In this document: in pieces, positions 1 through 64,000 of the stretch
Layout: every line of letters starts with the position of its first letter
Position numbering within the stretch: the stretch's first letter is position 1
Origin: Candidatus Spongiisociaceae bacterium
Lineage (GTDB): Bacteria; Actinomycetota; Acidimicrobiia; Spongiisociales; Spongiisociaceae
Direction of reading: 5' to 3'
NCBI GenBank assembly: GCA_965262915.1
Contig: OZ253564.1
Location: forward strand, 1,216,001 to 1,280,000
DNA: 64,000 nucleotides
The notes under the pieces: generated by a model
What the model saw: the letters and a program-made list of their open reading frames with translations, nothing else
Told to the model about the DNA's origin: nothing
Database searches by the model: none
Position numbers and translations under genes: made by a program

Positions 1-1
1 G

Positions 2-133
2 GACTTCCAGCGGTGGGTCAGCGGCCAGGAGTTCCGAAGGGGCCACTCGCAGTCCGATCCGGGATCCGAACGCCGGCCGGTCGGAATCGCTTCGGAGTTG
101 CTCTCGTTCGAGGTGGTCGAGCACGTCGAGTAG
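2..133 (+). CDS. 3' end of antibiotic-biosynthesis-monooxygenase family protein (MhuD/IsdG-like), truncated by window edge
   Basis: Frame 2 reads DFQRWVSGQEFRRGHSQ...RPVGIASELLSFEVVEHVE*, resembling the MhuD C-terminus (F..W...H...PVA.GA.LL.FEVV). Confidence 0.6.
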   Translation, partial: DFQRWVSGQEFRRGHSQSDPGSERRPVGIASELLSFEVVEHVE

Positions 134-282
134 ACGACGCCCCGACTAGGAGGGTGGTCTAAACGGTGGGGAGCAACGGCCCGTCTTCCTCTGAACTGGC
201 ATTATGTCATCGGTCGACGGGCCGTGAAGGGGTTTCACACCACCCTCCTAGGGCACGGGGTAGCCATCAGGTAGCCAGATCG

Positions 283-945
283 CTAGGGCTTGGCTATGCC
301 GAGTAGGGCAAGCAGCGCGACCAGGGTCCAGATGGTGAACACGAAGGGGTAGCTGCGCCGCATCGCCGAGCGCAAAGTGTCGTTGACAGTTGGGCTAGGT
401 CCGTCGGACATAAGCTGAGCGAATGCCGGTCCGAACGGTTTGAGGGTGAGGCGGATCCCCGCTCCGGAGGCCACGATGATGCCGAACAGGCCGATCTTCA
501 GAGCAAGCCAGTTCTGGCTGAACGGGGCATCCGTGATCAGGGACACGGCCCCCGTAAGGACCAGAACCACCACCAGCACCGCCCTGAACCACACGTCGAA
601 GCGCTCGGCGGTGCGACCCGAGACCGTGCCGGTCCGGAAGCGGATGTACCAGGTCAGACCCAACCAGGCCAGACCGATTGCCCATACAAGAATCAGCCAG
701 ATGCCCGTGATGGGGGAGATCCCGAGGGCGGCAGCCAGGGAGAAGCCGATCGGCAGCATCATCACGTGCGATGTCCGGGGCGCCATGTCGATGGTGAACA
801 GGATCTTGGCGGCGATGGCCCGCCCGGGTACGGGAAGTTTCTCGTTGACGAGCGAGCGGGCCGAGATGAACACCCCGATATCGGCGCCCAGCCAGTAGAC
901 GAACAGCAGCACGTGAACCCAGAGCAGTACTTCGTAGCCGGTCAT
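283..945 (-). CDS. Multi-pass membrane protein, 220 aa (true start is the internal ATG at 945)
   Basis: MTGYEVLLWVHVLLFVYWLGADIGVF... with several hydrophobic helices; its ATG overlaps the TGA of the upstream ferredoxin frame (ATGA). Confidence 0.8.
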   Translation of the reverse strand: MTGYEVLLWVHVLLFVYWLGADIGVFISARSLVNEKLPVPGRAIAAKILFTIDMAPRTSHVMMLPIGFSLAAALGISPITGIWLILVWAIGLAWLGLTWYIRFRTGTVSGRTAERFDVWFRAVLVVVLVLTGAVSLITDAPFSQNWLALKIGLFGIIVASGAGIRLTLKPFGPAFAQLMSDGPSPTVNDTLRSAMRRSYPFVFTIWTLVALLALLGIAKP

Positions 946-1125
946 CTTCGTATCGGGAACTTGAGGCGGGTCAGTTCGATGGCGTCGTAGTGGCAGAAGA
1001 AGCTGCAGTAGCCGCAGGCGTCGCAGTCGGCGGTGAAGCGGGCATCCCAGCGGCCCTCCTGGACGTCGTCGGGCTGGATGTCGATGAACGCCATTACCGG
1101 GTTGAACTGCTGGGACTTCACCCAG
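942..1125 (-). pseudogene. C-terminal remnant of a 4Fe-4S ferredoxin-type protein
   Basis: Frame missing from the ORF track: WVKSQQFNPVMAFIDIQPDD...FTADCDACGYCSFFCHYDAIELTRLKFPIRR* (CxxCxxCxxxC); 5' part absent. Confidence 0.7.
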
Positions 1126-1665
1126 GAACCCGGTCGGCGTCATACCGTGCGAATCCAGGAAGGCAGCCATATCGCCGGTCTGCGTCCGCGTACCGCGTAT
1201 CAACTGGATCAGGTTGACCGGCACCGAGTCGGGTGCTTCGAACACCACCTCGGTAGGAGATCCGACCGCCTCGCTCATCTCGTAGGTGGTCGGCCGGCTC
1301 CAGAACCGATACCCGGCGCCGCGGAGCCGCAGGGCTGTGTCGTGGATGTGGTTGTTGTAGAAGTTGAGGTTTCCGAGACCGATCCAGGTCGTTTCGCGAC
1401 CGGCACGAACCTCTTGGCGGGAGTCGGCATGGAACTTCACCAGCATGACCCGGCCCACCCGGCTGCCTGGGAAGGTCGCTAGGACCGCTTCGGCTTCCGA
1501 ACCCGGCGGACATTGCCATTGAGCAGCCAGAGACCCGCCGGACCACGGTTGGCTATCGGTCACGGTAAGGCCGATCACGTCCCGGTAGAACGTCAACGAT
1601 TGCTCCATGTCTGCCACGCCGATGAACGAAATCCCGAGGGCGGAGCGGGCTTTATGGCTGGTCAA
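1126..1665 (-). pseudogene. VOC/glyoxalase family protein, 3'-truncated
   Basis: IGVADMEQSLTFYRDVIGL and EVVFEAPD..VNLIQ VOC motifs; VOC-like sequence stops after TPTGF where ferredoxin DNA begins. Confidence 0.7.
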
Positions 1666-2266
1666 TCTCGTTCTCCTTGTGGTCGGCGGTCCGTGTGCTG
1701 TCGACCTTTCTCCCTATCGGCGGCCGGTCGTCGCTGGATCGGCCCTCGCGGGGGTTTCACCGGCTTCCTGCGGAACTGTAGAGGCTCTACCCCACCTGGT
1801 CGGCTCTCGCGATGATTGGCCCGTGTGGGTACCAATCGGGAGATGCTCATGCCTTTCGATTGGTCACTGCCGGATATCGAGGATCAGCCCGACGGTTTCT
1901 CGGATGCGGGTGAGGATGACCGACCCAACGTTTCCTCGTACCCGGTTGATCCGAGCGGTCGAGACAGTTCGGATGTGCTGACATTGGGCGACGGATGGAC
2001 TCTCAAGCCCGTTGTGAGGATCAGGCTCGACTCCGACCTCAGATCCGTACCCGCGAATGGTGGTCGTCAGAGGTACAACATGAACGACGCTGGTCGTTTT
2101 CTGAGGATGGTCTGCGCAGTTACCAGTACCGCTGGATGGCGGAAGCTGGCCTTCCTCGCAAGGCCCGCCGACGGGCGTACCGGTAGCGTATCCCCCAGGT
2201 ACCGTTATGACGCTGGGCGGCCCAGGCTGCCTGCGGTGGGGTGGCTGAGGGGAACAGAGGAACCGG

Positions 2267-4651
2267 ATGGCGATGGCGGTCATGTTCAACGCTGTGCTGT
2301 TCCAGTCCCACATCGCCAGCCACCACCCCACGGTGCTGTCACCCACCCAGATGATTCACCTGGGCCACGTCGACCAGCATCAGGTCTTGGTCCAGTGGGC
2401 CCACATATTGGAGATCAACTATTGGCCGATCTACGCCGTGTCGGAGAGGCTGCTGGGGGACTGCATCAGCGACGAGGCAGCCGCCGAGAGCTTGTTGGGT
2501 GTCTTGTACGAAGCGGCGGCTCGGATCGCTGGGAGACCGGAGGCGGGTGGTTTGGTCGGCCGCTTGTTCGGGGAACTGATCGGAGACCGCAAGTTCTTGG
2601 CCACGTTTTACACCTTCCCGCTTCAGCAGTGTTTTTGGCGGAACTCGCGGTCGGTCGTCTCGACGTGGATTGGGCCGACCCTGGGGTGGTAGCCGGCCTG
2701 CGGGTGGGGGACATGGCATGCGGTACGGGGGCGTTGCTGACAGCGGTGTACCGACGGGTGGCGGAACGGCATCGGGTAGCGGGAGGCGACGAAGCCGACA
2801 TTCACCGGGGCCTGGTCGAAGATGTGCTCATCGGCTGTGACATTATGCCCGCCGGCGGTGCACCTGACCGCTGCCCGCCTGTCCGGGGAACGTCCCGACA
2901 TTGACTACTCGGGAACAAAAGCCTGGATCCTGCCCTACGGTGAGGTGTCGACCCCGACCGGCCCGGGTGATCAAGATCGGGTCTTTGGATCTGTTACGCG
3001 GTAACGAAACCGGCGCCCTGTGGGGAGACGGCACATCTGCTGTGACAGCTCACGGCGACGCCGCGAGCACCACCGCCGATATTCCTAACGGATCCCTCGA
3101 TGTGGTCATCATGAACCACCGTTCACCCGACCCACCAACCATGAGGCCATCCACGACCCCGACATTCCGGTCCCGTCGTTTGCCGGTTTCGCCAACGACG
3201 CCCAAGCGCAGAAGGCCATGGCGAAAGTGCTCACGGCCGTCAAGCGTCGCCTACCGAAACCGGTCGCGGGGCATGGGAACGCTGGTCTAGCGACGAACTT
3301 TGTTGATCTCGCCCACGCCAAACTGAAACCCGGCGGTGTGCTGGCTCTCATAGTCCCCGTCAAGATCATGGAAGGAACGGGCTGGGAGAACACCAGAAAG
3401 CTGCTCGCCCACAGCTACGAGAACATCGCCGCGGTGACCATATCGTCCGACCGAGACATCACCTCCGAGTCGCGGGCGTTCTCAGCCGACACCGGCATCG
3501 CAGAAGCGATCATCGTTGCCACCCGCCGAGCCGGCGAGGACACCCACCTCGGGCAGACTGTTAGCAACCGGCCGGTGGACACCGCCTATGCCATCCTGCA
3601 TGGCAGGCCCGCCACGTCCGCGGCCGCCGTCGAAGCAGCCCGCACCATAGCGGCCGACATCAGCGGACTGCGATCACTGTCGGTCGGTGACCAGGCCATC
3701 GGGTGGGCTATCACCGGGAAGCTCGACCCGTCCGGAGGCGGGCACCCAAGCGGCGTCTCAAACCCGGCCCTAGCACAAGCAGCTCTGTCGCTCACCGAAG
3801 GCCGGCTTGCCCTACCACCCCATGAGACCCTCAGCCTGGCTATCACCCCAGTCCGCGACTTGGGTAACCGCGGGCCGGTTGATCGGGATATCAACGGCAA
3901 AACACCCAGCGGCGGTAACCGGGGCCCGTTCGACGTTGAGAAACTGGACAACCGAAGCGCGTACAAGTTGGCTAACTGGCCGATGCTGTGATCCCACGAC
4001 AACCGACACGAGACCACCCTGGTAGTGCTGCCCTGCTCACAAGGGGCCGTCCGTCCAGGTATGAACGAAGCAGCCCGCAAGCTATGGGACGGGTACGAAC
4101 ACCAGGATGGTGAACCGATAGCAGCAGCCGGCCGTTTCCACATCAACTACGACTTCCGGTTTAATGCGCAGCCTCTCGGTGCCTGCCTAACCCCCGTCCC
4201 CGCCATCGGCGGCCGGGCCTGGCCATCGTTCGCGCCCACACCCACCAACAGCCCGGACGTGAACCATTGGGAAAAGGCCTTGGCGCTGTGGCTGAACACC
4301 ACCCTCGGGCTCGTAGCCCGCTGGTGGGTATCGAGCCGTCAGCAACATGGGCGGGCGAGCCTTACGGTCACAACAATCGGGAGTATTCCCGTGCTCGATC
4401 TCCGTGAGATCCCCCCGACCCGAGTGAGACGCCTTGCCGCAGAGTCCGACCGCTTCGCCGGCGAAAGTCTCCTGCCGGCTAACGAAGTCTTCCGTGACGA
4501 CACCCGCCAAGGAATAGACCGGGCTGTCCTCTGCGACGTTCTCGGACTACCCGAAAGCATCCTCGGTCCGCTCGCGACGCTGCGCCTGCAGTGGTGTACA
4601 GAACCCTCGGTACAAGGAAGCAAACGTACCGGCCCATCGGGCAGCGGATAG
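2267..4651 (+). pseudogene. N6-adenine DNA methyltransferase / type IIG-like R-M protein, frameshifted and nonsense-mutated
   Basis: ATFYT, motif I DMACGTGALL, motif IV frameshifted (ATGAACCACCGTTC; one extra C gives NPPF), LKPGGVLALIVP; in-frame TGA at 3989-3991; several frameshifts. Confidence 0.8.
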
Positions 4652-4811
4652 GCCAGCACCTCTCGTGTCGGAGTAAGCCCCGCTCGCCCGGCCTCGTCAG
4701 ATCGGCACGTCGATTCCTGATCCCGCCTCACAAACCGTTCGTCCATCGGCCTTCCTGTACGTGCCGGCGTGCTCCCGGCCCCTAAAACGGCTCCTAGCCG
4801 CTTGCGTTACG

Positions 4812-5135
4812 TTGGTTAACGACCCCAGGTCGGAGTTGGCCGGTTTGGAACGGTTCCCGACGGAAACAGGCCAAATCCTCGAGGGGTAGGGCCGCTACGA
4901 ACCAGCGGACCCTCCGGATCCGAAACTGGCCGAACACGCACGGGACGCCCTCGAAGCATTCCGAGAAAGAGAGGCCGGATGCGCGCACCTGTGCGGATGT
5001 TGGCGGGCGTCGTCGGTGGTGGACTCGACGATCCGGATCGCTCTCGAACTCGGCGGCTGGACCGTCCGGGGCCTCGCCGCCCACATAGGGGTTTCTCCGG
5101 GCCTGATCCAGAAGCGGGCCGGACGATCCGGGTAG
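4812..5135 (+). pseudogene. Remnant of Cys/His-motif + C-terminal HTH protein (copy 1)
   Basis: EAGCAHLCGCWRASSVVDSTIRIALELGGWTVRGLAAHIGVSPGLIQKRAGRSG*; internal TAG at 4887; paralogous to 8822-9037. Confidence 0.5.
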
Positions 5136-5170
5136 CCCCTCGACCTGGTGGTCCTGGTGATACTTGGCCC

Positions 5171-5891
5171 ATGGAAACGATTGAGATTGAGCAAGTCTTG
5201 GAATGGGCCGAGGGCCACGTTGAGGACCTCAGCAAAGAGATGCAGTGGGTGAGAGGTACCGGAAGGTACGGCTATTGGTCAACCCCTTTTCAAGGGGCTC
5301 AGGGCAGGGTCCGGACGCGGGCGACTTCTGCGGTGGCCTTCTTGGAGCAATTTCACCGGAACTGGATCTCGCTGGTCCATGAGCGCTCGCGAGGTGTTCA
5401 ACAATAAGGGCGAGAAGCAGTCGATGGAAAGCGGCGCACGCGCGGTAGGCGACGTGATCGCGGAGTGGGTTCGCATGGTCTGCTCCGGCCACGTGAAGCC
5501 CAGGCTCGTCGAATCGTTCAGCGTTAGCGCTGCAGCCTCAACGGATCTGCTTGAGCAGGTCCGGGCTCTGAATGCGGACAAAGGAGTTGTCCCGGCCGCT
5601 CCGATCGTATTGGCTGGAGTAGCTCTTGAGATCGCACTTCGGTCCGCGGTCGAGGAACTCGGTCTCACCGTCGAGGGACGGCCAAGCATCGATGCTTATG
5701 CCAAGGCGCTCCGCCAAGCCGATGTACTGAATAAGCAGGGCATCAAAGAGGTCACGCAGATGGCGGGCCTTCGCAACGACGCCGCGCATGGACATCACGA
5801 GATGCTCAGCCGCAAGGGAGCGACCTTGATGGAACAGCAAGTGAACCTCTTCCTCGCCCGGCTGGAGCACGCCGTCCAGCAGTCGAGCTGA
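5171..5891 (+). CDS. HEPN-domain protein, frameshifted near 5351
   Basis: METIEIEQV... joins the 5379-5891 frame if one T is removed from CAATTTCACC; AGVALEIALR and the RxxxxH motif RNDAAH. Confidence 0.7.
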
Positions 5892-6208
5892 ACCCAAGCC
5901 GCTGCCCAACCAGAAACTCAAACAAGGCTGATTTCGGGGAGCTTTCCCGGTGGAGGCGTGGTACTAACAGTGGGACGTGACTACTCCGCTGTTGCCTGGT
6001 CTAGCCGGTTACCTGGCTGTTCACCACCTGTAGCAACGGACACCCCTTCCGCTGGGGCGCTTTACTCGGTCGGCGAAGCGATTCGTAGGGTCTGTTGTAG
6101 CGGGCTACGTGGTCTGGTTGCTTACTCGGCTCTGAAGCGTGGCCCTTATCCTTTGGAGTACTACCAACTTGGGGAGAGAAACGTGACCGACGTGGGTGAC
6201 GAGGGACT

Positions 6209-6802
6209 ATGAGGGCTGGCAACAGTGTCAGTCTCGCCGTCACCGTCGCCGTCGCCCTGACCATCGTTGCTGTCTCGTGCGGACGTGGCAGCGAGGACAT
6301 AAGTAACCCTGACCTGTCGCCAGCGACCCCGGACCTGTCGCCAGCGACAACAAGTGAGACCCAGAGCAATCCGGACCCGTCCTCAGCGACAAGAGCGGAC
6401 CTGTCCCCAGCGACAAGAATTGAGCTCCAGGCCCGCGCTTTGTCTGCTGCCTGTTTTTCGGTGTCCTGTGACACGAAGCCCGTGTACGCGTACCTACATG
6501 CTGGCCCCGACGTGAGGGCCGCGCTGGAGGATGCGTTTGGAACGGATGTCGAGTTTCTCTCATACCAAGAACTCCGGGATGCGACTAGGTCTAATAGCAC
6601 CTATGCCTACGGGGCAACTCTCTTTGACGTGATGCGGCGGACTTATCTCCCAGCGGACGGTGTAGCAGCTGTCGATATCTGGATAGGAGAGGGTTTCGGT
6701 ATCGGGAGAGGAACCACGTTCCTGTTCAGGTGGAGCGGTGCAGGGTGGGAGCCGGTAACGCCTGCCGAAGCTGGCGTTACCGTGACGAGCGCCGTGACGT
6801 AG
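6209..6802 (+). CDS. Hypothetical lipoprotein with DLSPAT repeats
   Basis: Signal peptide ending VAVSC; GACCTGTCSCCAGCGAC repeated three times; GAGGG RBS. Confidence 0.65.
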   Translation: MRAGNSVSLAVTVAVALTIVAVSCGRGSEDISNPDLSPATPDLSPATTSETQSNPDPSSATRADLSPATRIELQARALSAACFSVSCDTKPVYAYLHAGPDVRAALEDAFGTDVEFLSYQELRDATRSNSTYAYGATLFDVMRRTYLPADGVAAVDIWIGEGFGIGRGTTFLFRWSGAGWEPVTPAEAGVTVTSAVT

Positions 6803-7128
6803 CATCCGCCCCTCACCTCAGTACCCCAGCACGTGGAGAGGGAAGGCCTAGTCCGGGGCAGGCCTAAGCCGAAGCCGTGGCGGGCCGGAACTCGGGGGGA
6901 CTCCGCCACGCTTCATACGCGGCTTTCGTCGGCACCGATCTCCTTGCAGGTAGGGCACGAGGCTCCGGCGGAAGAAGTCGTCGTCGAGGACGGCGGGAGC
7001 GAAAGATCCGGTTCGTGGCCACCGCCCGGCCGAACGTGCTACCCAGGGGGTGGGACACCACCGGTTGCAGCGGACCACCCTTCTGGGGTCCGCTGCGGGG
7101 CTTTTTTTCGTCCCGTTACACTGACGGT

Positions 7129-8025
7129 ATGAGCCATGCCGAATCGCTGGGGCGGCCGGAATGGGTCTCCGGCGAGATGTTCCCGTTCGAGAGCCGGTTC
7201 TTCACCACAGCGCAGGCACATCAGATGCACTACGTCGACGAGGGCGACGGCGAGCCCGTTGTCTTCGTCCACGGCAATCCGGCCTGGTCCTTCGAGTTCC
7301 GCCATCTGATCACCGGGCTCCGGCCCCAGTATCGATGCATCGCCGCGGATCACATCGGTTTCGGGCTGTCGTCGCGTAGCAACCGTCCCGACGACCACCA
7401 CCCCCGGGCCCACGCGGCCGCGTTCGAGGCCCTGATGTTGGACTTAGACGTCGGGGACGCGACCCTCTTTCTGACCGACTGGGGCGGGCCGATCGGGTTG
7501 GACTTCGCGCGCAGGCACCCGGAACGGGTGAGGCGGCTCGTGATCGCTAACACATGGTGCTGGCCGGTCAACCGCGACTTCCACTTCTGGTTCTTCAGCT
7601 CTGTGATGTCGAGCTTTGTCGGCCAGTATTTGATCAAGAAGCGCAACTTCTTCGTGAATGGGGTGATGCTCAGGGCGGTGGGCGACAAGCAGATCCTCAC
7701 TCCTGAGGTCATGAGCCACTATCGCAACGCCCAGCCCACCCCGGAGGCCCGAGCCGCCAATGCAGCGCTGCCCGGCTACATCGTCGGGGCCTCCGAGTGG
7801 CTCCAGTCGATCTGGGGCGACCGGGACACCTTCGTGGACAAGCCGTCGCTGATCCTTTGGGGCGCGAAGGACATCGCGTTCCGGACCAAGGAACTGGAAC
7901 GCTGGAAGACCGAGCTCTCGCAATGCGAGGCCCATGTGTTCGCCGACTGCGGGCATTTCGTCGCGGAGGAAGCGCCGCACAGGGTGCTTCCACTGCTTCA
8001 GCAATGGATGTCAACATCCAGCTGA
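7129..8025 (+). CDS. Alpha/beta hydrolase, haloalkane dehalogenase-like
   Basis: MHYVDEG, HGNP.WS, nucleophile DWGG, WG.KD, CGHFVAEE. Confidence 0.85.
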   Translation: MSHAESLGRPEWVSGEMFPFESRFFTTAQAHQMHYVDEGDGEPVVFVHGNPAWSFEFRHLITGLRPQYRCIAADHIGFGLSSRSNRPDDHHPRAHAAAFEALMLDLDVGDATLFLTDWGGPIGLDFARRHPERVRRLVIANTWCWPVNRDFHFWFFSSVMSSFVGQYLIKKRNFFVNGVMLRAVGDKQILTPEVMSHYRNAQPTPEARAANAALPGYIVGASEWLQSIWGDRDTFVDKPSLILWGAKDIAFRTKELERWKTELSQCEAHVFADCGHFVAEEAPHRVLPLLQQWMSTSS

Positions 8026-8821
8026 GGAACCAGATCGCACAGGAAGCGTTGACTCCCTGAACGGAAGGGCCCGGACTTAGAAGTCGGCTCCGGCCAAGCC
8101 GAGGCTGGATCCTGCCCGTCCATCCCGTCGCTGTTCCGGCTGTTCCTGGGTTTGTTCCTGGGCCTGCTTAGGCGTCTACCTCAAAGGGCCGTAGCGCCTT
8201 GAGGAAAAGAACCGGCGACGGACCACCCTTCCGCTGGGGGCTCGTGTCGGTGGTGTGGTCTCGACGACGGGCGACCTAATGGTGGTCATCCAATATCGGC
8301 TCTTGCTCGTGTCGCTGTGGGTGCTGGTGGACAAAGACGCGCCGGCGGCGGATCGGGAGTGGTGGTCGATGGTGTCCCGCATCCGGCGAGCCCGCGGGTA
8401 GAGCGGCGTTGTGGGCCCGGGAGCCTCGGGCCGTTTCTCCCCACATAACGGCCCCTCCTACCTACTGGCGTGCTCCCGACCTCTGAAAGGACTCGGGGGG
8501 CTTGACCGGCCGCCGACAGCGGTTACCCGCCCGATGGTCTCACCAGCCTCGGCGGTTCCGTTTGGGTGGGTGTCGGAGGGGGGAGTGGAGGTGGCAGTGG
8601 TCGGTCGGGTTGTAGATGGACAGGCGCGCCGTGCAGCTGTCGGTGGCGCAGTAGCGGCCGGGGGGATATGTGGGTGGTGGGCGCCCTGGGGGGCGGACTC
8701 TGCTCATAGGGGGTTCACGGTACTCGTTTTGTTTAGCTGTGACCGAGGGCTATCGGTTCGACGTTGCATAGCTGGTTGAAGCTGTCCCGGTGTACACCGG
8801 CGCTGACCTGGGGTTTTGTAG

Positions 8822-9037
8822 GTTGAATCTTGCCGATCCGCCCTCGTTGGGGAATCGCTAGCGTCGTTCCGGGAAATCGAGGCGGGCTGCGTCCATCTGT
8901 GCGGCTGCCGTCGGGCTAGTTCGGTGTTGGACTCGACGAGGCGGGCCGCGTTCGAGCTGGGCGGCTGGACCGTCCGGGGCCTCGCCAAGGCGATTAACGT
9001 GTCACCGGCCCTGATTCAGAAACGGGCCGGACGATGA
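8822..9037 (+). pseudogene. Remnant of Cys/His-motif + HTH protein (copy 2), no start codon
   Basis: EAGCVHLCGCRRASSVLDSTRRAAFELGGWTVRGLAKAINVSPALIQKRAGR*. Confidence 0.5.
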
Positions 9038-9073
9038 AGGCCTGGTGGTTTCGCCTGGTCCCGCCCGGTGTCC

Positions 9074-9178
9074 TGGATCGGTGATAATACGGGCCGTCTC
9101 CGGCAGGGCACCAGGTGCGGCCGATGCCCGGAAACGCGGGAGTTCGTCTACTAGCCCGGTCTCCGCTGACCATCGTTG
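9074..9178 (+). repeat. ~105-bp dispersed repeat, copy A (others at 44656-44760 + and 46190-46291 -)
   Basis: Shared core TCGTCTACTAGCCCGGTCTCCGCTGACCATCGT. Confidence 0.85.
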
Positions 9179-10020
9179 CCGGGAACAGGACGATGACGAC
9201 CCCACCCCAGCCCTACCCCAACCCCCTCTCATGATCGGATGGTCGGGTACCCAATTCGGGAGGGAGGGGTGAACCCGTGCAAACTGGGGTGGGCAGGCTG
9301 TCTAGGTCGTATTCGGACCCTCCCGGGCCTTAGATCGGCTTGTAGACCTTTGGGTCGTGTTGGTTAGCGTTCCGAACACGGTTTCTGGGGTGTTACCGCC
9401 CGAAACCCCCTCGAGGAGTTTCGCCGCCACGGCGTGCTGAGGGAACCGGTTACCGGGCTGTTCGCCGGGTGGCGACGGATCACCTTTCCGCTGGAGGGAC
9501 TCAGGGGGAGTTAGGGCTGGTCGGGGTGTTTCAGGACAGCCAGCGCCGCAGCTCCCCGTCCAGGTTCTCGCCGGCGTGGGGGATGACCCCGGATGCGGTG
9601 TGTAGCTGTCCGTCGGCGTCTACGGTGACGGCCGGGGTCGGGCCGCCGTCTAGGACTTCGATGTGTCCGTTTTGGTTGATGTGGGACAGCACGCTTACAG
9701 CCACGTTCGTCCCTTTCGGGTGCCGGTGTGTTTGAGGGTACCGGGACGGTGTGACAGACGGCCGCCGGAGACGTTCAGCACGGCGGGTTCTTGGTCATCG
9801 GACTGGTTCGGAGGGTTGATGGTCTTCGCCGAGGCTGGGGTTGTTGGTTCTACTGGCTTGGGTGCCGTTTCTGTGGCGGGCTGTTGAACAGTTTATGGCC
9901 GCCGAGCTACTGTCCCGGAACGCTCGACGCGGCCTGGCTGTTCGGTGTCGGTGGCAACCGGCTGACACTTTCGTTGAATGTCGCGTAGGTGGGCAGGGCT
10001 CGGTGCGTATCATGGTGATC

Positions 10021-10803
10021 ATGAGGTTCCGTTACTTGGCCGGAGTGGCCATTGTCGGTGTTGTATTCGCCTTGGCGGGGTGCGGAGGTGGTTCCGACGA
10101 ACAGGCCGAGTCCGTTGAGCCGGTTGTGACTTCGGCGGCTGCAACGCCGATAGCGACAACCTCAGCCACGACATCCGTCGGCACCGCGGCACCAGCGTCG
10201 ACTGTGGTGGAGGATACTCCCCCTGCGTCCACCACGACCGGCCTGGTTTCGACGACCGTGACGTCGGTGGTGGAGGAAGCGGTGACCACTACGGTTGCAG
10301 AGACGACCATGGTTGCAGAGACGACCATGGTTGCAGAGACGACCGTGGTTGCAGAGACGACCGTGGTTGCGGAGTCTGCTGTGGTCGTCCCCGAGGGTCC
10401 CCGTGTTCCGGCTGTCACTCTTGAGCTGGACGACGGCACCGTCTTCGTTTCGACCGAAGCTACCAGGCCTGTTCTCTACCTGTTCTGGGCTGAGTGGTGA
10501 CCGGCATGTCGGCGGGAGTTGCCTGTCGTCGATTATTTGGCCGGTGAATATGCGGGCCGGGTGGATGTGGTCGCGGTCGCCTGGGCTTCGACGTATGAGA
10601 AGACGGCCTCGGCTGCCCGTGGTTACCTCAGGTCGGGGGCTACCCGCTGGTTGCTGGACGAGGACGAGTCGGTGTTTGCTGCCTTCGAAGTGGGGTACCA
10701 GCCGGTTGGGGTGTTTGTGGTGGACGGTGTGGAGGTGAACCGCTGGTTGGGGACTCTTCCCGAACAGGAACTGCGCGACGCCTTCGACAGCGCGACCGCT
10801 TGA
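10021..10803 (+). CDS. TlpA/thioredoxin-like lipoprotein with UxxC motif (probable selenoprotein; UGA at 10498-10500)
   Basis: Lipobox LAGC and a Thr-rich linker, then YLFWAEW-TGA-PACRRELP in frame into a complete redoxin domain. Confidence 0.8.
10293..10373 (+). repeat. 18-bp coding tandem repeat (GGTTGCAGAGACGACCRT, ~4.5 copies)
   Basis: Visible directly; encodes VAETT(M/V). Confidence 0.9.
10510..10528 (+). promoter_or_regulatory. Candidate bacterial SECIS hairpin
   Basis: CGGCGGG-AGUUG-CCUGUCG stem-loop (two GU pairs) starting 9 nt after the UGA. Confidence 0.5.
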
Positions 10804-11402
10804 CATCGGCGGCGTATCCCCATCCCATGGCATTCTCGATCATGGGTCGGTTGTTCTCTCTGGGAGACGTGATTGTCAGCCGCTCTCCGTTGTCGAGGCT
10901 GATGACCGCGACGACCAGGGGAGTCAGGCCGCCGAACGGGTAGGAAACGGTTACCGGCACACAAACGAGTGTCCTGCGACGGTGAGGATCCCAGGCTTCG
11001 TGCGATCCGGACCAGGCTGGGCCGTTTGCCATCTGAGGGCAAGCTATCCGCGGCAGCCTGTATGAGCACCCAACATCCAGACCACATCGACATCCGCCAG
11101 CGCGTTCGCTAGGTGGTGGGACCACTACCGGACTGCCGAGCGGACCAGACTGGGGCGGAGCCCGGTACATCGGCGGCCGTGGCCGCTCTGGAGCTAGGGC
11201 GGCCCAGCTCGGTACTCCTCCTCGAGGAACCGTGCAAACCGGAGCGGGGCAACTCCAATGCGGAACAGCACGCTCGCGGTCATGTTTCTCCCCTTCGGGT
11301 GCCGGTAGCGTACGTTGAGGGAGGCGGAACACAGCGAGGGGCGTCGATGGCTGCCAGGACACGGCGAATCGTTTTTCAGACAGACCACTAGCCTGGCGTG
11401 AC

Positions 11403-12416
11403 GTGAACTCGCGATCGCACATCGGATTGTCCCGGGCGCTGGCCTCATCGACTTCCTCTTGGGCAAGGATGGTCAGGAGGGCCGAGGCAGCCGGTTTGGG
11501 TCAGGTGAACAGCGCCGATACGGCCGGCGCGGACTGCTTCGTGGATGGCGGTGTCGCCGTTTCCGTTTCCTCGTCGATCCGCCTCGGCGTATCGGTGGCC
11601 TTGCCCACCCGGTCTCCGCTTCAGACGGCGATCGCAGCTGCGTCGCTGGCGGACATCGCCCCTGCCCGGGTCACTCTCGGGCTTGGTATCGGTAGCCGGG
11701 ATACCAACGAGAACCGGCACGGGTTCGATTACGACCCGCCACTGGCGCGGATGCGGGATTTCCTTCGCGTGATCAGCGCGCTCCTGCGCGGCCCTAAGGG
11801 AGAGCAGGTTTCGTATGAAGGACCCCTTTACCGGGCCGTCGGAGCCGACATGGGTCTGGATTCCGAGGCACTGCCGGTGGTGCTGGGTGCCCACGGCCCT
11901 CGGATGACCAGGTTGGCGGCCGAGGAGACCGACGGCCTCATAGCCCACATATTCACCCCGCTCGAGATCCTCCGGTCGAGGTTGGATTTGGTGAGCCGGG
12001 TCCGTTCCGGTCCCTTCCGGGTGGCGGCCGGACGGCCGGTTGCCGTACACGAGGACCTGAGCGAGGCCATGGAGTTGGCCCGAGCGGAGCTAGCCGCTGT
12101 TCTGTCGATACCCCGCTTCCAGCCTCGCCTGGTGGAGCTACGCGGTCCGGAGGACGCCTCCGCGGTTCTCGAACCCCTAAGAGTCGCCGATCCGAGCGCG
12201 GCGCTGGGCAGGATCGACGACGATTTGGTGAACGAGTTCGTCACAGTGGCCGAGCCGGATCGGGTGGTCGAGGAACTGGGTGATCTCCCGGGGGTCGACA
12301 CGGTCGTCCCCGTTCCGGTAGGCATCTTCGCTCCGATTGTGGCGTCGAGGTTGGGTTTGGACTTGGGGAGATTCGAAGAGTCGCGGAAGGCCCTGATATC
12401 GGCATTGCTGGAGTGA
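11403..12416 (+). CDS. LLM-class (luciferase-like) flavin/F420-dependent oxidoreductase
   Basis: IRLGVSVA, RSPLQTAIAAASL, LGLGIG, VVLGAHGPRMTRLAAEETDG. Confidence 0.85.
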   Translation: MNSRSHIGLSRALASSTSSWARMVRRAEAAGLGQVNSADTAGADCFVDGGVAVSVSSSIRLGVSVALPTRSPLQTAIAAASLADIAPARVTLGLGIGSRDTNENRHGFDYDPPLARMRDFLRVISALLRGPKGEQVSYEGPLYRAVGADMGLDSEALPVVLGAHGPRMTRLAAEETDGLIAHIFTPLEILRSRLDLVSRVRSGPFRVAAGRPVAVHEDLSEAMELARAELAAVLSIPRFQPRLVELRGPEDASAVLEPLRVADPSAALGRIDDDLVNEFVTVAEPDRVVEELGDLPGVDTVVPVPVGIFAPIVASRLGLDLGRFEESRKALISALLE

Positions 12417-12845
12417 AGGAGAGACCGTGGTAGGCGCGATGGAGTACGTCACGCTGGGTGTCTCGGATATGGATGAGTCGGTTCGCCTGTTTCGTGACGT
12501 TATGGAGTTCGATGTGGAAACGGAGTACACGCCCTGAATCGCCCCGGGTTTCCCGGAGACTCGATTAGTTGGGAGATAATGGGGTATGGGACGACCGATT
12601 ATGTATTCACCGGAGGTGCGGGAGCGTGCTGTTCGGATGGTGTCAGAGCATCGGGGGGAGCACCGTTGGGAGTGGGCGGCGATCTGTTCGATCGCGGAGA
12701 AGTTCGGGTGTGCGTCTGAGACGTTGCGCAAGTGGGTGCGGCCGGCTGAGCGGGACAAGGGCGTGCGCTCTGGGTTGAGTTCGGATCAGTTGACCGAACT
12801 GGGGGAGTTGCGGCGGGAGGTCCGGGAGTTGCGCCGGGCGAATGA

Positions 12846-14977
<2,132 letters not shown>

Positions 14978-15268
14978 CAATACCTGTCCATCCGCTACAC
15001 CAACCGCCTCACCGAAGCCGGCATCTCACCGTCGGTCGGATCAGTCGGAGACTCCTACGACAACGCCCTCGCCGAATCAGTCATCGGCCTCTACAAGACA
15101 GAACTCATCCGCCCGAAGGGACCATGGCGCGACCGGGACCAAGTCGAGTACGCCACCCTCGAGTACGTGGACTGGTTCAACCACCGAAGACTCCTCGAAC
15201 CAATAGGACACATCCCACCAGCAGAAAAGGAGGCCAACTACCATCGTCAACAAACGCGAGTCCAGCTA

Positions 15269-16438
15269 GTGTCCTGATTCCTTAGTTTCTTTGCCATATG
15301 CTGCTAGAATATGCAGGTCAGTAGCAGTCAGTAGTGGGAGCAGCGTATGGAGAAGCAGCGGAGTCGTAAAGCAGTGGTTATCGAGCTGGATGAAGAGGAA
15401 CGCCAGACGCTCGAGCGGTGGATACGGCGGCGTAGCACCGCACAAGGGTTAGCGATGCGGTCTCGTATCGTGCTGGGAGCGGCCGAAGGCCGCACCAATG
15501 TGGACATCGCAGCGGAGGTGGGCTGCAGCGGGGTTACGGTCTCGAAGTGGCGGAACCGTTTCGCCCGGCGCCGTCTCGACGGCCTCTACGACAATCCCCG
15601 CCCCGGGCCGCCCCGCCGCATCGACGACGCCAAGGTAGAAGAAGTGGTGGTCAAGACCCTCGAGGAAACACCGAGAGACGCGACGCACTGGTCGACCCGG
15701 TCCATGGCGAGGGCCGTCGGCCTGTCCCAGTCGTCGATCCTAAGAATATGGCGGGCGTTCGGTCTCAAGCCGCACCGGACCGAGCATTTCAAGATATCTC
15801 CCGACCCCCAGTTCGTGGAAAAGGTCCGCGACCTGGCGGGTTTGTACCTGAACCCGCCCGACGCGGCGGTGGTGCTGTGTGTGGACCACAAATCCCAGAT
15901 ACAGGCCCTCGACCGCACCGCGCCGATCCTGCCCCTGTTGCCCGGAACCCCCCAGCGGCGCACCCACGACTACCGCCGGTACGGCACCACCAACCTCCAC
16001 GCCGCGCTCGACACGGCCACCGGCCGGGTCATCACCTCCATGACACGACGCAACCGCACCCACAAATTCCAGACGTTCCTAAACCTCATCAACCGCGAAG
16101 TCCCACCAGAACTCGACGTCCATGTCGTGTTGGACAACGCGTCGCCCCACAAAACCGAACCCATAGGGCGCTGGCTGCAACGCCATCCACGGTTCACGTT
16201 CCATTTCACACCCACCTACGCGTCGTGGATGAACCTCGTCGAGCGATGGTTCTCCGAACTCACCACCAAACAGATACGCCGAGGCACCCACCGATCCGTA
16301 GCCGAACTCACCGACGCCATCAACCAATGGACCCAACACTGGAACCAAAACCCCAAACCCTTCATCTGGCACAAAACCGCCGACCAAATCTTCGACAACC
16401 TCACCAACTATCTACAACGAATCCCCGAATCAGGACAC
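15269..16438 (+). mobile_element. IS630-family element inserted at CTAG near the end of IS3 orfB
   Basis: IRs GTGTCCTGATTC / GAATCAGGACAC with TA duplication; removal restores ...VQLAGLK*. Confidence 0.92.
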
Positions 16439-16441
16439 TAG
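15347..16441 (+). CDS. IS630-family transposase
   Basis: PRPGPPR, HWSTRSMA, YRRYGT, VLDN, TPTYASWMNLVERWF. Confidence 0.92.
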   Translation: MEKQRSRKAVVIELDEEERQTLERWIRRRSTAQGLAMRSRIVLGAAEGRTNVDIAAEVGCSGVTVSKWRNRFARRRLDGLYDNPRPGPPRRIDDAKVEEVVVKTLEETPRDATHWSTRSMARAVGLSQSSILRIWRAFGLKPHRTEHFKISPDPQFVEKVRDLAGLYLNPPDAAVVLCVDHKSQIQALDRTAPILPLLPGTPQRRTHDYRRYGTTNLHAALDTATGRVITSMTRRNRTHKFQTFLNLINREVPPELDVHVVLDNASPHKTEPIGRWLQRHPRFTFHFTPTYASWMNLVERWFSELTTKQIRRGTHRSVAELTDAINQWTQHWNQNPKPFIWHKTADQIFDNLTNYLQRIPESGH

Positions 16442-17579
16442 CTGGACTCAAATAAAACACCCTCCGGCAAACCCGGTACGGTTCACCCTCGCCCGCACTC
16501 CGTGCGCTGTGGGGCCTCGACGACGTTGAGGACGCCCGAGTGGTTGAGCTGTCCTGTGCCGGGTATCCGGTGGGTCGGCTCCGTCTTCTCGCCACCACCC
16601 CTCCCCGCACCATCCGGGTGCGTGACGACCACGGTGGTCCCGATACCGCCACCGATGTGGGGGTCAAGGCGATCGACTTCTACGTGCGGCCGCCCATCGC
16701 CCACTGGATCGAGACGCTGGAGGGCGCCGGATGCCGGGCGCGTTCGGAACCGATCCGTTGGGAGATCGGGACGGTGGAGAGCGAGGAGATCAATATCTCG
16801 GGTCCTGACGGCTACCCGATGCTCCTGATGGTGGCCTGGCGCCACCCGGAGGCCTTCCGCCGTGAATGGGATGGTGTGAATCCGTTCAGCGAAGTTGCGA
16901 CGACCTCGGTGGTGTGCGGGGATCTGGACGACAGCCGCTACTTCTACAGCGAGGTACTGGGACTCACGAAGTTCACCGACGATGAGGTCGCCGACGAGTA
17001 CCGGGAACTCGCCGACACCCTGACCGGTGTCCCGTCCGGAACGAGGGTCCGCCTGACCCTCTACGGTGCGGAGGGCGAACCGAGCGGGAAGCTCCTCCTC
17101 GTGCACTTCTACGAGGCGTCGGTGCGAAGGCTGGACGGCAGGATACGCCCCGACCACCTGGGCGTGGCGATGTTCACCCATACGACCGCGGATATCGAGG
17201 GAATCCATCGTCGAGTGAAGGCCTCGGGGAACTCGGTCCTTGCTGCGCCGACCGAGGTCCCCGAATACGAAGGACGGGTGATGGTCGCCGCCGGACCCAA
17301 CGACGAGCTGTTCGAAATCACCGAAGCGGTTCGCTGAAGAACCGTTTGACAACCCGGAAACGAGACCCATAGGTTTCTCGGCACGCGGGCCTCCCGGTTC
17401 CCGGCCGGCCCCCGACCTGTAAGTGAGGTATGGATCCGTCCCCAAATCGAGTTGATCCACGAGGTTGACTACATCCTCCGCCCGGCGGAGCTTCCCAGCA
17501 TGAAGGGTCCGGTGATCATCGGGATTCAGGGTCGGTTCGAGACGACCGATTCCTCGGCCGGCCAGGGCAGGTAGGCCGT

Positions 17580-19277
17580 ATGGACATCAAACGACGCTAC
17601 GTCTACGCCGGAGCCAGGAGGGTTCACTATCGGAGGGCCGGGACAGGTCCGCCCCTAGTGATGCTGCACGCCTCGCCCGGTAGTTCCTACGTTCTGGAGC
17701 CTCTGATGCGGCTCCTGGCCGAGTCGCGCACGGTCATCGCCATCGACACCCCCGGGTACGGGGAGTCGGAAGGTCTCGACATCGAAGAACCCGAGATCAG
17801 CGCCTTCGGGGCGGTTCTGGTCGATACCCTTGACGCCCTCGATCTCGATCGCTTCGATCTCTACGGAACCCATACCGGCTCGAAGATCGCGGTCGAGTTC
17901 ACCGGTAACAACCCGGCGAGGGTGCGGCGCCTGGTGCTGGACGGGATCGGTGCGTACACGCCCGAGGAACGGGCCGACCTGCTGGCCAACTACACCATCG
18001 ACCTCTCGCCTGAATGGGACGGTACCCATCTGATCCGAGCCTGGACGATGCGGCGCGACATGCACATGTTCTGGCCGTGGTACAGCCGCGAAGGTGACCA
18101 CCGCATGGCGATGGACATCCCGTCCACCGACGAGATGCACGACCACTTCATCGACTTCCTGCGTGCCATTCCGGATTACGGCAAGGCTTACCGGGCCTCC
18201 TTCCGCTACAACGTCTCGGAGGGGATGGGCCGGCTCACCGTACCTACCCTCATGATCGCCCTTCCCTCCGACCCCCTCTTCCAGTACCTGGCAGGAGGTA
18301 CCGACCTGGGAGATGACGTAACGGTCGAGACGGGCGCCACTGATCTGGAGAGGCTCGCAGACCTCACGGCGCGGTTCCTGGGAGAGGGCGAGCGACTTCC
18401 CGATACCGCTCCCGAGACGGCGCCCGTGCCCGTGGCCGGTTGCCTGCGGCGCCGCTTCGTCGATGTCTCGATCGGCTCCCTTCACGTCCGTTGGAGTGGC
18501 GACGAGGGCCGTCCCCTCGTCGTGCTGCACGCCTCGCCTACCTCCGCCAAGAACCTCGATCCCCTCACCAGGCGCTTCGCTGCGACGCGTCCGGTGATCG
18601 CCTTCGACAACCCCGGGAACGGGGACTCCTCACCAATACCGGGCGAGCCGGAGATCGCCGACCTGGCCGAGGTAATCGTCGAGGGACTCGACGCGCTGAG
18701 CGTGGGGGAGTTCGACCTGTACGGTTCGCACACCGGTGCTCATATCGGCATCGAAGTAGCCATCAGCCAGGGTCGGCGGGTATCTGCTCTGATCCTCGAC
18801 GGGATCATTCCCTACGACGAGGCTCAGGCGGTCGAGTGGTTGGCTTCCTACCCTCCCCCGATGGTTCCCGACCGCCACGGGGGCCATCTCATCTGGGCGT
18901 GGAACTTCATGAGGGACCAGGTGGTGTTCTGGCCGTGGTTCTCCCAGAAGGCGGACAGCGTCCGGCATGGTGCTTCGATCCCGGACGCCGAAGTGCTTCA
19001 TGACCGGGTCGTTGAGATGCTGAAAGGCGGGCGCACCTATCACCACCAGTACGCGGCGGCCTTCCGGTACCGGACCCAGGACCGGCTTCCGCTTGTCGAG
19101 GTACCGACTCTCGTGTGTGCCGGACCCACAGACCCGCTACTCGAGCACCTCGTCGCGGTTCCAGACATCCTCCCCGAGGCCGAGGTACTGGCCCATCCCG
19201 GTCTGGCGACCGAATCCGACGCCGATCACACCGTTGGCGAGTTCGCCCGGTTCCTCTCCCGGGCCGGTGGTACTTGA
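17580..19277 (+). CDS. Tandem two-domain alpha/beta-fold hydrolase
   Basis: Two repeated domains, each with LHASP.S, D(T/N)PG.G.S and DLYG(T/S)HTG. Confidence 0.85.
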   Translation: MDIKRRYVYAGARRVHYRRAGTGPPLVMLHASPGSSYVLEPLMRLLAESRTVIAIDTPGYGESEGLDIEEPEISAFGAVLVDTLDALDLDRFDLYGTHTGSKIAVEFTGNNPARVRRLVLDGIGAYTPEERADLLANYTIDLSPEWDGTHLIRAWTMRRDMHMFWPWYSREGDHRMAMDIPSTDEMHDHFIDFLRAIPDYGKAYRASFRYNVSEGMGRLTVPTLMIALPSDPLFQYLAGGTDLGDDVTVETGATDLERLADLTARFLGEGERLPDTAPETAPVPVAGCLRRRFVDVSIGSLHVRWSGDEGRPLVVLHASPTSAKNLDPLTRRFAATRPVIAFDNPGNGDSSPIPGEPEIADLAEVIVEGLDALSVGEFDLYGSHTGAHIGIEVAISQGRRVSALILDGIIPYDEAQAVEWLASYPPPMVPDRHGGHLIWAWNFMRDQVVFWPWFSQKADSVRHGASIPDAEVLHDRVVEMLKGGRTYHHQYAAAFRYRTQDRLPLVEVPTLVCAGPTDPLLEHLVAVPDILPEAEVLAHPGLATESDADHTVGEFARFLSRAGGT

Positions 19278-19279
19278 GC

Positions 19280-20236
19280 ATGGCTCGAAGCGGCGGCAGC
19301 CGGCTGGTCGCGGCCATGATCGGCACCGCGGAGCCGGGTCGGCACATCGACCTGTTCCGTGACGTGCTCGGCATGTAGGTGGTCTCCGAACAGATCCTGT
19401 CGGGTACCGAAGCGGGCTTGCTACCGGGAGTGGACGTGCGCTCGGCACGGGTCACGGTGCTCACCACCCCCCCCCCCCCCCCCAGCTACGCCGGGGTGGC
19501 CCTTGTCGAGTTCGATCCCGTCTCGGAGGTGGTGATCCGCGAGGGCATGCAGGGCATCGACATCGATGCCCTCAAGGTCATCGATGTCGTGACCTCCGAG
19601 GCCGAGGCCGGCTTCGTCCGCTTCGAGAGTGCCGGCTTTGTGGTGTCCGACGTGCGGTCCAGTTACGAGATCGAGGACGGATCCGTCACCGAGACCCATG
19701 CATACGGTCCCGAGGGTGTGGTGATCGGCATCCTGGACTTCCACACCATCGAAGCTGCCCGGTTCGTGGAGATCACCGGTCGGTTGTTCTCGGAGGCGAT
19801 GAGCGTGTCGGTTCCGGTGGACGACCTCGAACCCGTTGTCGAGTGGTACGGCCGGGTGCTCGGTTTCGATGTGGTACACCGATACGGTTTCGACGCGGAG
19901 AGCTTCAAGGACCTGGTCGGCACCGACTCCGCGGCCTGGAACGTCCGGGGAACCAACATCGGGCATAGCACCCAGGAGTTCTATTTCGGGGTCATCGACT
20001 ACGGAACGGGTGACACCCGACGGCGGTCCCTCGGGGACAGAGCCAGGCCTCCCAATCGGGGGATCGCCGGTGCGCTATGCACCGTCGACGACCTCGACGC
20101 GGTGATAACGGCCGCGGCTCCGCACGAGATGGTCACCGAACCGGTTGAGGTTGCGCTCGGGCCATGGGGCCGCACCCCGGCCGCCACCCTGGTAGCTCCT
20201 CACGGCATCATCCATACGGTGGTCGAGACCACGTGA
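19280..20236 (+). pseudogene. VOC family protein with in-frame TAG (19376) and a C17 tract
   Basis: MARSGGSRLVAAMIGTAEPGRHIDLFRDVLGM*VVSEQ...; second VOC half VDDLEPVVEWYGRVLGF. Confidence 0.75.
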
Positions 20237-21153
20237 GCCGGGGTTTTTCCCACGCGATCGTCGGAGTGGCCGACCTAGACGAAGCCGCCCGGCTATGGGT
20301 CGATACCTTCGGGCTCTCCGCGACCGCTCGCCGCGACGGTGCCGACGAAGCGCTGGAGAGCCTTTGGGGTCTCGCTCCGGGTAGTGTCAGTCGCCAGGCG
20401 CTGGTCGGACTGCCGGGTGAGGTGACGGGCCGGTTGCATCTGGTTGAGTTCACCGATCCGGCACCGGCGGTGCGTTCCGGCGCGCGGTCGTTCGATCTCT
20501 GCCCCAAGAACCTCGACGTGAGGCTCACCGGCATGCAGGAACGCTACGACGAACTGGTTTCCGCCGGATGGGTCATGGGCTCGACGCCGGTAAGGATGCC
20601 GGTGGACACGATGGAGATCTACGAGGTCCAGCTCAAGGGACCGGACGTGACCAACCTGTCGCTGGTGGAGGTGGTGGGTGACGATCTCCCGTACACGCCG
20701 CAAGGCTACGTGGCGGTGACCCAGGTGGTCGGTACCAATCCCGACAACCCCGCCGAGCGGGCCTTCTTCGAGGGGGTGTTCGAGTTGGAGCACCTCGACT
20801 ATCACCTGTTCGAGGGTCCCGAGGTGGAGCGGATGGTCGGGCTTCCGGTCGGCGCCAAGCTCGACATGCACATTCTGGGCGACCCCTGCAACCAGTTGGG
20901 CCGGATAGAGCTGGTCCAGTATGCGGGAGCGGACGGAACCGACCTCTACCCGCGGGCCCTGCCACCGGCCTGCGGTTTTCTCGGCGTGGGATTCGACACC
21001 GACGACCTCGACTCGCTCGTGGCCCGGGCCGGATCAGGAGGGCACCCCGTAGAGGATCTGGGAACCGCCGACACCATAACCGGAGGCGGACCCAGCGCGG
21101 GGGTCACCAGCCCGGCCGGATGGCGCATCGAAGTCCGCGAAGCTAGTGGCTAG
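20233..21153 (+). CDS. VOC/glyoxalase family protein
   Basis: GTGA-coupled start; HAIVGVADLDEAARLWVDTFGL, GRIELVQY, SPAGWRIEV. Confidence 0.85.
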   Translation: MSRGFSHAIVGVADLDEAARLWVDTFGLSATARRDGADEALESLWGLAPGSVSRQALVGLPGEVTGRLHLVEFTDPAPAVRSGARSFDLCPKNLDVRLTGMQERYDELVSAGWVMGSTPVRMPVDTMEIYEVQLKGPDVTNLSLVEVVGDDLPYTPQGYVAVTQVVGTNPDNPAERAFFEGVFELEHLDYHLFEGPEVERMVGLPVGAKLDMHILGDPCNQLGRIELVQYAGADGTDLYPRALPPACGFLGVGFDTDDLDSLVARAGSGGHPVEDLGTADTITGGGPSAGVTSPAGWRIEVREASG

Positions 21154-21930
21154 TTGTCCTTCTTACAGAGGTGGTTGACGAGTCGGGTGATTGGTGGTTG
21201 GCCGTTTAGCACGCTGTGGGGTCTGTGGTGATTGTAATGGTCGAGGAAGTCGGTGAGGGCTTGGCGGCGGGTCTGGTTGGTGACATAGAGCCGCCGGTAG
21301 GGTCGCGTGAGTTTGTGGGCGGCGCCGATCTGGGTGAGCGCATCAGCGAAGGCTTGTCCGCGTCGGTAGCCTCAGGCGTTGTCGGTCATCACCCTGTCGA
21401 TGCGGCAGCCCCGCTGGGCGAAGGCTTGGGCAGCTCGCAGGATGAACGCAGCGCAGGCTTCGCTGGTCTGGTTGTCGTGGATCTCTGAGTAGGCGAAGCG
21501 GCTGTGGTCGTCGACCATGGAGTGGACGTATTCGTAACCGATCCGCTGGGTCCGGTCCGCTCGTGTCCGTCCATGGGCTCGCCAGCCTCCCCCATCAGGC
21601 ATTTTGCCCAGCTTCTTGATGTCCACATGGACTAGTTCCCCGGGACAATCCCGCTCGTAGCGGATGGGTATACCAGTGGGCCGGTCCAGGTCATGGAGGC
21701 GGGGCCAGTCCACGACGGCGGAGCACCGCGTAAATGGTGGAACGGGGCATCCCGAGACGCCCGGCCATCAGATGAGGACCATTCCGTTCCGCTATCCGGT
21801 CGCCACCACTCGGTCCTCGACCCGCGGCAGGTACCCGACTCGGGTTCTGATGAGGCCGCGACGAACGGTCCCACAGGCCGGCTTCGCCCTCCTCTTCAAA
21901 GCGGCGCAGCCACTTGTACGCGGGCTGGCG
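21150..21930 (-). mobile_element. IS481-family transposase remnant
   Basis: YERDCPGELVHVDIKKLG, VDDHSRFAYSEI, VMTDN and C-terminal YNHHRPHS; stops and deletions. Confidence 0.8.
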
Positions 21931-22462
21931 GAGGAAGCGATGTCCATGACAAAGCGAATCATGCGAGCCCGACGACGTGCAGTTCGTGACCGGCGTTTTC
22001 CCGACCGACGTCGTGACGATCCGAGCAACGGGCGAAGACCGACGCCTTCTCGAACGTGGGGGAGTAATCGGTTCGTGAGGTGTACGGGTAGAAAAAGCAT
22101 CAACGAGATGGGAGGTTGGAATTGGGCGAGGTGATTGATCACGAGAGGACAGCTCGGATTATCGATGAAGCAAAAACGGAGGCGTATCGGGATGCGAACC
22201 GGGATCGGGCGCTCGGTGCGCATGCCGTGGTGCTGGAGTGCTGGAGGCCCGCGATTGGGAGACGCGGGCGTTCATAGCCGCGGTGCGAACAGGAACGAGT
22301 ATGCGGGATGTTGGGCAGTGGGTTGACATCGACGAGGCGGAGGTCGATCGGCGGATCCAGGAGCTCATGGCTCGATAATCGGGGTCAGCGCCTGGGAAAC
22401 CCGAACCCCGAGCCCCAGCGGAAGGGTCCTCTGTTGCCGAGGGCAGCCCGCTTGGACGGCGG

Positions 22463-22789
22463 TTAGGACGCTCTGGCTGCGAGGATTGACGCCCTTACCT
22501 CACGGATCGCTTCAGTGTTCTTGGCAGCGGTTGCGCTGCGGATCAGGAACCAGTCGACGATCGTCCAGATAACGGCACCGCCGAGCGTGAGCAACTTCGC
22601 GACGCCGAGTCCGATATCGCCGATGTAGAAGCGGTCCACTCCCAGCCCTCCAGAGAAGATGCTCAGGAGCAGAGCTACCGTCGGATCTTTACGTTGGCGA
22701 GCATATGCCGACTCGAACTGGGCCTGCTCAGCAGGGTCAGGGTCCTTCTTGGCTTGTGTGGTCTCATGCAGTTCGGTCTGGATGGACAA
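22463..22789 (-). CDS. TM2-domain membrane protein
   Basis: KDPTVALLLSIFSGGLGVDRFYIG...KLLTLGG..IWTIVDWFLI; TTG start after AAAGGGAG. Confidence 0.85.
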   Translation of the reverse strand: MSIQTELHETTQAKKDPDPAEQAQFESAYARQRKDPTVALLLSIFSGGLGVDRFYIGDIGLGVAKLLTLGGAVIWTIVDWFLIRSATAAKNTEAIREVRASILAARAS

Positions 22790-23140
22790 GGTATTTCTCC
22801 CTTTCAGAATCGGGGCTTCTTTCATCGCGCCACCGACAACCCGACGCCACCAACCCGAACCGAAGGGATCCCGCCAGTTGCCACCGGTGCCACGGTCACA
22901 GCGCCCGGCGTCAAGGACCAGCGGTCGCCTCCACGGCACTCCCCATCACCTCCTGAGGCTCCACAGCGGAGGGAGTGACCGCCGTTTGATGGTCTCACAT
23001 GGTTTCCTAACACCCCACTGCTATTCTGAACACCCTGTTTATCAGGTATTTCTTGCTTCTTGCCGTCTCAGGCGGTACCGTCTAATCCCACCGATAAAGT
23101 GATAACCATAGGTGATAACCAAAATGGGGAGGAGAGACAG

Positions 23141-24331
23141 GTGAAACGTCCACGAATCCTATCAGCCGCGTTCGTGCGCACCGTCACCCAACCGGGCCGC
23201 TACGGCGACGGACGCGGCGGCTACGGCCTCAGCCTCCTGGTAAAACCAACCGCGAACGGGCGGCTATCCAAAACGTGGAGCCAAAGGGTCAGATTCCACG
23301 GACGGGTCACCAACATCGGCCTAGGCCCATATCCGATCGTCACTTTGGCCGAAGCCCGAAAAAAAGCCGTCGCCAACCGGCGGACGATCGAAGCGGGACT
23401 CGACCCCCGAGGCAGCCGCGTACCCAGCTTCTCCCAAGCCACCGAAAAGGTCATAGCTATACACGCCGCCGGGTGGAAACCAGGCGGCAAGTCAGAGAAG
23501 CAATGGCGGTCGTCGCTTAGCACCTACGCCTACCCGCGTCTGGGACGCCGACCAGTGGATCGGATCACCACCGCCGATGTGATGGCCTGTCTGCTTCCGA
23601 TCTGGCACACCCGCCCCGAGACCGCAAGACGGGTAAGACAGCGCATCGGCGCGGTCATGCGCTGGGCCATCGCGCAGGGATACCGGACGGACAACCCAGC
23701 CGGGGACGCCATCGGTGCCGCGCTTCCCACCAACATGGGACGACGCCGACACCACCCGGCGCTGCCCCACACCGACGTGGCGGCCAGCCTCGCCACCATC
23801 CGAGCCTCCGCCGCGTATCCGACCACCATCTTGGCGTTCGAGTTCCTAATACTCACAGCTTGCCGCTCCGGCGAGATAAGAGGCACCCGATGGGACGAGA
23901 TCAACCTGGACGAAGCCACCTGGACGATCCCCGCCACCCGGATGAAAACCGCCCGCCAACACCGCGTGCCCCTCCCCACCCGCGCTGTCGAACTGTTGAC
24001 AGAAGCGCAGCGGTTTCGGGACCGCAGCGGCCTCGTGTTCCCATCAGCCACCGGACGGGAACTATCCGACGCGACCCTCTCCAAACTAATGCGAGAACAC
24101 AACATCCCCGCCGTACCCCACGGATACCGCTCCAGCTTCAGGGACTGGGCAGCCGAGCTAACCGACACACCCCGACAAATCTGCGAACTCGCACTCGCCC
24201 ACGTCAACAACGACCGAGTCGAAGCCGCCTACCAACGAAGCGACCTCTTCGACCGACGCCGCCAACTCATGCAACACTGGGCCGACTACCTACACAACCA
24301 GGCACCTTCTTCTGCGCGACTACCAAACTGA
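23141..24331 (+). CDS. Tyrosine recombinase/integrase with arm-DNA-binding domain (P4/IntA-like)
   Basis: GRYGDG.GLSL, GLGPYP.VTLAEAR, catalytic R (ACRSGE), K (RMKT), HGYR, LAH, AY; RBS GAGGAG; GTGATAACC twice upstream. Confidence 0.93.
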   Translation: MKRPRILSAAFVRTVTQPGRYGDGRGGYGLSLLVKPTANGRLSKTWSQRVRFHGRVTNIGLGPYPIVTLAEARKKAVANRRTIEAGLDPRGSRVPSFSQATEKVIAIHAAGWKPGGKSEKQWRSSLSTYAYPRLGRRPVDRITTADVMACLLPIWHTRPETARRVRQRIGAVMRWAIAQGYRTDNPAGDAIGAALPTNMGRRRHHPALPHTDVAASLATIRASAAYPTTILAFEFLILTACRSGEIRGTRWDEINLDEATWTIPATRMKTARQHRVPLPTRAVELLTEAQRFRDRSGLVFPSATGRELSDATLSKLMREHNIPAVPHGYRSSFRDWAAELTDTPRQICELALAHVNNDRVEAAYQRSDLFDRRRQLMQHWADYLHNQAPSSARLPN

Positions 24332-25059
24332 CCTGATAGGACTAGCCAGCCGGCTATACCCACCTGGGATTAGTGAGGATGGCTCTTGTTGATATGTGTT
24401 TGCGGTGTTTAGCAGGGATGAGGCGATCGAGAAATCGCTTGATCGTGGTGTCCGTCGTTAGGTGGACAGGAGGTGACGTGCGTAGTTCCGTATTTGAGCG
24501 GAGGGGTGTTGCAGGAGAAACGTCGCGATCTTCTCACGAAGCGGTTCTCACCACACCGGACCAGACCATTGCTGCCAACGAGCTTCCAACGCCGCAGCGT
24601 AACGAGAGTCGGCCTTCTCATTCACCGGGGATATGGAGACAAGCGACGGATAGCAGCCCGATGCCGCTTCCGACGGGAACGGTTTCGTACTTGCTCTCGA
24701 CGACGATGACCTCCGCCGACTCGTCGCTGAACGGCGGCAGACAGATTTCCTCGAGTTCAGGTCCCTACGGAAACACTTCAGTGACCTTCTGTAGAGGGAG
24801 TGCTGAGGTTATGTCAATTCGGCTGTGGGCAACCGGTTCGCCGTGGATGAAACCTTGGCGCCGCGGGAGTCCGGCCTCTACAGCCTCCCGTAGGAGGCGA
24901 GCGTGTCAAGATCCCGCTGCAAGCGGTCGGTGTGCCCAAGCGCATCTACTGCTAAAGGTTAGGCGCTGTTTTGCCCTGGGCATGACCACCAACACCCGCG
25001 TGGCCAGACAGGGCCAGACTCTCATGGCCTAAAGGGTATAAGCGGGCCAGCTACGGTTC

Positions 25060-25251
25060 CGCCAGATCGTCGAATCGATCTACCAGACCCTCAAATCCCA
25101 ACCCGTCTCGAAACGTCACGGAGGCCGCACCCCACCAGGCGTCTCCGTCCGCGTGCTGCAACCCATACTTGCCCTCACCACCGCCACCTGGCACAACCAG
25201 ACCACCCAACGAGCAGGCCCAGCCCGCTCCCTCATCGCATACGACCACTGA
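25060..25251 (+). mobile_element. IS982-family transposase 3' remnant
   Basis: RQIVESIYQTLKSQ...RHGGRT...LALT.A.WHN...RSLIAYDH*. Confidence 0.75.
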
Positions 25252-25699
25252 CCTTGGAGGCCCTGCGCCGGAAACGTGGGTTGGGTGGGGTGGTTGCCGT
25301 GGGCGGCGGCGGACAGTTCGCATCGTCTGTACCCGAAGGGCTGGTTGCATATGGGACCGGGCCACTTATGCGGTGTGGTCGGGATGGTGCGGTGACGTGG
25401 CAGCCCCCGTCGACGTTCGAAGGTTTGGCCGCCCGGGCAGGTCTTCGCCCTTCGACTCTGCGACGCCGCCGTGCGCATCCGGCGGGTTTGTGGAACCATC
25501 GTGGTGACCGCCTGGCGGTGGCCCGGTGGGACGATCCCTACCTCGACGCCCACCGGGAGCGGGTCCGCTACAACGATTATCGTTGTTCGGTGCCGGCCAG
25601 GTCCGGTCTTGAGAGACCACCATTACTTCGACTAGGCCAATCCGGTTAGCGGTTGAAACTGCGCCTGAATCAGACGAGATCCTCGCAGGGCACCACGCC

Positions 25700-25765
25700 G
25701 TGCGCGCCAGCAACGGCCGCATCAAGGGCACCAACACTCTGCTCCAAGTGCTGCGACGCACCGCC
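25700..25765 (+). mobile_element. ISL3-like transposase C-terminal scrap
   Basis: RASNGRIKGTNTLLQVLRR, similar to the ISL3 SNG..EG.N motif. Confidence 0.45.
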
Positions 25766-25836
25766 CGCGGCATCCCTCGTGACAATGACCCCCGACGAGT
25801 CCAACAACCCCACATCCCACATTTACGCCGAAGGGC

Positions 25837-26721
25837 CTAGAGGTAAAGGGTCCCGAGATAGTACCCGTCACCGTTAGCCAGACCCTTATCGGTCAGAAAG
25901 TCGACCGAGTAACTGGCTGAAGACACGTAAATGTGTACCAGACCATCGTCACACTCGAATACGATGTCACCAGCTGTGTTCTGAGTAATTGTGTTGTACC
26001 CGCCGTAATACTCAAGGTCAGTTGAGGGAGCCTCACCGACGATGATGATCTTGGGAGCCATATCGTCAAGCCATCCCTTCGAGACACGCCCTGACTTCCT
26101 TCCGTGGTGCGGAGCAAACAAGAGATCCACCTGCGGTAAGTCAATTTCGTCCTCGATTGCTTCCATGAAGTCGGTTTCCAGATCACCCATCCACAAGGCT
26201 TTCACGCCGCCGTTCAGCCTGTACCTGACGATAGGCGAGATGTTGTTTGGGCTCTCGCCTTGCTTGGCGCGTTCCAGAGCGTCCTTGAATTCCTGACTGG
26301 TCGTATCTGGCCAGAGGATGTTGATGCCCGCACACTCGCGTTCGTCACTGCTCACGTTCATCCATCGTCGTCGGCATCCCTTATAGATATAGAATGCCTT
26401 GGTCGCGTGATCGCGAAGCTGGCAATACCGCTTGAAGTCAGAAGTTTCGGTCTCCTTCGTTGCCGCATTCTTCACGCAGTAGAAGTTCAGGATTTCCATC
26501 CGGTCGTCCAAGTAGAGAAGGCCTCCGATGTGATCTTGGTCAGGATGAGTAGAGATGAACCGGGTGATATTCTTCCCGTTACGTTCACTTTCAAGTTCAT
26601 CCACGATGCGCTCCCGGTTGGCATCCGATAGCGAACAATCGATCATCGTGAAGTTGTCCGAGTTATGACGAATGTAGAACATGTCCCCGTTGCCGACGGA
26701 GAGAGACTTGATCTTGCTCAC
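25837..26721 (-). CDS. Metallo-beta-lactamase-fold hydrolase (ComEC/Rec2-like domain, no membrane part)
   Basis: LSVGNGD, IDC, THPDQDH (HxDxDH), NNIS, MGD, APHHG; GTG start overlaps upstream TGA. Confidence 0.85.
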   Translation of the reverse strand: MSKIKSLSVGNGDMFYIRHNSDNFTMIDCSLSDANRERIVDELESERNGKNITRFISTHPDQDHIGGLLYLDDRMEILNFYCVKNAATKETETSDFKRYCQLRDHATKAFYIYKGCRRRWMNVSSDERECAGINILWPDTTSQEFKDALERAKQGESPNNISPIVRYRLNGGVKALWMGDLETDFMEAIEDEIDLPQVDLLFAPHHGRKSGRVSKGWLDDMAPKIIIVGEAPSTDLEYYGGYNTITQNTAGDIVFECDDGLVHIYVSSASYSVDFLTDKGLANGDGYYLGTLYL

Positions 26722-27386
26722 TTGTTGAGCTCTGCGTAGGTGGTATAGAGTTCGACGGAATACTGTCTGTAGAACTTCAAGTACCGAAGGTACATAGCCA
26801 CCCCGACAAAAACCGCCAGCAGAGCCCCTGGCCACAGCACGGCCGGCTCGACTCGATGATCGACGACAATCGCTACTCCAATCAGGGCAGCGCTGATTAA
26901 TGCAGCCATCGAGGTGTTCCGGCCAAAGCCGTAGAGATTCAGGAAAGTCGCTAACCGCTCCCGAGGATATTCATCCCACCGGACCACGCCGAAGCAGTGG
27001 TAGAAGAGCGCCTCTCCGGGCACCTCGATTCCCGCTCTGTCTTTGGCATTTGTCAGCACGCGTTTGGCTGTCGCTGGCGGAAGAGGCTTGTGGTACTCAT
27101 TGAGAACCCGACGCCAGCCCGAAGGCGGGCACTCCTGGAAGAGCCAAGAGGTTGGCGTTCCGATTAGTCCCCTAGTCAATCTACGTTCCAGCAGGAAGCT
27201 AGAAACTGACGCGACGATGTGCCCGATCAGATAAGCGGCAATGACCAACACCAGACCCTGGCTGGCGTTCAAATCCAAGCGGAACGCCTCGACACCCTGA
27301 TACGCAAACCAGACTCCAGCCAGAGTGATCGTGCCCGAGCCGAGATACCCAAAAAAGTCGTAGACCGAAAACGGAATCTTGCCCAT
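26718..27386 (-). CDS. Four-TM membrane protein of unknown function
   Basis: MGKIPFSVYDFFGYL...AYLIGH; two N-terminal and two C-terminal hydrophobic helices; RBS GAGGA. Confidence 0.75.
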   Translation of the reverse strand: MGKIPFSVYDFFGYLGSGTITLAGVWFAYQGVEAFRLDLNASQGLVLVIAAYLIGHIVASVSSFLLERRLTRGLIGTPTSWLFQECPPSGWRRVLNEYHKPLPPATAKRVLTNAKDRAGIEVPGEALFYHCFGVVRWDEYPRERLATFLNLYGFGRNTSMAALISAALIGVAIVVDHRVEPAVLWPGALLAVFVGVAMYLRYLKFYRQYSVELYTTYAELNK

Positions 27387-27514
27387 CGTGTCCTCATGAT
27401 ACGGGCCTTCCGCCTCGGAGGAGGGCAACACCTGGGAGTGAACGGGGCCGACCGCGCACGCGGCGGTCGAACTGGCTGAAGACCGTTTCGGCTTACGGCT
27501 TCGACCGTCATGGG

Positions 27515-27755
27515 GTGGGGTGGCATCGGATCATGGGCCTGGTGAGAGTCCACTCGGCTGTGGTGGCGCAGCGTCGCCGGACCCGGCCGTGTCGTGTGCT
27601 GTTGGTGGACGAGACTTCGATCCGGCGCCGGCGCCGGTATGTGACCGTGGTGGCCTGTGGTGACAGCGGCAAGGTGTTGGCGATGATCCCGGGTCGTACG
27701 AAAGCGTCTTTGGCCAGGTTCTTCAGAGATCAGGGACTCCGGTGGTGCCGCCGGG
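27515..27755 (+). mobile_element. ISL3-family transposase internal remnant
   Basis: LLVDETSIRRRRRYVTVV...VLAMIPGRTKASLARFF. Confidence 0.7.
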
Positions 27756-28018
27756 CGCCTCGCTGGCCAATGGCAGGACAGCAGGCGAGGGGCGTGGTCC
27801 GGGCGGGGCTTTCATTCCAGGACGCTGTCGGGGCTTGGCTAGCCGCGAACGTGGCAGCGGGGAAGATACGAGCTGATGGGAGGAACTACTTCGGTTTGGA
27901 ACTCTTAGGTGGTTTAGCAGCTCCCGGGCCCGGGCCTTTCGGTAGCTTCGACACCGAAATCGACTTATCTGTCGTGTACCCGCCACGCTTGTGTGTTCCC
28001 GCTCGCCCCCTTCTCCCT

Positions 28019-28678
28019 TTACTTTTCATTGGTTTCTTCCTCCGACGCTGCTTCGGTGAACTCTAGATACTCGATCTCCTCCCATCTTAGAAGAAGGCCA
28101 GAATTCTGTATTTCTGGATTGCCAGCATCGTCAGTGAGTATCTCTCCGGTGTGAGGATCGAGGCGAAGGGTTGCGGCCAGATAGAGATCCGGTGCCTCAG
28201 GGTATCCTGCAGCATACGGTCGGCGCTCGTCGACCTCGCCGAAAACACCGCCTATCCAGGTGCCAGACTTCAGCTTGCAACGAATCCCGCCGGCGGGTCG
28301 ATCTTGGAACAGATGATCCCAAGCGCGCGGTGCCCTGTCTCTCCCGCTTACAAGCCGTGCCCACGGCCAGTTTGCCTTCCACCCGAACCCCAGTACGCCT
28401 CCCGCGACCAACGGCACGATGGTGTAGAGGATAGGGACCGTCCAGAACCACAGGGGCAAGGCCTGCCAGTTAGCGACGCTGTCCCAATAGTTCGCGTAGA
28501 GCCAGTAGAGGGGCCCAGCGATAATCGACAACAGGACTGCCGATCCTCCCACGAATCTCAGGGCACGGTCCTGCAATCCGATTCCGAACCGACCCGCCCA
28601 TCGCTCAAAACTCCAAACAAACAGAGCACCTGGAAGAAGGGCTATGAGAACGAGGGTGGCTGCGCCCAAACCTGTCAT
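28019..28678 (-). CDS. DUF6338-like membrane protein
   Basis: LLPGA, PRAWDHLF, LKSGTWIGG, PEAPDLYL, GLLLRWEEIEYLEF. Confidence 0.7.
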   Translation of the reverse strand: MTGLGAATLVLIALLPGALFVWSFERWAGRFGIGLQDRALRFVGGSAVLLSIIAGPLYWLYANYWDSVANWQALPLWFWTVPILYTIVPLVAGGVLGFGWKANWPWARLVSGRDRAPRAWDHLFQDRPAGGIRCKLKSGTWIGGVFGEVDERRPYAAGYPEAPDLYLAATLRLDPHTGEILTDDAGNPEIQNSGLLLRWEEIEYLEFTEAASEEETNEK

Positions 28679-28799
28679 GTCGTCCACATTGTCTACTCGA
28701 ACATCCTCTCTCCCATCGCCCATCGGGGTGTGACCCTCTCGAGGGAGGCGGCCAAGGTCGCAGAACTGAGCCGCCTGACATGGTTATCAGGCGCCCATC

Positions 28800-29060
28800 A
28801 ATCTACCTGGCCCCGGCCTCGGCGACGTTTGAGACGACCCGCAGAGGCTACGAACAGCTCGTGGCCTGGGCAGACCACTATACCGTCGCCCCAGCACGGG
28901 CCCGGGCCGTAGAAGGTGCCAGCAGCCTGCGGAGCCGGGGTGTGCTTCCACCTGTTGGCTGCGGCTGAGCAGGTGGTGAGTGTTCAGCCATCCCCGCTTG
29001 CGACAACCGGTGACGGTGCCAACATCGACGCTCTCGACGCTAGACGGGCCGCCCGGGAAT
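28800..29060 (+). mobile_element. IS110-family transposase 5' remnant
   Basis: FETTRRGYEQLVAW...AVEGASS and degenerate IDALDA. Confidence 0.55.
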
Positions 29061-29089
29061 CGCTCGGACGCCAATAGCAGGCATACCCC

Positions 29090-29320
29090 GCTCCCGGCGG
29101 TGTCCCTCGAAGCACGCCACGACAAACGCCCCCAACTGGGGGACCTGCGCGAGTCCGGAGCTATCTAACAAGACGCCGTGGTGCCGATGATCTACCGAGA
29201 CGACTACTACAACCCCGACACATGGGAACTTGGCATCGCCGAGATCAACATCGCCAAACAACGGGCCGGACCCACCGGCGTCGCAAAAGCCACCTTCACC
29301 CCCAAGATACGCCCGCTTCG
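29090..29320 (+). pseudogene. dnaB: Replicative helicase DnaB C-terminal remnant
   Basis: DKRPQLGDLRESGAI*QDA...IYRDDYYN...AEINIAKQRAGPTG. Confidence 0.8.
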
Positions 29321-29552
29321 ACAACCTACCCCACCGGCTACACCAACACCCTCGGCCGATGACCCCACAGAAGGGGCACCGAGCGTTGGGGCGGGTAAGG
29401 GTCCGGGATGGGTGTGCGAGCTCTCTCAGCCGCCACGCCGGGTGGGGGGCCACCCCCAGGGCGGCATCCCCCCAGCGTCGGGCCAACCGGCTGCGACGTG
29501 ACCGTCAACGGGCCTTTGGGGGTCATCGGTGCTAACTGCACCGCCCCAGTAC

Positions 29553-29849
29553 TTAAACCGAGGCGGGGGCGGGCAGGTTGTCTACGAACTTGTGGAGGTC
29601 ACCGCATGCCACCTCTGGCGGGATGGCCTCTCTGGCTTTGACCAGTTCCTGGCAGGCCCGCCTGACAGATTCCTCGACGGTGTTGGTGTGCCACCACCAA
29701 CCTCCCTTAACGGTCGAGACCCGGTACACGCTAGGAGCCCCGCTGTTCAATGTGATTGTGACAGTGTTGATCTTGTCAGACACTTTGAGAGCGCAGGCGT
29801 CCGCGTCGTCGACCTCGAACCGTTCCCCGTTGTAGACGTACTCTTTCAT
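29553..29849 (-). CDS. Hypothetical protein, 98 aa
   Basis: MKEYVYNGERFEVDD...GGWWWHTNT...; ATGA overlap with upstream peptide. Confidence 0.6.
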   Translation of the reverse strand: MKEYVYNGERFEVDDADACALKVSDKINTVTITLNSGAPSVYRVSTVKGGWWWHTNTVEESVRRACQELVKAREAIPPEVACGDLHKFVDNLPAPASV

Positions 29850-29983
29850 GGTCGACGGATCCGACGAGCCGTGACGGTGACGGTACGCTTCACTCGGATT
29901 GGAATGGTGCGCGTCCCGCCGCCGGGGTGCCGCACACGGACTCGTTGGGTGCCGGTGCGGGTTATCGTGCGCCGCGTTGTCAT
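29846..29983 (-). CDS. Small Arg/Thr-rich basic peptide, 45 aa
   Basis: MTTRRTITRTGTQRVRVRHPGGGTRTIPIRVKRTVTVTARRIRRP; TAATG coupling and AAGAGG RBS. Confidence 0.5.
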   Translation of the reverse strand: MTTRRTITRTGTQRVRVRHPGGGTRTIPIRVKRTVTVTARRIRRP

Positions 29984-30090
29984 TACTTGCCTCTTTTCTT
30001 GCCGGTGTCCGAGCGCTTCTTGCGCCACGAGCCGTCCTTGTTTCTTGATCGGGGCTGTTTACCGCCCCCGGGTGATGGAACATGTGGCAC
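29983..30090 (-). CDS. Small Lys/Arg-rich peptide, 35 aa
   Basis: MPHVPSPGGGKQPRSRNKDGSWRKKRSDTGKKRGK*; stop overlaps next ATG. Confidence 0.45.
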   Translation of the reverse strand: MPHVPSPGGGKQPRSRNKDGSWRKKRSDTGKKRGK

Positions 30091-30320
30091 TCGGCCAGCT
30101 CGTCTATCAGCCATAACCTGGAAACCTCCTCTAGTTCATGCTCGGCCCGATTTTCGGGCCTTATGCGCTCTTCCTTTCCCAATAGAAACCCGCACCGGCC
30201 CGAAACCCTGTTAGCCTCGGTGTATGACCGGGACGGGTGCAGTCATCTTACTACACCTAATCGGTATACTGGATCAACACCACGATGTAGGTACATCGGT
30301 GGACAAGCGGTGGAGTCAGG

Positions 30321-30599
30321 GTGCGTGTGGAATTCACTCACGAGGAGCTAGCCGAGGCCTGCAACTCGCTCGAGGGTTTGCAGCGCAGGTACGGCAAGCC
30401 CGCCACCGCAGTCAAGCTCGCCCTCTCGACGCTCCAAGCTGCAGAGGGTTCGCTAGATGCACTCCCCAACGTGAGCAGCGGAGGAGGTACCACAGTGATA
30501 CGAACATCAACCGCAGATGTCGTGCTTGACCTAGCAGTCGGGAACGGCACGGCCACGATTTCCGGCATTTCCACCCGACCGTTCAACGGTCGGGGGTGA
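30321..30599 (+). CDS. HigB-like (killer-suppression type) toxin, possibly degenerate
   Basis: MRVEF..EEL...C......RRYG N-terminus; lies before and GTGA-coupled to the HigA-like gene. Confidence 0.55.
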   Translation: MRVEFTHEELAEACNSLEGLQRRYGKPATAVKLALSTLQAAEGSLDALPNVSSGGGTTVIRTSTADVVLDLAVGNGTATISGISTRPFNGRG

Positions 30600-31798
30600 C
30601 GCGTGAGGCTCGGGTTCGCTACGAACCCGACTACACAACATCACCCGGCGAACACCTATTGGACGCGTTGCGCCAACTCGGCATCTCCCAGGCGGAGCTC
30701 GGCGCCCGCACCGGGCTAAGCGCCAAGCACATCAACCAGATCATCAAGGAGGCTGCCACCCTCACCCCGGATACGGCGATACAGCTCGATCTGGCCACGG
30801 GTACTCCCGCCCGCCAGTGGCTGACCTATGAAGCTAACTATCGTGCACAACTAGTGACAGCTGCTGTCCACTCGAAACTCTCCGAGTGGCGCGCATGGTT
30901 ATCTCGCTTCGAGGTTCGAGAACTGTACGAGCGGGGCATTCTCAAGGCGTCGGATACAAATGACGAGCACGTGTTGGCGATGCTGCGGTTCTTCGGCATC
31001 GCGGACCCTTCCGGATGGACAAGGGTATGGGAGCCTCGCTTCACCTCCTTCAGGCGGTCCCCTGCCTTCCAACCGCACCAGAGTGCAACCACCGTGTGGT
31101 TACGGATCGGTCAGCTAAAAGCGATGGAGACACGAACAGCAAGGTATGACGCTCAACGTTTGCGATGTCTCTTGCCAGATCTTCGGCGACTTACACGAAC
31201 CGACCCGGATGACTTTCTGTGTGAACTACCCAAATTGCTGGCATCGGTCGGTGTTGCTGTGGTGTACGCGGCCGAGTTCACAGGATGCCGAGCCTCAGGG
31301 GCAACCTGGTGGGCGTCGCCGACGAAGCCGGTCATCCTCCTGTCAAACCGCGGGAAACGAGAGGATCGCTTCTGGTTCTCCTGCTTCCATGAAATCGGAC
31401 ATGTGCTCCTCCACGCCAAGCGAAACACTTTCCTTGACCAGCAACGTAGCGACGAAGAGGGCGGACTCCCCTGGCGTCCTCCCGATCTTGTTGGGATGCC
31501 CTACGCGGAGGACGCACCGATCAGCGAGAACAACAGTTGGCTTGAACGAGAAGCTGACAAGTTCGCGGCCGATGTGCTCGTGCCGCCTCAGGACGCTCAA
31601 CACCTAGAAGGAATACGCAACTACCAGGACCAGGACATAGAGCGAGTTGCACTTATTCTCGGGATATCTCCCGGGATTGTCGCGGGTCGATGGCAGCACG
31701 ACAACAAGAACTTCACACAATTCAACCGGCATCGCAGACGTCTACCCGAAGACCCGTTCCGAGACCCGCCGCCGTTGCTGAACCAGCAAGCAACATGA
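30596..31798 (+). CDS. HigA-type HTH fused to ImmA/IrrE metallopeptidase
   Basis: PGEHL...ISQAELGARTGLSAKHINQII; FWFSCFHEIGH (HExxH); EREADKFA. Confidence 0.88.
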   Translation: MTREARVRYEPDYTTSPGEHLLDALRQLGISQAELGARTGLSAKHINQIIKEAATLTPDTAIQLDLATGTPARQWLTYEANYRAQLVTAAVHSKLSEWRAWLSRFEVRELYERGILKASDTNDEHVLAMLRFFGIADPSGWTRVWEPRFTSFRRSPAFQPHQSATTVWLRIGQLKAMETRTARYDAQRLRCLLPDLRRLTRTDPDDFLCELPKLLASVGVAVVYAAEFTGCRASGATWWASPTKPVILLSNRGKREDRFWFSCFHEIGHVLLHAKRNTFLDQQRSDEEGGLPWRPPDLVGMPYAEDAPISENNSWLEREADKFAADVLVPPQDAQHLEGIRNYQDQDIERVALILGISPGIVAGRWQHDNKNFTQFNRHRRRLPEDPFRDPPPLLNQQAT

Positions 31799-32650
31799 AC
31801 ATGCCCTCCCAAGCTCTCCACGAAGGGGCACAGCATCTCGGCATTGGCGTTACTGGCCCGGTGACTCCCAAGTAGCACAGGATTACCTGGCCGCCCGCAG
31901 CGTCCTCGCCGCCATCATCAACACCTCCACTGCCCGGTGACTACACCACCCGCCCCCGCGTCAAGCCGTTGTGATGGCGATCACTGAGGGATGCGAGCGG
32001 TGTCGGCCTCTTGGTTATCTCGGCGGCGGCCCGGGGGGTCTGGTACACCCCCTTGGGCTTGTATGGAAGATCTGGTTCGTCCCCGCGCTGTTCGCTGGCC
32101 CGGCTCTCCTACTAATAGCCGCCTTCCCCGCGTGGGGCGTGCGTCTTTCGCTGATGAATTCATTGCGAAGCTTGTTAAGGAACTTGGTGTAGTACAGTTT
32201 TTCGGTAGATTCCGTTTTAGGGGCCTTTCACGATTCGCAGCTACGACGATTGATCGGTCGTAGCACAACGCCTTTCAGTTATGTCACGGTAATGTGAAAG
32301 TGGCTCATCGGAGTTCAGTGGGGAGTGATGTTGACGATCCCAATAGGTCCCTGGTGGGGATGGCGCAACTCCCCATGCCCTTACCCGCTGGGGGCTGGCG
32401 GCGTGTTCAGTGATTGCTGGCTCTACGCCAGCTAAGGGGGGGGGGGTCGGCCAATGCCGGTCACCACTTGCAGAACTACGGGTCATCGACTAAGAACAGC
32501 TCGAAGCCTCCCTGGCCCGCCACCCGCCACCCGATCCCATCCAGCAGCCAGACCACGAGGTTTCAGTTGTGAAGGCACGAAGCTCTTCGCATGAGTGTGG
32601 AAACGACGGCGACCTCCCCGAGTAGTGGAAGGGCAGACTGTAAGCCGTGG

Positions 32651-34390
32651 TCAGAATCTAAACCCGAATAGTCCGCCCTCTGGAACCGTGTCCGTCAGTC
32701 GGACGCTCGTAACGTGATCGTATATGGAGAACCCATCGGGCAAGGTTGCTGGTATGTCATCTGAGTTCATTGTGACGATGTACTGAAACCCGCTCTGAGT
32801 CGCCACCTCGTGGGCCAAGGCTAGCCCGCGGCCGATTTGGCGCTCATCGACACCGTCAAAGATGTGGCTGTCGTGTACGAGGAAACGCGGGCCTATACGG
32901 CGTACCGCGCAGAGTTGGGACACGAGCAGATCAAAGCAGAAGACCTGCATGTTGCTGATTCCCTTGCTCTTGCCAGCCGAGCTCGCGATCTTGAAGGTCG
33001 GCCCGTTCTCCGACGATCCGATCTCTAGGCTCCCCTCTCGTTCTTCGTACAGACGCGAGGAGAAGGTTTCGAACGTGCCAATGAGATCCCGAAGCTGAGA
33101 GTAGCGTTCGCGCTGGTCCCCTTGAAGCTGTACTAGGAGACTCTGGCGTGCCCTCTTAACGCCCGCCTTTCCGGAGTCGATCTCGTCGGCGAGCTGGTAG
33201 CTGTTCCGGAGCTTTTCGAGTTGGGCTTGCGCAGTCGCGAATTCTTCTTGCAACCCTGTAAGTTCCGAGAGGGCGCCACCTGACCGAAGGACACGGAACA
33301 GGTCGGCTCGTCTACTATCGAGACCCTGTTGTTTAGCGTTGCGTGCGCTGATGCGTTGCTTGGCGCGACTCACTTCGTCTTGGAGGTAATGGGCTCTGTT
33401 CCGAATAACCGATTCGTGGAACTCGGCCACTTCGCGAAATCGTCGGCGCACAAGATCGCCAAGCTGGACACCGGCCGCTTCATACATGACCGTTAGGGCG
33501 TCGGCATCCGGCGGTACCTCTTTTTTGTACGTCAGCTGCAGTTGGTCGATGAGGGCCATGTCAATAGCGTTGTCGTCAGCAAGCTGTCGAATCGTCGTGG
33601 TGAGGTCGTTAGCTTCCCGTTCGAGTTCGGTGAACGCATCCACAACACGGAAGCTATCGATGTTCCTACGAAGAGTGGTCACACGTTTCTCGGCCAACGT
33701 GACCATTGTTCGCAGCTTTGCGACGGATCCCGTCGCAAACGAACCGAGGTCTCCCTCCTGGAGGGCAGTGGCAAGTGTTCGAACGGCCTTTTCGCGCTTG
33801 CGGACGTCGTCCCACGACTCGGCGATGTGCCAGTCCAGATCAAGCAGAAACGAGATAGCTATCTGATAGTTAGCCGTTAACTGTTGGTGGCTGTGCTTGA
33901 AAGGGTTGTCAAAGCCGCCAGCCTCGACCCGTCGGGCGAAGTACGGCAGTAGGGACCGTACCGACGGACCGTCAGGTCCGGTCAACCCAAACAACTCCTT
34001 ACGCAGTAGACCCCGCCACTCTGTGAGCTTCAGCCTGTCCGTTTGGGGACCGTCCTCGAAGAGCTGATCCGATGGCTCCGAAGGATCTCGGGAGACCAAA
34101 AAAGCGCGTGGCGGCGCTACGGATCGGCTAACAGACCGACGCGTAGGCCCGAGGTCGAAATCGAGAGTGAACACTGACTCCGCCAGAGTCTCGCTCTTGA
34201 AGATCGAATCCCTCCCAGCGTTGCCGCCGAGGAGAAAGTGCAACAGCAACACAAAGCTGCTCTTGCCCACACCGTTGCGTGTGTCGGCGTCGGTAGCGCG
34301 CTCGTGTTGATCCGCGACGAGGATGTTTAGGCCATGCCCGAAAGTCAGCGTCTTGAAACGAGTGTCCGTAGAGGAGAGTTCGTGGATCAC
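32651..34390 (-). CDS. lmuB: Lamassu / ABC-three-component SMC-like ABC ATPase (DUF2326)
   Basis: Walker A RNGVGKS, coiled-coil middle, SKG signature, Walker B LVHDSH, DERQ. Confidence 0.88.
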   Translation of the reverse strand: MIHELSSTDTRFKTLTFGHGLNILVADQHERATDADTRNGVGKSSFVLLLHFLLGGNAGRDSIFKSETLAESVFTLDFDLGPTRRSVSRSVAPPRAFLVSRDPSEPSDQLFEDGPQTDRLKLTEWRGLLRKELFGLTGPDGPSVRSLLPYFARRVEAGGFDNPFKHSHQQLTANYQIAISFLLDLDWHIAESWDDVRKREKAVRTLATALQEGDLGSFATGSVAKLRTMVTLAEKRVTTLRRNIDSFRVVDAFTELEREANDLTTTIRQLADDNAIDMALIDQLQLTYKKEVPPDADALTVMYEAAGVQLGDLVRRRFREVAEFHESVIRNRAHYLQDEVSRAKQRISARNAKQQGLDSRRADLFRVLRSGGALSELTGLQEEFATAQAQLEKLRNSYQLADEIDSGKAGVKRARQSLLVQLQGDQRERYSQLRDLIGTFETFSSRLYEEREGSLEIGSSENGPTFKIASSAGKSKGISNMQVFCFDLLVSQLCAVRRIGPRFLVHDSHIFDGVDERQIGRGLALAHEVATQSGFQYIVTMNSDDIPATLPDGFSIYDHVTSVRLTDTVPEGGLFGFRF

Positions 34391-34635
34391 ATCTGAGTCC
34401 GACGGATAAGACCCCGCCCGGTGACCCGGATAGCCCCGAGGAGATAGAGCAAATCCAACGAAAGGACGAACCAGTCGTAGGAGATACGGGCATTCTCCAC
34501 GACTTCTCGCTGTTCACCTAGCTGGCGCCACAGCCCACTCACACTTAGGGACGAATCGCCAAGAACGCCGAGAACCTCACCGCCTACTGTGATAAGTGCC
34601 TTCGACGCCGGTACTCCCTTGCTCGGGAAGATCAT
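34387..34635 (-). CDS. lmuC: Lamassu / ABC-3C middle component
   Basis: 82 aa MIFPSK...SYDWFVLSLDLLYLLGAI; coupled on both sides. Confidence 0.8.
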   Translation of the reverse strand: MIFPSKGVPASKALITVGGEVLGVLGDSSLSVSGLWRQLGEQREVVENARISYDWFVLSLDLLYLLGAIRVTGRGLIRRTQM

Positions 34636-35537
34636 GCCGTTACCTCGCCGGGGATCTCGAAAATGTGGCAGCGTTCGAAGAAATATGCCAAGACAGCGAG
34701 CGCACTGGCTAGAACGGTTGTGTCCGCACCACCCCCACAGATCCAGGCCAGCATGAGGTCAAAGACAACTGCTGCCGATCGTTCCTCATCGCGGAAACGG
34801 CAGTAGCGGTCGGACACAGCCCTGGCGATTGAGTCGGCGCGGGTAGGTAGAACGAATGCGTTTTCGAGGTAGCGCTCAACGAGAGGCGCGTTCCTGGTTC
34901 CCATCCTCAGGAAATCCACCTGCGCTGGCTTCAGCGCGTTGGCTTCGATCTTGCTCGCAGGCACCGGGAGTACCTCGTCCGATGGGTCGGGCACCATGTG
35001 TCCGAGTGCCTCGATCAGCGGGCCCAGGCTCGACGCATCTACCGCCAAGAAGTCCTGGTGAGTCAATGCTGGGCCCAGAATGGCCTGGCGATGGGCGTCA
35101 TGGAGGCGGGCGAACTCGTCGCGGAGCTGGGGGATTCCCCAGGCGGTACAGGTTACGTGCTCTGATCTCGAGTCGAGCTCGGCGATCGTCGTAGCAATCA
35201 TTGGGCCAAGGCCGTCGCGGTCATTGTGCACGAAGACCCAGGTGTCAAAGTAGTCCTCCCAGTAGTCAATAGCCCCCTCATAGTCCTCGACAAGCTTCGC
35301 TTTCAGCTTTTTTGCGGTGAGTGTCGAGGGCGCGTAGGACTGGAAAAGGATCCGACGCGCTGGCGACCAACCATCGTTCTTCCGGTCACCCTGGTTGCCC
35401 CATGGCCGCACTCGTTGGAAACCGACATCGCGTCGCTCCATGATCTGAGCGAACAGATCCTGAAACTCATTGCCTCGCCGCGCAAGGCAGGCGTTGTGGA
35501 AGACCATCTCCCATCCAGAACTCAACGGCGTCGACAT
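34632..35537 (-). CDS. lmuA: Lamassu / ABC-3C effector: PD-(D/E)xK-like nuclease + C-terminal domain
   Basis: GNEFQDLF..IM, V.PWG..GDRKNDG, FQSYAP; C-terminal YFFERCHIFE. Confidence 0.8.
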   Translation of the reverse strand: MSTPLSSGWEMVFHNACLARRGNEFQDLFAQIMERRDVGFQRVRPWGNQGDRKNDGWSPARRILFQSYAPSTLTAKKLKAKLVEDYEGAIDYWEDYFDTWVFVHNDRDGLGPMIATTIAELDSRSEHVTCTAWGIPQLRDEFARLHDAHRQAILGPALTHQDFLAVDASSLGPLIEALGHMVPDPSDEVLPVPASKIEANALKPAQVDFLRMGTRNAPLVERYLENAFVLPTRADSIARAVSDRYCRFRDEERSAAVVFDLMLAWICGGGADTTVLASALAVLAYFFERCHIFEIPGEVTA

Positions 35538-36152
35538 GGCCACAGGGTACGCCGGCATTGGGACACCCGAATCGAGATCCAGAACGAAAAGGGGGAGAGG
35601 AGGCACGAAGGGAAACCCCCGAACGCCCAAGAACCAAGCGACCAAGCGACCAAGGAAACCCAAGGCTGCTTGCCAGGTGCCCCCAAGGGGCTATGCACAT
35701 TGCGGGATCTGTACACGGAGCCCTACACCTGGACGCCGCTCAACCCGAACGAAATCGCCACCCGCCTAGAGCTCCACACGGCTGACTCCCGTTACCCGTA
35801 AACCGACTCGTCCACGCCAGCGCAGCCCCTAGGCTTATTGCACATATTGGGCGGATACCTGCAATACCCGCCCACCCCGAAACCTCCTGACCAGGCATAA
35901 CGCGCAACGCCTGGACGCGTGAACCCTGCGGGATACCTGCAATGCCTCACCGAACCCGGCCTTCATAGGGGTGCGGGAGCTGTGCCGGCAAGAGGAGTGG
36001 ACAGGGCCGGGCGGCGGCGGTTAAGGTTTCGGGTACCAACACACCCATGGGAGCCCCCAACCTCTGCAGGTTCGGGGTTTTCCCATTCGTGGGGTTGTAG
36101 AAGCCGGGTATTACCCGGGAGTGTCACACCGGTGGGCGATACTCGGGGGGGT

Positions 36153-37033
36153 ATGGGTTGTGTTGTCAGTTTCCTCCCACCCGCAGCGCCGGAGTCGGAT
36201 CATCCGGTGCACCATGTGCTGTCTGTGGCGGGGGCGGTGGAGGCTTTCTTCGCTAATCGTGACTTGGCGGCGGCCGCCCTGTGACTGAACTCGACCCGCG
36301 GCTTGTGGCGGTTGTCTTCGCGGATCGGTGGGCCCGCTGTGCGCCGGCGACGTGGAACCCCCGGCGGGTGGCGGTGCAGGCCTTCGCTACTTGGTGCGGT
36401 GATCGCTGGTCCATGGCTGCTGGTCCCCTCGCCGCGGTGCCGCCACGCCGGCGGGCGGTGGACAACACCTGGGCGATCTCGTATGCGGATCTCGAGGAGT
36501 TGTGGCGCCGCTGTGGGGTGCTGCTTAGGGAGACGCTGCTGTGGCGGTTGCTGTAGGAAACAGCAGCCCGCACATCGGTGGTGCTGGCCCTGGATGTGGG
36601 GGATCTGGACCGGGCGGGGCGGCGGGCCCGGATCCGTTCCAAGGGAGGCAGCGTCGACATGGTGGTGTGGGCGGCGCCCACCGCCCGCTTCTTGGGCCGC
36701 TATTTGGCCGACCGCACGGAGGGTCCCCTGTTCCTCACCCGGCACAGATCCCGCACCGCCCCGGCGTCCGGTGACCTGTATACGCGGACCGGCCGGGCCC
36801 GGCTGTCGTATCGGGCTGCAGCCGCGGAGTTCCGGCGCCATTTCGGCCGCTGGACCCTGCACCAGTTGCGCCAGTGGTCGTTGACGCATTTGGCCGAGGC
36901 GGGAGCGTCCGCGGTGATGTTGCAGGCCGAGAGCCGGTATCGGGACCTGCGCACCTTGTCGGTGTATGCCCGGCCCGGGGTCGAAGCTGTCGCACGGCTC
37001 ACCGCCACCCTGTTCGACGGTCCGGCCCGCTGA
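36153..37033 (+). pseudogene. XerC/D-like tyrosine recombinase, frameshifted with TAG at 36554
   Basis: LRETLLWRLL*ETAA, LALDVGDLD, SKGG, GPLFLT, WTLHQLR, TLSVYARP; GGATACCTGCAAT twice upstream. Confidence 0.8.
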
Positions 37034-37087
37034 CCACACAGAGCGGACACCTCCAAGTGGCGGCGCTGGGATCGTCGACCAGGTGGG

Positions 37088-37945
37088 CTAGTCGGGTTTG
37101 GACCTTTTGATCAGTGTGGTTAGCAGGTCTTCGTGTTTGTTGATATCGGCAGCGGCGGGGATGATGATCCGGTATTTGTTGATCGACTTGTCGTAGCTGA
37201 GGGTGCCGATGCCGGCTTCGTCGATGAGGTCGTCAACCTCGTCGGAGCGGGGAATACGGAAACGGACAAGGACCTTCTTCTTTTGTGGTGTCATCGACAC
37301 GTAGTTGTTTGCTATCCCTTGTTTGGCTAGCCCGATGTATTGCTTCTTGTACGTGGGGACCACGCCGGGGTCTTGTTCTTCGATCATCGACTGGATCCGG
37401 TCGACGAGCTTCATGACCTCCGGTGATGCCCGCTTTTGCCAATAGCTGCGGTCGGCGGGTTCGGCTTGGTCTTCTTCGTCTGTTCCCAGCGCCACCGAAT
37501 CCAAGACTTTCGTGAACACCAGTGCGACCCCGTCTTCGTTGACCCGGAGCGCGGTCATCTGGATGGCGACTATCGGGATGAACCCGTTGAACAGGTTGAT
37601 CACGTTGAAGAACCGGCCGGTGATCTCCTCGGCGACGATCACCGCTACGTGCTCGTATTGGGGGTAGCGGCGCCGTTCGTTGTCCCAGTACTCGAGGGTG
37701 CGGATGATGTGGGATTCGTCTGTGGCGCCGAGCTGGAGTTCGACCTCGTACCGGGTGGACCCTTCCGGGTCGCTCAGCAGCATGTCCAGGCGCCCGGCGT
37801 TGCGCTGTCGCCGCTCGATGTCTCTCACGTCAAGGTCGCCGAGACCGAGCAGCGACGGGTCGTCTTCGAGCACCTTCTGGACCCACTGCTCGCTCACGTC
37901 ACGACTGCTCCGCATCCCGACCTTGGGCAACTTGACGTGTTTCAC
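37088..37945 (-). CDS. NucS-like PD-(D/E)xK endonuclease-domain protein
   Basis: SEQWVQ..LEDDPSLLGLG, ERRQ..AGRLDMLL, RYEVELQLG.TDESHIIR.LEYW; GGAGG RBS. Confidence 0.75.
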   Translation of the reverse strand: MKHVKLPKVGMRSSRDVSEQWVQKVLEDDPSLLGLGDLDVRDIERRQRNAGRLDMLLSDPEGSTRYEVELQLGATDESHIIRTLEYWDNERRRYPQYEHVAVIVAEEITGRFFNVINLFNGFIPIVAIQMTALRVNEDGVALVFTKVLDSVALGTDEEDQAEPADRSYWQKRASPEVMKLVDRIQSMIEEQDPGVVPTYKKQYIGLAKQGIANNYVSMTPQKKKVLVRFRIPRSDEVDDLIDEAGIGTLSYDKSINKYRIIIPAAADINKHEDLLTTLIKRSKPD

Positions 37946-38094
37946 GGGTTCCTCCACTGCCGGCCGCCAGGAGCTTATACGACGGTGCAGGGTCCGACCG
38001 AAGATGGGGGAGCGGAGATGAGAGCAGGGAGGAACCGGATCGAGGGGAGACCTGGAAGGCGGAGATGGGGGAGGATTGGATCCGGGGGGAACTC

Positions 38095-38233
38095 CAGTGT
38101 CGCTGTTGGGGTGGAACGGGCACATGGCCATAACCGACGCGGCGCCCCCGGCCCGCTTGACCTGGGTGACCTCTCCGATGAGGTCGACGAGGTCGGTAGC
38201 CTCTCGGACCAGCACCGCCGCCGCCGAACCCAT
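38095..38233 (-). pseudogene. Truncated CHC2 zinc finger (DNA primase N-terminus)
   Basis: VREATDLVDLIGEVTQVKRAG...MCPFH, then similarity ends; AAGGGAGG RBS. Confidence 0.7.
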
Positions 38234-38288
38234 GCTGCCCTCCCTTCCGGTAATTTGATGGGGTTTGTACACCACCGGGCCGGGCGCG

Positions 38289-38724
38289 ACCGTGCGACTA
38301 ACCGTGCGAGTAGCCCCCAAACCGTGCGACTAACCGTGCGTCTGTCTCTGACCTGGGGTTTCGCGGACGCCGCCGGGGGGATGTGAGTCCCTGCTGCGGG
38401 TGGCTACTCGGCGCAGCCGACCTGCCGGCAAGTGGCCGTCCTCGAGGAGTACGAAGCGCCCGTGTGTGGTCGGGCGGGGAGAGCACGGTGAAACAGCCGG
38501 GCAGCTTCCGCCGGTCCACACGCCCAGGCTGCCTCTCCCTACGGCGAGGGGATCCGGTCGACGTAGGAGCCGGCCGAAACATGACGCATGGGACGGCTCC
38601 AGGGGTACCGCCCGCGCGGGTGACAGAGGTACCCCCCGGGCCGCCCGCGCTGGCCAAACCGTGCGTTTACATCCCCAAACCGTGCGACTAACCGTGCGTC
38701 TGTCTCTGACCTGGGGTTTCGCGG
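38289..38724. repeat. 52-bp exact direct repeat (38315-38366, 38673-38724) with seven ACCGTGCG iterations
   Basis: CCCCAAACCGTGCGACTAACCGTGCGTCTGTCTCTGACCTGGGGTTTCGCGG twice. Confidence 0.9.
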
Positions 38725-39396
38725 GGCAGCGACCCCGGCTCCCCGGCCGGGCCGCCGGGGCGTGTCACCACCAACTCCCCGGCGGGGTTACCGGGGTACC
38801 CCTGGGCGGGAAGCCGTAGAAGCCGGGCTCCACCTCGTCGCGGTAGCGGGTAACGGGGGGATTTGGGGGTCTGGGTGGGCGGGTGTCGCCGTGTTGGGGC
38901 CGGGTCTGGTCGGGGCGGGGCGGGTTTGCCCAGACCCGGAAGGGCCGGCTACTTGCCTCGGGAGGACGGGTGTGGGTCTGGGTGGGCTGTGTGCCGGGGC
39001 GGGTATTGGTGGGATGACCTGGGGGTTTGGGGGTCTGGTCGGGGTTGGTGGCGGGGTGTACGGCGATAGGTGTGTGTGTGGTCGGGTTGGTGGTTCGGGT
39101 GTCGGGTGGTTGGGATGGGTGGTTCGGGTGTCGGGTGGTTTGGTGCCGGGGTGGGTGTCCGGGTGGGGGGGTGTACCGGGGTATCGGTGGTTGTGGATAA
39201 GTGGGGGTACTTGGGTATTCGGGGGGTTGGGTGTGGGGAGGGTGTTTCGGGGCCGTTTGTGCGAGGCACGTTTGCATTAAAATGCAGTACCGCTGTACCC
39301 CCCACCGAGATACCACCATACCCCCCTGGGGGATACCGGCGTACTTCCGGGTAGTCGCGCTGTCGCGAACGCGGGCATAGTGCATGATGCCGGACC

Positions 39397-42300
39397 ATGT
39401 CGGTTTCGATCTACAAAGTCGGCGTCGAGCACGTCGCCTACTACATGGGCTGCAAAGGCCACGGCGGGCACAGTGCGGGGGCGGCGGGCGGCGGGCGGCG
39501 GCCTGCGGGGGCTTCCCCGGTGGGCGGCGCGGAGGGTATCCCCGCAGGCGGGTCCCCGGCGGGCGGGTCAGCGGCGGTGGTGGGGGCCGGCGGCGGTGGT
39601 GGAGCCCCCGTTGGGGGCGTTCCGCTGGTCGGCTATTACACGGGCAGGGACGGGGAGTTGGCTGGCCGGTGGGCGGCGGGGGGGTCTATGAGTGTGGCGG
39701 TCGGTGCGCCGGTGACTCCCCAACAGCTCACAGCGTCGCTGTCCGCGGTGGATCCTGAGAGCGGGGAGCGGTTGGGTAGGCGTTACACGCCGGGAGGCAC
39801 CTACGTCGACCGGTTGGGGGTGACCCGCCGTCGGCGTAAGTTCAGCGCCTACGACATGGTGTACGCCCCGCCGAAGTCGGTCAGCGCGGCGTGGGCGCTG
39901 GCCGACCCGGCGACCCGCAAGCAGGTCGAGGCGGCGTGGGATCGTAGCGTCGGGGCGGTTGTCGGCTTTGTCCAGACCGAAGCGGTAGCGTCGAGGTCGG
40001 GAACCAACGGGGTCCGCCGGGAGGAAGTACCGGCGGGGGCGACCATCGCCCGTTTCGACCATTGGACTTCCCGAGCCGCCGACCCCCACGTCCACGCACA
40101 CCTCCTGGTCCACAACCGGGTGCAATGCTCCGATGGCAAGTGGCGCACCCTCGACGGGAGGCTGCTGTACCACAACGCTGCGGCGGCGTCGGCTGTGGGC
40201 GGAGCGGTGCTCCGTGCTGAGCTGTCCCGACGGCTCGGGTGGAGCTGGGACCGGGTAGGCGACCACTGGCACGCCGAGCTGGCGGGCAGCCCCCGCCGTC
40301 TCATCGCGCAGTGGTCCACCCGTCGGCGGCAGATCGACCGCGCAGCGCAGGCCAAAATCCGCCGCTTCGAGACCGACCAGCAGCGTGAACCCACCCCGGC
40401 GGAGCGGGCCGAGCTGTGGGCGAGGGCGCAGCGCAGCACCCGCCCTTCCAAACAAGACGACCCCGACCCCCACACCCGCTGGCATCGGGAAGCCGAAGCT
40501 CTCGGCGTCGACCCCGCGCAGGTGACTGCCTCCTATCAGACGGCCCGGCGGCGGGAACCCGACGGCTACGACCGGGCCGAGCTGGTGCTATCCCGCGGCG
40601 GCCAGGCTGCCCCCACCGTGGTGGCAGACGCTGTCGTCGCGCAGTTGGAACAGCTCGGGCAGGCGTCCCGGGGTCTGTCCCGGCCTGACATTCTCCGCAC
40701 GCTGTGGGCCACCCTCAACGCAGGGGCCGCCCTGGACGGCCAAGACATCGACGTGGAAGCCGAGCTGGGCCGCCTCGCCGACGAACTGTGGGAACGGGCG
40801 ACCAGCCGTTTGGTGGAACGCGACGGCCGCTGGTACTCGACCGGGCTGGCCTCAGCTGAGGTGGCCGCCGTGTCCTGGCTGGCTTCCGACGCCCAACCGG
40901 CCGCAGCCGCCGCCGCCGAAGTGGACACTGCCGGGCTCGGCGGCGACCAGGCCGCCGCGGTGGACACCATCCTCGCCGCGACCACTCGGGGTGTGGTGGT
41001 GCTCGGGCCGGCCGGGGCGGGCAAGACCGAGATGCTGAGCCGGGTGGCCGCCGCGGTCGGAGCGGACCGGGTACTTGCTGTGGCTCCCACCGCCGAAGCC
41101 GCCGCCAACCTCGGTGCTGCTCTGGGTGTGGTGGGTGAAACCGCCGCCCGGGCGGCCCTGTCCGACGACCAGGTGCCCCGAGGTGGGTGGGTCATCGTCG
41201 ACGAAGCCGGCCAGCTCGACACCCGCACCCTCGCCGCTCTAGCCGGGCGGGCCGCCGCCGCCGACGCTCGCATGATCCTGGTCGGGGACACCGCACAGCA
41301 AGGCTCGGTCGGGGCGGGCGGCGTGTTCGCGGCCCTCGCAGACCGGCCCGATCTGGTTCCCGGCGCTGTGCTATCCGAACTGTGGCGCTTCTGTGACCGG
41401 GACGAGGCCCGCGCCACCGTCGGGTTACGCTCCGGCAACGTCGACGCCCTGGCCTACCACACCGAACGGGGCCGGGTGCATGACAGCACCGAAGCCGAGC
41501 TGCCCGCCGTCGCGGCCGGCTGGTGGGCCGCCCGCCGTGATCAGGACACCATCATCACCGCCCCCACCCGCCGTCTCGTAGCCGACATCAACTCGGCGAT
41601 CGCCGCCCACCGGCACCGTGCCGGGGAGACCGGCCCCGCTGTCCGCGGCGAGGGTGACGCCACCATCCGGGTGGGTGACACCGTGACCACCCGACGCAAC
41701 AACCGCCGGATCGTCGCGTCCGACGGCGGGTGGATCCGCAACGGTGACCGCTGGGAAGTCACCGGCACCACCCCCGACGGCCAGATCACCGCACGACGCC
41801 TCGACCGCTCCGCCACCGTGACACTCCCTAACCGCTACACCACAGAACATCTCCAGCTGGGTTACGCCACCACCCAGACCCGCGTCCAATCCCTCACCGT
41901 CGACGCCGCGCTGTGCGCTGTCACCCACGCGTCCCGCCGCGACCAGCTCTACGTCGGGATGACCCGAGGCCGGGGGGAGAACCACCTGCTGGTAGTCACC
42001 GACCAGCCACAGCACGACGAGGACACACCCCCCGACCATCTGCCACCCGACCACATCATCCGCACCGTCATGAGCCGGGGCGGCTCCCATCCTCTCTCCG
42101 TCCCCGCAGGGTCGTTCACCGTCACCCCCCAAGTAGCCGCCGCCCACCTCCACAAAATATCGGACACCCCCCACCGCGCTCCCCTCCCCGACCTGACCAA
42201 CGTCGACACCCGCCGCATACTCACCCACGGGATAACAGCACAGACAGGCGGCGTCGAAGCCGAAGCCCTAATCGGCGGAGCGATCGGAGCGTGGCTCGAC

Positions 42301-44235
42301 GCCGAACTCGCCGCCGACGCCGAAGCCGACGAAGCCGCACGGGCGTGGGAAGACGCCCTGTTCGACCACATCGAAAACGGCGGCGAAATCGCAGACCTGA
42401 TCCCCGCCCACACCGACCCCCACCACTGGATCCCCGACGACGACGCCGGATACGACAGCCCCCCACCGCCCGACCTCGACGACGACGGCCCCGACACGGT
42501 GACGGCCACACCGGACCAGTACCCGCCCGCCCTGGACCCGGCGCAAGTCGAAGCGGTGATCGAGCGGGTGATCGACCACTGGGGAGCCGACCACTTCGAG
42601 CCTTACCTGACCCTCGCCGACGGCTGGGCGAACACACCACCGCCCGACCCCCGCAACGACCCCGGCCCCCTCGTCGCCCTCGCCGGCCTCTACCAACAAG
42701 CCCGCCACGCCGGAGACGACCCGCTGGCCAACCGGGCCGGAGCGCTCATGGCCGCAGTAGCCGACCCCACCCTGCGCGACACCCTCACCCCCCACACCAG
42801 CCACCGGCTCGCAGACGCCGACCGTCGCTGGGCCGCAGCCGTCCGCTCCCACCTCCGCGCTTGGCGAGCCGAAAGGTGGGCGCCGGTCCTCGACGCTCTC
42901 GACCAAGCCCGCAGCCAGCTCCGCGCCAGCATCCCCCAAAGCGGAGCCGTCACCGCCCCCGCAGCCGCCGGCCACGACCGCACGCACTGGCACCAGGCCG
43001 TAGCCGCCTGGATCGACGACGGAGCCGCCGCCCCACGGCTCGCCGCTGTCTGGCACACCACCAACCGGCGCACCGCCCAGACCCTCGCCGGCCTCCGCCC
43101 CCCACCCGTTTCCCGCGGAAACGGAGACACAGAAGCCCCCTGGCGGAACGTGCCCACCCCCGACGGGCCGGCACCCACTCGCCTACCCGCCGGGCTGCCC
43201 CCCATCCAACCGTCCTCCCAGCCCGCTCCCGCCCACCGCCCCGACGACGGCCACGACCACCTCCGCCGGGTGCTGGGGCGCAGCGCCGACTACTACCACC
43301 AACAGCTCCTCACCGTCCCCGCAGCCGAACCCGCCCGCCGCTACCTCACCGAGCGGGGAATCGAACCCGCCGATTGGGCCAAATGGCAGCTCGGCTGGGC
43401 CCCCGACCAATGGCGTGGACTGTGCAACCGGCTCGGAGACGACCAAGCAGCCGTCGACGCCGGTGTGGCCAACACCCGACGGGGCCGCACCTACGACGTC
43501 CTCCGAGGCCGGGTTGTCTTCCCCATCCGCGACACAGCCGGAGACGTGATCGCCCTCGCCGGGCGAACACTCCCAGGAACCGACGCCGGACAGCCCAAGT
43601 ACCTCAACACCCGCACCACCGCCCTCTACCACAAAACCGACACCCTCTACGGCATCCACGAAGCCGCCGACAGCATCCGCAGCACCGCAACAGCCGGAAT
43701 CGTCGAGGGATACACCGACGCCATCGCCGCCCACCGGGCCGGGCTCACCAACGTCGTCGCCACCGGCGGAACCGCCTTCACCCAAAGCCACCTGCAACGC
43801 ATCATCGACGCCGGCGCCCACCACCTGATCGCCGGGTTCGACGGCGACGCCCCCGGCCAAACCTCCCAACAGAAAGTCACCGACCAAGCCCACCAGGCTG
43901 GGATCCCCACCACGTCTGTGACGTTCCCCACCGGAACAGACCCAGCCAGCCTCGGACCCGACGCGCTGCTCGACCACTGGCAGGCAGGCCTCCCCCAACC
44001 GTGGACGCATATCCAACAGCACCTCGGCGGCGGAGACGTACACACCCGAGCACGAGGACACCGACACATCGCCGCCGCCTACCACAACACCGACCCCACA
44101 CTCGCCAACCTCGCCGCCCACCAAGCCCTCACCCACACCTACGGAGCCACCCCCCACACCCTCACCGCCTGGCACCAGCCCCTCACCACCACCCCACAGC
44201 GCAGCCGCCGCTCCGGCCCCGGCATCGGACTCTAG
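39397..44235 (+). CDS. mobF: MobF (TrwC-type) relaxase - RecD-like helicase - DnaG primase core fusion
   Basis: N-terminal YY, D...APPKSVS, HWTSR..DPHVHAH; GPAGAGKT, DEAG, GYATT, YVGMTRGR; GRVVFPI, PKYLN, VEGYTD, FDGD. Confidence 0.9.
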   Translation: MSVSIYKVGVEHVAYYMGCKGHGGHSAGAAGGGRRPAGASPVGGAEGIPAGGSPAGGSAAVVGAGGGGGAPVGGVPLVGYYTGRDGELAGRWAAGGSMSVAVGAPVTPQQLTASLSAVDPESGERLGRRYTPGGTYVDRLGVTRRRRKFSAYDMVYAPPKSVSAAWALADPATRKQVEAAWDRSVGAVVGFVQTEAVASRSGTNGVRREEVPAGATIARFDHWTSRAADPHVHAHLLVHNRVQCSDGKWRTLDGRLLYHNAAAASAVGGAVLRAELSRRLGWSWDRVGDHWHAELAGSPRRLIAQWSTRRRQIDRAAQAKIRRFETDQQREPTPAERAELWARAQRSTRPSKQDDPDPHTRWHREAEALGVDPAQVTASYQTARRREPDGYDRAELVLSRGGQAAPTVVADAVVAQLEQLGQASRGLSRPDILRTLWATLNAGAALDGQDIDVEAELGRLADELWERATSRLVERDGRWYSTGLASAEVAAVSWLASDAQPAAAAAAEVDTAGLGGDQAAAVDTILAATTRGVVVLGPAGAGKTEMLSRVAAAVGADRVLAVAPTAEAAANLGAALGVVGETAARAALSDDQVPRGGWVIVDEAGQLDTRTLAALAGRAAAADARMILVGDTAQQGSVGAGGVFAALADRPDLVPGAVLSELWRFCDRDEARATVGLRSGNVDALAYHTERGRVHDSTEAELPAVAAGWWAARRDQDTIITAPTRRLVADINSAIAAHRHRAGETGPAVRGEGDATIRVGDTVTTRRNNRRIVASDGGWIRNGDRWEVTGTTPDGQITARRLDRSATVTLPNRYTTEHLQLGYATTQTRVQSLTVDAALCAVTHASRRDQLYVGMTRGRGENHLLVVTDQPQHDEDTPPDHLPPDHIIRTVMSRGGSHPLSVPAGSFTVTPQVAAAHLHKISDTPHRAPLPDLTNVDTRRILTHGITAQTGGVEAEALIGGAIGAWLDAELAADAEADEAARAWEDALFDHIENGGEIADLIPAHTDPHHWIPDDDAGYDSPPPPDLDDDGPDTVTATPDQYPPALDPAQVEAVIERVIDHWGADHFEPYLTLADGWANTPPPDPRNDPGPLVALAGLYQQARHAGDDPLANRAGALMAAVADPTLRDTLTPHTSHRLADADRRWAAAVRSHLRAWRAERWAPVLDALDQARSQLRASIPQSGAVTAPAAAGHDRTHWHQAVAAWIDDGAAAPRLAAVWHTTNRRTAQTLAGLRPPPVSRGNGDTEAPWRNVPTPDGPAPTRLPAGLPPIQPSSQPAPAHRPDDGHDHLRRVLGRSADYYHQQLLTVPAAEPARRYLTERGIEPADWAKWQLGWAPDQWRGLCNRLGDDQAAVDAGVANTRRGRTYDVLRGRVVFPIRDTAGDVIALAGRTLPGTDAGQPKYLNTRTTALYHKTDTLYGIHEAADSIRSTATAGIVEGYTDAIAAHRAGLTNVVATGGTAFTQSHLQRIIDAGAHHLIAGFDGDAPGQTSQQKVTDQAHQAGIPTTSVTFPTGTDPASLGPDALLDHWQAGLPQPWTHIQQHLGGGDVHTRARGHRHIAAAYHNTDPTLANLAAHQALTHTYGATPHTLTAWHQPLTTTPQRSRRSGPGIGL

Positions 44236-44294
44236 ATGTTTCGAGCCGCCAGTTTCGGGCGGAAACACCCCACAAACGGGAGGGGGCTCAGCTC

Positions 44295-44465
44295 GTGCAG
44301 CCCTTCTCGTCGCCAGCGGGTCCGGACGCCGCCGAGTTGGAGGAGTGGATCGTCAAATCGCACCGGGCAGGGTGGGGATACGGCCGGATCGCAGCGGCTA
44401 CCGGCCAGCACCGCACCCAAGTAGCCCGGATCGTCGCCCGGAACCGGCCACCCGAAGGCTCCTAA
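44295..44465 (+). CDS. Small HTH protein
   Basis: GWGYGRIAAATGQHRTQVARIV; GGGAGG RBS. Confidence 0.5.
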   Translation: MQPFSSPAGPDAAELEEWIVKSHRAGWGYGRIAAATGQHRTQVARIVARNRPPEGS

Positions 44466-44655
44466 TCCTCGACCCGACGCCGCATCTCAACCAGTACCTG
44501 AGGGTTTTCGGTGTGCACCGCTGCTGACCTGGGGGTTTGTAGGTTGCATGTTGGCGGTCCGCTGGACCCGGACACCGGGGTCACTCGGCTGGACCGTCCG
44601 GCCGTGGCGGATCGTCGGTCATGACTGGTTCCGTCGGGCGTCCCGCAGGGTTGAG

Positions 44656-44883
44656 TGGATCGGTGACACGGGCCGTCTCCGGCAGGTCACCACATGCGGC
44701 CGCTTGTCCGGAAACACGGGATCTCGTCTACTAGCCCGGTCTCCGCTGACCATCGTCGACCAGTATTATCCGCCGCATATTCGACCGTGTTATGCACGCC
44801 ACCGGCCGCCGACCGCCGGAAACCCCCATCTACCTGGGGAAACGCCGCGGGGGCAGCTTTACATAATGTTTATTATCGGACAA
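44656..44883 (+). repeat. Left arm of ~230-bp imperfect inverted repeat (pairs with 46059-46291)
   Basis: Shares the 33-bp core, TTATGCACG, TCTACCTGGGGA.ACG and the dif-like end. Confidence 0.85.
44856..44883 (-). other. dif-like XerC/XerD site
   Basis: TTGTCCGATAA TAAACA TTATGTAAAGC, 11-6-11 layout matching the actinobacterial dif pattern CCGATAA-N6-TTATGT.AA. Confidence 0.75.
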
Positions 44884-45145
44884 CGGCCTACCCGGCATCA
44901 GCCTCCGGAGAAGGCGTCGGGGGGAGGGACCTGGGACGGGGACCTATGGCACCCCTCCTGTCCGGGGAAGACCCGACTTTGTTAACTTGGGTAGCGCCCC
45001 GCGTTGAGGACAGCTTCCTGACACAGACCCCAGCGAGGTCGGGACGGCTCCGGAGCTAGGGTTCAACCCTTAAAGGGGCCTGAAGCGACTCCGAGCAGGC
45101 TGGCACCCCTAAAGGAGTTAGGTTCTTGAAGGATGGGAGATCAAG

Positions 45146-45814
45146 TTGGACACTTTAGGCACTCTTCTCGTCCTACTGGGGTTGTTATCGTTCCTTCTCG
45201 GCCTTGTCAACGTCATCTACCCGATCAAGGCGCTGCGGATCCCGCGGTCGCGTGCTCTGTTGATTGTGGCCGCTTCCTTTGGTGTTCTCATCGTTGGTAG
45301 CATCGTCGGTAGCGACACCGGGAGCAATCAGTCCCCAACTAGTGCTCAACCTCGTTCCGAGGCAACGACTACTACGACGACGCGCATCGCCACAACAACT
45401 ACAACGACTACTAAGCCTCCCCCTAAGCGAGCGGGCATCGGCGACCCGGTACGGGATGGCAAGTTTGAGTTTGTTGTTATCGATGTAGAACAGCCGGGCA
45501 AGATCCTCGGGTCTGGAGGGCTAGAGGATGAGGCACTCGGTACGTGGCTTATTGCTCGGATAAAGGTAACGAATGTCAGCGACGAAGCACAGTCCTTCTT
45601 CGCAGGTAATCAAAAACTCACATTAGGCGCAGCTACATATGATGCTGCCTCTTTTACCTGGAGCGGCACCGCCTTAGAGGACCTAAATCCGGGACTGAGC
45701 TTTGAGGCGATAGTGCCCTTCGATGTTCCCGAAAGCTTCCCGCGAGATGGAACTGGAGCGGTACTGACACTACATGATTCAGCGTTGTCGGGCGGTGTGG
45801 AGGTCTGGCTCTAA
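45146..45814 (+). CDS. DUF4352-domain membrane-anchored protein
   Basis: Two TM helices, Thr-rich linker, GIGDPVRDGKFEFVV, NQKL, LNPG, VPFDVP, LHDSALSGGV. Confidence 0.8.
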   Translation: MDTLGTLLVLLGLLSFLLGLVNVIYPIKALRIPRSRALLIVAASFGVLIVGSIVGSDTGSNQSPTSAQPRSEATTTTTTRIATTTTTTTKPPPKRAGIGDPVRDGKFEFVVIDVEQPGKILGSGGLEDEALGTWLIARIKVTNVSDEAQSFFAGNQKLTLGAATYDAASFTWSGTALEDLNPGLSFEAIVPFDVPESFPRDGTGAVLTLHDSALSGGVEVWL

Positions 45815-46058
45815 ACACGCCTGATTGGGGCAAACGCTTCCTCACCGCCGCCGGGCAGCCACACGCCGAATCCGGGACATCACCCACGCTGGGCGAGGAT
45901 CTGGACGGGGAACTGTGGCCGGCTGTCATAGGTCGCCCGGCCTGCCTAACACTCTCTTGAGCCCCTCCAGCGGAGGGGTAGTCCGTTGATGCAGCGCAGC
46001 GTGCAGCCCGGTAGCCGGCTACCAAGACCAACGGGGCGGACACCGGCGGGGGAACGTG

Positions 46059-46086
46059 ATGTCCGATAAAAGACATCATGACAAGC
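46059..46086 (+). other. Degenerate dif-like site, inverted relative to 44856-44883
   Basis: ATGTCCGATAA AAGACA TCATGACAAGC. Confidence 0.6.
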
Positions 46087-46339
46087 TGGGCCCGCAGCGT
46101 CTCCCCAGGTAGAAGCCGGTTTCCGGAAACCAGCAGCCGGGCCGTGCATAAACCCGCCCGGCCACGTTTGGATATACACCACACAGCGCTAGTCAACGAT
46201 GGTCAGCGGAGACCGGGCCAGTAGACGAACTCCCGGCGTTTCCGGGCATTCGGCCGCACCTGGCGACCTGCCGGAGTCGGTCCGGCGTCACGTCGCCGCA
46301 TGATGTCACGGACGGCACATTTGAGCCTTGTGATCGGGT

Positions 46340-47296
46340 TCATTCTCTGAATTGGAACCACGGACCGGGCAGGGGCGGCTTGTCGTCTTGTGGTACGTCG
46401 CCGAACATGACGGCGATGCCGGACAGGTACAGGTCGCGTCGGTCGAGGGTGGTTCCGTTGGCGAGCCTCACATTGCCGTCGTCGTCAACGAGGGTTTGTT
46501 CCATGAATGCCATGCGGTCCGGTATCGGCGTACCGTTGGCAGGATGCCTGAATGGAGTCTTCGCCCAGACTCCGTTGTCGAAGGCAACACAGATGCCGTG
46601 GGCGCTGGTGCCGTCGTCGTCCGCTCCGATGAACACGATGCGCAGCGAGACGATTTCGAGGGTTTCCCGTTCCTCCAGTGCGCTGCGCATCTGGGGGTAC
46701 ACGAACCACCTGGCTGCAGCTCCGGATATGAACCCGCCCATCAGGTTCATGAGGTTCATGTGGTTGAGGAAGTCAAGCACGTGACCCATCGTGAGAATCA
46801 TCGGATCGCCTGGCTCGAACCATCTGAGGACAGTGCACTTGCCGGTCTCTTGGGCGCTCGCGATGCCAGCGTGGTGCACGAGATCGTTTCTGATGTGCCT
46901 CAGATCGCCCCAGGGGTTGGCTCGTGGGCGAATCGCGTCATTGGCAGCAATGCTCGCTTTCATGACGTTGCGTAGATCGCTTTCCCAGACGATGTTGTAC
47001 GTTTCCTCGATCCAGGCTTTGAATGCGAGTTGCTCGGCTTCGCCCTCGCGCCCCAAGACCTCGTTGAGGTCGAAGCCCGGACCGTTGTCCACCAGCGGGA
47101 TATCCACATAGGAGAGTTCCGGCGGACAGACTGCCCCGTGGCGGCTGTTCGGCGGAACTCTGTTGTATGTGGGCAGAATCCGCCCTCGGACCAGTTCCAT
47201 GCCCTGGAGCAGATACATGAGCGATGCAGTCGCATGCAGGGTCTTGTAGTTCAGCAGATTCCCGATTTGGCTTCGGTCGGGCTGGTCATCGGTCAT
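46340..47296 (-). CDS. Hypothetical protein with HEPN-like RxxxxH motif
   Basis: WGDLRHIRNDLVHHAG; long clean ORF. Confidence 0.6.
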   Translation of the reverse strand: MTDDQPDRSQIGNLLNYKTLHATASLMYLLQGMELVRGRILPTYNRVPPNSRHGAVCPPELSYVDIPLVDNGPGFDLNEVLGREGEAEQLAFKAWIEETYNIVWESDLRNVMKASIAANDAIRPRANPWGDLRHIRNDLVHHAGIASAQETGKCTVLRWFEPGDPMILTMGHVLDFLNHMNLMNLMGGFISGAAARWFVYPQMRSALEERETLEIVSLRIVFIGADDDGTSAHGICVAFDNGVWAKTPFRHPANGTPIPDRMAFMEQTLVDDDGNVRLANGTTLDRRDLYLSGIAVMFGDVPQDDKPPLPGPWFQFRE

Positions 47297-47479
47297 GTGG
47301 GGGAGGCTGGGAAGCACCGCTTGCGAGTATCAACTTGAGCAAACCGCCGATCGCTCAAGCATCCGCACCGTCTACCGTTCCGATTTCGATGCCGGCGCCG
47401 AGACTCGACAGCCTAGACACAATGACAGTTCAGGTGACTGCCGGGGCGTGCGGTTGTGGGCTTTGAGGTCCGACCGAGT

Positions 47480-47720
47480 GTTGGGGTGTGGGTGCCCGAA
47501 AATGGTGTCGTGGCTGGTCAGGCGGCATGTTTGTATTCGTTGATGAGGCCATCGCAGCGGGTCGTTCGGACGAGTCGAAGGGGTAGCGGGTGGTCAGTCG
47601 TGTTGTTGTCGGGGGTGGTGTGTCGGGGTGGTCGCTGGGTTAGCGATTCGCTGGGGCCGGTGGAAGTTGTAGTGCGCGATGTAGTCGATCGCGAGCCGCT
47701 GGAGCTGGCGTTGGTACCAG
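47480..47720 (-). mobile_element. Integrase-core (rve) transposase 3' remnant
   Basis: C-terminal GLINEYKHAA* typical of actinobacterial rve transposases. Confidence 0.55.
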
Positions 47721-48759
47721 ATCCCCGACCCCCAAAGGCCCCCAGCGGAAGGGTACTCCGCTGCCCACAACGGTTAACGCCCTGGTCGGGGTACGACTTA
47801 GAGCCGGGCCAGGTGCTCAAGTCCCACATGCCGTCCCACTCCCCCCCGGAATACCCGGCGCAGGCCACGGGGCTAGATCGTCTCGACCTTCAGCCATTTA
47901 CCCGTCTTGCATAGCATGGTCCCTGCCTCAACGAAGGGACCACCACGAATGGGCGAAGAGTCAACCACCGCCACCGAGCAGCGGGTGTGGATCATCCACC
48001 CAGTGATGCTGGCCCAGCCGTTCCTAATTTTCGGCATGTTGGGCCTCGCCCTCACCACATAAGACGAGGCACCGCCACGGCCGGCTAAATGAGGTGATGG
48101 GATGTTTTCGGGGCTGGCTTACTACTGGTATCCGCAAGCATGAGGCAGGCACGGTGTGCGCGACACCCCCCGCTGCGACCGTTCGATACTGGACCCGGTC
48201 CGTAACTTGTAGGTTTCAGCGCAGCCCGCTCTGAACGTCCGGACGGCATGTCACCGCCTGCGCCTTCCCGGATGATCCGCCAAGACACAGCCAGGTCACC
48301 CGACCAGCGTCTGCTGCCAGGGCTCCGAACTGGGAGGGTCGACGGGCGGGCCGTGCGATGGTTCGTAACGGCCCCTCCCCCTCAACGAATCGAGAGGGTC
48401 GAGGCCCTGGCCCGTTTCCGTCGGGAACGGCCCCGAATCGGCCCTGAGATTGTTAACCAACGTACCTACAGGGCTAGGAGCCGTGTTACGAACTGGGAGA
48501 ACCCCGCTATGGCTCAGACAGCCTGGCCGCTCTGGTTTGCATCTTCTTTTCTTGGGCCTGGGCGGTGGTGTTGACATTGCGGTTCTGTTTCCCCCCGAAA
48601 GGTGGGGGAAGCGGCATTTGTCGCCGTTCCCCATCGTCACCTCCTCTCACAGCGGAGGGGTAGCCTGACAGGGCGGTCTGTTCCCTGAACGTTCTTGACA
48701 GAGCAAGTGCAGGGTGCTGTCGTGAGACGCGATATGTCTGGTGCCGAATCGTCTCGTCC

Positions 48760-48900
48760 CTCTGAGCAGTCTCCCGTCTGCCCACGTTGCGGCAGCACGA
48801 TGGTGTACCGGACCGCCCGCCGCCGGCCAGCGCCAGGGAAACCAGTTCTGGGAATGCTCAACGCCCCCACAGCCGATTTGGCCCGGCCATGTCCTTGAGT
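48760..48900 (+). pseudogene. Topoisomerase-type C4 zinc-finger remnant
   Basis: PVCPRCGSTMVYRTAR then frameshifted GNQFWECS. Confidence 0.55.
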
Positions 48901-49090
48901 CCGGGGGTCAAGGCTTCGGTGCTGCTGAACCCGGTCTCTTTCAGCCGACAAGCGCCGCGGTTGCGAGCCGGTCCCCAACCCAGCCGCCGAGGTCGATCTG
49001 CGCCGTCAGTTCCGAGACCGCAGAGCGATGCTGCCCGCGTTCACCGACCCTGCACAAGCTAAGTCGAGGATAACTCCGGAAGGACATACC

Positions 49091-51037
49091 ATGGACAAGT
49101 TGAAGATGCACTCACCCTATCTGACCGAGTGGAGCATAGACAAGATCGCCGAGTTGTTCCCTACGGTCATCACCGAGACGCTCGACGACACCGGCCACCC
49201 GATCCGGGCCATCGACTTTGACCTGCTTCGTCAGGAACTGTGCAACCACATCGTAGAGGGGCCACAGGAACGCTATCAGCTTGACTGGCCCGGCAAGCGC
49301 AAGGCTCTTCTCGCAGCGAACGCCCCGATCGCGAAGACGCTACGTCCGGTCCGCGAGAAATCCGTCGACTTCGATATCACGCAGAACCTATTCATCGAGG
49401 GCGACAATCTCGACGCCCTCAAGCTCTTGCAAGAGTCGTATCTCAGCAAGGTCAAGCTCATCTACATCGATCCGCCGTACAATACGGGCAAGGACCTCAT
49501 ATACGACGATAGATTTGCCGGATCAACCCACGAGTATCTGGCAAAGTCTCGGCAAGTTGACGATGCTGGGAGGCGTCTGGTAGCCAACACGGATTCCAAC
49601 GGACGCTTCCACTCAGACTGGCTGAGCATGATCTATCCACGACTGAAGCTCGCACGGAATCTCCTATCCGAGGACGGAGTGCTCCTCGTGTCGATCAACG
49701 ATGTTGAAGCAGGCAATCTTAAGAAGCTTGCCGCGGAAGTGTTTGGAGAAGCGAACTTTATCGCTCAGTTCGTGTGGCTCAACGATGGCAACGTCGACCA
49801 GCAAAGCAAAGTAAAAGGCGTACACGAATATATACTCGCCTTTGCTCGGACCATCGAGAACTTCCAGCGCCCAATCGTGATCGATCCGAACATCAACGAA
49901 GCCAGCAAACTGTACCGGAAGACGATCGAAAACTCAATCACAAAGAATGGACCGGCCAATCCTCCATCAGTAGTGACGTTGCCCGTCGGGTTCCCGGCCG
50001 GATTCTCTAACGGCCGCGTCCGGCCACGAGTTGACAAGTTCCCACATATACTTGATGAGATCTTGGTCAGAGACGGGTTGCTCGTACAGCCAGCGAGATT
50101 GCGAAGTGGCTGGAGTTCACGACAACTACTTGATCAGTTCATTAATTGCGGATGTACGCCGATTCAGGATACCGCGGGCAGAGAGACATGGTTCGAACTT
50201 CGTGATAGCGGCGCGATCTATGGACTGAAGAAGCGGGCCGACGATCAGGGTCATGTGCTGTCAGTATTGCGTAATATGGGAACGACGAAGCAGAACAGCT
50301 CGATGCTCCGAGCGTGGGGCCTGAAGTTCTCATACCCAAAGCCGGTATTCCTAATCGAATACCTAATCAGGGTCTTCACCCGGCCAAGAGACGGTGAGAT
50401 CGTAATGGACTACTTCTCCGGCTCTGCAACGACAGCTCATGCGGTAATGGCCGCGAACGCTCACGATGGCGGAGACCGGAGGCACATACAGGTTCAGTTT
50501 CCTGAACTCATAGAGAGAAGCGAAGACCACCGCGATGAAACCATCGCGGACCTTGCTAGGCGCCGGATGGTTGCAGCTGGAGAGTCAATTCAGGCAGAGT
50601 GTACCCGAAACACTGGTGAGTCCACACTGGATACAGGATTCCGATTCCTGAGGATTGACACGACCAACATGACGGACGTGCTGCGCACGCCTGACTCGAT
50701 CGACCAGAGCGAGTTGGCCCTTTATATGGAGAGCGTGAAGCGGGGCCGAACCGGTGAGGACTTGCTGTTCCAAGTACTCCTCGACTGGGGCCTGGAGCTC
50801 AGCATGTCCATCGCGGTCGAGCAGATAGACACGCACGAGGTGTTCGTCGTCGAGGATAGGGTACTCGTCGCCTGCTTCGACAACGAGGTGAGTCCAGCCT
50901 TGGTGCGCGAGATCGCAGAGCGGGAACCACAGCGTGCAGTGTTCCGTGACTCTGGATTCGTGTCGGACGCCGACCGTATCAACGCCAAGCAGGTATTCGC
51001 CGAGGTGTCCCCCTCTACCGACGTCAAGGTGATCTGA
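49091..51037 (+). CDS. mod: Type III R-M methyltransferase subunit
   Basis: ERYQLDWPGK, NLFIEGDNL, IYIDPPY, HSDWLSMIYPRL, YPKP, DYFSGSATT. Confidence 0.95.
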   Translation: MDKLKMHSPYLTEWSIDKIAELFPTVITETLDDTGHPIRAIDFDLLRQELCNHIVEGPQERYQLDWPGKRKALLAANAPIAKTLRPVREKSVDFDITQNLFIEGDNLDALKLLQESYLSKVKLIYIDPPYNTGKDLIYDDRFAGSTHEYLAKSRQVDDAGRRLVANTDSNGRFHSDWLSMIYPRLKLARNLLSEDGVLLVSINDVEAGNLKKLAAEVFGEANFIAQFVWLNDGNVDQQSKVKGVHEYILAFARTIENFQRPIVIDPNINEASKLYRKTIENSITKNGPANPPSVVTLPVGFPAGFSNGRVRPRVDKFPHILDEILVRDGLLVQPARLRSGWSSRQLLDQFINCGCTPIQDTAGRETWFELRDSGAIYGLKKRADDQGHVLSVLRNMGTTKQNSSMLRAWGLKFSYPKPVFLIEYLIRVFTRPRDGEIVMDYFSGSATTAHAVMAANAHDGGDRRHIQVQFPELIERSEDHRDETIADLARRRMVAAGESIQAECTRNTGESTLDTGFRFLRIDTTNMTDVLRTPDSIDQSELALYMESVKRGRTGEDLLFQVLLDWGLELSMSIAVEQIDTHEVFVVEDRVLVACFDNEVSPALVREIAEREPQRAVFRDSGFVSDADRINAKQVFAEVSPSTDVKVI

Positions 51038-51041
51038 GGCA

Positions 51042-54000
51042 GTGGAACTCCAGTTCAAGATCCAGCAGTACCAGACCGACGCCGTCGAAGCGGTGGTCGA
51101 GTGTTTCGCCGGGCAGCCCAAGCATGATGGCATTTCGTACCGTGTCGATCCTGGCCACCAACCGAACGCAGATCAGCAGAAATTCGACGTGTCAGCGACT
51201 CACGATTCGGGTTTGCGTAACGCCGAGATTGCGCTGAGCACGGTGCAGCTGCTGGAGAACATCCACTCTGTGCAACACAGCCACAACCTCCCCCGATCCT
51301 GCAAGCTGGCCAACAGCAAGGCGGCACCGGACGCACCGAACTTAGACATCGAGATGGAGACAGGCACGGGCAAGACCTACGTCTACATCAAGACGATCAT
51401 GGAACTGCACCAGCGTTACGGGTGGAGCAAGTTTATCGTGGTCGTACCAAGCGTGGCGATCCGCGAGGGTGTGAAGAAGTCGTTCGATATCACCGCCGAC
51501 CACTTCCAGCAGTACTACAGCACCAAACCACGGTCGTTTATCTACAACTCGTCGCGACTTCACGAACTGGAGCGGTTCAGTTCGCACGGCGGGGTGCAGG
51601 TGATGATCATCAACATCCAGGCGTTCAACGCGACCGGCAAGGCCAACCGTCGAATCTACGAAGAACTCGACGACTTCCAGTCACGGCGCCCGATCGATGT
51701 AATCAGAGCCAATCGTCCGGTCCTGATCATCGATGAGCCTCAGAAGATCGGCGCAGCCAAGTCACTCAAGGCACTCTCGCGCTTCGAAGCACTCATAGTT
51801 CTGCGCTATTCGGCGACCCACAAGGTTGACCATGACAAGGTTCACCGGCTCGACGCTCTCGATGCGTACAACCAAAAGCTCGTGAAGAAGATAGCGGTGC
51901 GCGGCATCACCGTCAAAGGCCTAGCTGGAACCACCGCTTACCTGTACCTGAACGCCATCGAGATCTCCAAGCGACACAAACCACGGGCGCGTCTCGAGTT
52001 GGAGGTGCAGACGAAGGCGGGACCGATCAAGCGGCAGGTCAAGCGACTCGACGTCGGGGCGAACCTGCACGACGTCTCGGGCGGCATCGAGGCGTACAGG
52101 GGATTGTTCATCACCGAGATCGACGCCAACCGTGACGTGATTGAGCTGAGCAACGGTGACGTCGTGACCGTCGGGCAACTTACGGATCGCGACGTCACCG
52201 AGGAAACCAAGCGTCGCATCCAGATCCGGGAGGTGATACGCGCCCACCTTGACAAGGAGCGCGAACTGTTCGCGCAGGGCATCAAGGTGCTGTCTCTGTT
52301 CTTCATTGATGAGGTGGCCAAGTACCGCGACTACGACCGGGAAGACACGCTTGGCGATTACGCCCGCACTTTCGAGGAAGAGTACGCCGCCGCTGTAGAC
52401 GAGGTATTGGACGAGCCCACGCTCGACGAGACGACGAGGGTGTATCGGGAGTACCTGCGGCGCGACAAGGTGCGGACCGTGCACCAGGGTTACTTCTCGA
52501 TCGACAGGAGATCGAAGCGGCTGGTCAACCCGACGGTCGTCAAGAGGGGTGAGGAAAAGGGCCACTCAAAGGACGTCGACGCCTACGACCTGATTCTGAA
52601 GGACAAGGAGCGCCTGCTGTCGCTCGCCGAACCAGTGCGGTTCATCTTCTCCCACTCGGCGCTTCGCGAAGGATGGGACAACCCCAACGTGTTCGCTATA
52701 GGGATGCTCAAGAAGAGCGACAACATCGTGTCGCGCCGCCAGGAGGTGGGCCGCGGCCTACGGCTCGCCGTCAACCAGCACGGCGAGCGAATGGACAGCC
52801 CCATCACCGTCCACGACATCAACGAACTGACCGTGGTGACTGACGAGTCCTACACCGACTTCGTCGCGGGACTGCAGAAGGAAATCGACGAGTCGCTCTC
52901 CGCACGCCCCCGAAAGGCCACGCCGGAGTTCTTCGCCGACAAGGTGCTCCGAGTGCCAGACGGATCGGGTGAGCAGGTTGTCATCACGCTTGACCAGGCC
53001 AGGCATCTCCAGCACTGGCTCACAATGAACGGGTTCATCGACTACGAGCAGCATCTCACCGACAGGTGGCTAGACCGTGCGAACATCGACATGCCGGAGC
53101 TGCCTGACGGACTGGATCAGTTCTACTCCCAAGTCGCAGAACTGATAGATTCGCTCTACGTCGGCTTTCCACAGCCCACCGACGGACGCAGACCGAAGCG
53201 CATCCCACTCAACGAAGCAAATTTCGCGAAGAGGGAGTTTCAGGAGCTTTGGGGTCGTATCAACCACAAGGCCGTATACCAGGTCGAGTTCGATTCCACG
53301 GAGCTAATCGACAAGTGCATCAGTGCTGTCGACGCCCAATTGCACGTAACCGCGACGCAGTACGTCGTGAAGTCCGGAGAGCAGCGGGATGTGCTGGAGG
53401 CTTACGACCTAGCCGAGGGAGCGGGCTTCGACATCACCAGAACGGTCACACACATCGAACCCGCCACGGCCGCCTCGCAGGTCAAATACGACCTTCTCGG
53501 CAGGATCGCCGAGAAGACGCAACTCACCCGCCGCACAGTCAGCGCGGTCCTTCGTGGTATCCGGCGGGACACGTTCGCGAAATATCGGCAGAACCCCGAG
53601 CAGTTCATCACCGAAGCGGCACGCCTCATCAACGAACAAAAGGCCACCGTCATCGTGGAGCACTTGACCTACGACACCCTTACCGAGCGGCACACTACGG
53701 CGATATTCACCGAGAACCAGACCAGACAGGACTTCGCCAAGGCCGGGCCCAAGCTCACAAAACACATCTACGACTACGTGGTCACCGACTCGAAGGTCGA
53801 GCGCGACTTCGTAACCGAGATGGACACTAGCAACGAGGTCGTCGTGTACGCGAAGCTCCCGCGTGGATTCTTCATCCCAACCCCGGTCGGCGACTACCAC
53901 CCTGACTGGGCCATCACCTTCCAGAAGGGTACGGTCAAGCACGTCTACTTCGTCGCCGAAACCAAAGGTTCTCTCTCCTCGATGCAACTCAGGGGAGCCG

Positions 54001-54125
54001 AGTTGGCAAAGATCGAATGTGCCCGCAAGTTCTTCAAATCGCTGAACACGAAGAACAACTATGCCGTGAAGTACGACATCGTGACCAACTACTCAAGGCT
54101 CATGAGCCTTGTTGGACAGCCCTAA
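51042..54125 (+). CDS. res: Type III R-M endonuclease/helicase subunit
   Basis: METGTGKT, DEPQ, YSATH, LREGWDNP, QEVGRGLR, PDW...AETKG. Confidence 0.95.
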   Translation: MELQFKIQQYQTDAVEAVVECFAGQPKHDGISYRVDPGHQPNADQQKFDVSATHDSGLRNAEIALSTVQLLENIHSVQHSHNLPRSCKLANSKAAPDAPNLDIEMETGTGKTYVYIKTIMELHQRYGWSKFIVVVPSVAIREGVKKSFDITADHFQQYYSTKPRSFIYNSSRLHELERFSSHGGVQVMIINIQAFNATGKANRRIYEELDDFQSRRPIDVIRANRPVLIIDEPQKIGAAKSLKALSRFEALIVLRYSATHKVDHDKVHRLDALDAYNQKLVKKIAVRGITVKGLAGTTAYLYLNAIEISKRHKPRARLELEVQTKAGPIKRQVKRLDVGANLHDVSGGIEAYRGLFITEIDANRDVIELSNGDVVTVGQLTDRDVTEETKRRIQIREVIRAHLDKERELFAQGIKVLSLFFIDEVAKYRDYDREDTLGDYARTFEEEYAAAVDEVLDEPTLDETTRVYREYLRRDKVRTVHQGYFSIDRRSKRLVNPTVVKRGEEKGHSKDVDAYDLILKDKERLLSLAEPVRFIFSHSALREGWDNPNVFAIGMLKKSDNIVSRRQEVGRGLRLAVNQHGERMDSPITVHDINELTVVTDESYTDFVAGLQKEIDESLSARPRKATPEFFADKVLRVPDGSGEQVVITLDQARHLQHWLTMNGFIDYEQHLTDRWLDRANIDMPELPDGLDQFYSQVAELIDSLYVGFPQPTDGRRPKRIPLNEANFAKREFQELWGRINHKAVYQVEFDSTELIDKCISAVDAQLHVTATQYVVKSGEQRDVLEAYDLAEGAGFDITRTVTHIEPATAASQVKYDLLGRIAEKTQLTRRTVSAVLRGIRRDTFAKYRQNPEQFITEAARLINEQKATVIVEHLTYDTLTERHTTAIFTENQTRQDFAKAGPKLTKHIYDYVVTDSKVERDFVTEMDTSNEVVVYAKLPRGFFIPTPVGDYHPDWAITFQKGTVKHVYFVAETKGSLSSMQLRGAELAKIECARKFFKSLNTKNNYAVKYDIVTNYSRLMSLVGQP

Positions 54126-54156
54126 TCTGCTTGAGGCTGCGCGATTCCGTGGGGTT

Positions 54157-54400
54157 GGGGTTACCGTAGAAAATGGACAAAGGACAACGGTTTCGTTGGG
54201 CGACTGATGCGGCAGGTGGTGGTTTGGGGGTGGGGTTGTGATTGCTGTCTGGCGTTGGTGGGGTGACTAGAAGGAAGGTGGGGGAGTGTTAGGGGTTCTG
54301 AGGGGTCGGAGTTGTCCTTGGTGTTGGGGTGGTGAAGTCGTTTTGCCGTAGAAGTTGATGTGTTGGTGGATGGCGGGTGATAGGCGGGCGAGTCGGCGGC
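54157..54400 (-). mobile_element. Tn3-family right-end remnant
   Basis: LARLSPAIHQHINFYG...LRPLR C-terminus and a GGGGTTACCGTAGAAAA terminal-IR-like end. Confidence 0.7.
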
Positions 54401-54479
54401 AGGGAACGACGTGCAGAAGTTCAGCGCCTAGGCGATGTTCATGACCCGACACAGGGAGCTCCGGTCGCTGAGACCACAC

Positions 54480-55055
54480 CTATGGCCGAGTCCATGCACA
54501 GATACGCACCCAAACCGTTGTGTTTTGTCCATTTGCTACGGTCACCCCATCTACCTCTCCCAGCCAGGACTCGCCAAACGTGCTCGGCGCCCGGGCCCCG
54601 TTATGCCCCACTCCGATCCCATAACCCAACGTCAACTCGGCATCCACCCGAAGCGCCCCATACGTCCCGCGTGACCGTTGGTGGACTTGGTGGATGAGAT
54701 CGCCTAGCCAGGCATGGCGGATCGCCCGGGCCGAAGGTGAGGCCTGGTCCTCCAGGCGTAGAACCCCGACTCTGACACCCCAAGCACCCGGCAAGCCACC
54801 CTGGTGGGTAGCCTCTCGCTGTTTATCGTCTGGATCGCTTCGAACCGTCTTTTGGGGACACCACCTGGGCTTTCAGCAACTTGTTGGCTCGCTTGGTCAC
54901 GGCCAGCTCCGTCTCCAGCTCAGCGATCCGACGACGCGCTGGCCGCAGTTCTGCCCCCTCCGCAGAAGTGAGGCGACGGTCAACAGCGTCTTGGCGTCGC
55001 CAGTTGTAGATCATCTGATCCGACACACCAAGATCAGCCGACAGAGACGCCACCG
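54480..55055 (-). mobile_element. IS3-family remnant
   Basis: orfA-like ADLGVSDQMIYNWRRQ...IAELETEL; orfB-like SRGTYGALRV.AEL. Confidence 0.7.
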
Positions 55056-55178
55056 AAGTAGTGTCCGTTCTTGTGGTGTACTGGGGGGTGAGGCTCCTTT
55101 GATTTAGGTGACCACCGCGTCAGCCTCACAGAGGTATTCAGCTCGAACCGTGAGGAGGAACGCGGTGGTCAACACAAG

Positions 55179-55500
55179 GATGGACGAGTTGGTGTGGTTA
55201 CCCACACCAACTCGAGGCAGAGGGCAATGATTTGCTGCGGGAGATGATCCGTAGCTTCGCGCAGGGGTTGATGTGATCTGTGGAACTCCGTAGGGTGAGC
55301 GGAGCCCGGATCGGGTGAATCGTCGTAACGGGTATCGGACCCGCCGCTGGGACACCCGGGTGGGTTCGATCGAGTTGTGGATTCCCCAAGCCGCGGCAGG
55401 GTTCGTACTTCCCGGAATGGCTGTTGGATACCCGTACCCGTTCGGAGCGGGCGTTCGTGCAGGTCGTGACCGAAGCCGATGTGAGGATGAAGATGAACGG
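55179..55500 (+). mobile_element. IS256-family transposase remnant
   Basis: NRRNGYRTRRWDTRVGSIELWIP; ERAFVQVVTEA. Confidence 0.75.
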
Positions 55501-55628
55501 ACCAAGCCTTTGGCCTAGACCTTCGAATGGCATGGCACCGGGAAATCATACTCTCGAATCGTTCCCAGATGCTCGACGCCGTTCCACGCCCCGATCACAA
55601 CGTCGTGGCCTTGTGAGCGGCCACAGCA

Positions 55629-55844
55629 TCACGACGGGGCACGGCATGAGCGCCCGGTGCGACGCGCCCACACCTCAATATCGCGCCTCAACCACAACCG
55701 GCACTGTCCCCGCTCGATGGCTGGAGGTGGGAAGTTGCCATACCGCGAGCGGTAGACGCTGACCACACTCCTAGAGGCGAGACCAAGGAGAACGGCCACG
55801 TCACCCGCGTCCACAAGATCATTGGGGTCTATCAGCTCGGGCAC
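55629..55844 (-). CDS. Small AlpA/excisionase-like DNA-binding protein
   Basis: DLVDAGDVAVLLGL...FPPP...RLWLRRDIEVW. Confidence 0.6.
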   Translation of the reverse strand: MPELIDPNDLVDAGDVAVLLGLASRSVVSVYRSRYGNFPPPAIERGQCRLWLRRDIEVWARRTGRSCRAPS

Positions 55845-56066
55845 GTGCGCCGACTGTAGTTGACGCGAGCCTCCGACCCCGGCAGAGTTGGAGAGCTCCA
55901 ACATTTCGGCTAACTTGGGGAAGTCAGGGTTGAGTTGGGCGAGCATGAACGGTCTGCTAGGTACTGCGATCAGCCCTTGGCGAGCAGGACTGTACGCTGA
56001 GGTCCCGGCTCATCGTTCGAATGAGGATTGAGGGCCGGTTGCGAGGGTGGGGTAAATGTGGCGTCT

Positions 56067-57593
56067 ATGAGTAAGAATTGGTCCCGGGAGGTGGGAGATC
56101 TCGTCCTGCCCGAGAATTTCGTTCTAGCTACGCGTGATACGGGATACCGTTCCCCTGCCTATGCCCTTGCCGAACTCGTAGACAACGCGATTCAGGCTGG
56201 CGCGAGTCAGGTCATAATTTGTATCAATTCTCTCGAGAGCACCGAGCATCCGATCGAAATCGAGGTGGTCGACAATGGGCACGGTATTAGGGAGGACGAA
56301 CTCCAGTCGGCGCTCGCGTTCGGAGGGACATCTAGGTTCGACGACCGTTCTTCGCTCGGCCGATACGGTATGGGACTCCCAAATGGGGCCCTGGCTCTGG
56401 CGCGACGGGTGGCAGTGTGTTCTTGGGATGGCGAGGCCGCGTACAGCACCCAACTCGATGTGGATGCGATCGCTGAGCGTCGTTGGTCCGGGATCCCAAA
56501 GCCTGTACGGAGTAACCCCCCGACCTCGGCGGTGGGCTTCCCGAGTGGCACAGCTGTCCGCTTGACATCTTGTGATCGGCTTTCGTATCGGCGAGTTGGA
56601 AATTTCGTATCTCGTATCCGGGTGGACTTCGCGCGTATCTACCGCCGCTTCCTGGTACAGGACCTAACTCTCACGGTTAACGGGATACCCGTAAGGGCAT
56701 TCGATCCCCTTTTCCTCAATACAGGTGATGGAGTAGGTAGTGGACGCCAGTTCGGCAGCATCTTGAAATATGACCTGATCGGTGATAACGGCCAAGCAGG
56801 GCGTGTTACCGTTCTGTTCTCGGAACTTCCGGTGGAGAGGTGGTCTCCGCTGACAGCAAAGGAGAAGCGATTGATCGGGATCAATGCCAGTCCGTCCGTG
56901 TCGGTCATGAGAGCAGGGCGTGAGATTGATCGAGGCTGGTTCTTCATGGGAGGAAAGCGACGTGAGAACTACGACGACTGGTGGCGTTGCGAAGTCTCGT
57001 TCGATCCCGAGTTGGACGAACTCTTCGGTATCACGCACGCGAAGCAGCAGATCTCCCCGAGGAGCGACCTTCAGGCCGTGTTGACACCCGATCTCGAAGC
57101 TGTGGGAAGGGCGCTCAACTCTAGGGTGCGCAAGCGATTTGACAATATGAAGTATGCTGCCCCACTCAACGAGGCAGAGAAGAAGGCTCTTCGAGCCCAC
57201 CATAGGCTTCCTCCACTGCCGATATCCGATGGGCGTAGGTGGGCTAGATCGACAGATATAGCAGCTCACTACTTCGTAGGAACGACGCTGTCCGTGGCCC
57301 CATATCGGATTACCGTAGGCTCCCTTGAGTCGACCTCTGCCTATGAACTCTTCAGCTGTGACGGACAGCTAAACCTCATATTGAACGATCATCATCCCTT
57401 CTTTCGAGACCTCTACGAGCCGCTTGTCGGGCTCGGAACCGAACGAGGACCTAAACTAGCTTCTTACCTAGCCTTGACCATACTTGCTGCGGCGCGCGTT
57501 GAGGCCGAGATTATCGATCCGGCGGATCAGGCTCAGTTCAGTAGGTTGCGCCAGCGATGGAGTGATATATTGGCCAGTTTTTTCAACGCATGA
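56067..57593 (+). CDS. GHKL (HATPase_c_3 / MORC-like) ATPase
   Basis: RDTGY, ALAELVDNA, DNGHG, LGRYGMGL, GT Bergerat-fold motifs; C-terminal LILNDHHPFF. Confidence 0.85.
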   Translation: MSKNWSREVGDLVLPENFVLATRDTGYRSPAYALAELVDNAIQAGASQVIICINSLESTEHPIEIEVVDNGHGIREDELQSALAFGGTSRFDDRSSLGRYGMGLPNGALALARRVAVCSWDGEAAYSTQLDVDAIAERRWSGIPKPVRSNPPTSAVGFPSGTAVRLTSCDRLSYRRVGNFVSRIRVDFARIYRRFLVQDLTLTVNGIPVRAFDPLFLNTGDGVGSGRQFGSILKYDLIGDNGQAGRVTVLFSELPVERWSPLTAKEKRLIGINASPSVSVMRAGREIDRGWFFMGGKRRENYDDWWRCEVSFDPELDELFGITHAKQQISPRSDLQAVLTPDLEAVGRALNSRVRKRFDNMKYAAPLNEAEKKALRAHHRLPPLPISDGRRWARSTDIAAHYFVGTTLSVAPYRITVGSLESTSAYELFSCDGQLNLILNDHHPFFRDLYEPLVGLGTERGPKLASYLALTILAAARVEAEIIDPADQAQFSRLRQRWSDILASFFNA

Positions 57594-59563
57594 CCCACGA
57601 ACTGCCGAATGGGGAATGGGTTACTCTGGAAGGACCACGGGGAGCGACAGATTCGTGTCGTCAACGGTTTGTCATTCTGGCACGCAAACTTGAATTGAGT
57701 AGTAGATCTGAGAACCTACTAAGAACGATAACCGCACTCGAAGAGTCCGACGATCTTGTACTGAAGAGTTCTCTTTCCGTACTCGTTGACTTAGTTGCCC
57801 AAGGATGGAGACTCCGTGTGGATCACAGCACCATTCTGGTACATCCTCCGATTATTAACCCGGATGTAATGCAGGAAAAGGAGCGGGTTCGCCAACTTGA
57901 ACTTTGGAAACGAGCAGAACAACTTCGGAAGCCATCGGTACGTTCCTTTATCAAGAAGATGGAGACTCCTAAATATCACGACGGTCGCTTCACGTCAATC
58001 TTCGACCTTCTTCGGGATGGGCAAGAGCTTGTTGTATCACTCAAGGCGGCGGCCTCCGCTAGTTGTCGTGAAACAGCACTTCGCGACTGTATAGATCCGT
58101 ATATCCAAATCGTTGAGGCGTCTAGCCGATGTGCATATACGGGCCTACGCCTACTCGACATATGGCGCTACTTTCGACACACTTGGATAACTCAATACAG
58201 TACAACGCCGGGTCGGACGATGATACTACTTGTCCGTGATGCGGCGGCAGAAAACCATCCTGTGATCGGTATAGCTGCGCTAGCGTCGCCGATCATCCAG
58301 ATCTCGGAGCGAGATACATGGATCGGATGGCAACCGGATTCCTATCTTGATCTTATAGAGCGAGATCCAACGGCAACCCATGCTACGTGGCTGGTATCTA
58401 GGCTTAGAGCTAGCCTCGCAGAACTGTATCTGGACGATCTCATTGCAGACAGACTCTATTGGCCAGCGCTTTGGCTCGAACCGGATCCGGATAAGATCGA
58501 TCGGTTACGAGCAGAATCCAAGAGATGTCGTACGAACCACGCTCGCTTCTCACGTCCTCAAGACCATAAACGAGCCGACTCGGATCCCGACAAATGGCTG
58601 GCTCGTGCCGAGACCGATCTCTTCAGGAGCAAGCGGTGTGCGGTTCTGGCAGATCTCCTATTTGCTCGATCAGCCCTGCTCCCATATATCACCCCGGTAC
58701 CATCCAGAGCTGGCCTACAAGCAGCAATGACCGACCGAAACGCTCGCCGTGCGATTCTGGGTGTCATTCGCCGTGCGAAGGCAGCCTCCGTAGGTTCTGT
58801 GATGGCTGACCTCTCGGTCTGTGGCGCGATCGCACCCTACAACGCCCTACTCGGTGGGAAGCTTGTCAGCATGCTGAGTGTCAGCCCGTCGGTTATCCGC
58901 GCCTACAAGGCCAAGTACCAGTCCTCCCCGAGCGAGATTGCCTCTTCGATGGCTGGTCGCCCCATCTACCGTAGCGTGGACCTCGTCTACATTGGGACGA
59001 CTTCGCTCTTCGGGTCAGGGTCCAGCCAATACAATCGCATACGACTCCCAGAGGGTGTGCTTCGGGGGGCGACTGGCTCTGTAGAATTCAAGAGGCTTGG
59101 TCGGTCAAGGTCGTACGGTACCTCCCATCTGTCGAGTCGCTCCATGAAGTATCTCGTCAACTTGGCCGAACTGCGTGCTGGCGGCACCCGCATCAACTCA
59201 ATCTTCGGTGAGGGCGCCAACCCGAAACTGAGGAAGATGCGTGAAGGTATCGACCAACTGGGGTGGCCGTCGGACAAGTTGCTCCGTCATGGCCGGACCC
59301 GACTCGTGTACGGAGTACCGCTTGTTCACAACCTACTTCCGTACCTTCTTGACGTAGAGCGCAAGCCGGCGTATCTATTCGACGTAGACAACTTGGAGGA
59401 TACCGACGAGATCGCTCGCTATTGGACGACTCGGTGGCTCGCCCGCCGGAGTCGGCGGCCCGAGGTTCTTGATGAAGTAGCTCGGCATCGACTCTCCCAC
59501 CCCATCAGCCACGGAGCGAAAGTCGATCTACCCAGTGCCTCTCCGGAGAGGGGCCAGAGCTAA
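57590..59563 (+). CDS. druA: Druantia DruA-like protein (DUF4338)
   Basis: WRYFRHTW, PGR.M..LVRD...HPVIGI..LASP, VCGAIAPYN.LLGGKLV, TTSLFG.GSSQYNR. Confidence 0.8.
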   Translation: MTHELPNGEWVTLEGPRGATDSCRQRFVILARKLELSSRSENLLRTITALEESDDLVLKSSLSVLVDLVAQGWRLRVDHSTILVHPPIINPDVMQEKERVRQLELWKRAEQLRKPSVRSFIKKMETPKYHDGRFTSIFDLLRDGQELVVSLKAAASASCRETALRDCIDPYIQIVEASSRCAYTGLRLLDIWRYFRHTWITQYSTTPGRTMILLVRDAAAENHPVIGIAALASPIIQISERDTWIGWQPDSYLDLIERDPTATHATWLVSRLRASLAELYLDDLIADRLYWPALWLEPDPDKIDRLRAESKRCRTNHARFSRPQDHKRADSDPDKWLARAETDLFRSKRCAVLADLLFARSALLPYITPVPSRAGLQAAMTDRNARRAILGVIRRAKAASVGSVMADLSVCGAIAPYNALLGGKLVSMLSVSPSVIRAYKAKYQSSPSEIASSMAGRPIYRSVDLVYIGTTSLFGSGSSQYNRIRLPEGVLRGATGSVEFKRLGRSRSYGTSHLSSRSMKYLVNLAELRAGGTRINSIFGEGANPKLRKMREGIDQLGWPSDKLLRHGRTRLVYGVPLVHNLLPYLLDVERKPAYLFDVDNLEDTDEIARYWTTRWLARRSRRPEVLDEVARHRLSHPISHGAKVDLPSASPERGQS

Positions 59564-59700
59564 CTGGCGCCGCGATGGGCATCCACCGGACCATGGATCT
59601 ACGTCTACGGGACGAAGGTCACACGGCTCGACCATAATAGGGGCGTGGAGGTCTCGAACGGCAGCGCAACCTCAATGACCGGGGCACGGGGGTAGCGACC

Positions 59701-62574
59701 ATGAGCGGGTTGCTCGCAGACTGGCACCGTCAGCTCCACGAGAACTTTGGATCGCTACGTGATGAGCGTGAGCGTCGCACGCCGGGACGCCCAGTCTTCG
59801 CCCTTGAGCACGGGCTCGACCGTCACTCGGAACTGCCCGAATTGATCCAAGTTGTGCGCGGCTCCATAGCTTCTGGCAGGATGCTCGCAACATCCCACTG
59901 GCTTCCGATCATTGTGTACGCGGCTGAGATAGGATACGACTATCAAGGCGACGCATACTGGCCTAGATTTGAATCGAAGACTCCATGTTGGGAACAGCTA
60001 GGTAATACAGGTCGCGACTACATCCGGGCGACGTTCAAGGATTTTGCTGAGTCGTACGGGGGCGCGAGACCATCCGGGCGATGGGCTGAGTGGTTCACGA
60101 TAATCGCATGGCCGATAACACATGCTGTACTCCCCGTCTACCTCCAGCGACAACTAGCGTTACTACTACACAACTATCGGAATGTACTGACGGCCGAGCT
60201 GCTGCATGACCACGACGAACTCGGAAAGCGTTTGGCTAGCCATAGCCACAGTTCCTCAGAGCGGTTCAGGAACTTCGCGGAGAACTCATCGCTGCTAGGA
60301 CTCGTAGCAGCCTCGTTACTATCCGACGACGAAGAGGATTCGGGCCTGCTCAGGTCTTCGACCCTACATAGGATCGTCAAAGATCTGCACAGCGAACGCC
60401 AAGCGGGTGAATGGCTCCTAAGCGCGCGACGGGTAGCCGACACAGTTAGACGCCGTGGATTCCTTTCGAACAGAAACGCGCCGAGGCCACTACCCAGGTC
60501 GAGCAGTTCGGAGCAGGTGCAATCGCCTCGTCTCGACCTTGAATTGGAGGTCCGACGGAGGGGGCCGGAATGGACGGTCTACGTCACCGTACCCAGCCAT
60601 CAGTCCCTAGCCCGGCGGTTCCCCGACGTTGGACGTGAACTTCGGCGGCTTCGCTATCGAGTAGATGGTGTAACTACACGAAGGGTACAACCGCGAGGCG
60701 CCCTCATGTACGAACGGGGACCGTTCCCGCTATCGCGTTATCCCATACCGGGTACCTCCGTCATAATCCCGGAAGGGGCTACCTTCATAGTGAAGCAGCT
60801 CTTAATTGATAGCTGTAAGCTCCCTGGAGGCCCTTGGCTTTTCTACCTTCGCGAGTCCGGCCACGGAACAGAGATTCGTACCAGGCGGGTCCGGCCCGGA
60901 CACAACTATGTGGTCCTCAGCGATCCGATGGCTCAGATCGCGTCCCGATGGTGTGTGCCTGTTCCGCTCTCAACAGAAGGCGTACAAGCTCACCACCTGA
61001 ATATCCCTGAACACGTCGACTCTTCGATCATTAGAGAATTGCGAGAGCTGGGTATCGGTGTAGTCTCTGATGCCCACGTATGGCCCGCAGGTCTTGTTCC
61101 TGCACGTTGGGACGGAGCAGGACGAGCCGCTTGGCGGTTGGGTGATAGCCCGATCCTCGGGATCCAATGCACTCGAGCAGCATCCACTTGCCGCGTCACC
61201 GTCGGGGAATCTACGATCGAACTATCTTGGCCTAACGACAGCGATATGCTCTTCCTTCGGCTGGTGGATCTTGATATCGGTATCCATCTGGTGGAAGTGA
61301 TGATTCTTTCTGATCCCTCGGACGAGTTGATAGCTGAAGGACAACTTGAAGTAAGCATAATAGAGCCAGCAGACAGCATGGTGGACTCTGGGGCTCGCCA
61401 AGGGCTTAGGATTATGAGCTATCCGGCCCAACCGACGTTCTCTGAGTTGTGGACTGGCGACGCTGTAGTTGTCGCTGATGGTCCTCTAGGTGAGAGGGTC
61501 AAGTTCCAGGTCTCTCTTATGAATAGCCGGGGGAGTCCGGAGGTGGCGCTCGCTCCTTTCTCGTCCGAGTTACCGGTAGATGACAAACGATGGCGAGCTC
61601 TATGGCGCACTGCCCAGGGAAACTGGACTGCTGACCGGGGCGATAACAAGTTGCACGCGTCTTCCGCCCAGGCTGAAGAACTGGTGATTTCAGCATCCAA
61701 CCCGATACTCGGGTCGTTCCAGATAAGAGCTGAGCGGCCATTCTCTGCCCTCCGTTGGTATGGAGGAATTGACCGTGAGGGCCCGTTTGCACGGTTGGTT
61801 GATCAAACCGATCGTAGAGATATCGTAGTTGACTATTATGACCTACGTTGCCCGGACGAGAGAGGCGAACCGAAACTCGATGAGAAACGTCAGGTACGGA
61901 GCGTTTACGGCGGCTTAGTAGTAGCGAGTATTCCTGGCCTAGAGACGGGGATAGTCCTACCAACCCATATATCGGGCAATTTACTAGACCTGCGGCGATC
62001 TAATACTCGTCCCTCCATAAATATCGATGACAGGTGTTCAGAGTCTGTGTGTCGCCTGATACAAATAGCGAGGTTATGGACCCATACTGGGCTAGCCCTG
62101 GATAACAGAGCAGCAATTGTGCAGTCCAAAGTAAATGACGCACTTGTGGCAGCATTAGGTAGAATGATCTGCGGAGGTCGGTGGTGGCGTATTATAGAAA
62201 ATTCTGTAATGAAGGGTACTCGTCCGACGTATCACGACTTGCTGATCGCAGCTGGAGATACACCCGAGGAATGTGAAGTAGCAGGTCGACTGCAACAGAT
62301 CGCTACAACAGTATCAGCGGACCCAATCGAACGGTCCATACGGTTCTTCAATACACTAGGGCTTAATCCAGAGTTCTCTAATACAGTTACGAATGTAGTT
62401 CGGCTAGCAACGGTACCCGGGGCGCTCATACTCAACGAAAGAGAGGTGGGGCAATCGATAGAGTTAGTTCTGACTGCACCATCGATCTATCGATTGGCGA
62501 GACTATTCGTATTGACAATTGCCAACTACGAGAACGATGAACCGTTTGCGACCTTGAGGAACTGGCCGTGGTAG
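59701..62574 (+). CDS. Large Druantia-associated protein of unknown function (DruF-like by size and position)
   Basis: 957-aa clean ORF (VFALEHGL, YAAEIGY, IIAWPITHAVLP) in operon upstream of a DruE-like helicase. Confidence 0.65.
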   Translation: MSGLLADWHRQLHENFGSLRDERERRTPGRPVFALEHGLDRHSELPELIQVVRGSIASGRMLATSHWLPIIVYAAEIGYDYQGDAYWPRFESKTPCWEQLGNTGRDYIRATFKDFAESYGGARPSGRWAEWFTIIAWPITHAVLPVYLQRQLALLLHNYRNVLTAELLHDHDELGKRLASHSHSSSERFRNFAENSSLLGLVAASLLSDDEEDSGLLRSSTLHRIVKDLHSERQAGEWLLSARRVADTVRRRGFLSNRNAPRPLPRSSSSEQVQSPRLDLELEVRRRGPEWTVYVTVPSHQSLARRFPDVGRELRRLRYRVDGVTTRRVQPRGALMYERGPFPLSRYPIPGTSVIIPEGATFIVKQLLIDSCKLPGGPWLFYLRESGHGTEIRTRRVRPGHNYVVLSDPMAQIASRWCVPVPLSTEGVQAHHLNIPEHVDSSIIRELRELGIGVVSDAHVWPAGLVPARWDGAGRAAWRLGDSPILGIQCTRAASTCRVTVGESTIELSWPNDSDMLFLRLVDLDIGIHLVEVMILSDPSDELIAEGQLEVSIIEPADSMVDSGARQGLRIMSYPAQPTFSELWTGDAVVVADGPLGERVKFQVSLMNSRGSPEVALAPFSSELPVDDKRWRALWRTAQGNWTADRGDNKLHASSAQAEELVISASNPILGSFQIRAERPFSALRWYGGIDREGPFARLVDQTDRRDIVVDYYDLRCPDERGEPKLDEKRQVRSVYGGLVVASIPGLETGIVLPTHISGNLLDLRRSNTRPSINIDDRCSESVCRLIQIARLWTHTGLALDNRAAIVQSKVNDALVAALGRMICGGRWWRIIENSVMKGTRPTYHDLLIAAGDTPEECEVAGRLQQIATTVSADPIERSIRFFNTLGLNPEFSNTVTNVVRLATVPGALILNEREVGQSIELVLTAPSIYRLARLFVLTIANYENDEPFATLRNWPW

Positions 62575-63695
62575 CAGTCCAGCTGACACCGGACGAGGTT
62601 GTACAATCGTCTGTTAAATCCCTTGGATTTGATAAAGAACTCGCTGATTTTGAGACTCCTGAGGTGGTCGTAGAAGCGATAAGAAGAGCATCCTCATTCA
62701 TGTGTCCTACTTCTCCGCGCCGTCTTGTCCAGGCAGTTGTGGAGGTGATGCGGGGACTAGTATCGTCAGAACTATCTGACGATGACGAGGCATCGGTCAG
62801 CGCTCTTCTCGAGGCCGTGACCGCTTACGGAGACCTTGTGGAGGTGCCTCTCGAAGATGAGTCAGGGATCTCACGCCGTGTAGTGTTCCTCGGACCCCCG
62901 TCGTATGTGACAGTTTCGTCAACGATCGTACTCTTGGTCGGCTTACGAGGTGAGGGCCTTGCGCTGTTGGACGAATTGCTCAGCAAGCGTGTCGTGCACC
63001 AGGTCCACGTACGGCGTATGGAACTCGAACAAGGTGAAAACGCAGCGGCACTGTTCAGATCGAGCGATCTCCGGGAGCTCAGTATTGACCAGTGGCTTGA
63101 GCATCCTCGATTCTGTACTCCTCGTGATGTGTACGAAGAGTACAGCAAAAGCCTCAATGCTAGTGGTCCATCCGGGACCATCGAAGGATGTAGAATTCTC
63201 GATCCAGGAAAGTCTCCGACTTACTACCGAGGCCGCTGGCGCTCACCGACGCGTAAGGACTTCGGTCGTTTCGTCGCCCGGCGACCGGTTGAGTTCGGAG
63301 CGGACCTGTGGTGCTTCGCTGAGCTAAGCGAAGGTAACGTCGAGCGGCTCATCGACTTACCCGTGCACCACCTCCTCAACCGAGGCTGCGACGAGGCTTG
63401 GCGTCTGCAAGCGGCGGTAGACTACCTCAACGGAAACCCACAGACAGTCCGAGTTGGGTCCGCCTATTGCTCAAGTGACGTACTTCTTCACCTACGATCA
63501 CCGGTCCCTTCCTGGGCCCAACGCTACCTTGAAACCCTTGGTAGGCCTCTCCCTCGACAACGAGGTAGTCTCATCTCATTCAACATTGCCAAATGTTTGC
63601 TCCAAGACGCCCTGCGGTTTCTAGGCGAATCGATGTGGATTGACCACGAGTACGATGATGGCAGATATGAGACACCAGAGCCTGACGATCGGTGA
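62568..63695 (+). CDS. Druantia-associated protein of unknown function (DruG-like by position)
   Basis: 375 aa; overlaps both neighbours; YYRGRW, DEAWRLQ. Confidence 0.6.
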   Translation: MVAVQLTPDEVVQSSVKSLGFDKELADFETPEVVVEAIRRASSFMCPTSPRRLVQAVVEVMRGLVSSELSDDDEASVSALLEAVTAYGDLVEVPLEDESGISRRVVFLGPPSYVTVSSTIVLLVGLRGEGLALLDELLSKRVVHQVHVRRMELEQGENAAALFRSSDLRELSIDQWLEHPRFCTPRDVYEEYSKSLNASGPSGTIEGCRILDPGKSPTYYRGRWRSPTRKDFGRFVARRPVEFGADLWCFAELSEGNVERLIDLPVHHLLNRGCDEAWRLQAAVDYLNGNPQTVRVGSAYCSSDVLLHLRSPVPSWAQRYLETLGRPLPRQRGSLISFNIAKCLLQDALRFLGESMWIDHEYDDGRYETPEPDDR

Positions 63696-64000
63696 AACGA
63701 CCGAGGAGATCCGTACCGCCCTCAAGGACTACATCGAAGCCGCCTATCATATAAGTCATCCGACTGTTGTTACACAACGTAGTCGATTACTTGACAAGCC
63801 CGGGGTGATCAGCCAGGAGCCCTTTCTCGAGAGCACACCTCGCTACCAGCTGGGTGATAGATTCGCCTCGTTGCGGATTCCGAGAACAGCAAAAAAGCTT
63901 CTTACACAGATGGCAGAGGCAACGCTGGTCCACGACCCCCCGTATCGCCATCAGGCCGAGGCGATTGAGGGAGTAATCACAGATGGGCGGAGCCTGGTGG
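63667..64000 (+). CDS. druE: DruE-like DEAD/DEAH helicase, N-terminus only
   Basis: LKDYIEAAYHISHP...PFLESTPRY...Q motif PYRHQAEA; runs off the window just before the expected Walker A. Confidence 0.7.
   Translation, partial: MRHQSLTIGETTEEIRTALKDYIEAAYHISHPTVVTQRSRLLDKPGVISQEPFLESTPRYQLGDRFASLRIPRTAKKLLTQMAEATLVHDPPYRHQAEAIEGVITDGRSLV

Follow-up and report, generated by a model that had tools for sequence, protein, structure and literature searches.

The question raised by this locus is what kind of defence system is encoded by five adjacent genes at the end of the window, i.e. the whole 64,000-nucleotide stretch analysed, where the first-pass annotation had seen a Druantia variant headed by a MORC-type ATPase. 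Five + strand open reading frames were present between 56067 and 64000, as annotated, with GC contents of 0.548-0.562 compared with 0.62 across the window, confirming a set of co-oriented, lower-GC genes. The first encodes a 508-aa GHKL ATPase (56067..57593, +, from an ATG; PF13589 HATPase_c_3, E 6e-20) and is coupled by an ATGA overlap to the gene for a 657-aa long-form DruA (57590..59563, +; PF14236 DruA). A 137-bp gap (59564..59700) separates this GHKL-DruA module from the core, which consists of a 957-aa protein, here X957 (59701..62574, +), occupying the place of DruB and DruC in canonical type I, a 375-aa type I DruD (62568..63695, +, from the first GTG), and the first 108 codons of DruE (63676..64000, +, ATG at 63676), a YprA-family SF2 helicase that runs off the window. 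The ATGA coupling, the gap and the downstream overlaps (7 bp for X957/DruD, 20 bp for DruD/DruE) were all read in the sequence. The joint at the gap is the point where two blocks are rearranged in relatives and is likely the boundary between two transcription units; a promoter and terminator scan of 59564-59700 gave no signal above chance level. The gene set is not a chance assembly, as dozens of other genomes carry the same linkage. Among the related loci retrieved, a small divergent HTH gene had no homolog at E<0.01 and was therefore not counted as part of the system, and an upstream type III Mod/Res pair, absent from the conserved neighbour clusters, was regarded as a separate system.

The architecture (gene identities, linkage, pairing of GHKL with long DruA, and block exchange) is well supported. 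As to function, we propose, at roughly even chances, an anti-phage Druantia derived from type I and built of two blocks that act like restriction-modification, GHKL and DruA marking self and a DruE complex restricting. In the modification block, long DruA would be a Mom-like GNAT that puts an acyl or aminoacyl group on a base of the host DNA, most likely adenine, and the GHKL ATPase would be its dedicated partner, an ATP-gated DNA clamp or loader that may make marking processive or license it. The restriction block would comprise X957, DruD and DruE, in many loci with a PD-(D/E)xK nuclease gene after DruE. If type III is a guide, X957 may bind DNA at ends or forks and bring the DruE helicase onto it; cutting would fall to a separate nuclease, and the helicase machine would attack only untagged invader DNA. 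A wider reading, which we hold more tentatively, is that DruA proteins in general are cellular Mom-like writers, bacterial and archaeal GNATs placing an acyl or aminoacyl self mark on their own chromosome, with GHKL plus long DruA as a portable ATP-driven writer for several restriction arms and the "m6A" of type I being a larger adduct. The arms in question would be X957-DruD-DruE and other DruE1 helicases, and SspFGH-like genes for long DruA alone. If true, hosts would here be using for themselves a chemistry that phages employ in counter-defence, in a class of restriction-modification that relies on neither methylation nor phosphorothioation nor deazaguanine.

The proposed marking function hinges on DruA. 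The protein matched PADLOC DruA1 (PDLC00001, E 3e-207 over residues 29-651), and PADLOC's 675-position long-DruA model fitted it end to end. According to its structure model (pLDDT 88.8), DruA has a GNAT fold interrupted by a large helical segment (about residues 248-398) that short DruA lacks, and carries an N-terminal extension. A fold search of 48,161 chains returned phage Mu Mom, a GNAT DNA-adenine hypermodifier that depends on Gly-tRNA, as the top match (PDB 8bv8; Z 9.3, rmsd 4.0, 172 of 202 Mom residues aligned); all 50 matches listed were GNAT-type, and Mom outscored ordinary acetyltransferases by less than one Z unit (9.3 vs 8.8), which amounts to a tie. No match was obtained with Foldseek on the model at E<=0.001, with the DruA profile against PDB sequences, or by tblastn against 50,697 phage records; the ESM Atlas, with PF14236 excluded, gave no usable match, and hhalign of DruA with the single Mu Mom sequence gave E 0.59 (reversed control, 0.55). 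A helical insertion (516-564) follows beta-6 of the model, with R548, R551, H567 and R571 invariant; to go by secondary structure and visual comparison, on which the residue matches with Mom also rest, it stands where Mom carries an essential, HTH-like DNA-binding insertion (PMC13219725). On the other hand, DruA differs from Mom in its length (657 vs 241 aa), its large extra helical domains, its cellular origin and its lack of sequence similarity, and by eye Mom R111, S124, D149 and R151 have no obvious counterparts in it. The modelled fold, with Mom as top match though tied with other GNATs, makes DruA a candidate DNA-base modifier and lends support to the earlier suggestion that it might modify or mark DNA.

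Two further observations bear on this point. One preprint reports that methylase-free type I Druantia, which had the widest activity among 33 systems in one phage screen, gives a PacBio adenine signal on CAGCTGNC (10.1101/2024.04.14.589459). This context agrees with Mom's loose SASNY consensus, an agreement expected by chance about 1 time in 8 and one that concerns a short-DruA E. coli system, not the GHKL variant. Long DruA was also found next to SspF/G/H-like restriction genes or as a fusion with them, a setting in which one would expect a partner that modifies DNA; this supports a role as modifier. A Mom-like GNAT identity for DruA would make the self/non-self question of type I Druantia experimentally tractable.

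The competing explanation that survives best, although we judge it considerably less probable than DNA marking, is that the DruA GNAT acts on protein or tRNA as an effector or regulator, for example in abortive infection or in switching on DruE, with GHKL as a sensor or restraint and with no DNA mark. It draws on the tie of protein and small-molecule acetyltransferases with Mom, on the Mom catalytic residues not being evidently retained, and on type III Druantia, which discriminates by DNA structure and is markless (10.64898/2026.05.13.724313). However, the tRNA-acetylating toxin AtaT scored lower against DruA (Z 5.7-6.2), the pairing with SspFGH-like genes speaks for a DNA target, and the orphan adenine signal reported for type I Druantia needs a writer.

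Whether the two blocks belong together was examined in the best 80 of 333 GTDB X957 loci; the views reach 10 kb flanks, so that most convergent GHKL genes are visible by their 3' ends only. Of the 77 loci with room, 76 had DruD after X957; DruE followed in 72 of 75 with room, and DruA lay nearby in 65 of the 80, spanning several phyla. A PD-(D/E)xK nuclease gene followed DruE in 42 of 71 loci with room, and some loci had no gene at that position. GHKL was immediately 5' of long DruA in 31 of the 32 loci with the DruA start visible (L044 is a long-DruA locus without it); it was found in none of the eight short-DruA GTDB loci, nor at plasmid L081, and short DruA never occurred together with GHKL and long DruA at one locus of the best 80. 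Thus the annotated module of GHKL and long DruA holds, as does its linkage to the three downstream genes, which recurs in dozens of genomes. It does not usually head the operon, as had been claimed: in 48 of the 53 long-DruA loci among the best 80, the pair was downstream of and convergent to the core. Long and short DruA formed separate clades on the DruA tree, and their loci interleave on the DruE tree (L064, L060), which indicates that the DruA block is exchangeable; GHKL presence tracks DruA length, not core lineage.

These data also bear on the possibility that GHKL and long DruA are a defence or modification unit of two genes in its own right, and only a fellow traveller of an independent X957-DruD-DruE system. 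The DruA block was transcribed in a separate direction in 49 of 53 long-DruA loci, 15 of the 80 core loci had no DruA (about half of these being incomplete views), and the pair occurred without X957 and DruD on three alphaproteobacterial plasmids, one of which, from Roseivivax, had no DruE in view. We nevertheless consider this unlikely: in 65 of the best 80 loci, across several phyla, the core has some DruA with it, short DruA and GHKL plus long DruA do not occur together in these loci, two of the three plasmid pairs adjoin a DruE1-type helicase, and DruA distances co-vary with those of the core (rho 0.76-0.80, compared with 0.84-0.87 core to core; 30 loci, host kinship uncorrected). No description of the GHKL-DruA module, or of a GHKL plus long-DruA Druantia variant, was found in the literature open to search, in keeping with the annotation of an undescribed system; the variant is widespread and apparently an undescribed form of Druantia. 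It is testable, because cultured Streptomyces, Micromonospora and Microbacterium strains carry an X957-type locus.

The GHKL protein consists of a GHKL domain, an S5-like domain and a helical C-terminal part. The four GHKL nucleotide-binding motifs are present, and E36, D39, N40, D69, G71, G98, G101, G103, G161 and K326 are invariant among 74 aligned relatives. Its best PDB matches were MORC2 (E 1e-14) and MutL (E 1e-8). The earlier MORC label fits only loosely: among solved structures MORC2 is the closest relative, yet the S5 motif GhXhhpXXRhl of MORC proteins (PMC2292703) occurred in its strict form in 0 of 74 family members, and in 58 of 74 with E permitted at the tenth position; the protein is better called MORC-related, or paraMORC-like. 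Like the prokaryotic MORC and paraMORC proteins of restriction-modification systems, it has intact GHKL motifs and an S5-like domain and neighbours an SF2 helicase and nucleases, whereas its partner is a GNAT, not a methylase. That related GHKL ATPases act mainly in restriction-modification systems with SF2 helicases (PMC2292703) supports the restriction-modification-like reading. Against MzaB of the Mza system (NCBIfam NF041932) it scored 64 bits (cut-off 850), and none of the partners mzaACDE was among the five genes. A predicted complex between DruA and residues 170-508 of the GHKL protein (ATPase domain omitted for size) scored 0.00, which speaks neither for nor against contact. The ATPase might instead serve the restriction block, scanning or looping DNA for DruE, and be coupled to DruA only genetically; MutL does comparable service for UvrD. 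SF2 helicases do occur in about 70% of neighbourhoods of MORC-type ATPases (PMC2292703), yet where DruA is short the same core does without GHKL (present in 0 of 8 GTDB loci in the best 80, and absent from plasmid L081), and the presence of GHKL follows DruA length, which makes this explanation quite improbable.

The class of the core follows from its gene matches. PADLOC called DruA1, DruD1 and DruE1 on the window. The 375-aa protein, annotated as an unknown, proved to be DruD (DruD1, E 7e-105 over residues 3-361; its profile had no match among PDB sequences). The 108-aa helicase start matched DruE1 (E 1e-32) with 111 bits compared with 46 for DruE2, and the full-length DruE of a relative scored 1925 and 632 bits, respectively. 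In relatives, DruE is about 1860 aa long with DEAD, Helicase_C and MZB/DUF1998 domains, and the DruE proteins of the variant form a clade separate from canonical P. putida DruE. None of the PADLOC type II models DruM, DruF2 and DruG2 matched the window genes or their relatives, so that the DruM cytosine methylase, DruF, DruG and DruE2 of Druantia type II (DruMFGE) are not what this locus presents. By these profile matches the core is a type I derivative with X957 in place of DruB and DruC. A type II F-G-E core with its methylase replaced by MORC-DruA, as first annotated, might appeal to X957 being neither DruB nor DruC, and hence possibly a remote DruF/DruH-like protein, and to DruA perhaps playing the methylase role, but it is largely refuted and very improbable, because the 375-aa gene is DruD1 and DruE1 far outscores DruE2. 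What stood of the first interpretation was the module, its linkage and the idea of DNA marking; the type II core and the heading position did not.

Compared with Druantia type I (DruABCDE), the type I-derived system shares DruA, DruD and a helicase of the DruE1 class, arranged A..D-E; it differs in having one 957-aa Ig-repeat protein instead of DruB and DruC, a DruA of 657 aa (about 410 in type I) coupled to a GHKL ATPase, an A block usually convergent downstream, and often a PD-(D/E)xK gene after DruE. DISARM/ARMADA likewise joins a YprA-family helicase arm to a DNA-marking enzyme, there a methylase (Bell et al., 10.1101/2025.09.15.676423), whereas the proposed marker here is a GNAT, and no BrxHII/SNF2 gene is in the conserved set.

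X957 had no match in the copies of Pfam, PADLOC and NCBIfam searched, and variant systems are therefore likely under-called; 591 homologs were found, and a two-pattern scan located the gene in 333 GTDB species. X957 and 50 relatives (51 members) matched no PADLOC Dru model. A DruB+DruC fusion was considered and rejected, X957 being similar to neither (hhalign with P. putida DruB, E 0.32). DruC, presumably the gene meant in that account, is a coiled-coil, inactivated McrB-like CnuB homolog (Bell et al., 10.1101/2025.09.15.676423), and a long coiled coil is absent from the X957 model. This model (pLDDT 86.2) predicts a helical domain, several Ig-like beta-sandwiches (Ig/FN3 matches, Z 9.6) and a second helical domain; Foldseek returned generic Ig-rich chains only. 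The arrangement agrees with the layout of DruH, as judged from our model and a cryo-EM description (10.64898/2026.05.13.724313), and in Druantia type III (DruH-DruE), too, a large non-enzyme-looking helical/Ig/helical partner precedes DruE. The type III system differs in that the X957 sequence did not significantly match DruH profiles, and in that DruE of the variant is of the type I class without a PLD nuclease and is joined by DruD, DruA and GHKL. Profile comparisons of X957 with DruH, for the whole protein or for single domains, never rose above reversed controls (E 0.14-0.49; 0.14 vs 0.23 reversed), and no DruH entry was among the fold-search matches. A lead comes from the ESM Atlas look-alike clusters of X957, where YjiT_N was present in 10-21% of members, YjiT being DruH.

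The five co-oriented ORFs (plus strand) described in the first-pass annotation, encoding a GHKL ATPase (508 aa), a long DruA (657 aa), a 957-aa protein (X957, bp 59701-62574), DruD (375 aa) and the start of DruE, were all present in the sequence with the sizes, ATGA coupling, 137-bp gap and lower GC it had given. The survey of co-occurrence it had proposed was carried out by scanning GTDB with an X957 alignment, which yielded 333 relatives; the best 80, leaning towards close relatives and including near-duplicates (loci L027/L029 and L043/L045), were taken with flanks of up to 10 kb, and linkage of GHKL plus long DruA to X957-DruD-DruE was found across these loci, the closest being mostly from actinobacterial MAGs, which together with the GC content makes an actinobacterial host probable. 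Among these 80, DruD followed X957 in 76 of the 77 loci with room, and DruE followed X957-DruD in 72 of 75. DruA was in view in 65 loci (53 long, 4 C-terminus only, 8 short of about 390 aa); the remaining 15 comprised eight short downstream views, one broken locus and six with ~9.5-10 kb visible downstream. Long DruA was downstream and convergent in 48 of the 53, upstream and co-oriented as in the window in three, upstream and divergent in one, and downstream and co-oriented in one. The GHKL gene ended at the long DruA start in 31 of the 32 loci with that start visible, the sole exception (L044) having an AbiEii gene in its place. It was found by HMM in 18 of the 19 loci with at least 130 bp upstream of DruA, using a locus-independent profile for 17 and a locus-derived one for L009, and was recognised by eye from the family's C-terminal tail in all 13 with shorter upstream views. 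No GHKL gene was in view in the eight short-DruA loci, nor in a Nitrosococcus plasmid locus with the order short DruA-X955-DruD-DruE. We regard this architecture, in gene identities and linkage, as highly probable. It was also noticed that a second GHKL paralog of 640 aa adjoined the GHKL-DruA pair in three loci (L020, 7670-9592; L083, 7527-9452; L085, 7523-9448).

As to function, we see about an even chance that the system resembles restriction-modification, in which GHKL and DruA would write a self mark, and X957-DruD-DruE with an accessory nuclease would restrict unmarked or forked DNA. The DruA model (pLDDT 89) had a GNAT fold, as already published for DUF4338 (PMC10853773), split by a helical insert that is missing from short DruA. 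A fold search of 48,161 chains placed Mom, the DNA-adenine modifier of phage Mu (8bv8), on top (Z 9.3, rmsd 4.0, 172/202 residues), with a lead over ordinary acetyltransferases of less than 1 Z, which amounts to a tie; Mom as the best structural match of the predicted DruA fold is new here. According to Silva et al. (PMC13219725), Mom transfers glycine from tRNA to adenine in SASNY and depends on an inserted helical segment with a putative role in DNA binding; the modelled DruA also has inserted helices carrying invariant basic residues, apparently at the same place as judged by secondary structure. DruA and Mom had no sequence similarity, Mom's catalytic residues had no evident counterparts in DruA, and the Mom study itself cautions that substrates are not predictable from structure (PMC13219725). 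A GNAT acting on protein or tRNA, to which the tied acetyltransferases would correspond, is an unlikely reading of DruA that still deserves weight. DruA as a DNA marker gains independent support because E. coli type I Druantia gave a PacBio adenine signal at CAGCTGNC despite having no methylase (10.1101/2024.04.14.589459); we infer that in SMRT data a larger adduct can be miscalled as m6A. In BFVD, the DruA model matched uncharacterised viral proteins, from giant viruses and from one tailed phage (A0A3G4ZXG3, E 7e-8; A0A5K0UAJ3, 1.5e-6; A0A6J5SK47, 0.03), and DruA-like folds also occur in Synechococcus phages (10.1101/2025.08.05.668817), a distribution to be expected for an enzyme that protects DNA.

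Pairwise distances of long DruA tracked those of X957, DruD and DruE (Spearman 0.76-0.80 over 30 loci, 0 of 500 permutations, host kinship uncorrected); core-core correlations in the same loci were 0.84-0.87. GHKL plus long DruA is a portable block: without X957, it adjoins a longer DruE1-type helicase on plasmids of Paracoccus and Leisingera, and it occurs on a Roseivivax plasmid whose visible sequence shows no helicase. With portability on one side and shared distances on the other, it is improbable that GHKL-DruA and the core are two independent neighbours. Long and short DruA formed two well separated clades (quick tree, 25 rows), and the X957-associated DruE proteins grouped in a single clade (0.96) separate from that of canonical type I (FastTree, 36 hand-picked DruE). 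On the DruE tree the long-DruA locus L064 nested among the short and the short-DruA locus L060 among the long, so a single core takes one or other of two exchangeable DruA blocks, the ATPase going with the long one. In haloarchaea, long DruA without GHKL was found upstream of SspF/G/H-like genes, and in Hymenobacter it is fused to an SspF-like domain (haloarchaeal plasmid operons at L084, 11701-21530, and L086, 11701-21531; fusion at L082, 11130-14288); a GNAT thus takes the position in which one would expect a phosphorothioate writer. On the haloarchaeal plasmids the long-DruA-headed operon was divergent from a DruE1 operon, and in L086 an XF1762-family gene was nearby.

All GHKL catalytic motifs were invariant in 74 sequences. 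The MORC label in the first-pass annotation stood in part: among solved structures human MORC2-4 were nearest and MutL came after them, but none of the 74 had the strict MORC S5 motif (58 of 74 with one position relaxed), so MORC-related or paraMORC-like is the apt label. As Iyer et al. (PMC2292703) describe, such ATPases are known mainly from neighbourhoods that combine R-M genes and SF2 helicases; more distant relatives on plasmids had DUF4007/PAPS-reductase or cytosine-methylase genes nearby. The R-M neighbourhoods might suggest an ATPase that serves the helicase, which is very unlikely for a gene paired with long DruA.

The PADLOC HMM check proposed earlier identified three of the proteins as type I Druantia components: DruA1 (E 3e-207, covering nearly all of the 675-position long-form model), DruD1 (E 7e-105 for the 375-aa protein) and DruE1 (111 bits versus 46-47 for DruE2/E4 over the start visible in the window; 1925 versus 632 bits for DruE2 with a full-length relative). 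Since DruD1 was matched and DruE1 scored far above DruE2, the type II-like core is ruled out, and a type II hybrid headed by MORC-DruA is scarcely credible. With types defined as in PMC13316683 and PMC8565338, neither the DruB nor the DruC of type I was found; the gene set fits best as a new type I variant, because the PADLOC long-DruA model shows that such proteins had been collected before. X957 had no match in PADLOC, Pfam or NCBIfam, none of 50 aligned relatives matched any Dru model, and 591 homologs were among 8000 scored candidates. A P. putida plasmid with a canonical five-gene locus supplied DruB and DruC for comparison, and X957 resembled neither. Its model (pLDDT 86) had helical domains at the N- and C-termini with a series of Ig-like sandwiches between them, the layout described for DruH, the type III partner (10.64898/2026.05.13.724313). 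In ESM Atlas look-alike clusters, YjiT_N occurred in 10-21% of members with a weak recognition score, and YjiT is DruH (K-12 yjiT matches DruH3); profile-profile comparison with 28 DruH sequences was no better than reversed controls. The DruH-likeness is thus an architectural analogy, homology being unsupported by profiles. In E. coli K-12, yjiT followed by the yjiV pseudogene beside mcrBC (L087, 6415-10856) is a decayed type III Druantia, and in a Mycobacterium sp. locus the core is preceded by a second paralog of X957 (L019, 5024-8161).

A PDDEXK_1 nuclease gene followed DruE in 42 of the 71 loci with room, having an active-looking E-D-DxK motif, a four-cysteine motif and a weak partial DruK match. 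Bell et al. (10.1101/2025.09.15.676423) predict that the nuclease domain of type I DruE is inactivated, so a separate nuclease makes sense. It is not obligatory: DUF4365 and 397-aa genes replaced it in L011 (19619-21396) and about 20 other loci, mostly streptomycetes, and several loci had no gene at that place. In the literature searched, we found no description of Druantia with a GHKL ATPase; a match for Druantia with HATPase concerned another system, and none with MORC was among the matches listed. Bell et al. note that types I and II hold unappreciated diversity; their main text contains no MORC, GHKL, ATPase or DruA, and their supplementary neighbourhood tables may list the gene set. The variant is real and common, is undescribed in the literature searched, and makes the putative DNA-marking chemistry of DruA directly testable.

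The block stands at the end of a mobile-element-rich defence region, in which a TrwC relaxase-AAA_30 helicase-DnaG primase fusion (1612 aa, 39397-44235) and two integrase genes (23060-24331 and 36578-37033) mark an integrated mobile element bearing the defence genes. The region also has an HTH plus IrrE/ImmA-type peptidase gene with two ABC-three-component (ABC-3C; CTD10, DUF2326) genes (30596-35663), apparently duplicated or split, and an intact type III R-M pair identified by PADLOC (Mod of 669 aa and Res of 1027 aa; 49028-54125), a separate system just upstream of the Druantia block. Fragmented ORFs between the two (54400-55550) resembled, by eye, insertion-sequence remnants. Divergent from the GHKL gene, a 105-aa HTH gene (55629-55946, minus strand) with weak matches to PDC-M06B and mad1 and no homolog in the fetched loci is possibly a regulator. 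A MazF/PemK-like toxin gene of the toxin-antitoxin kind was located at 1864-2346 on the minus strand.
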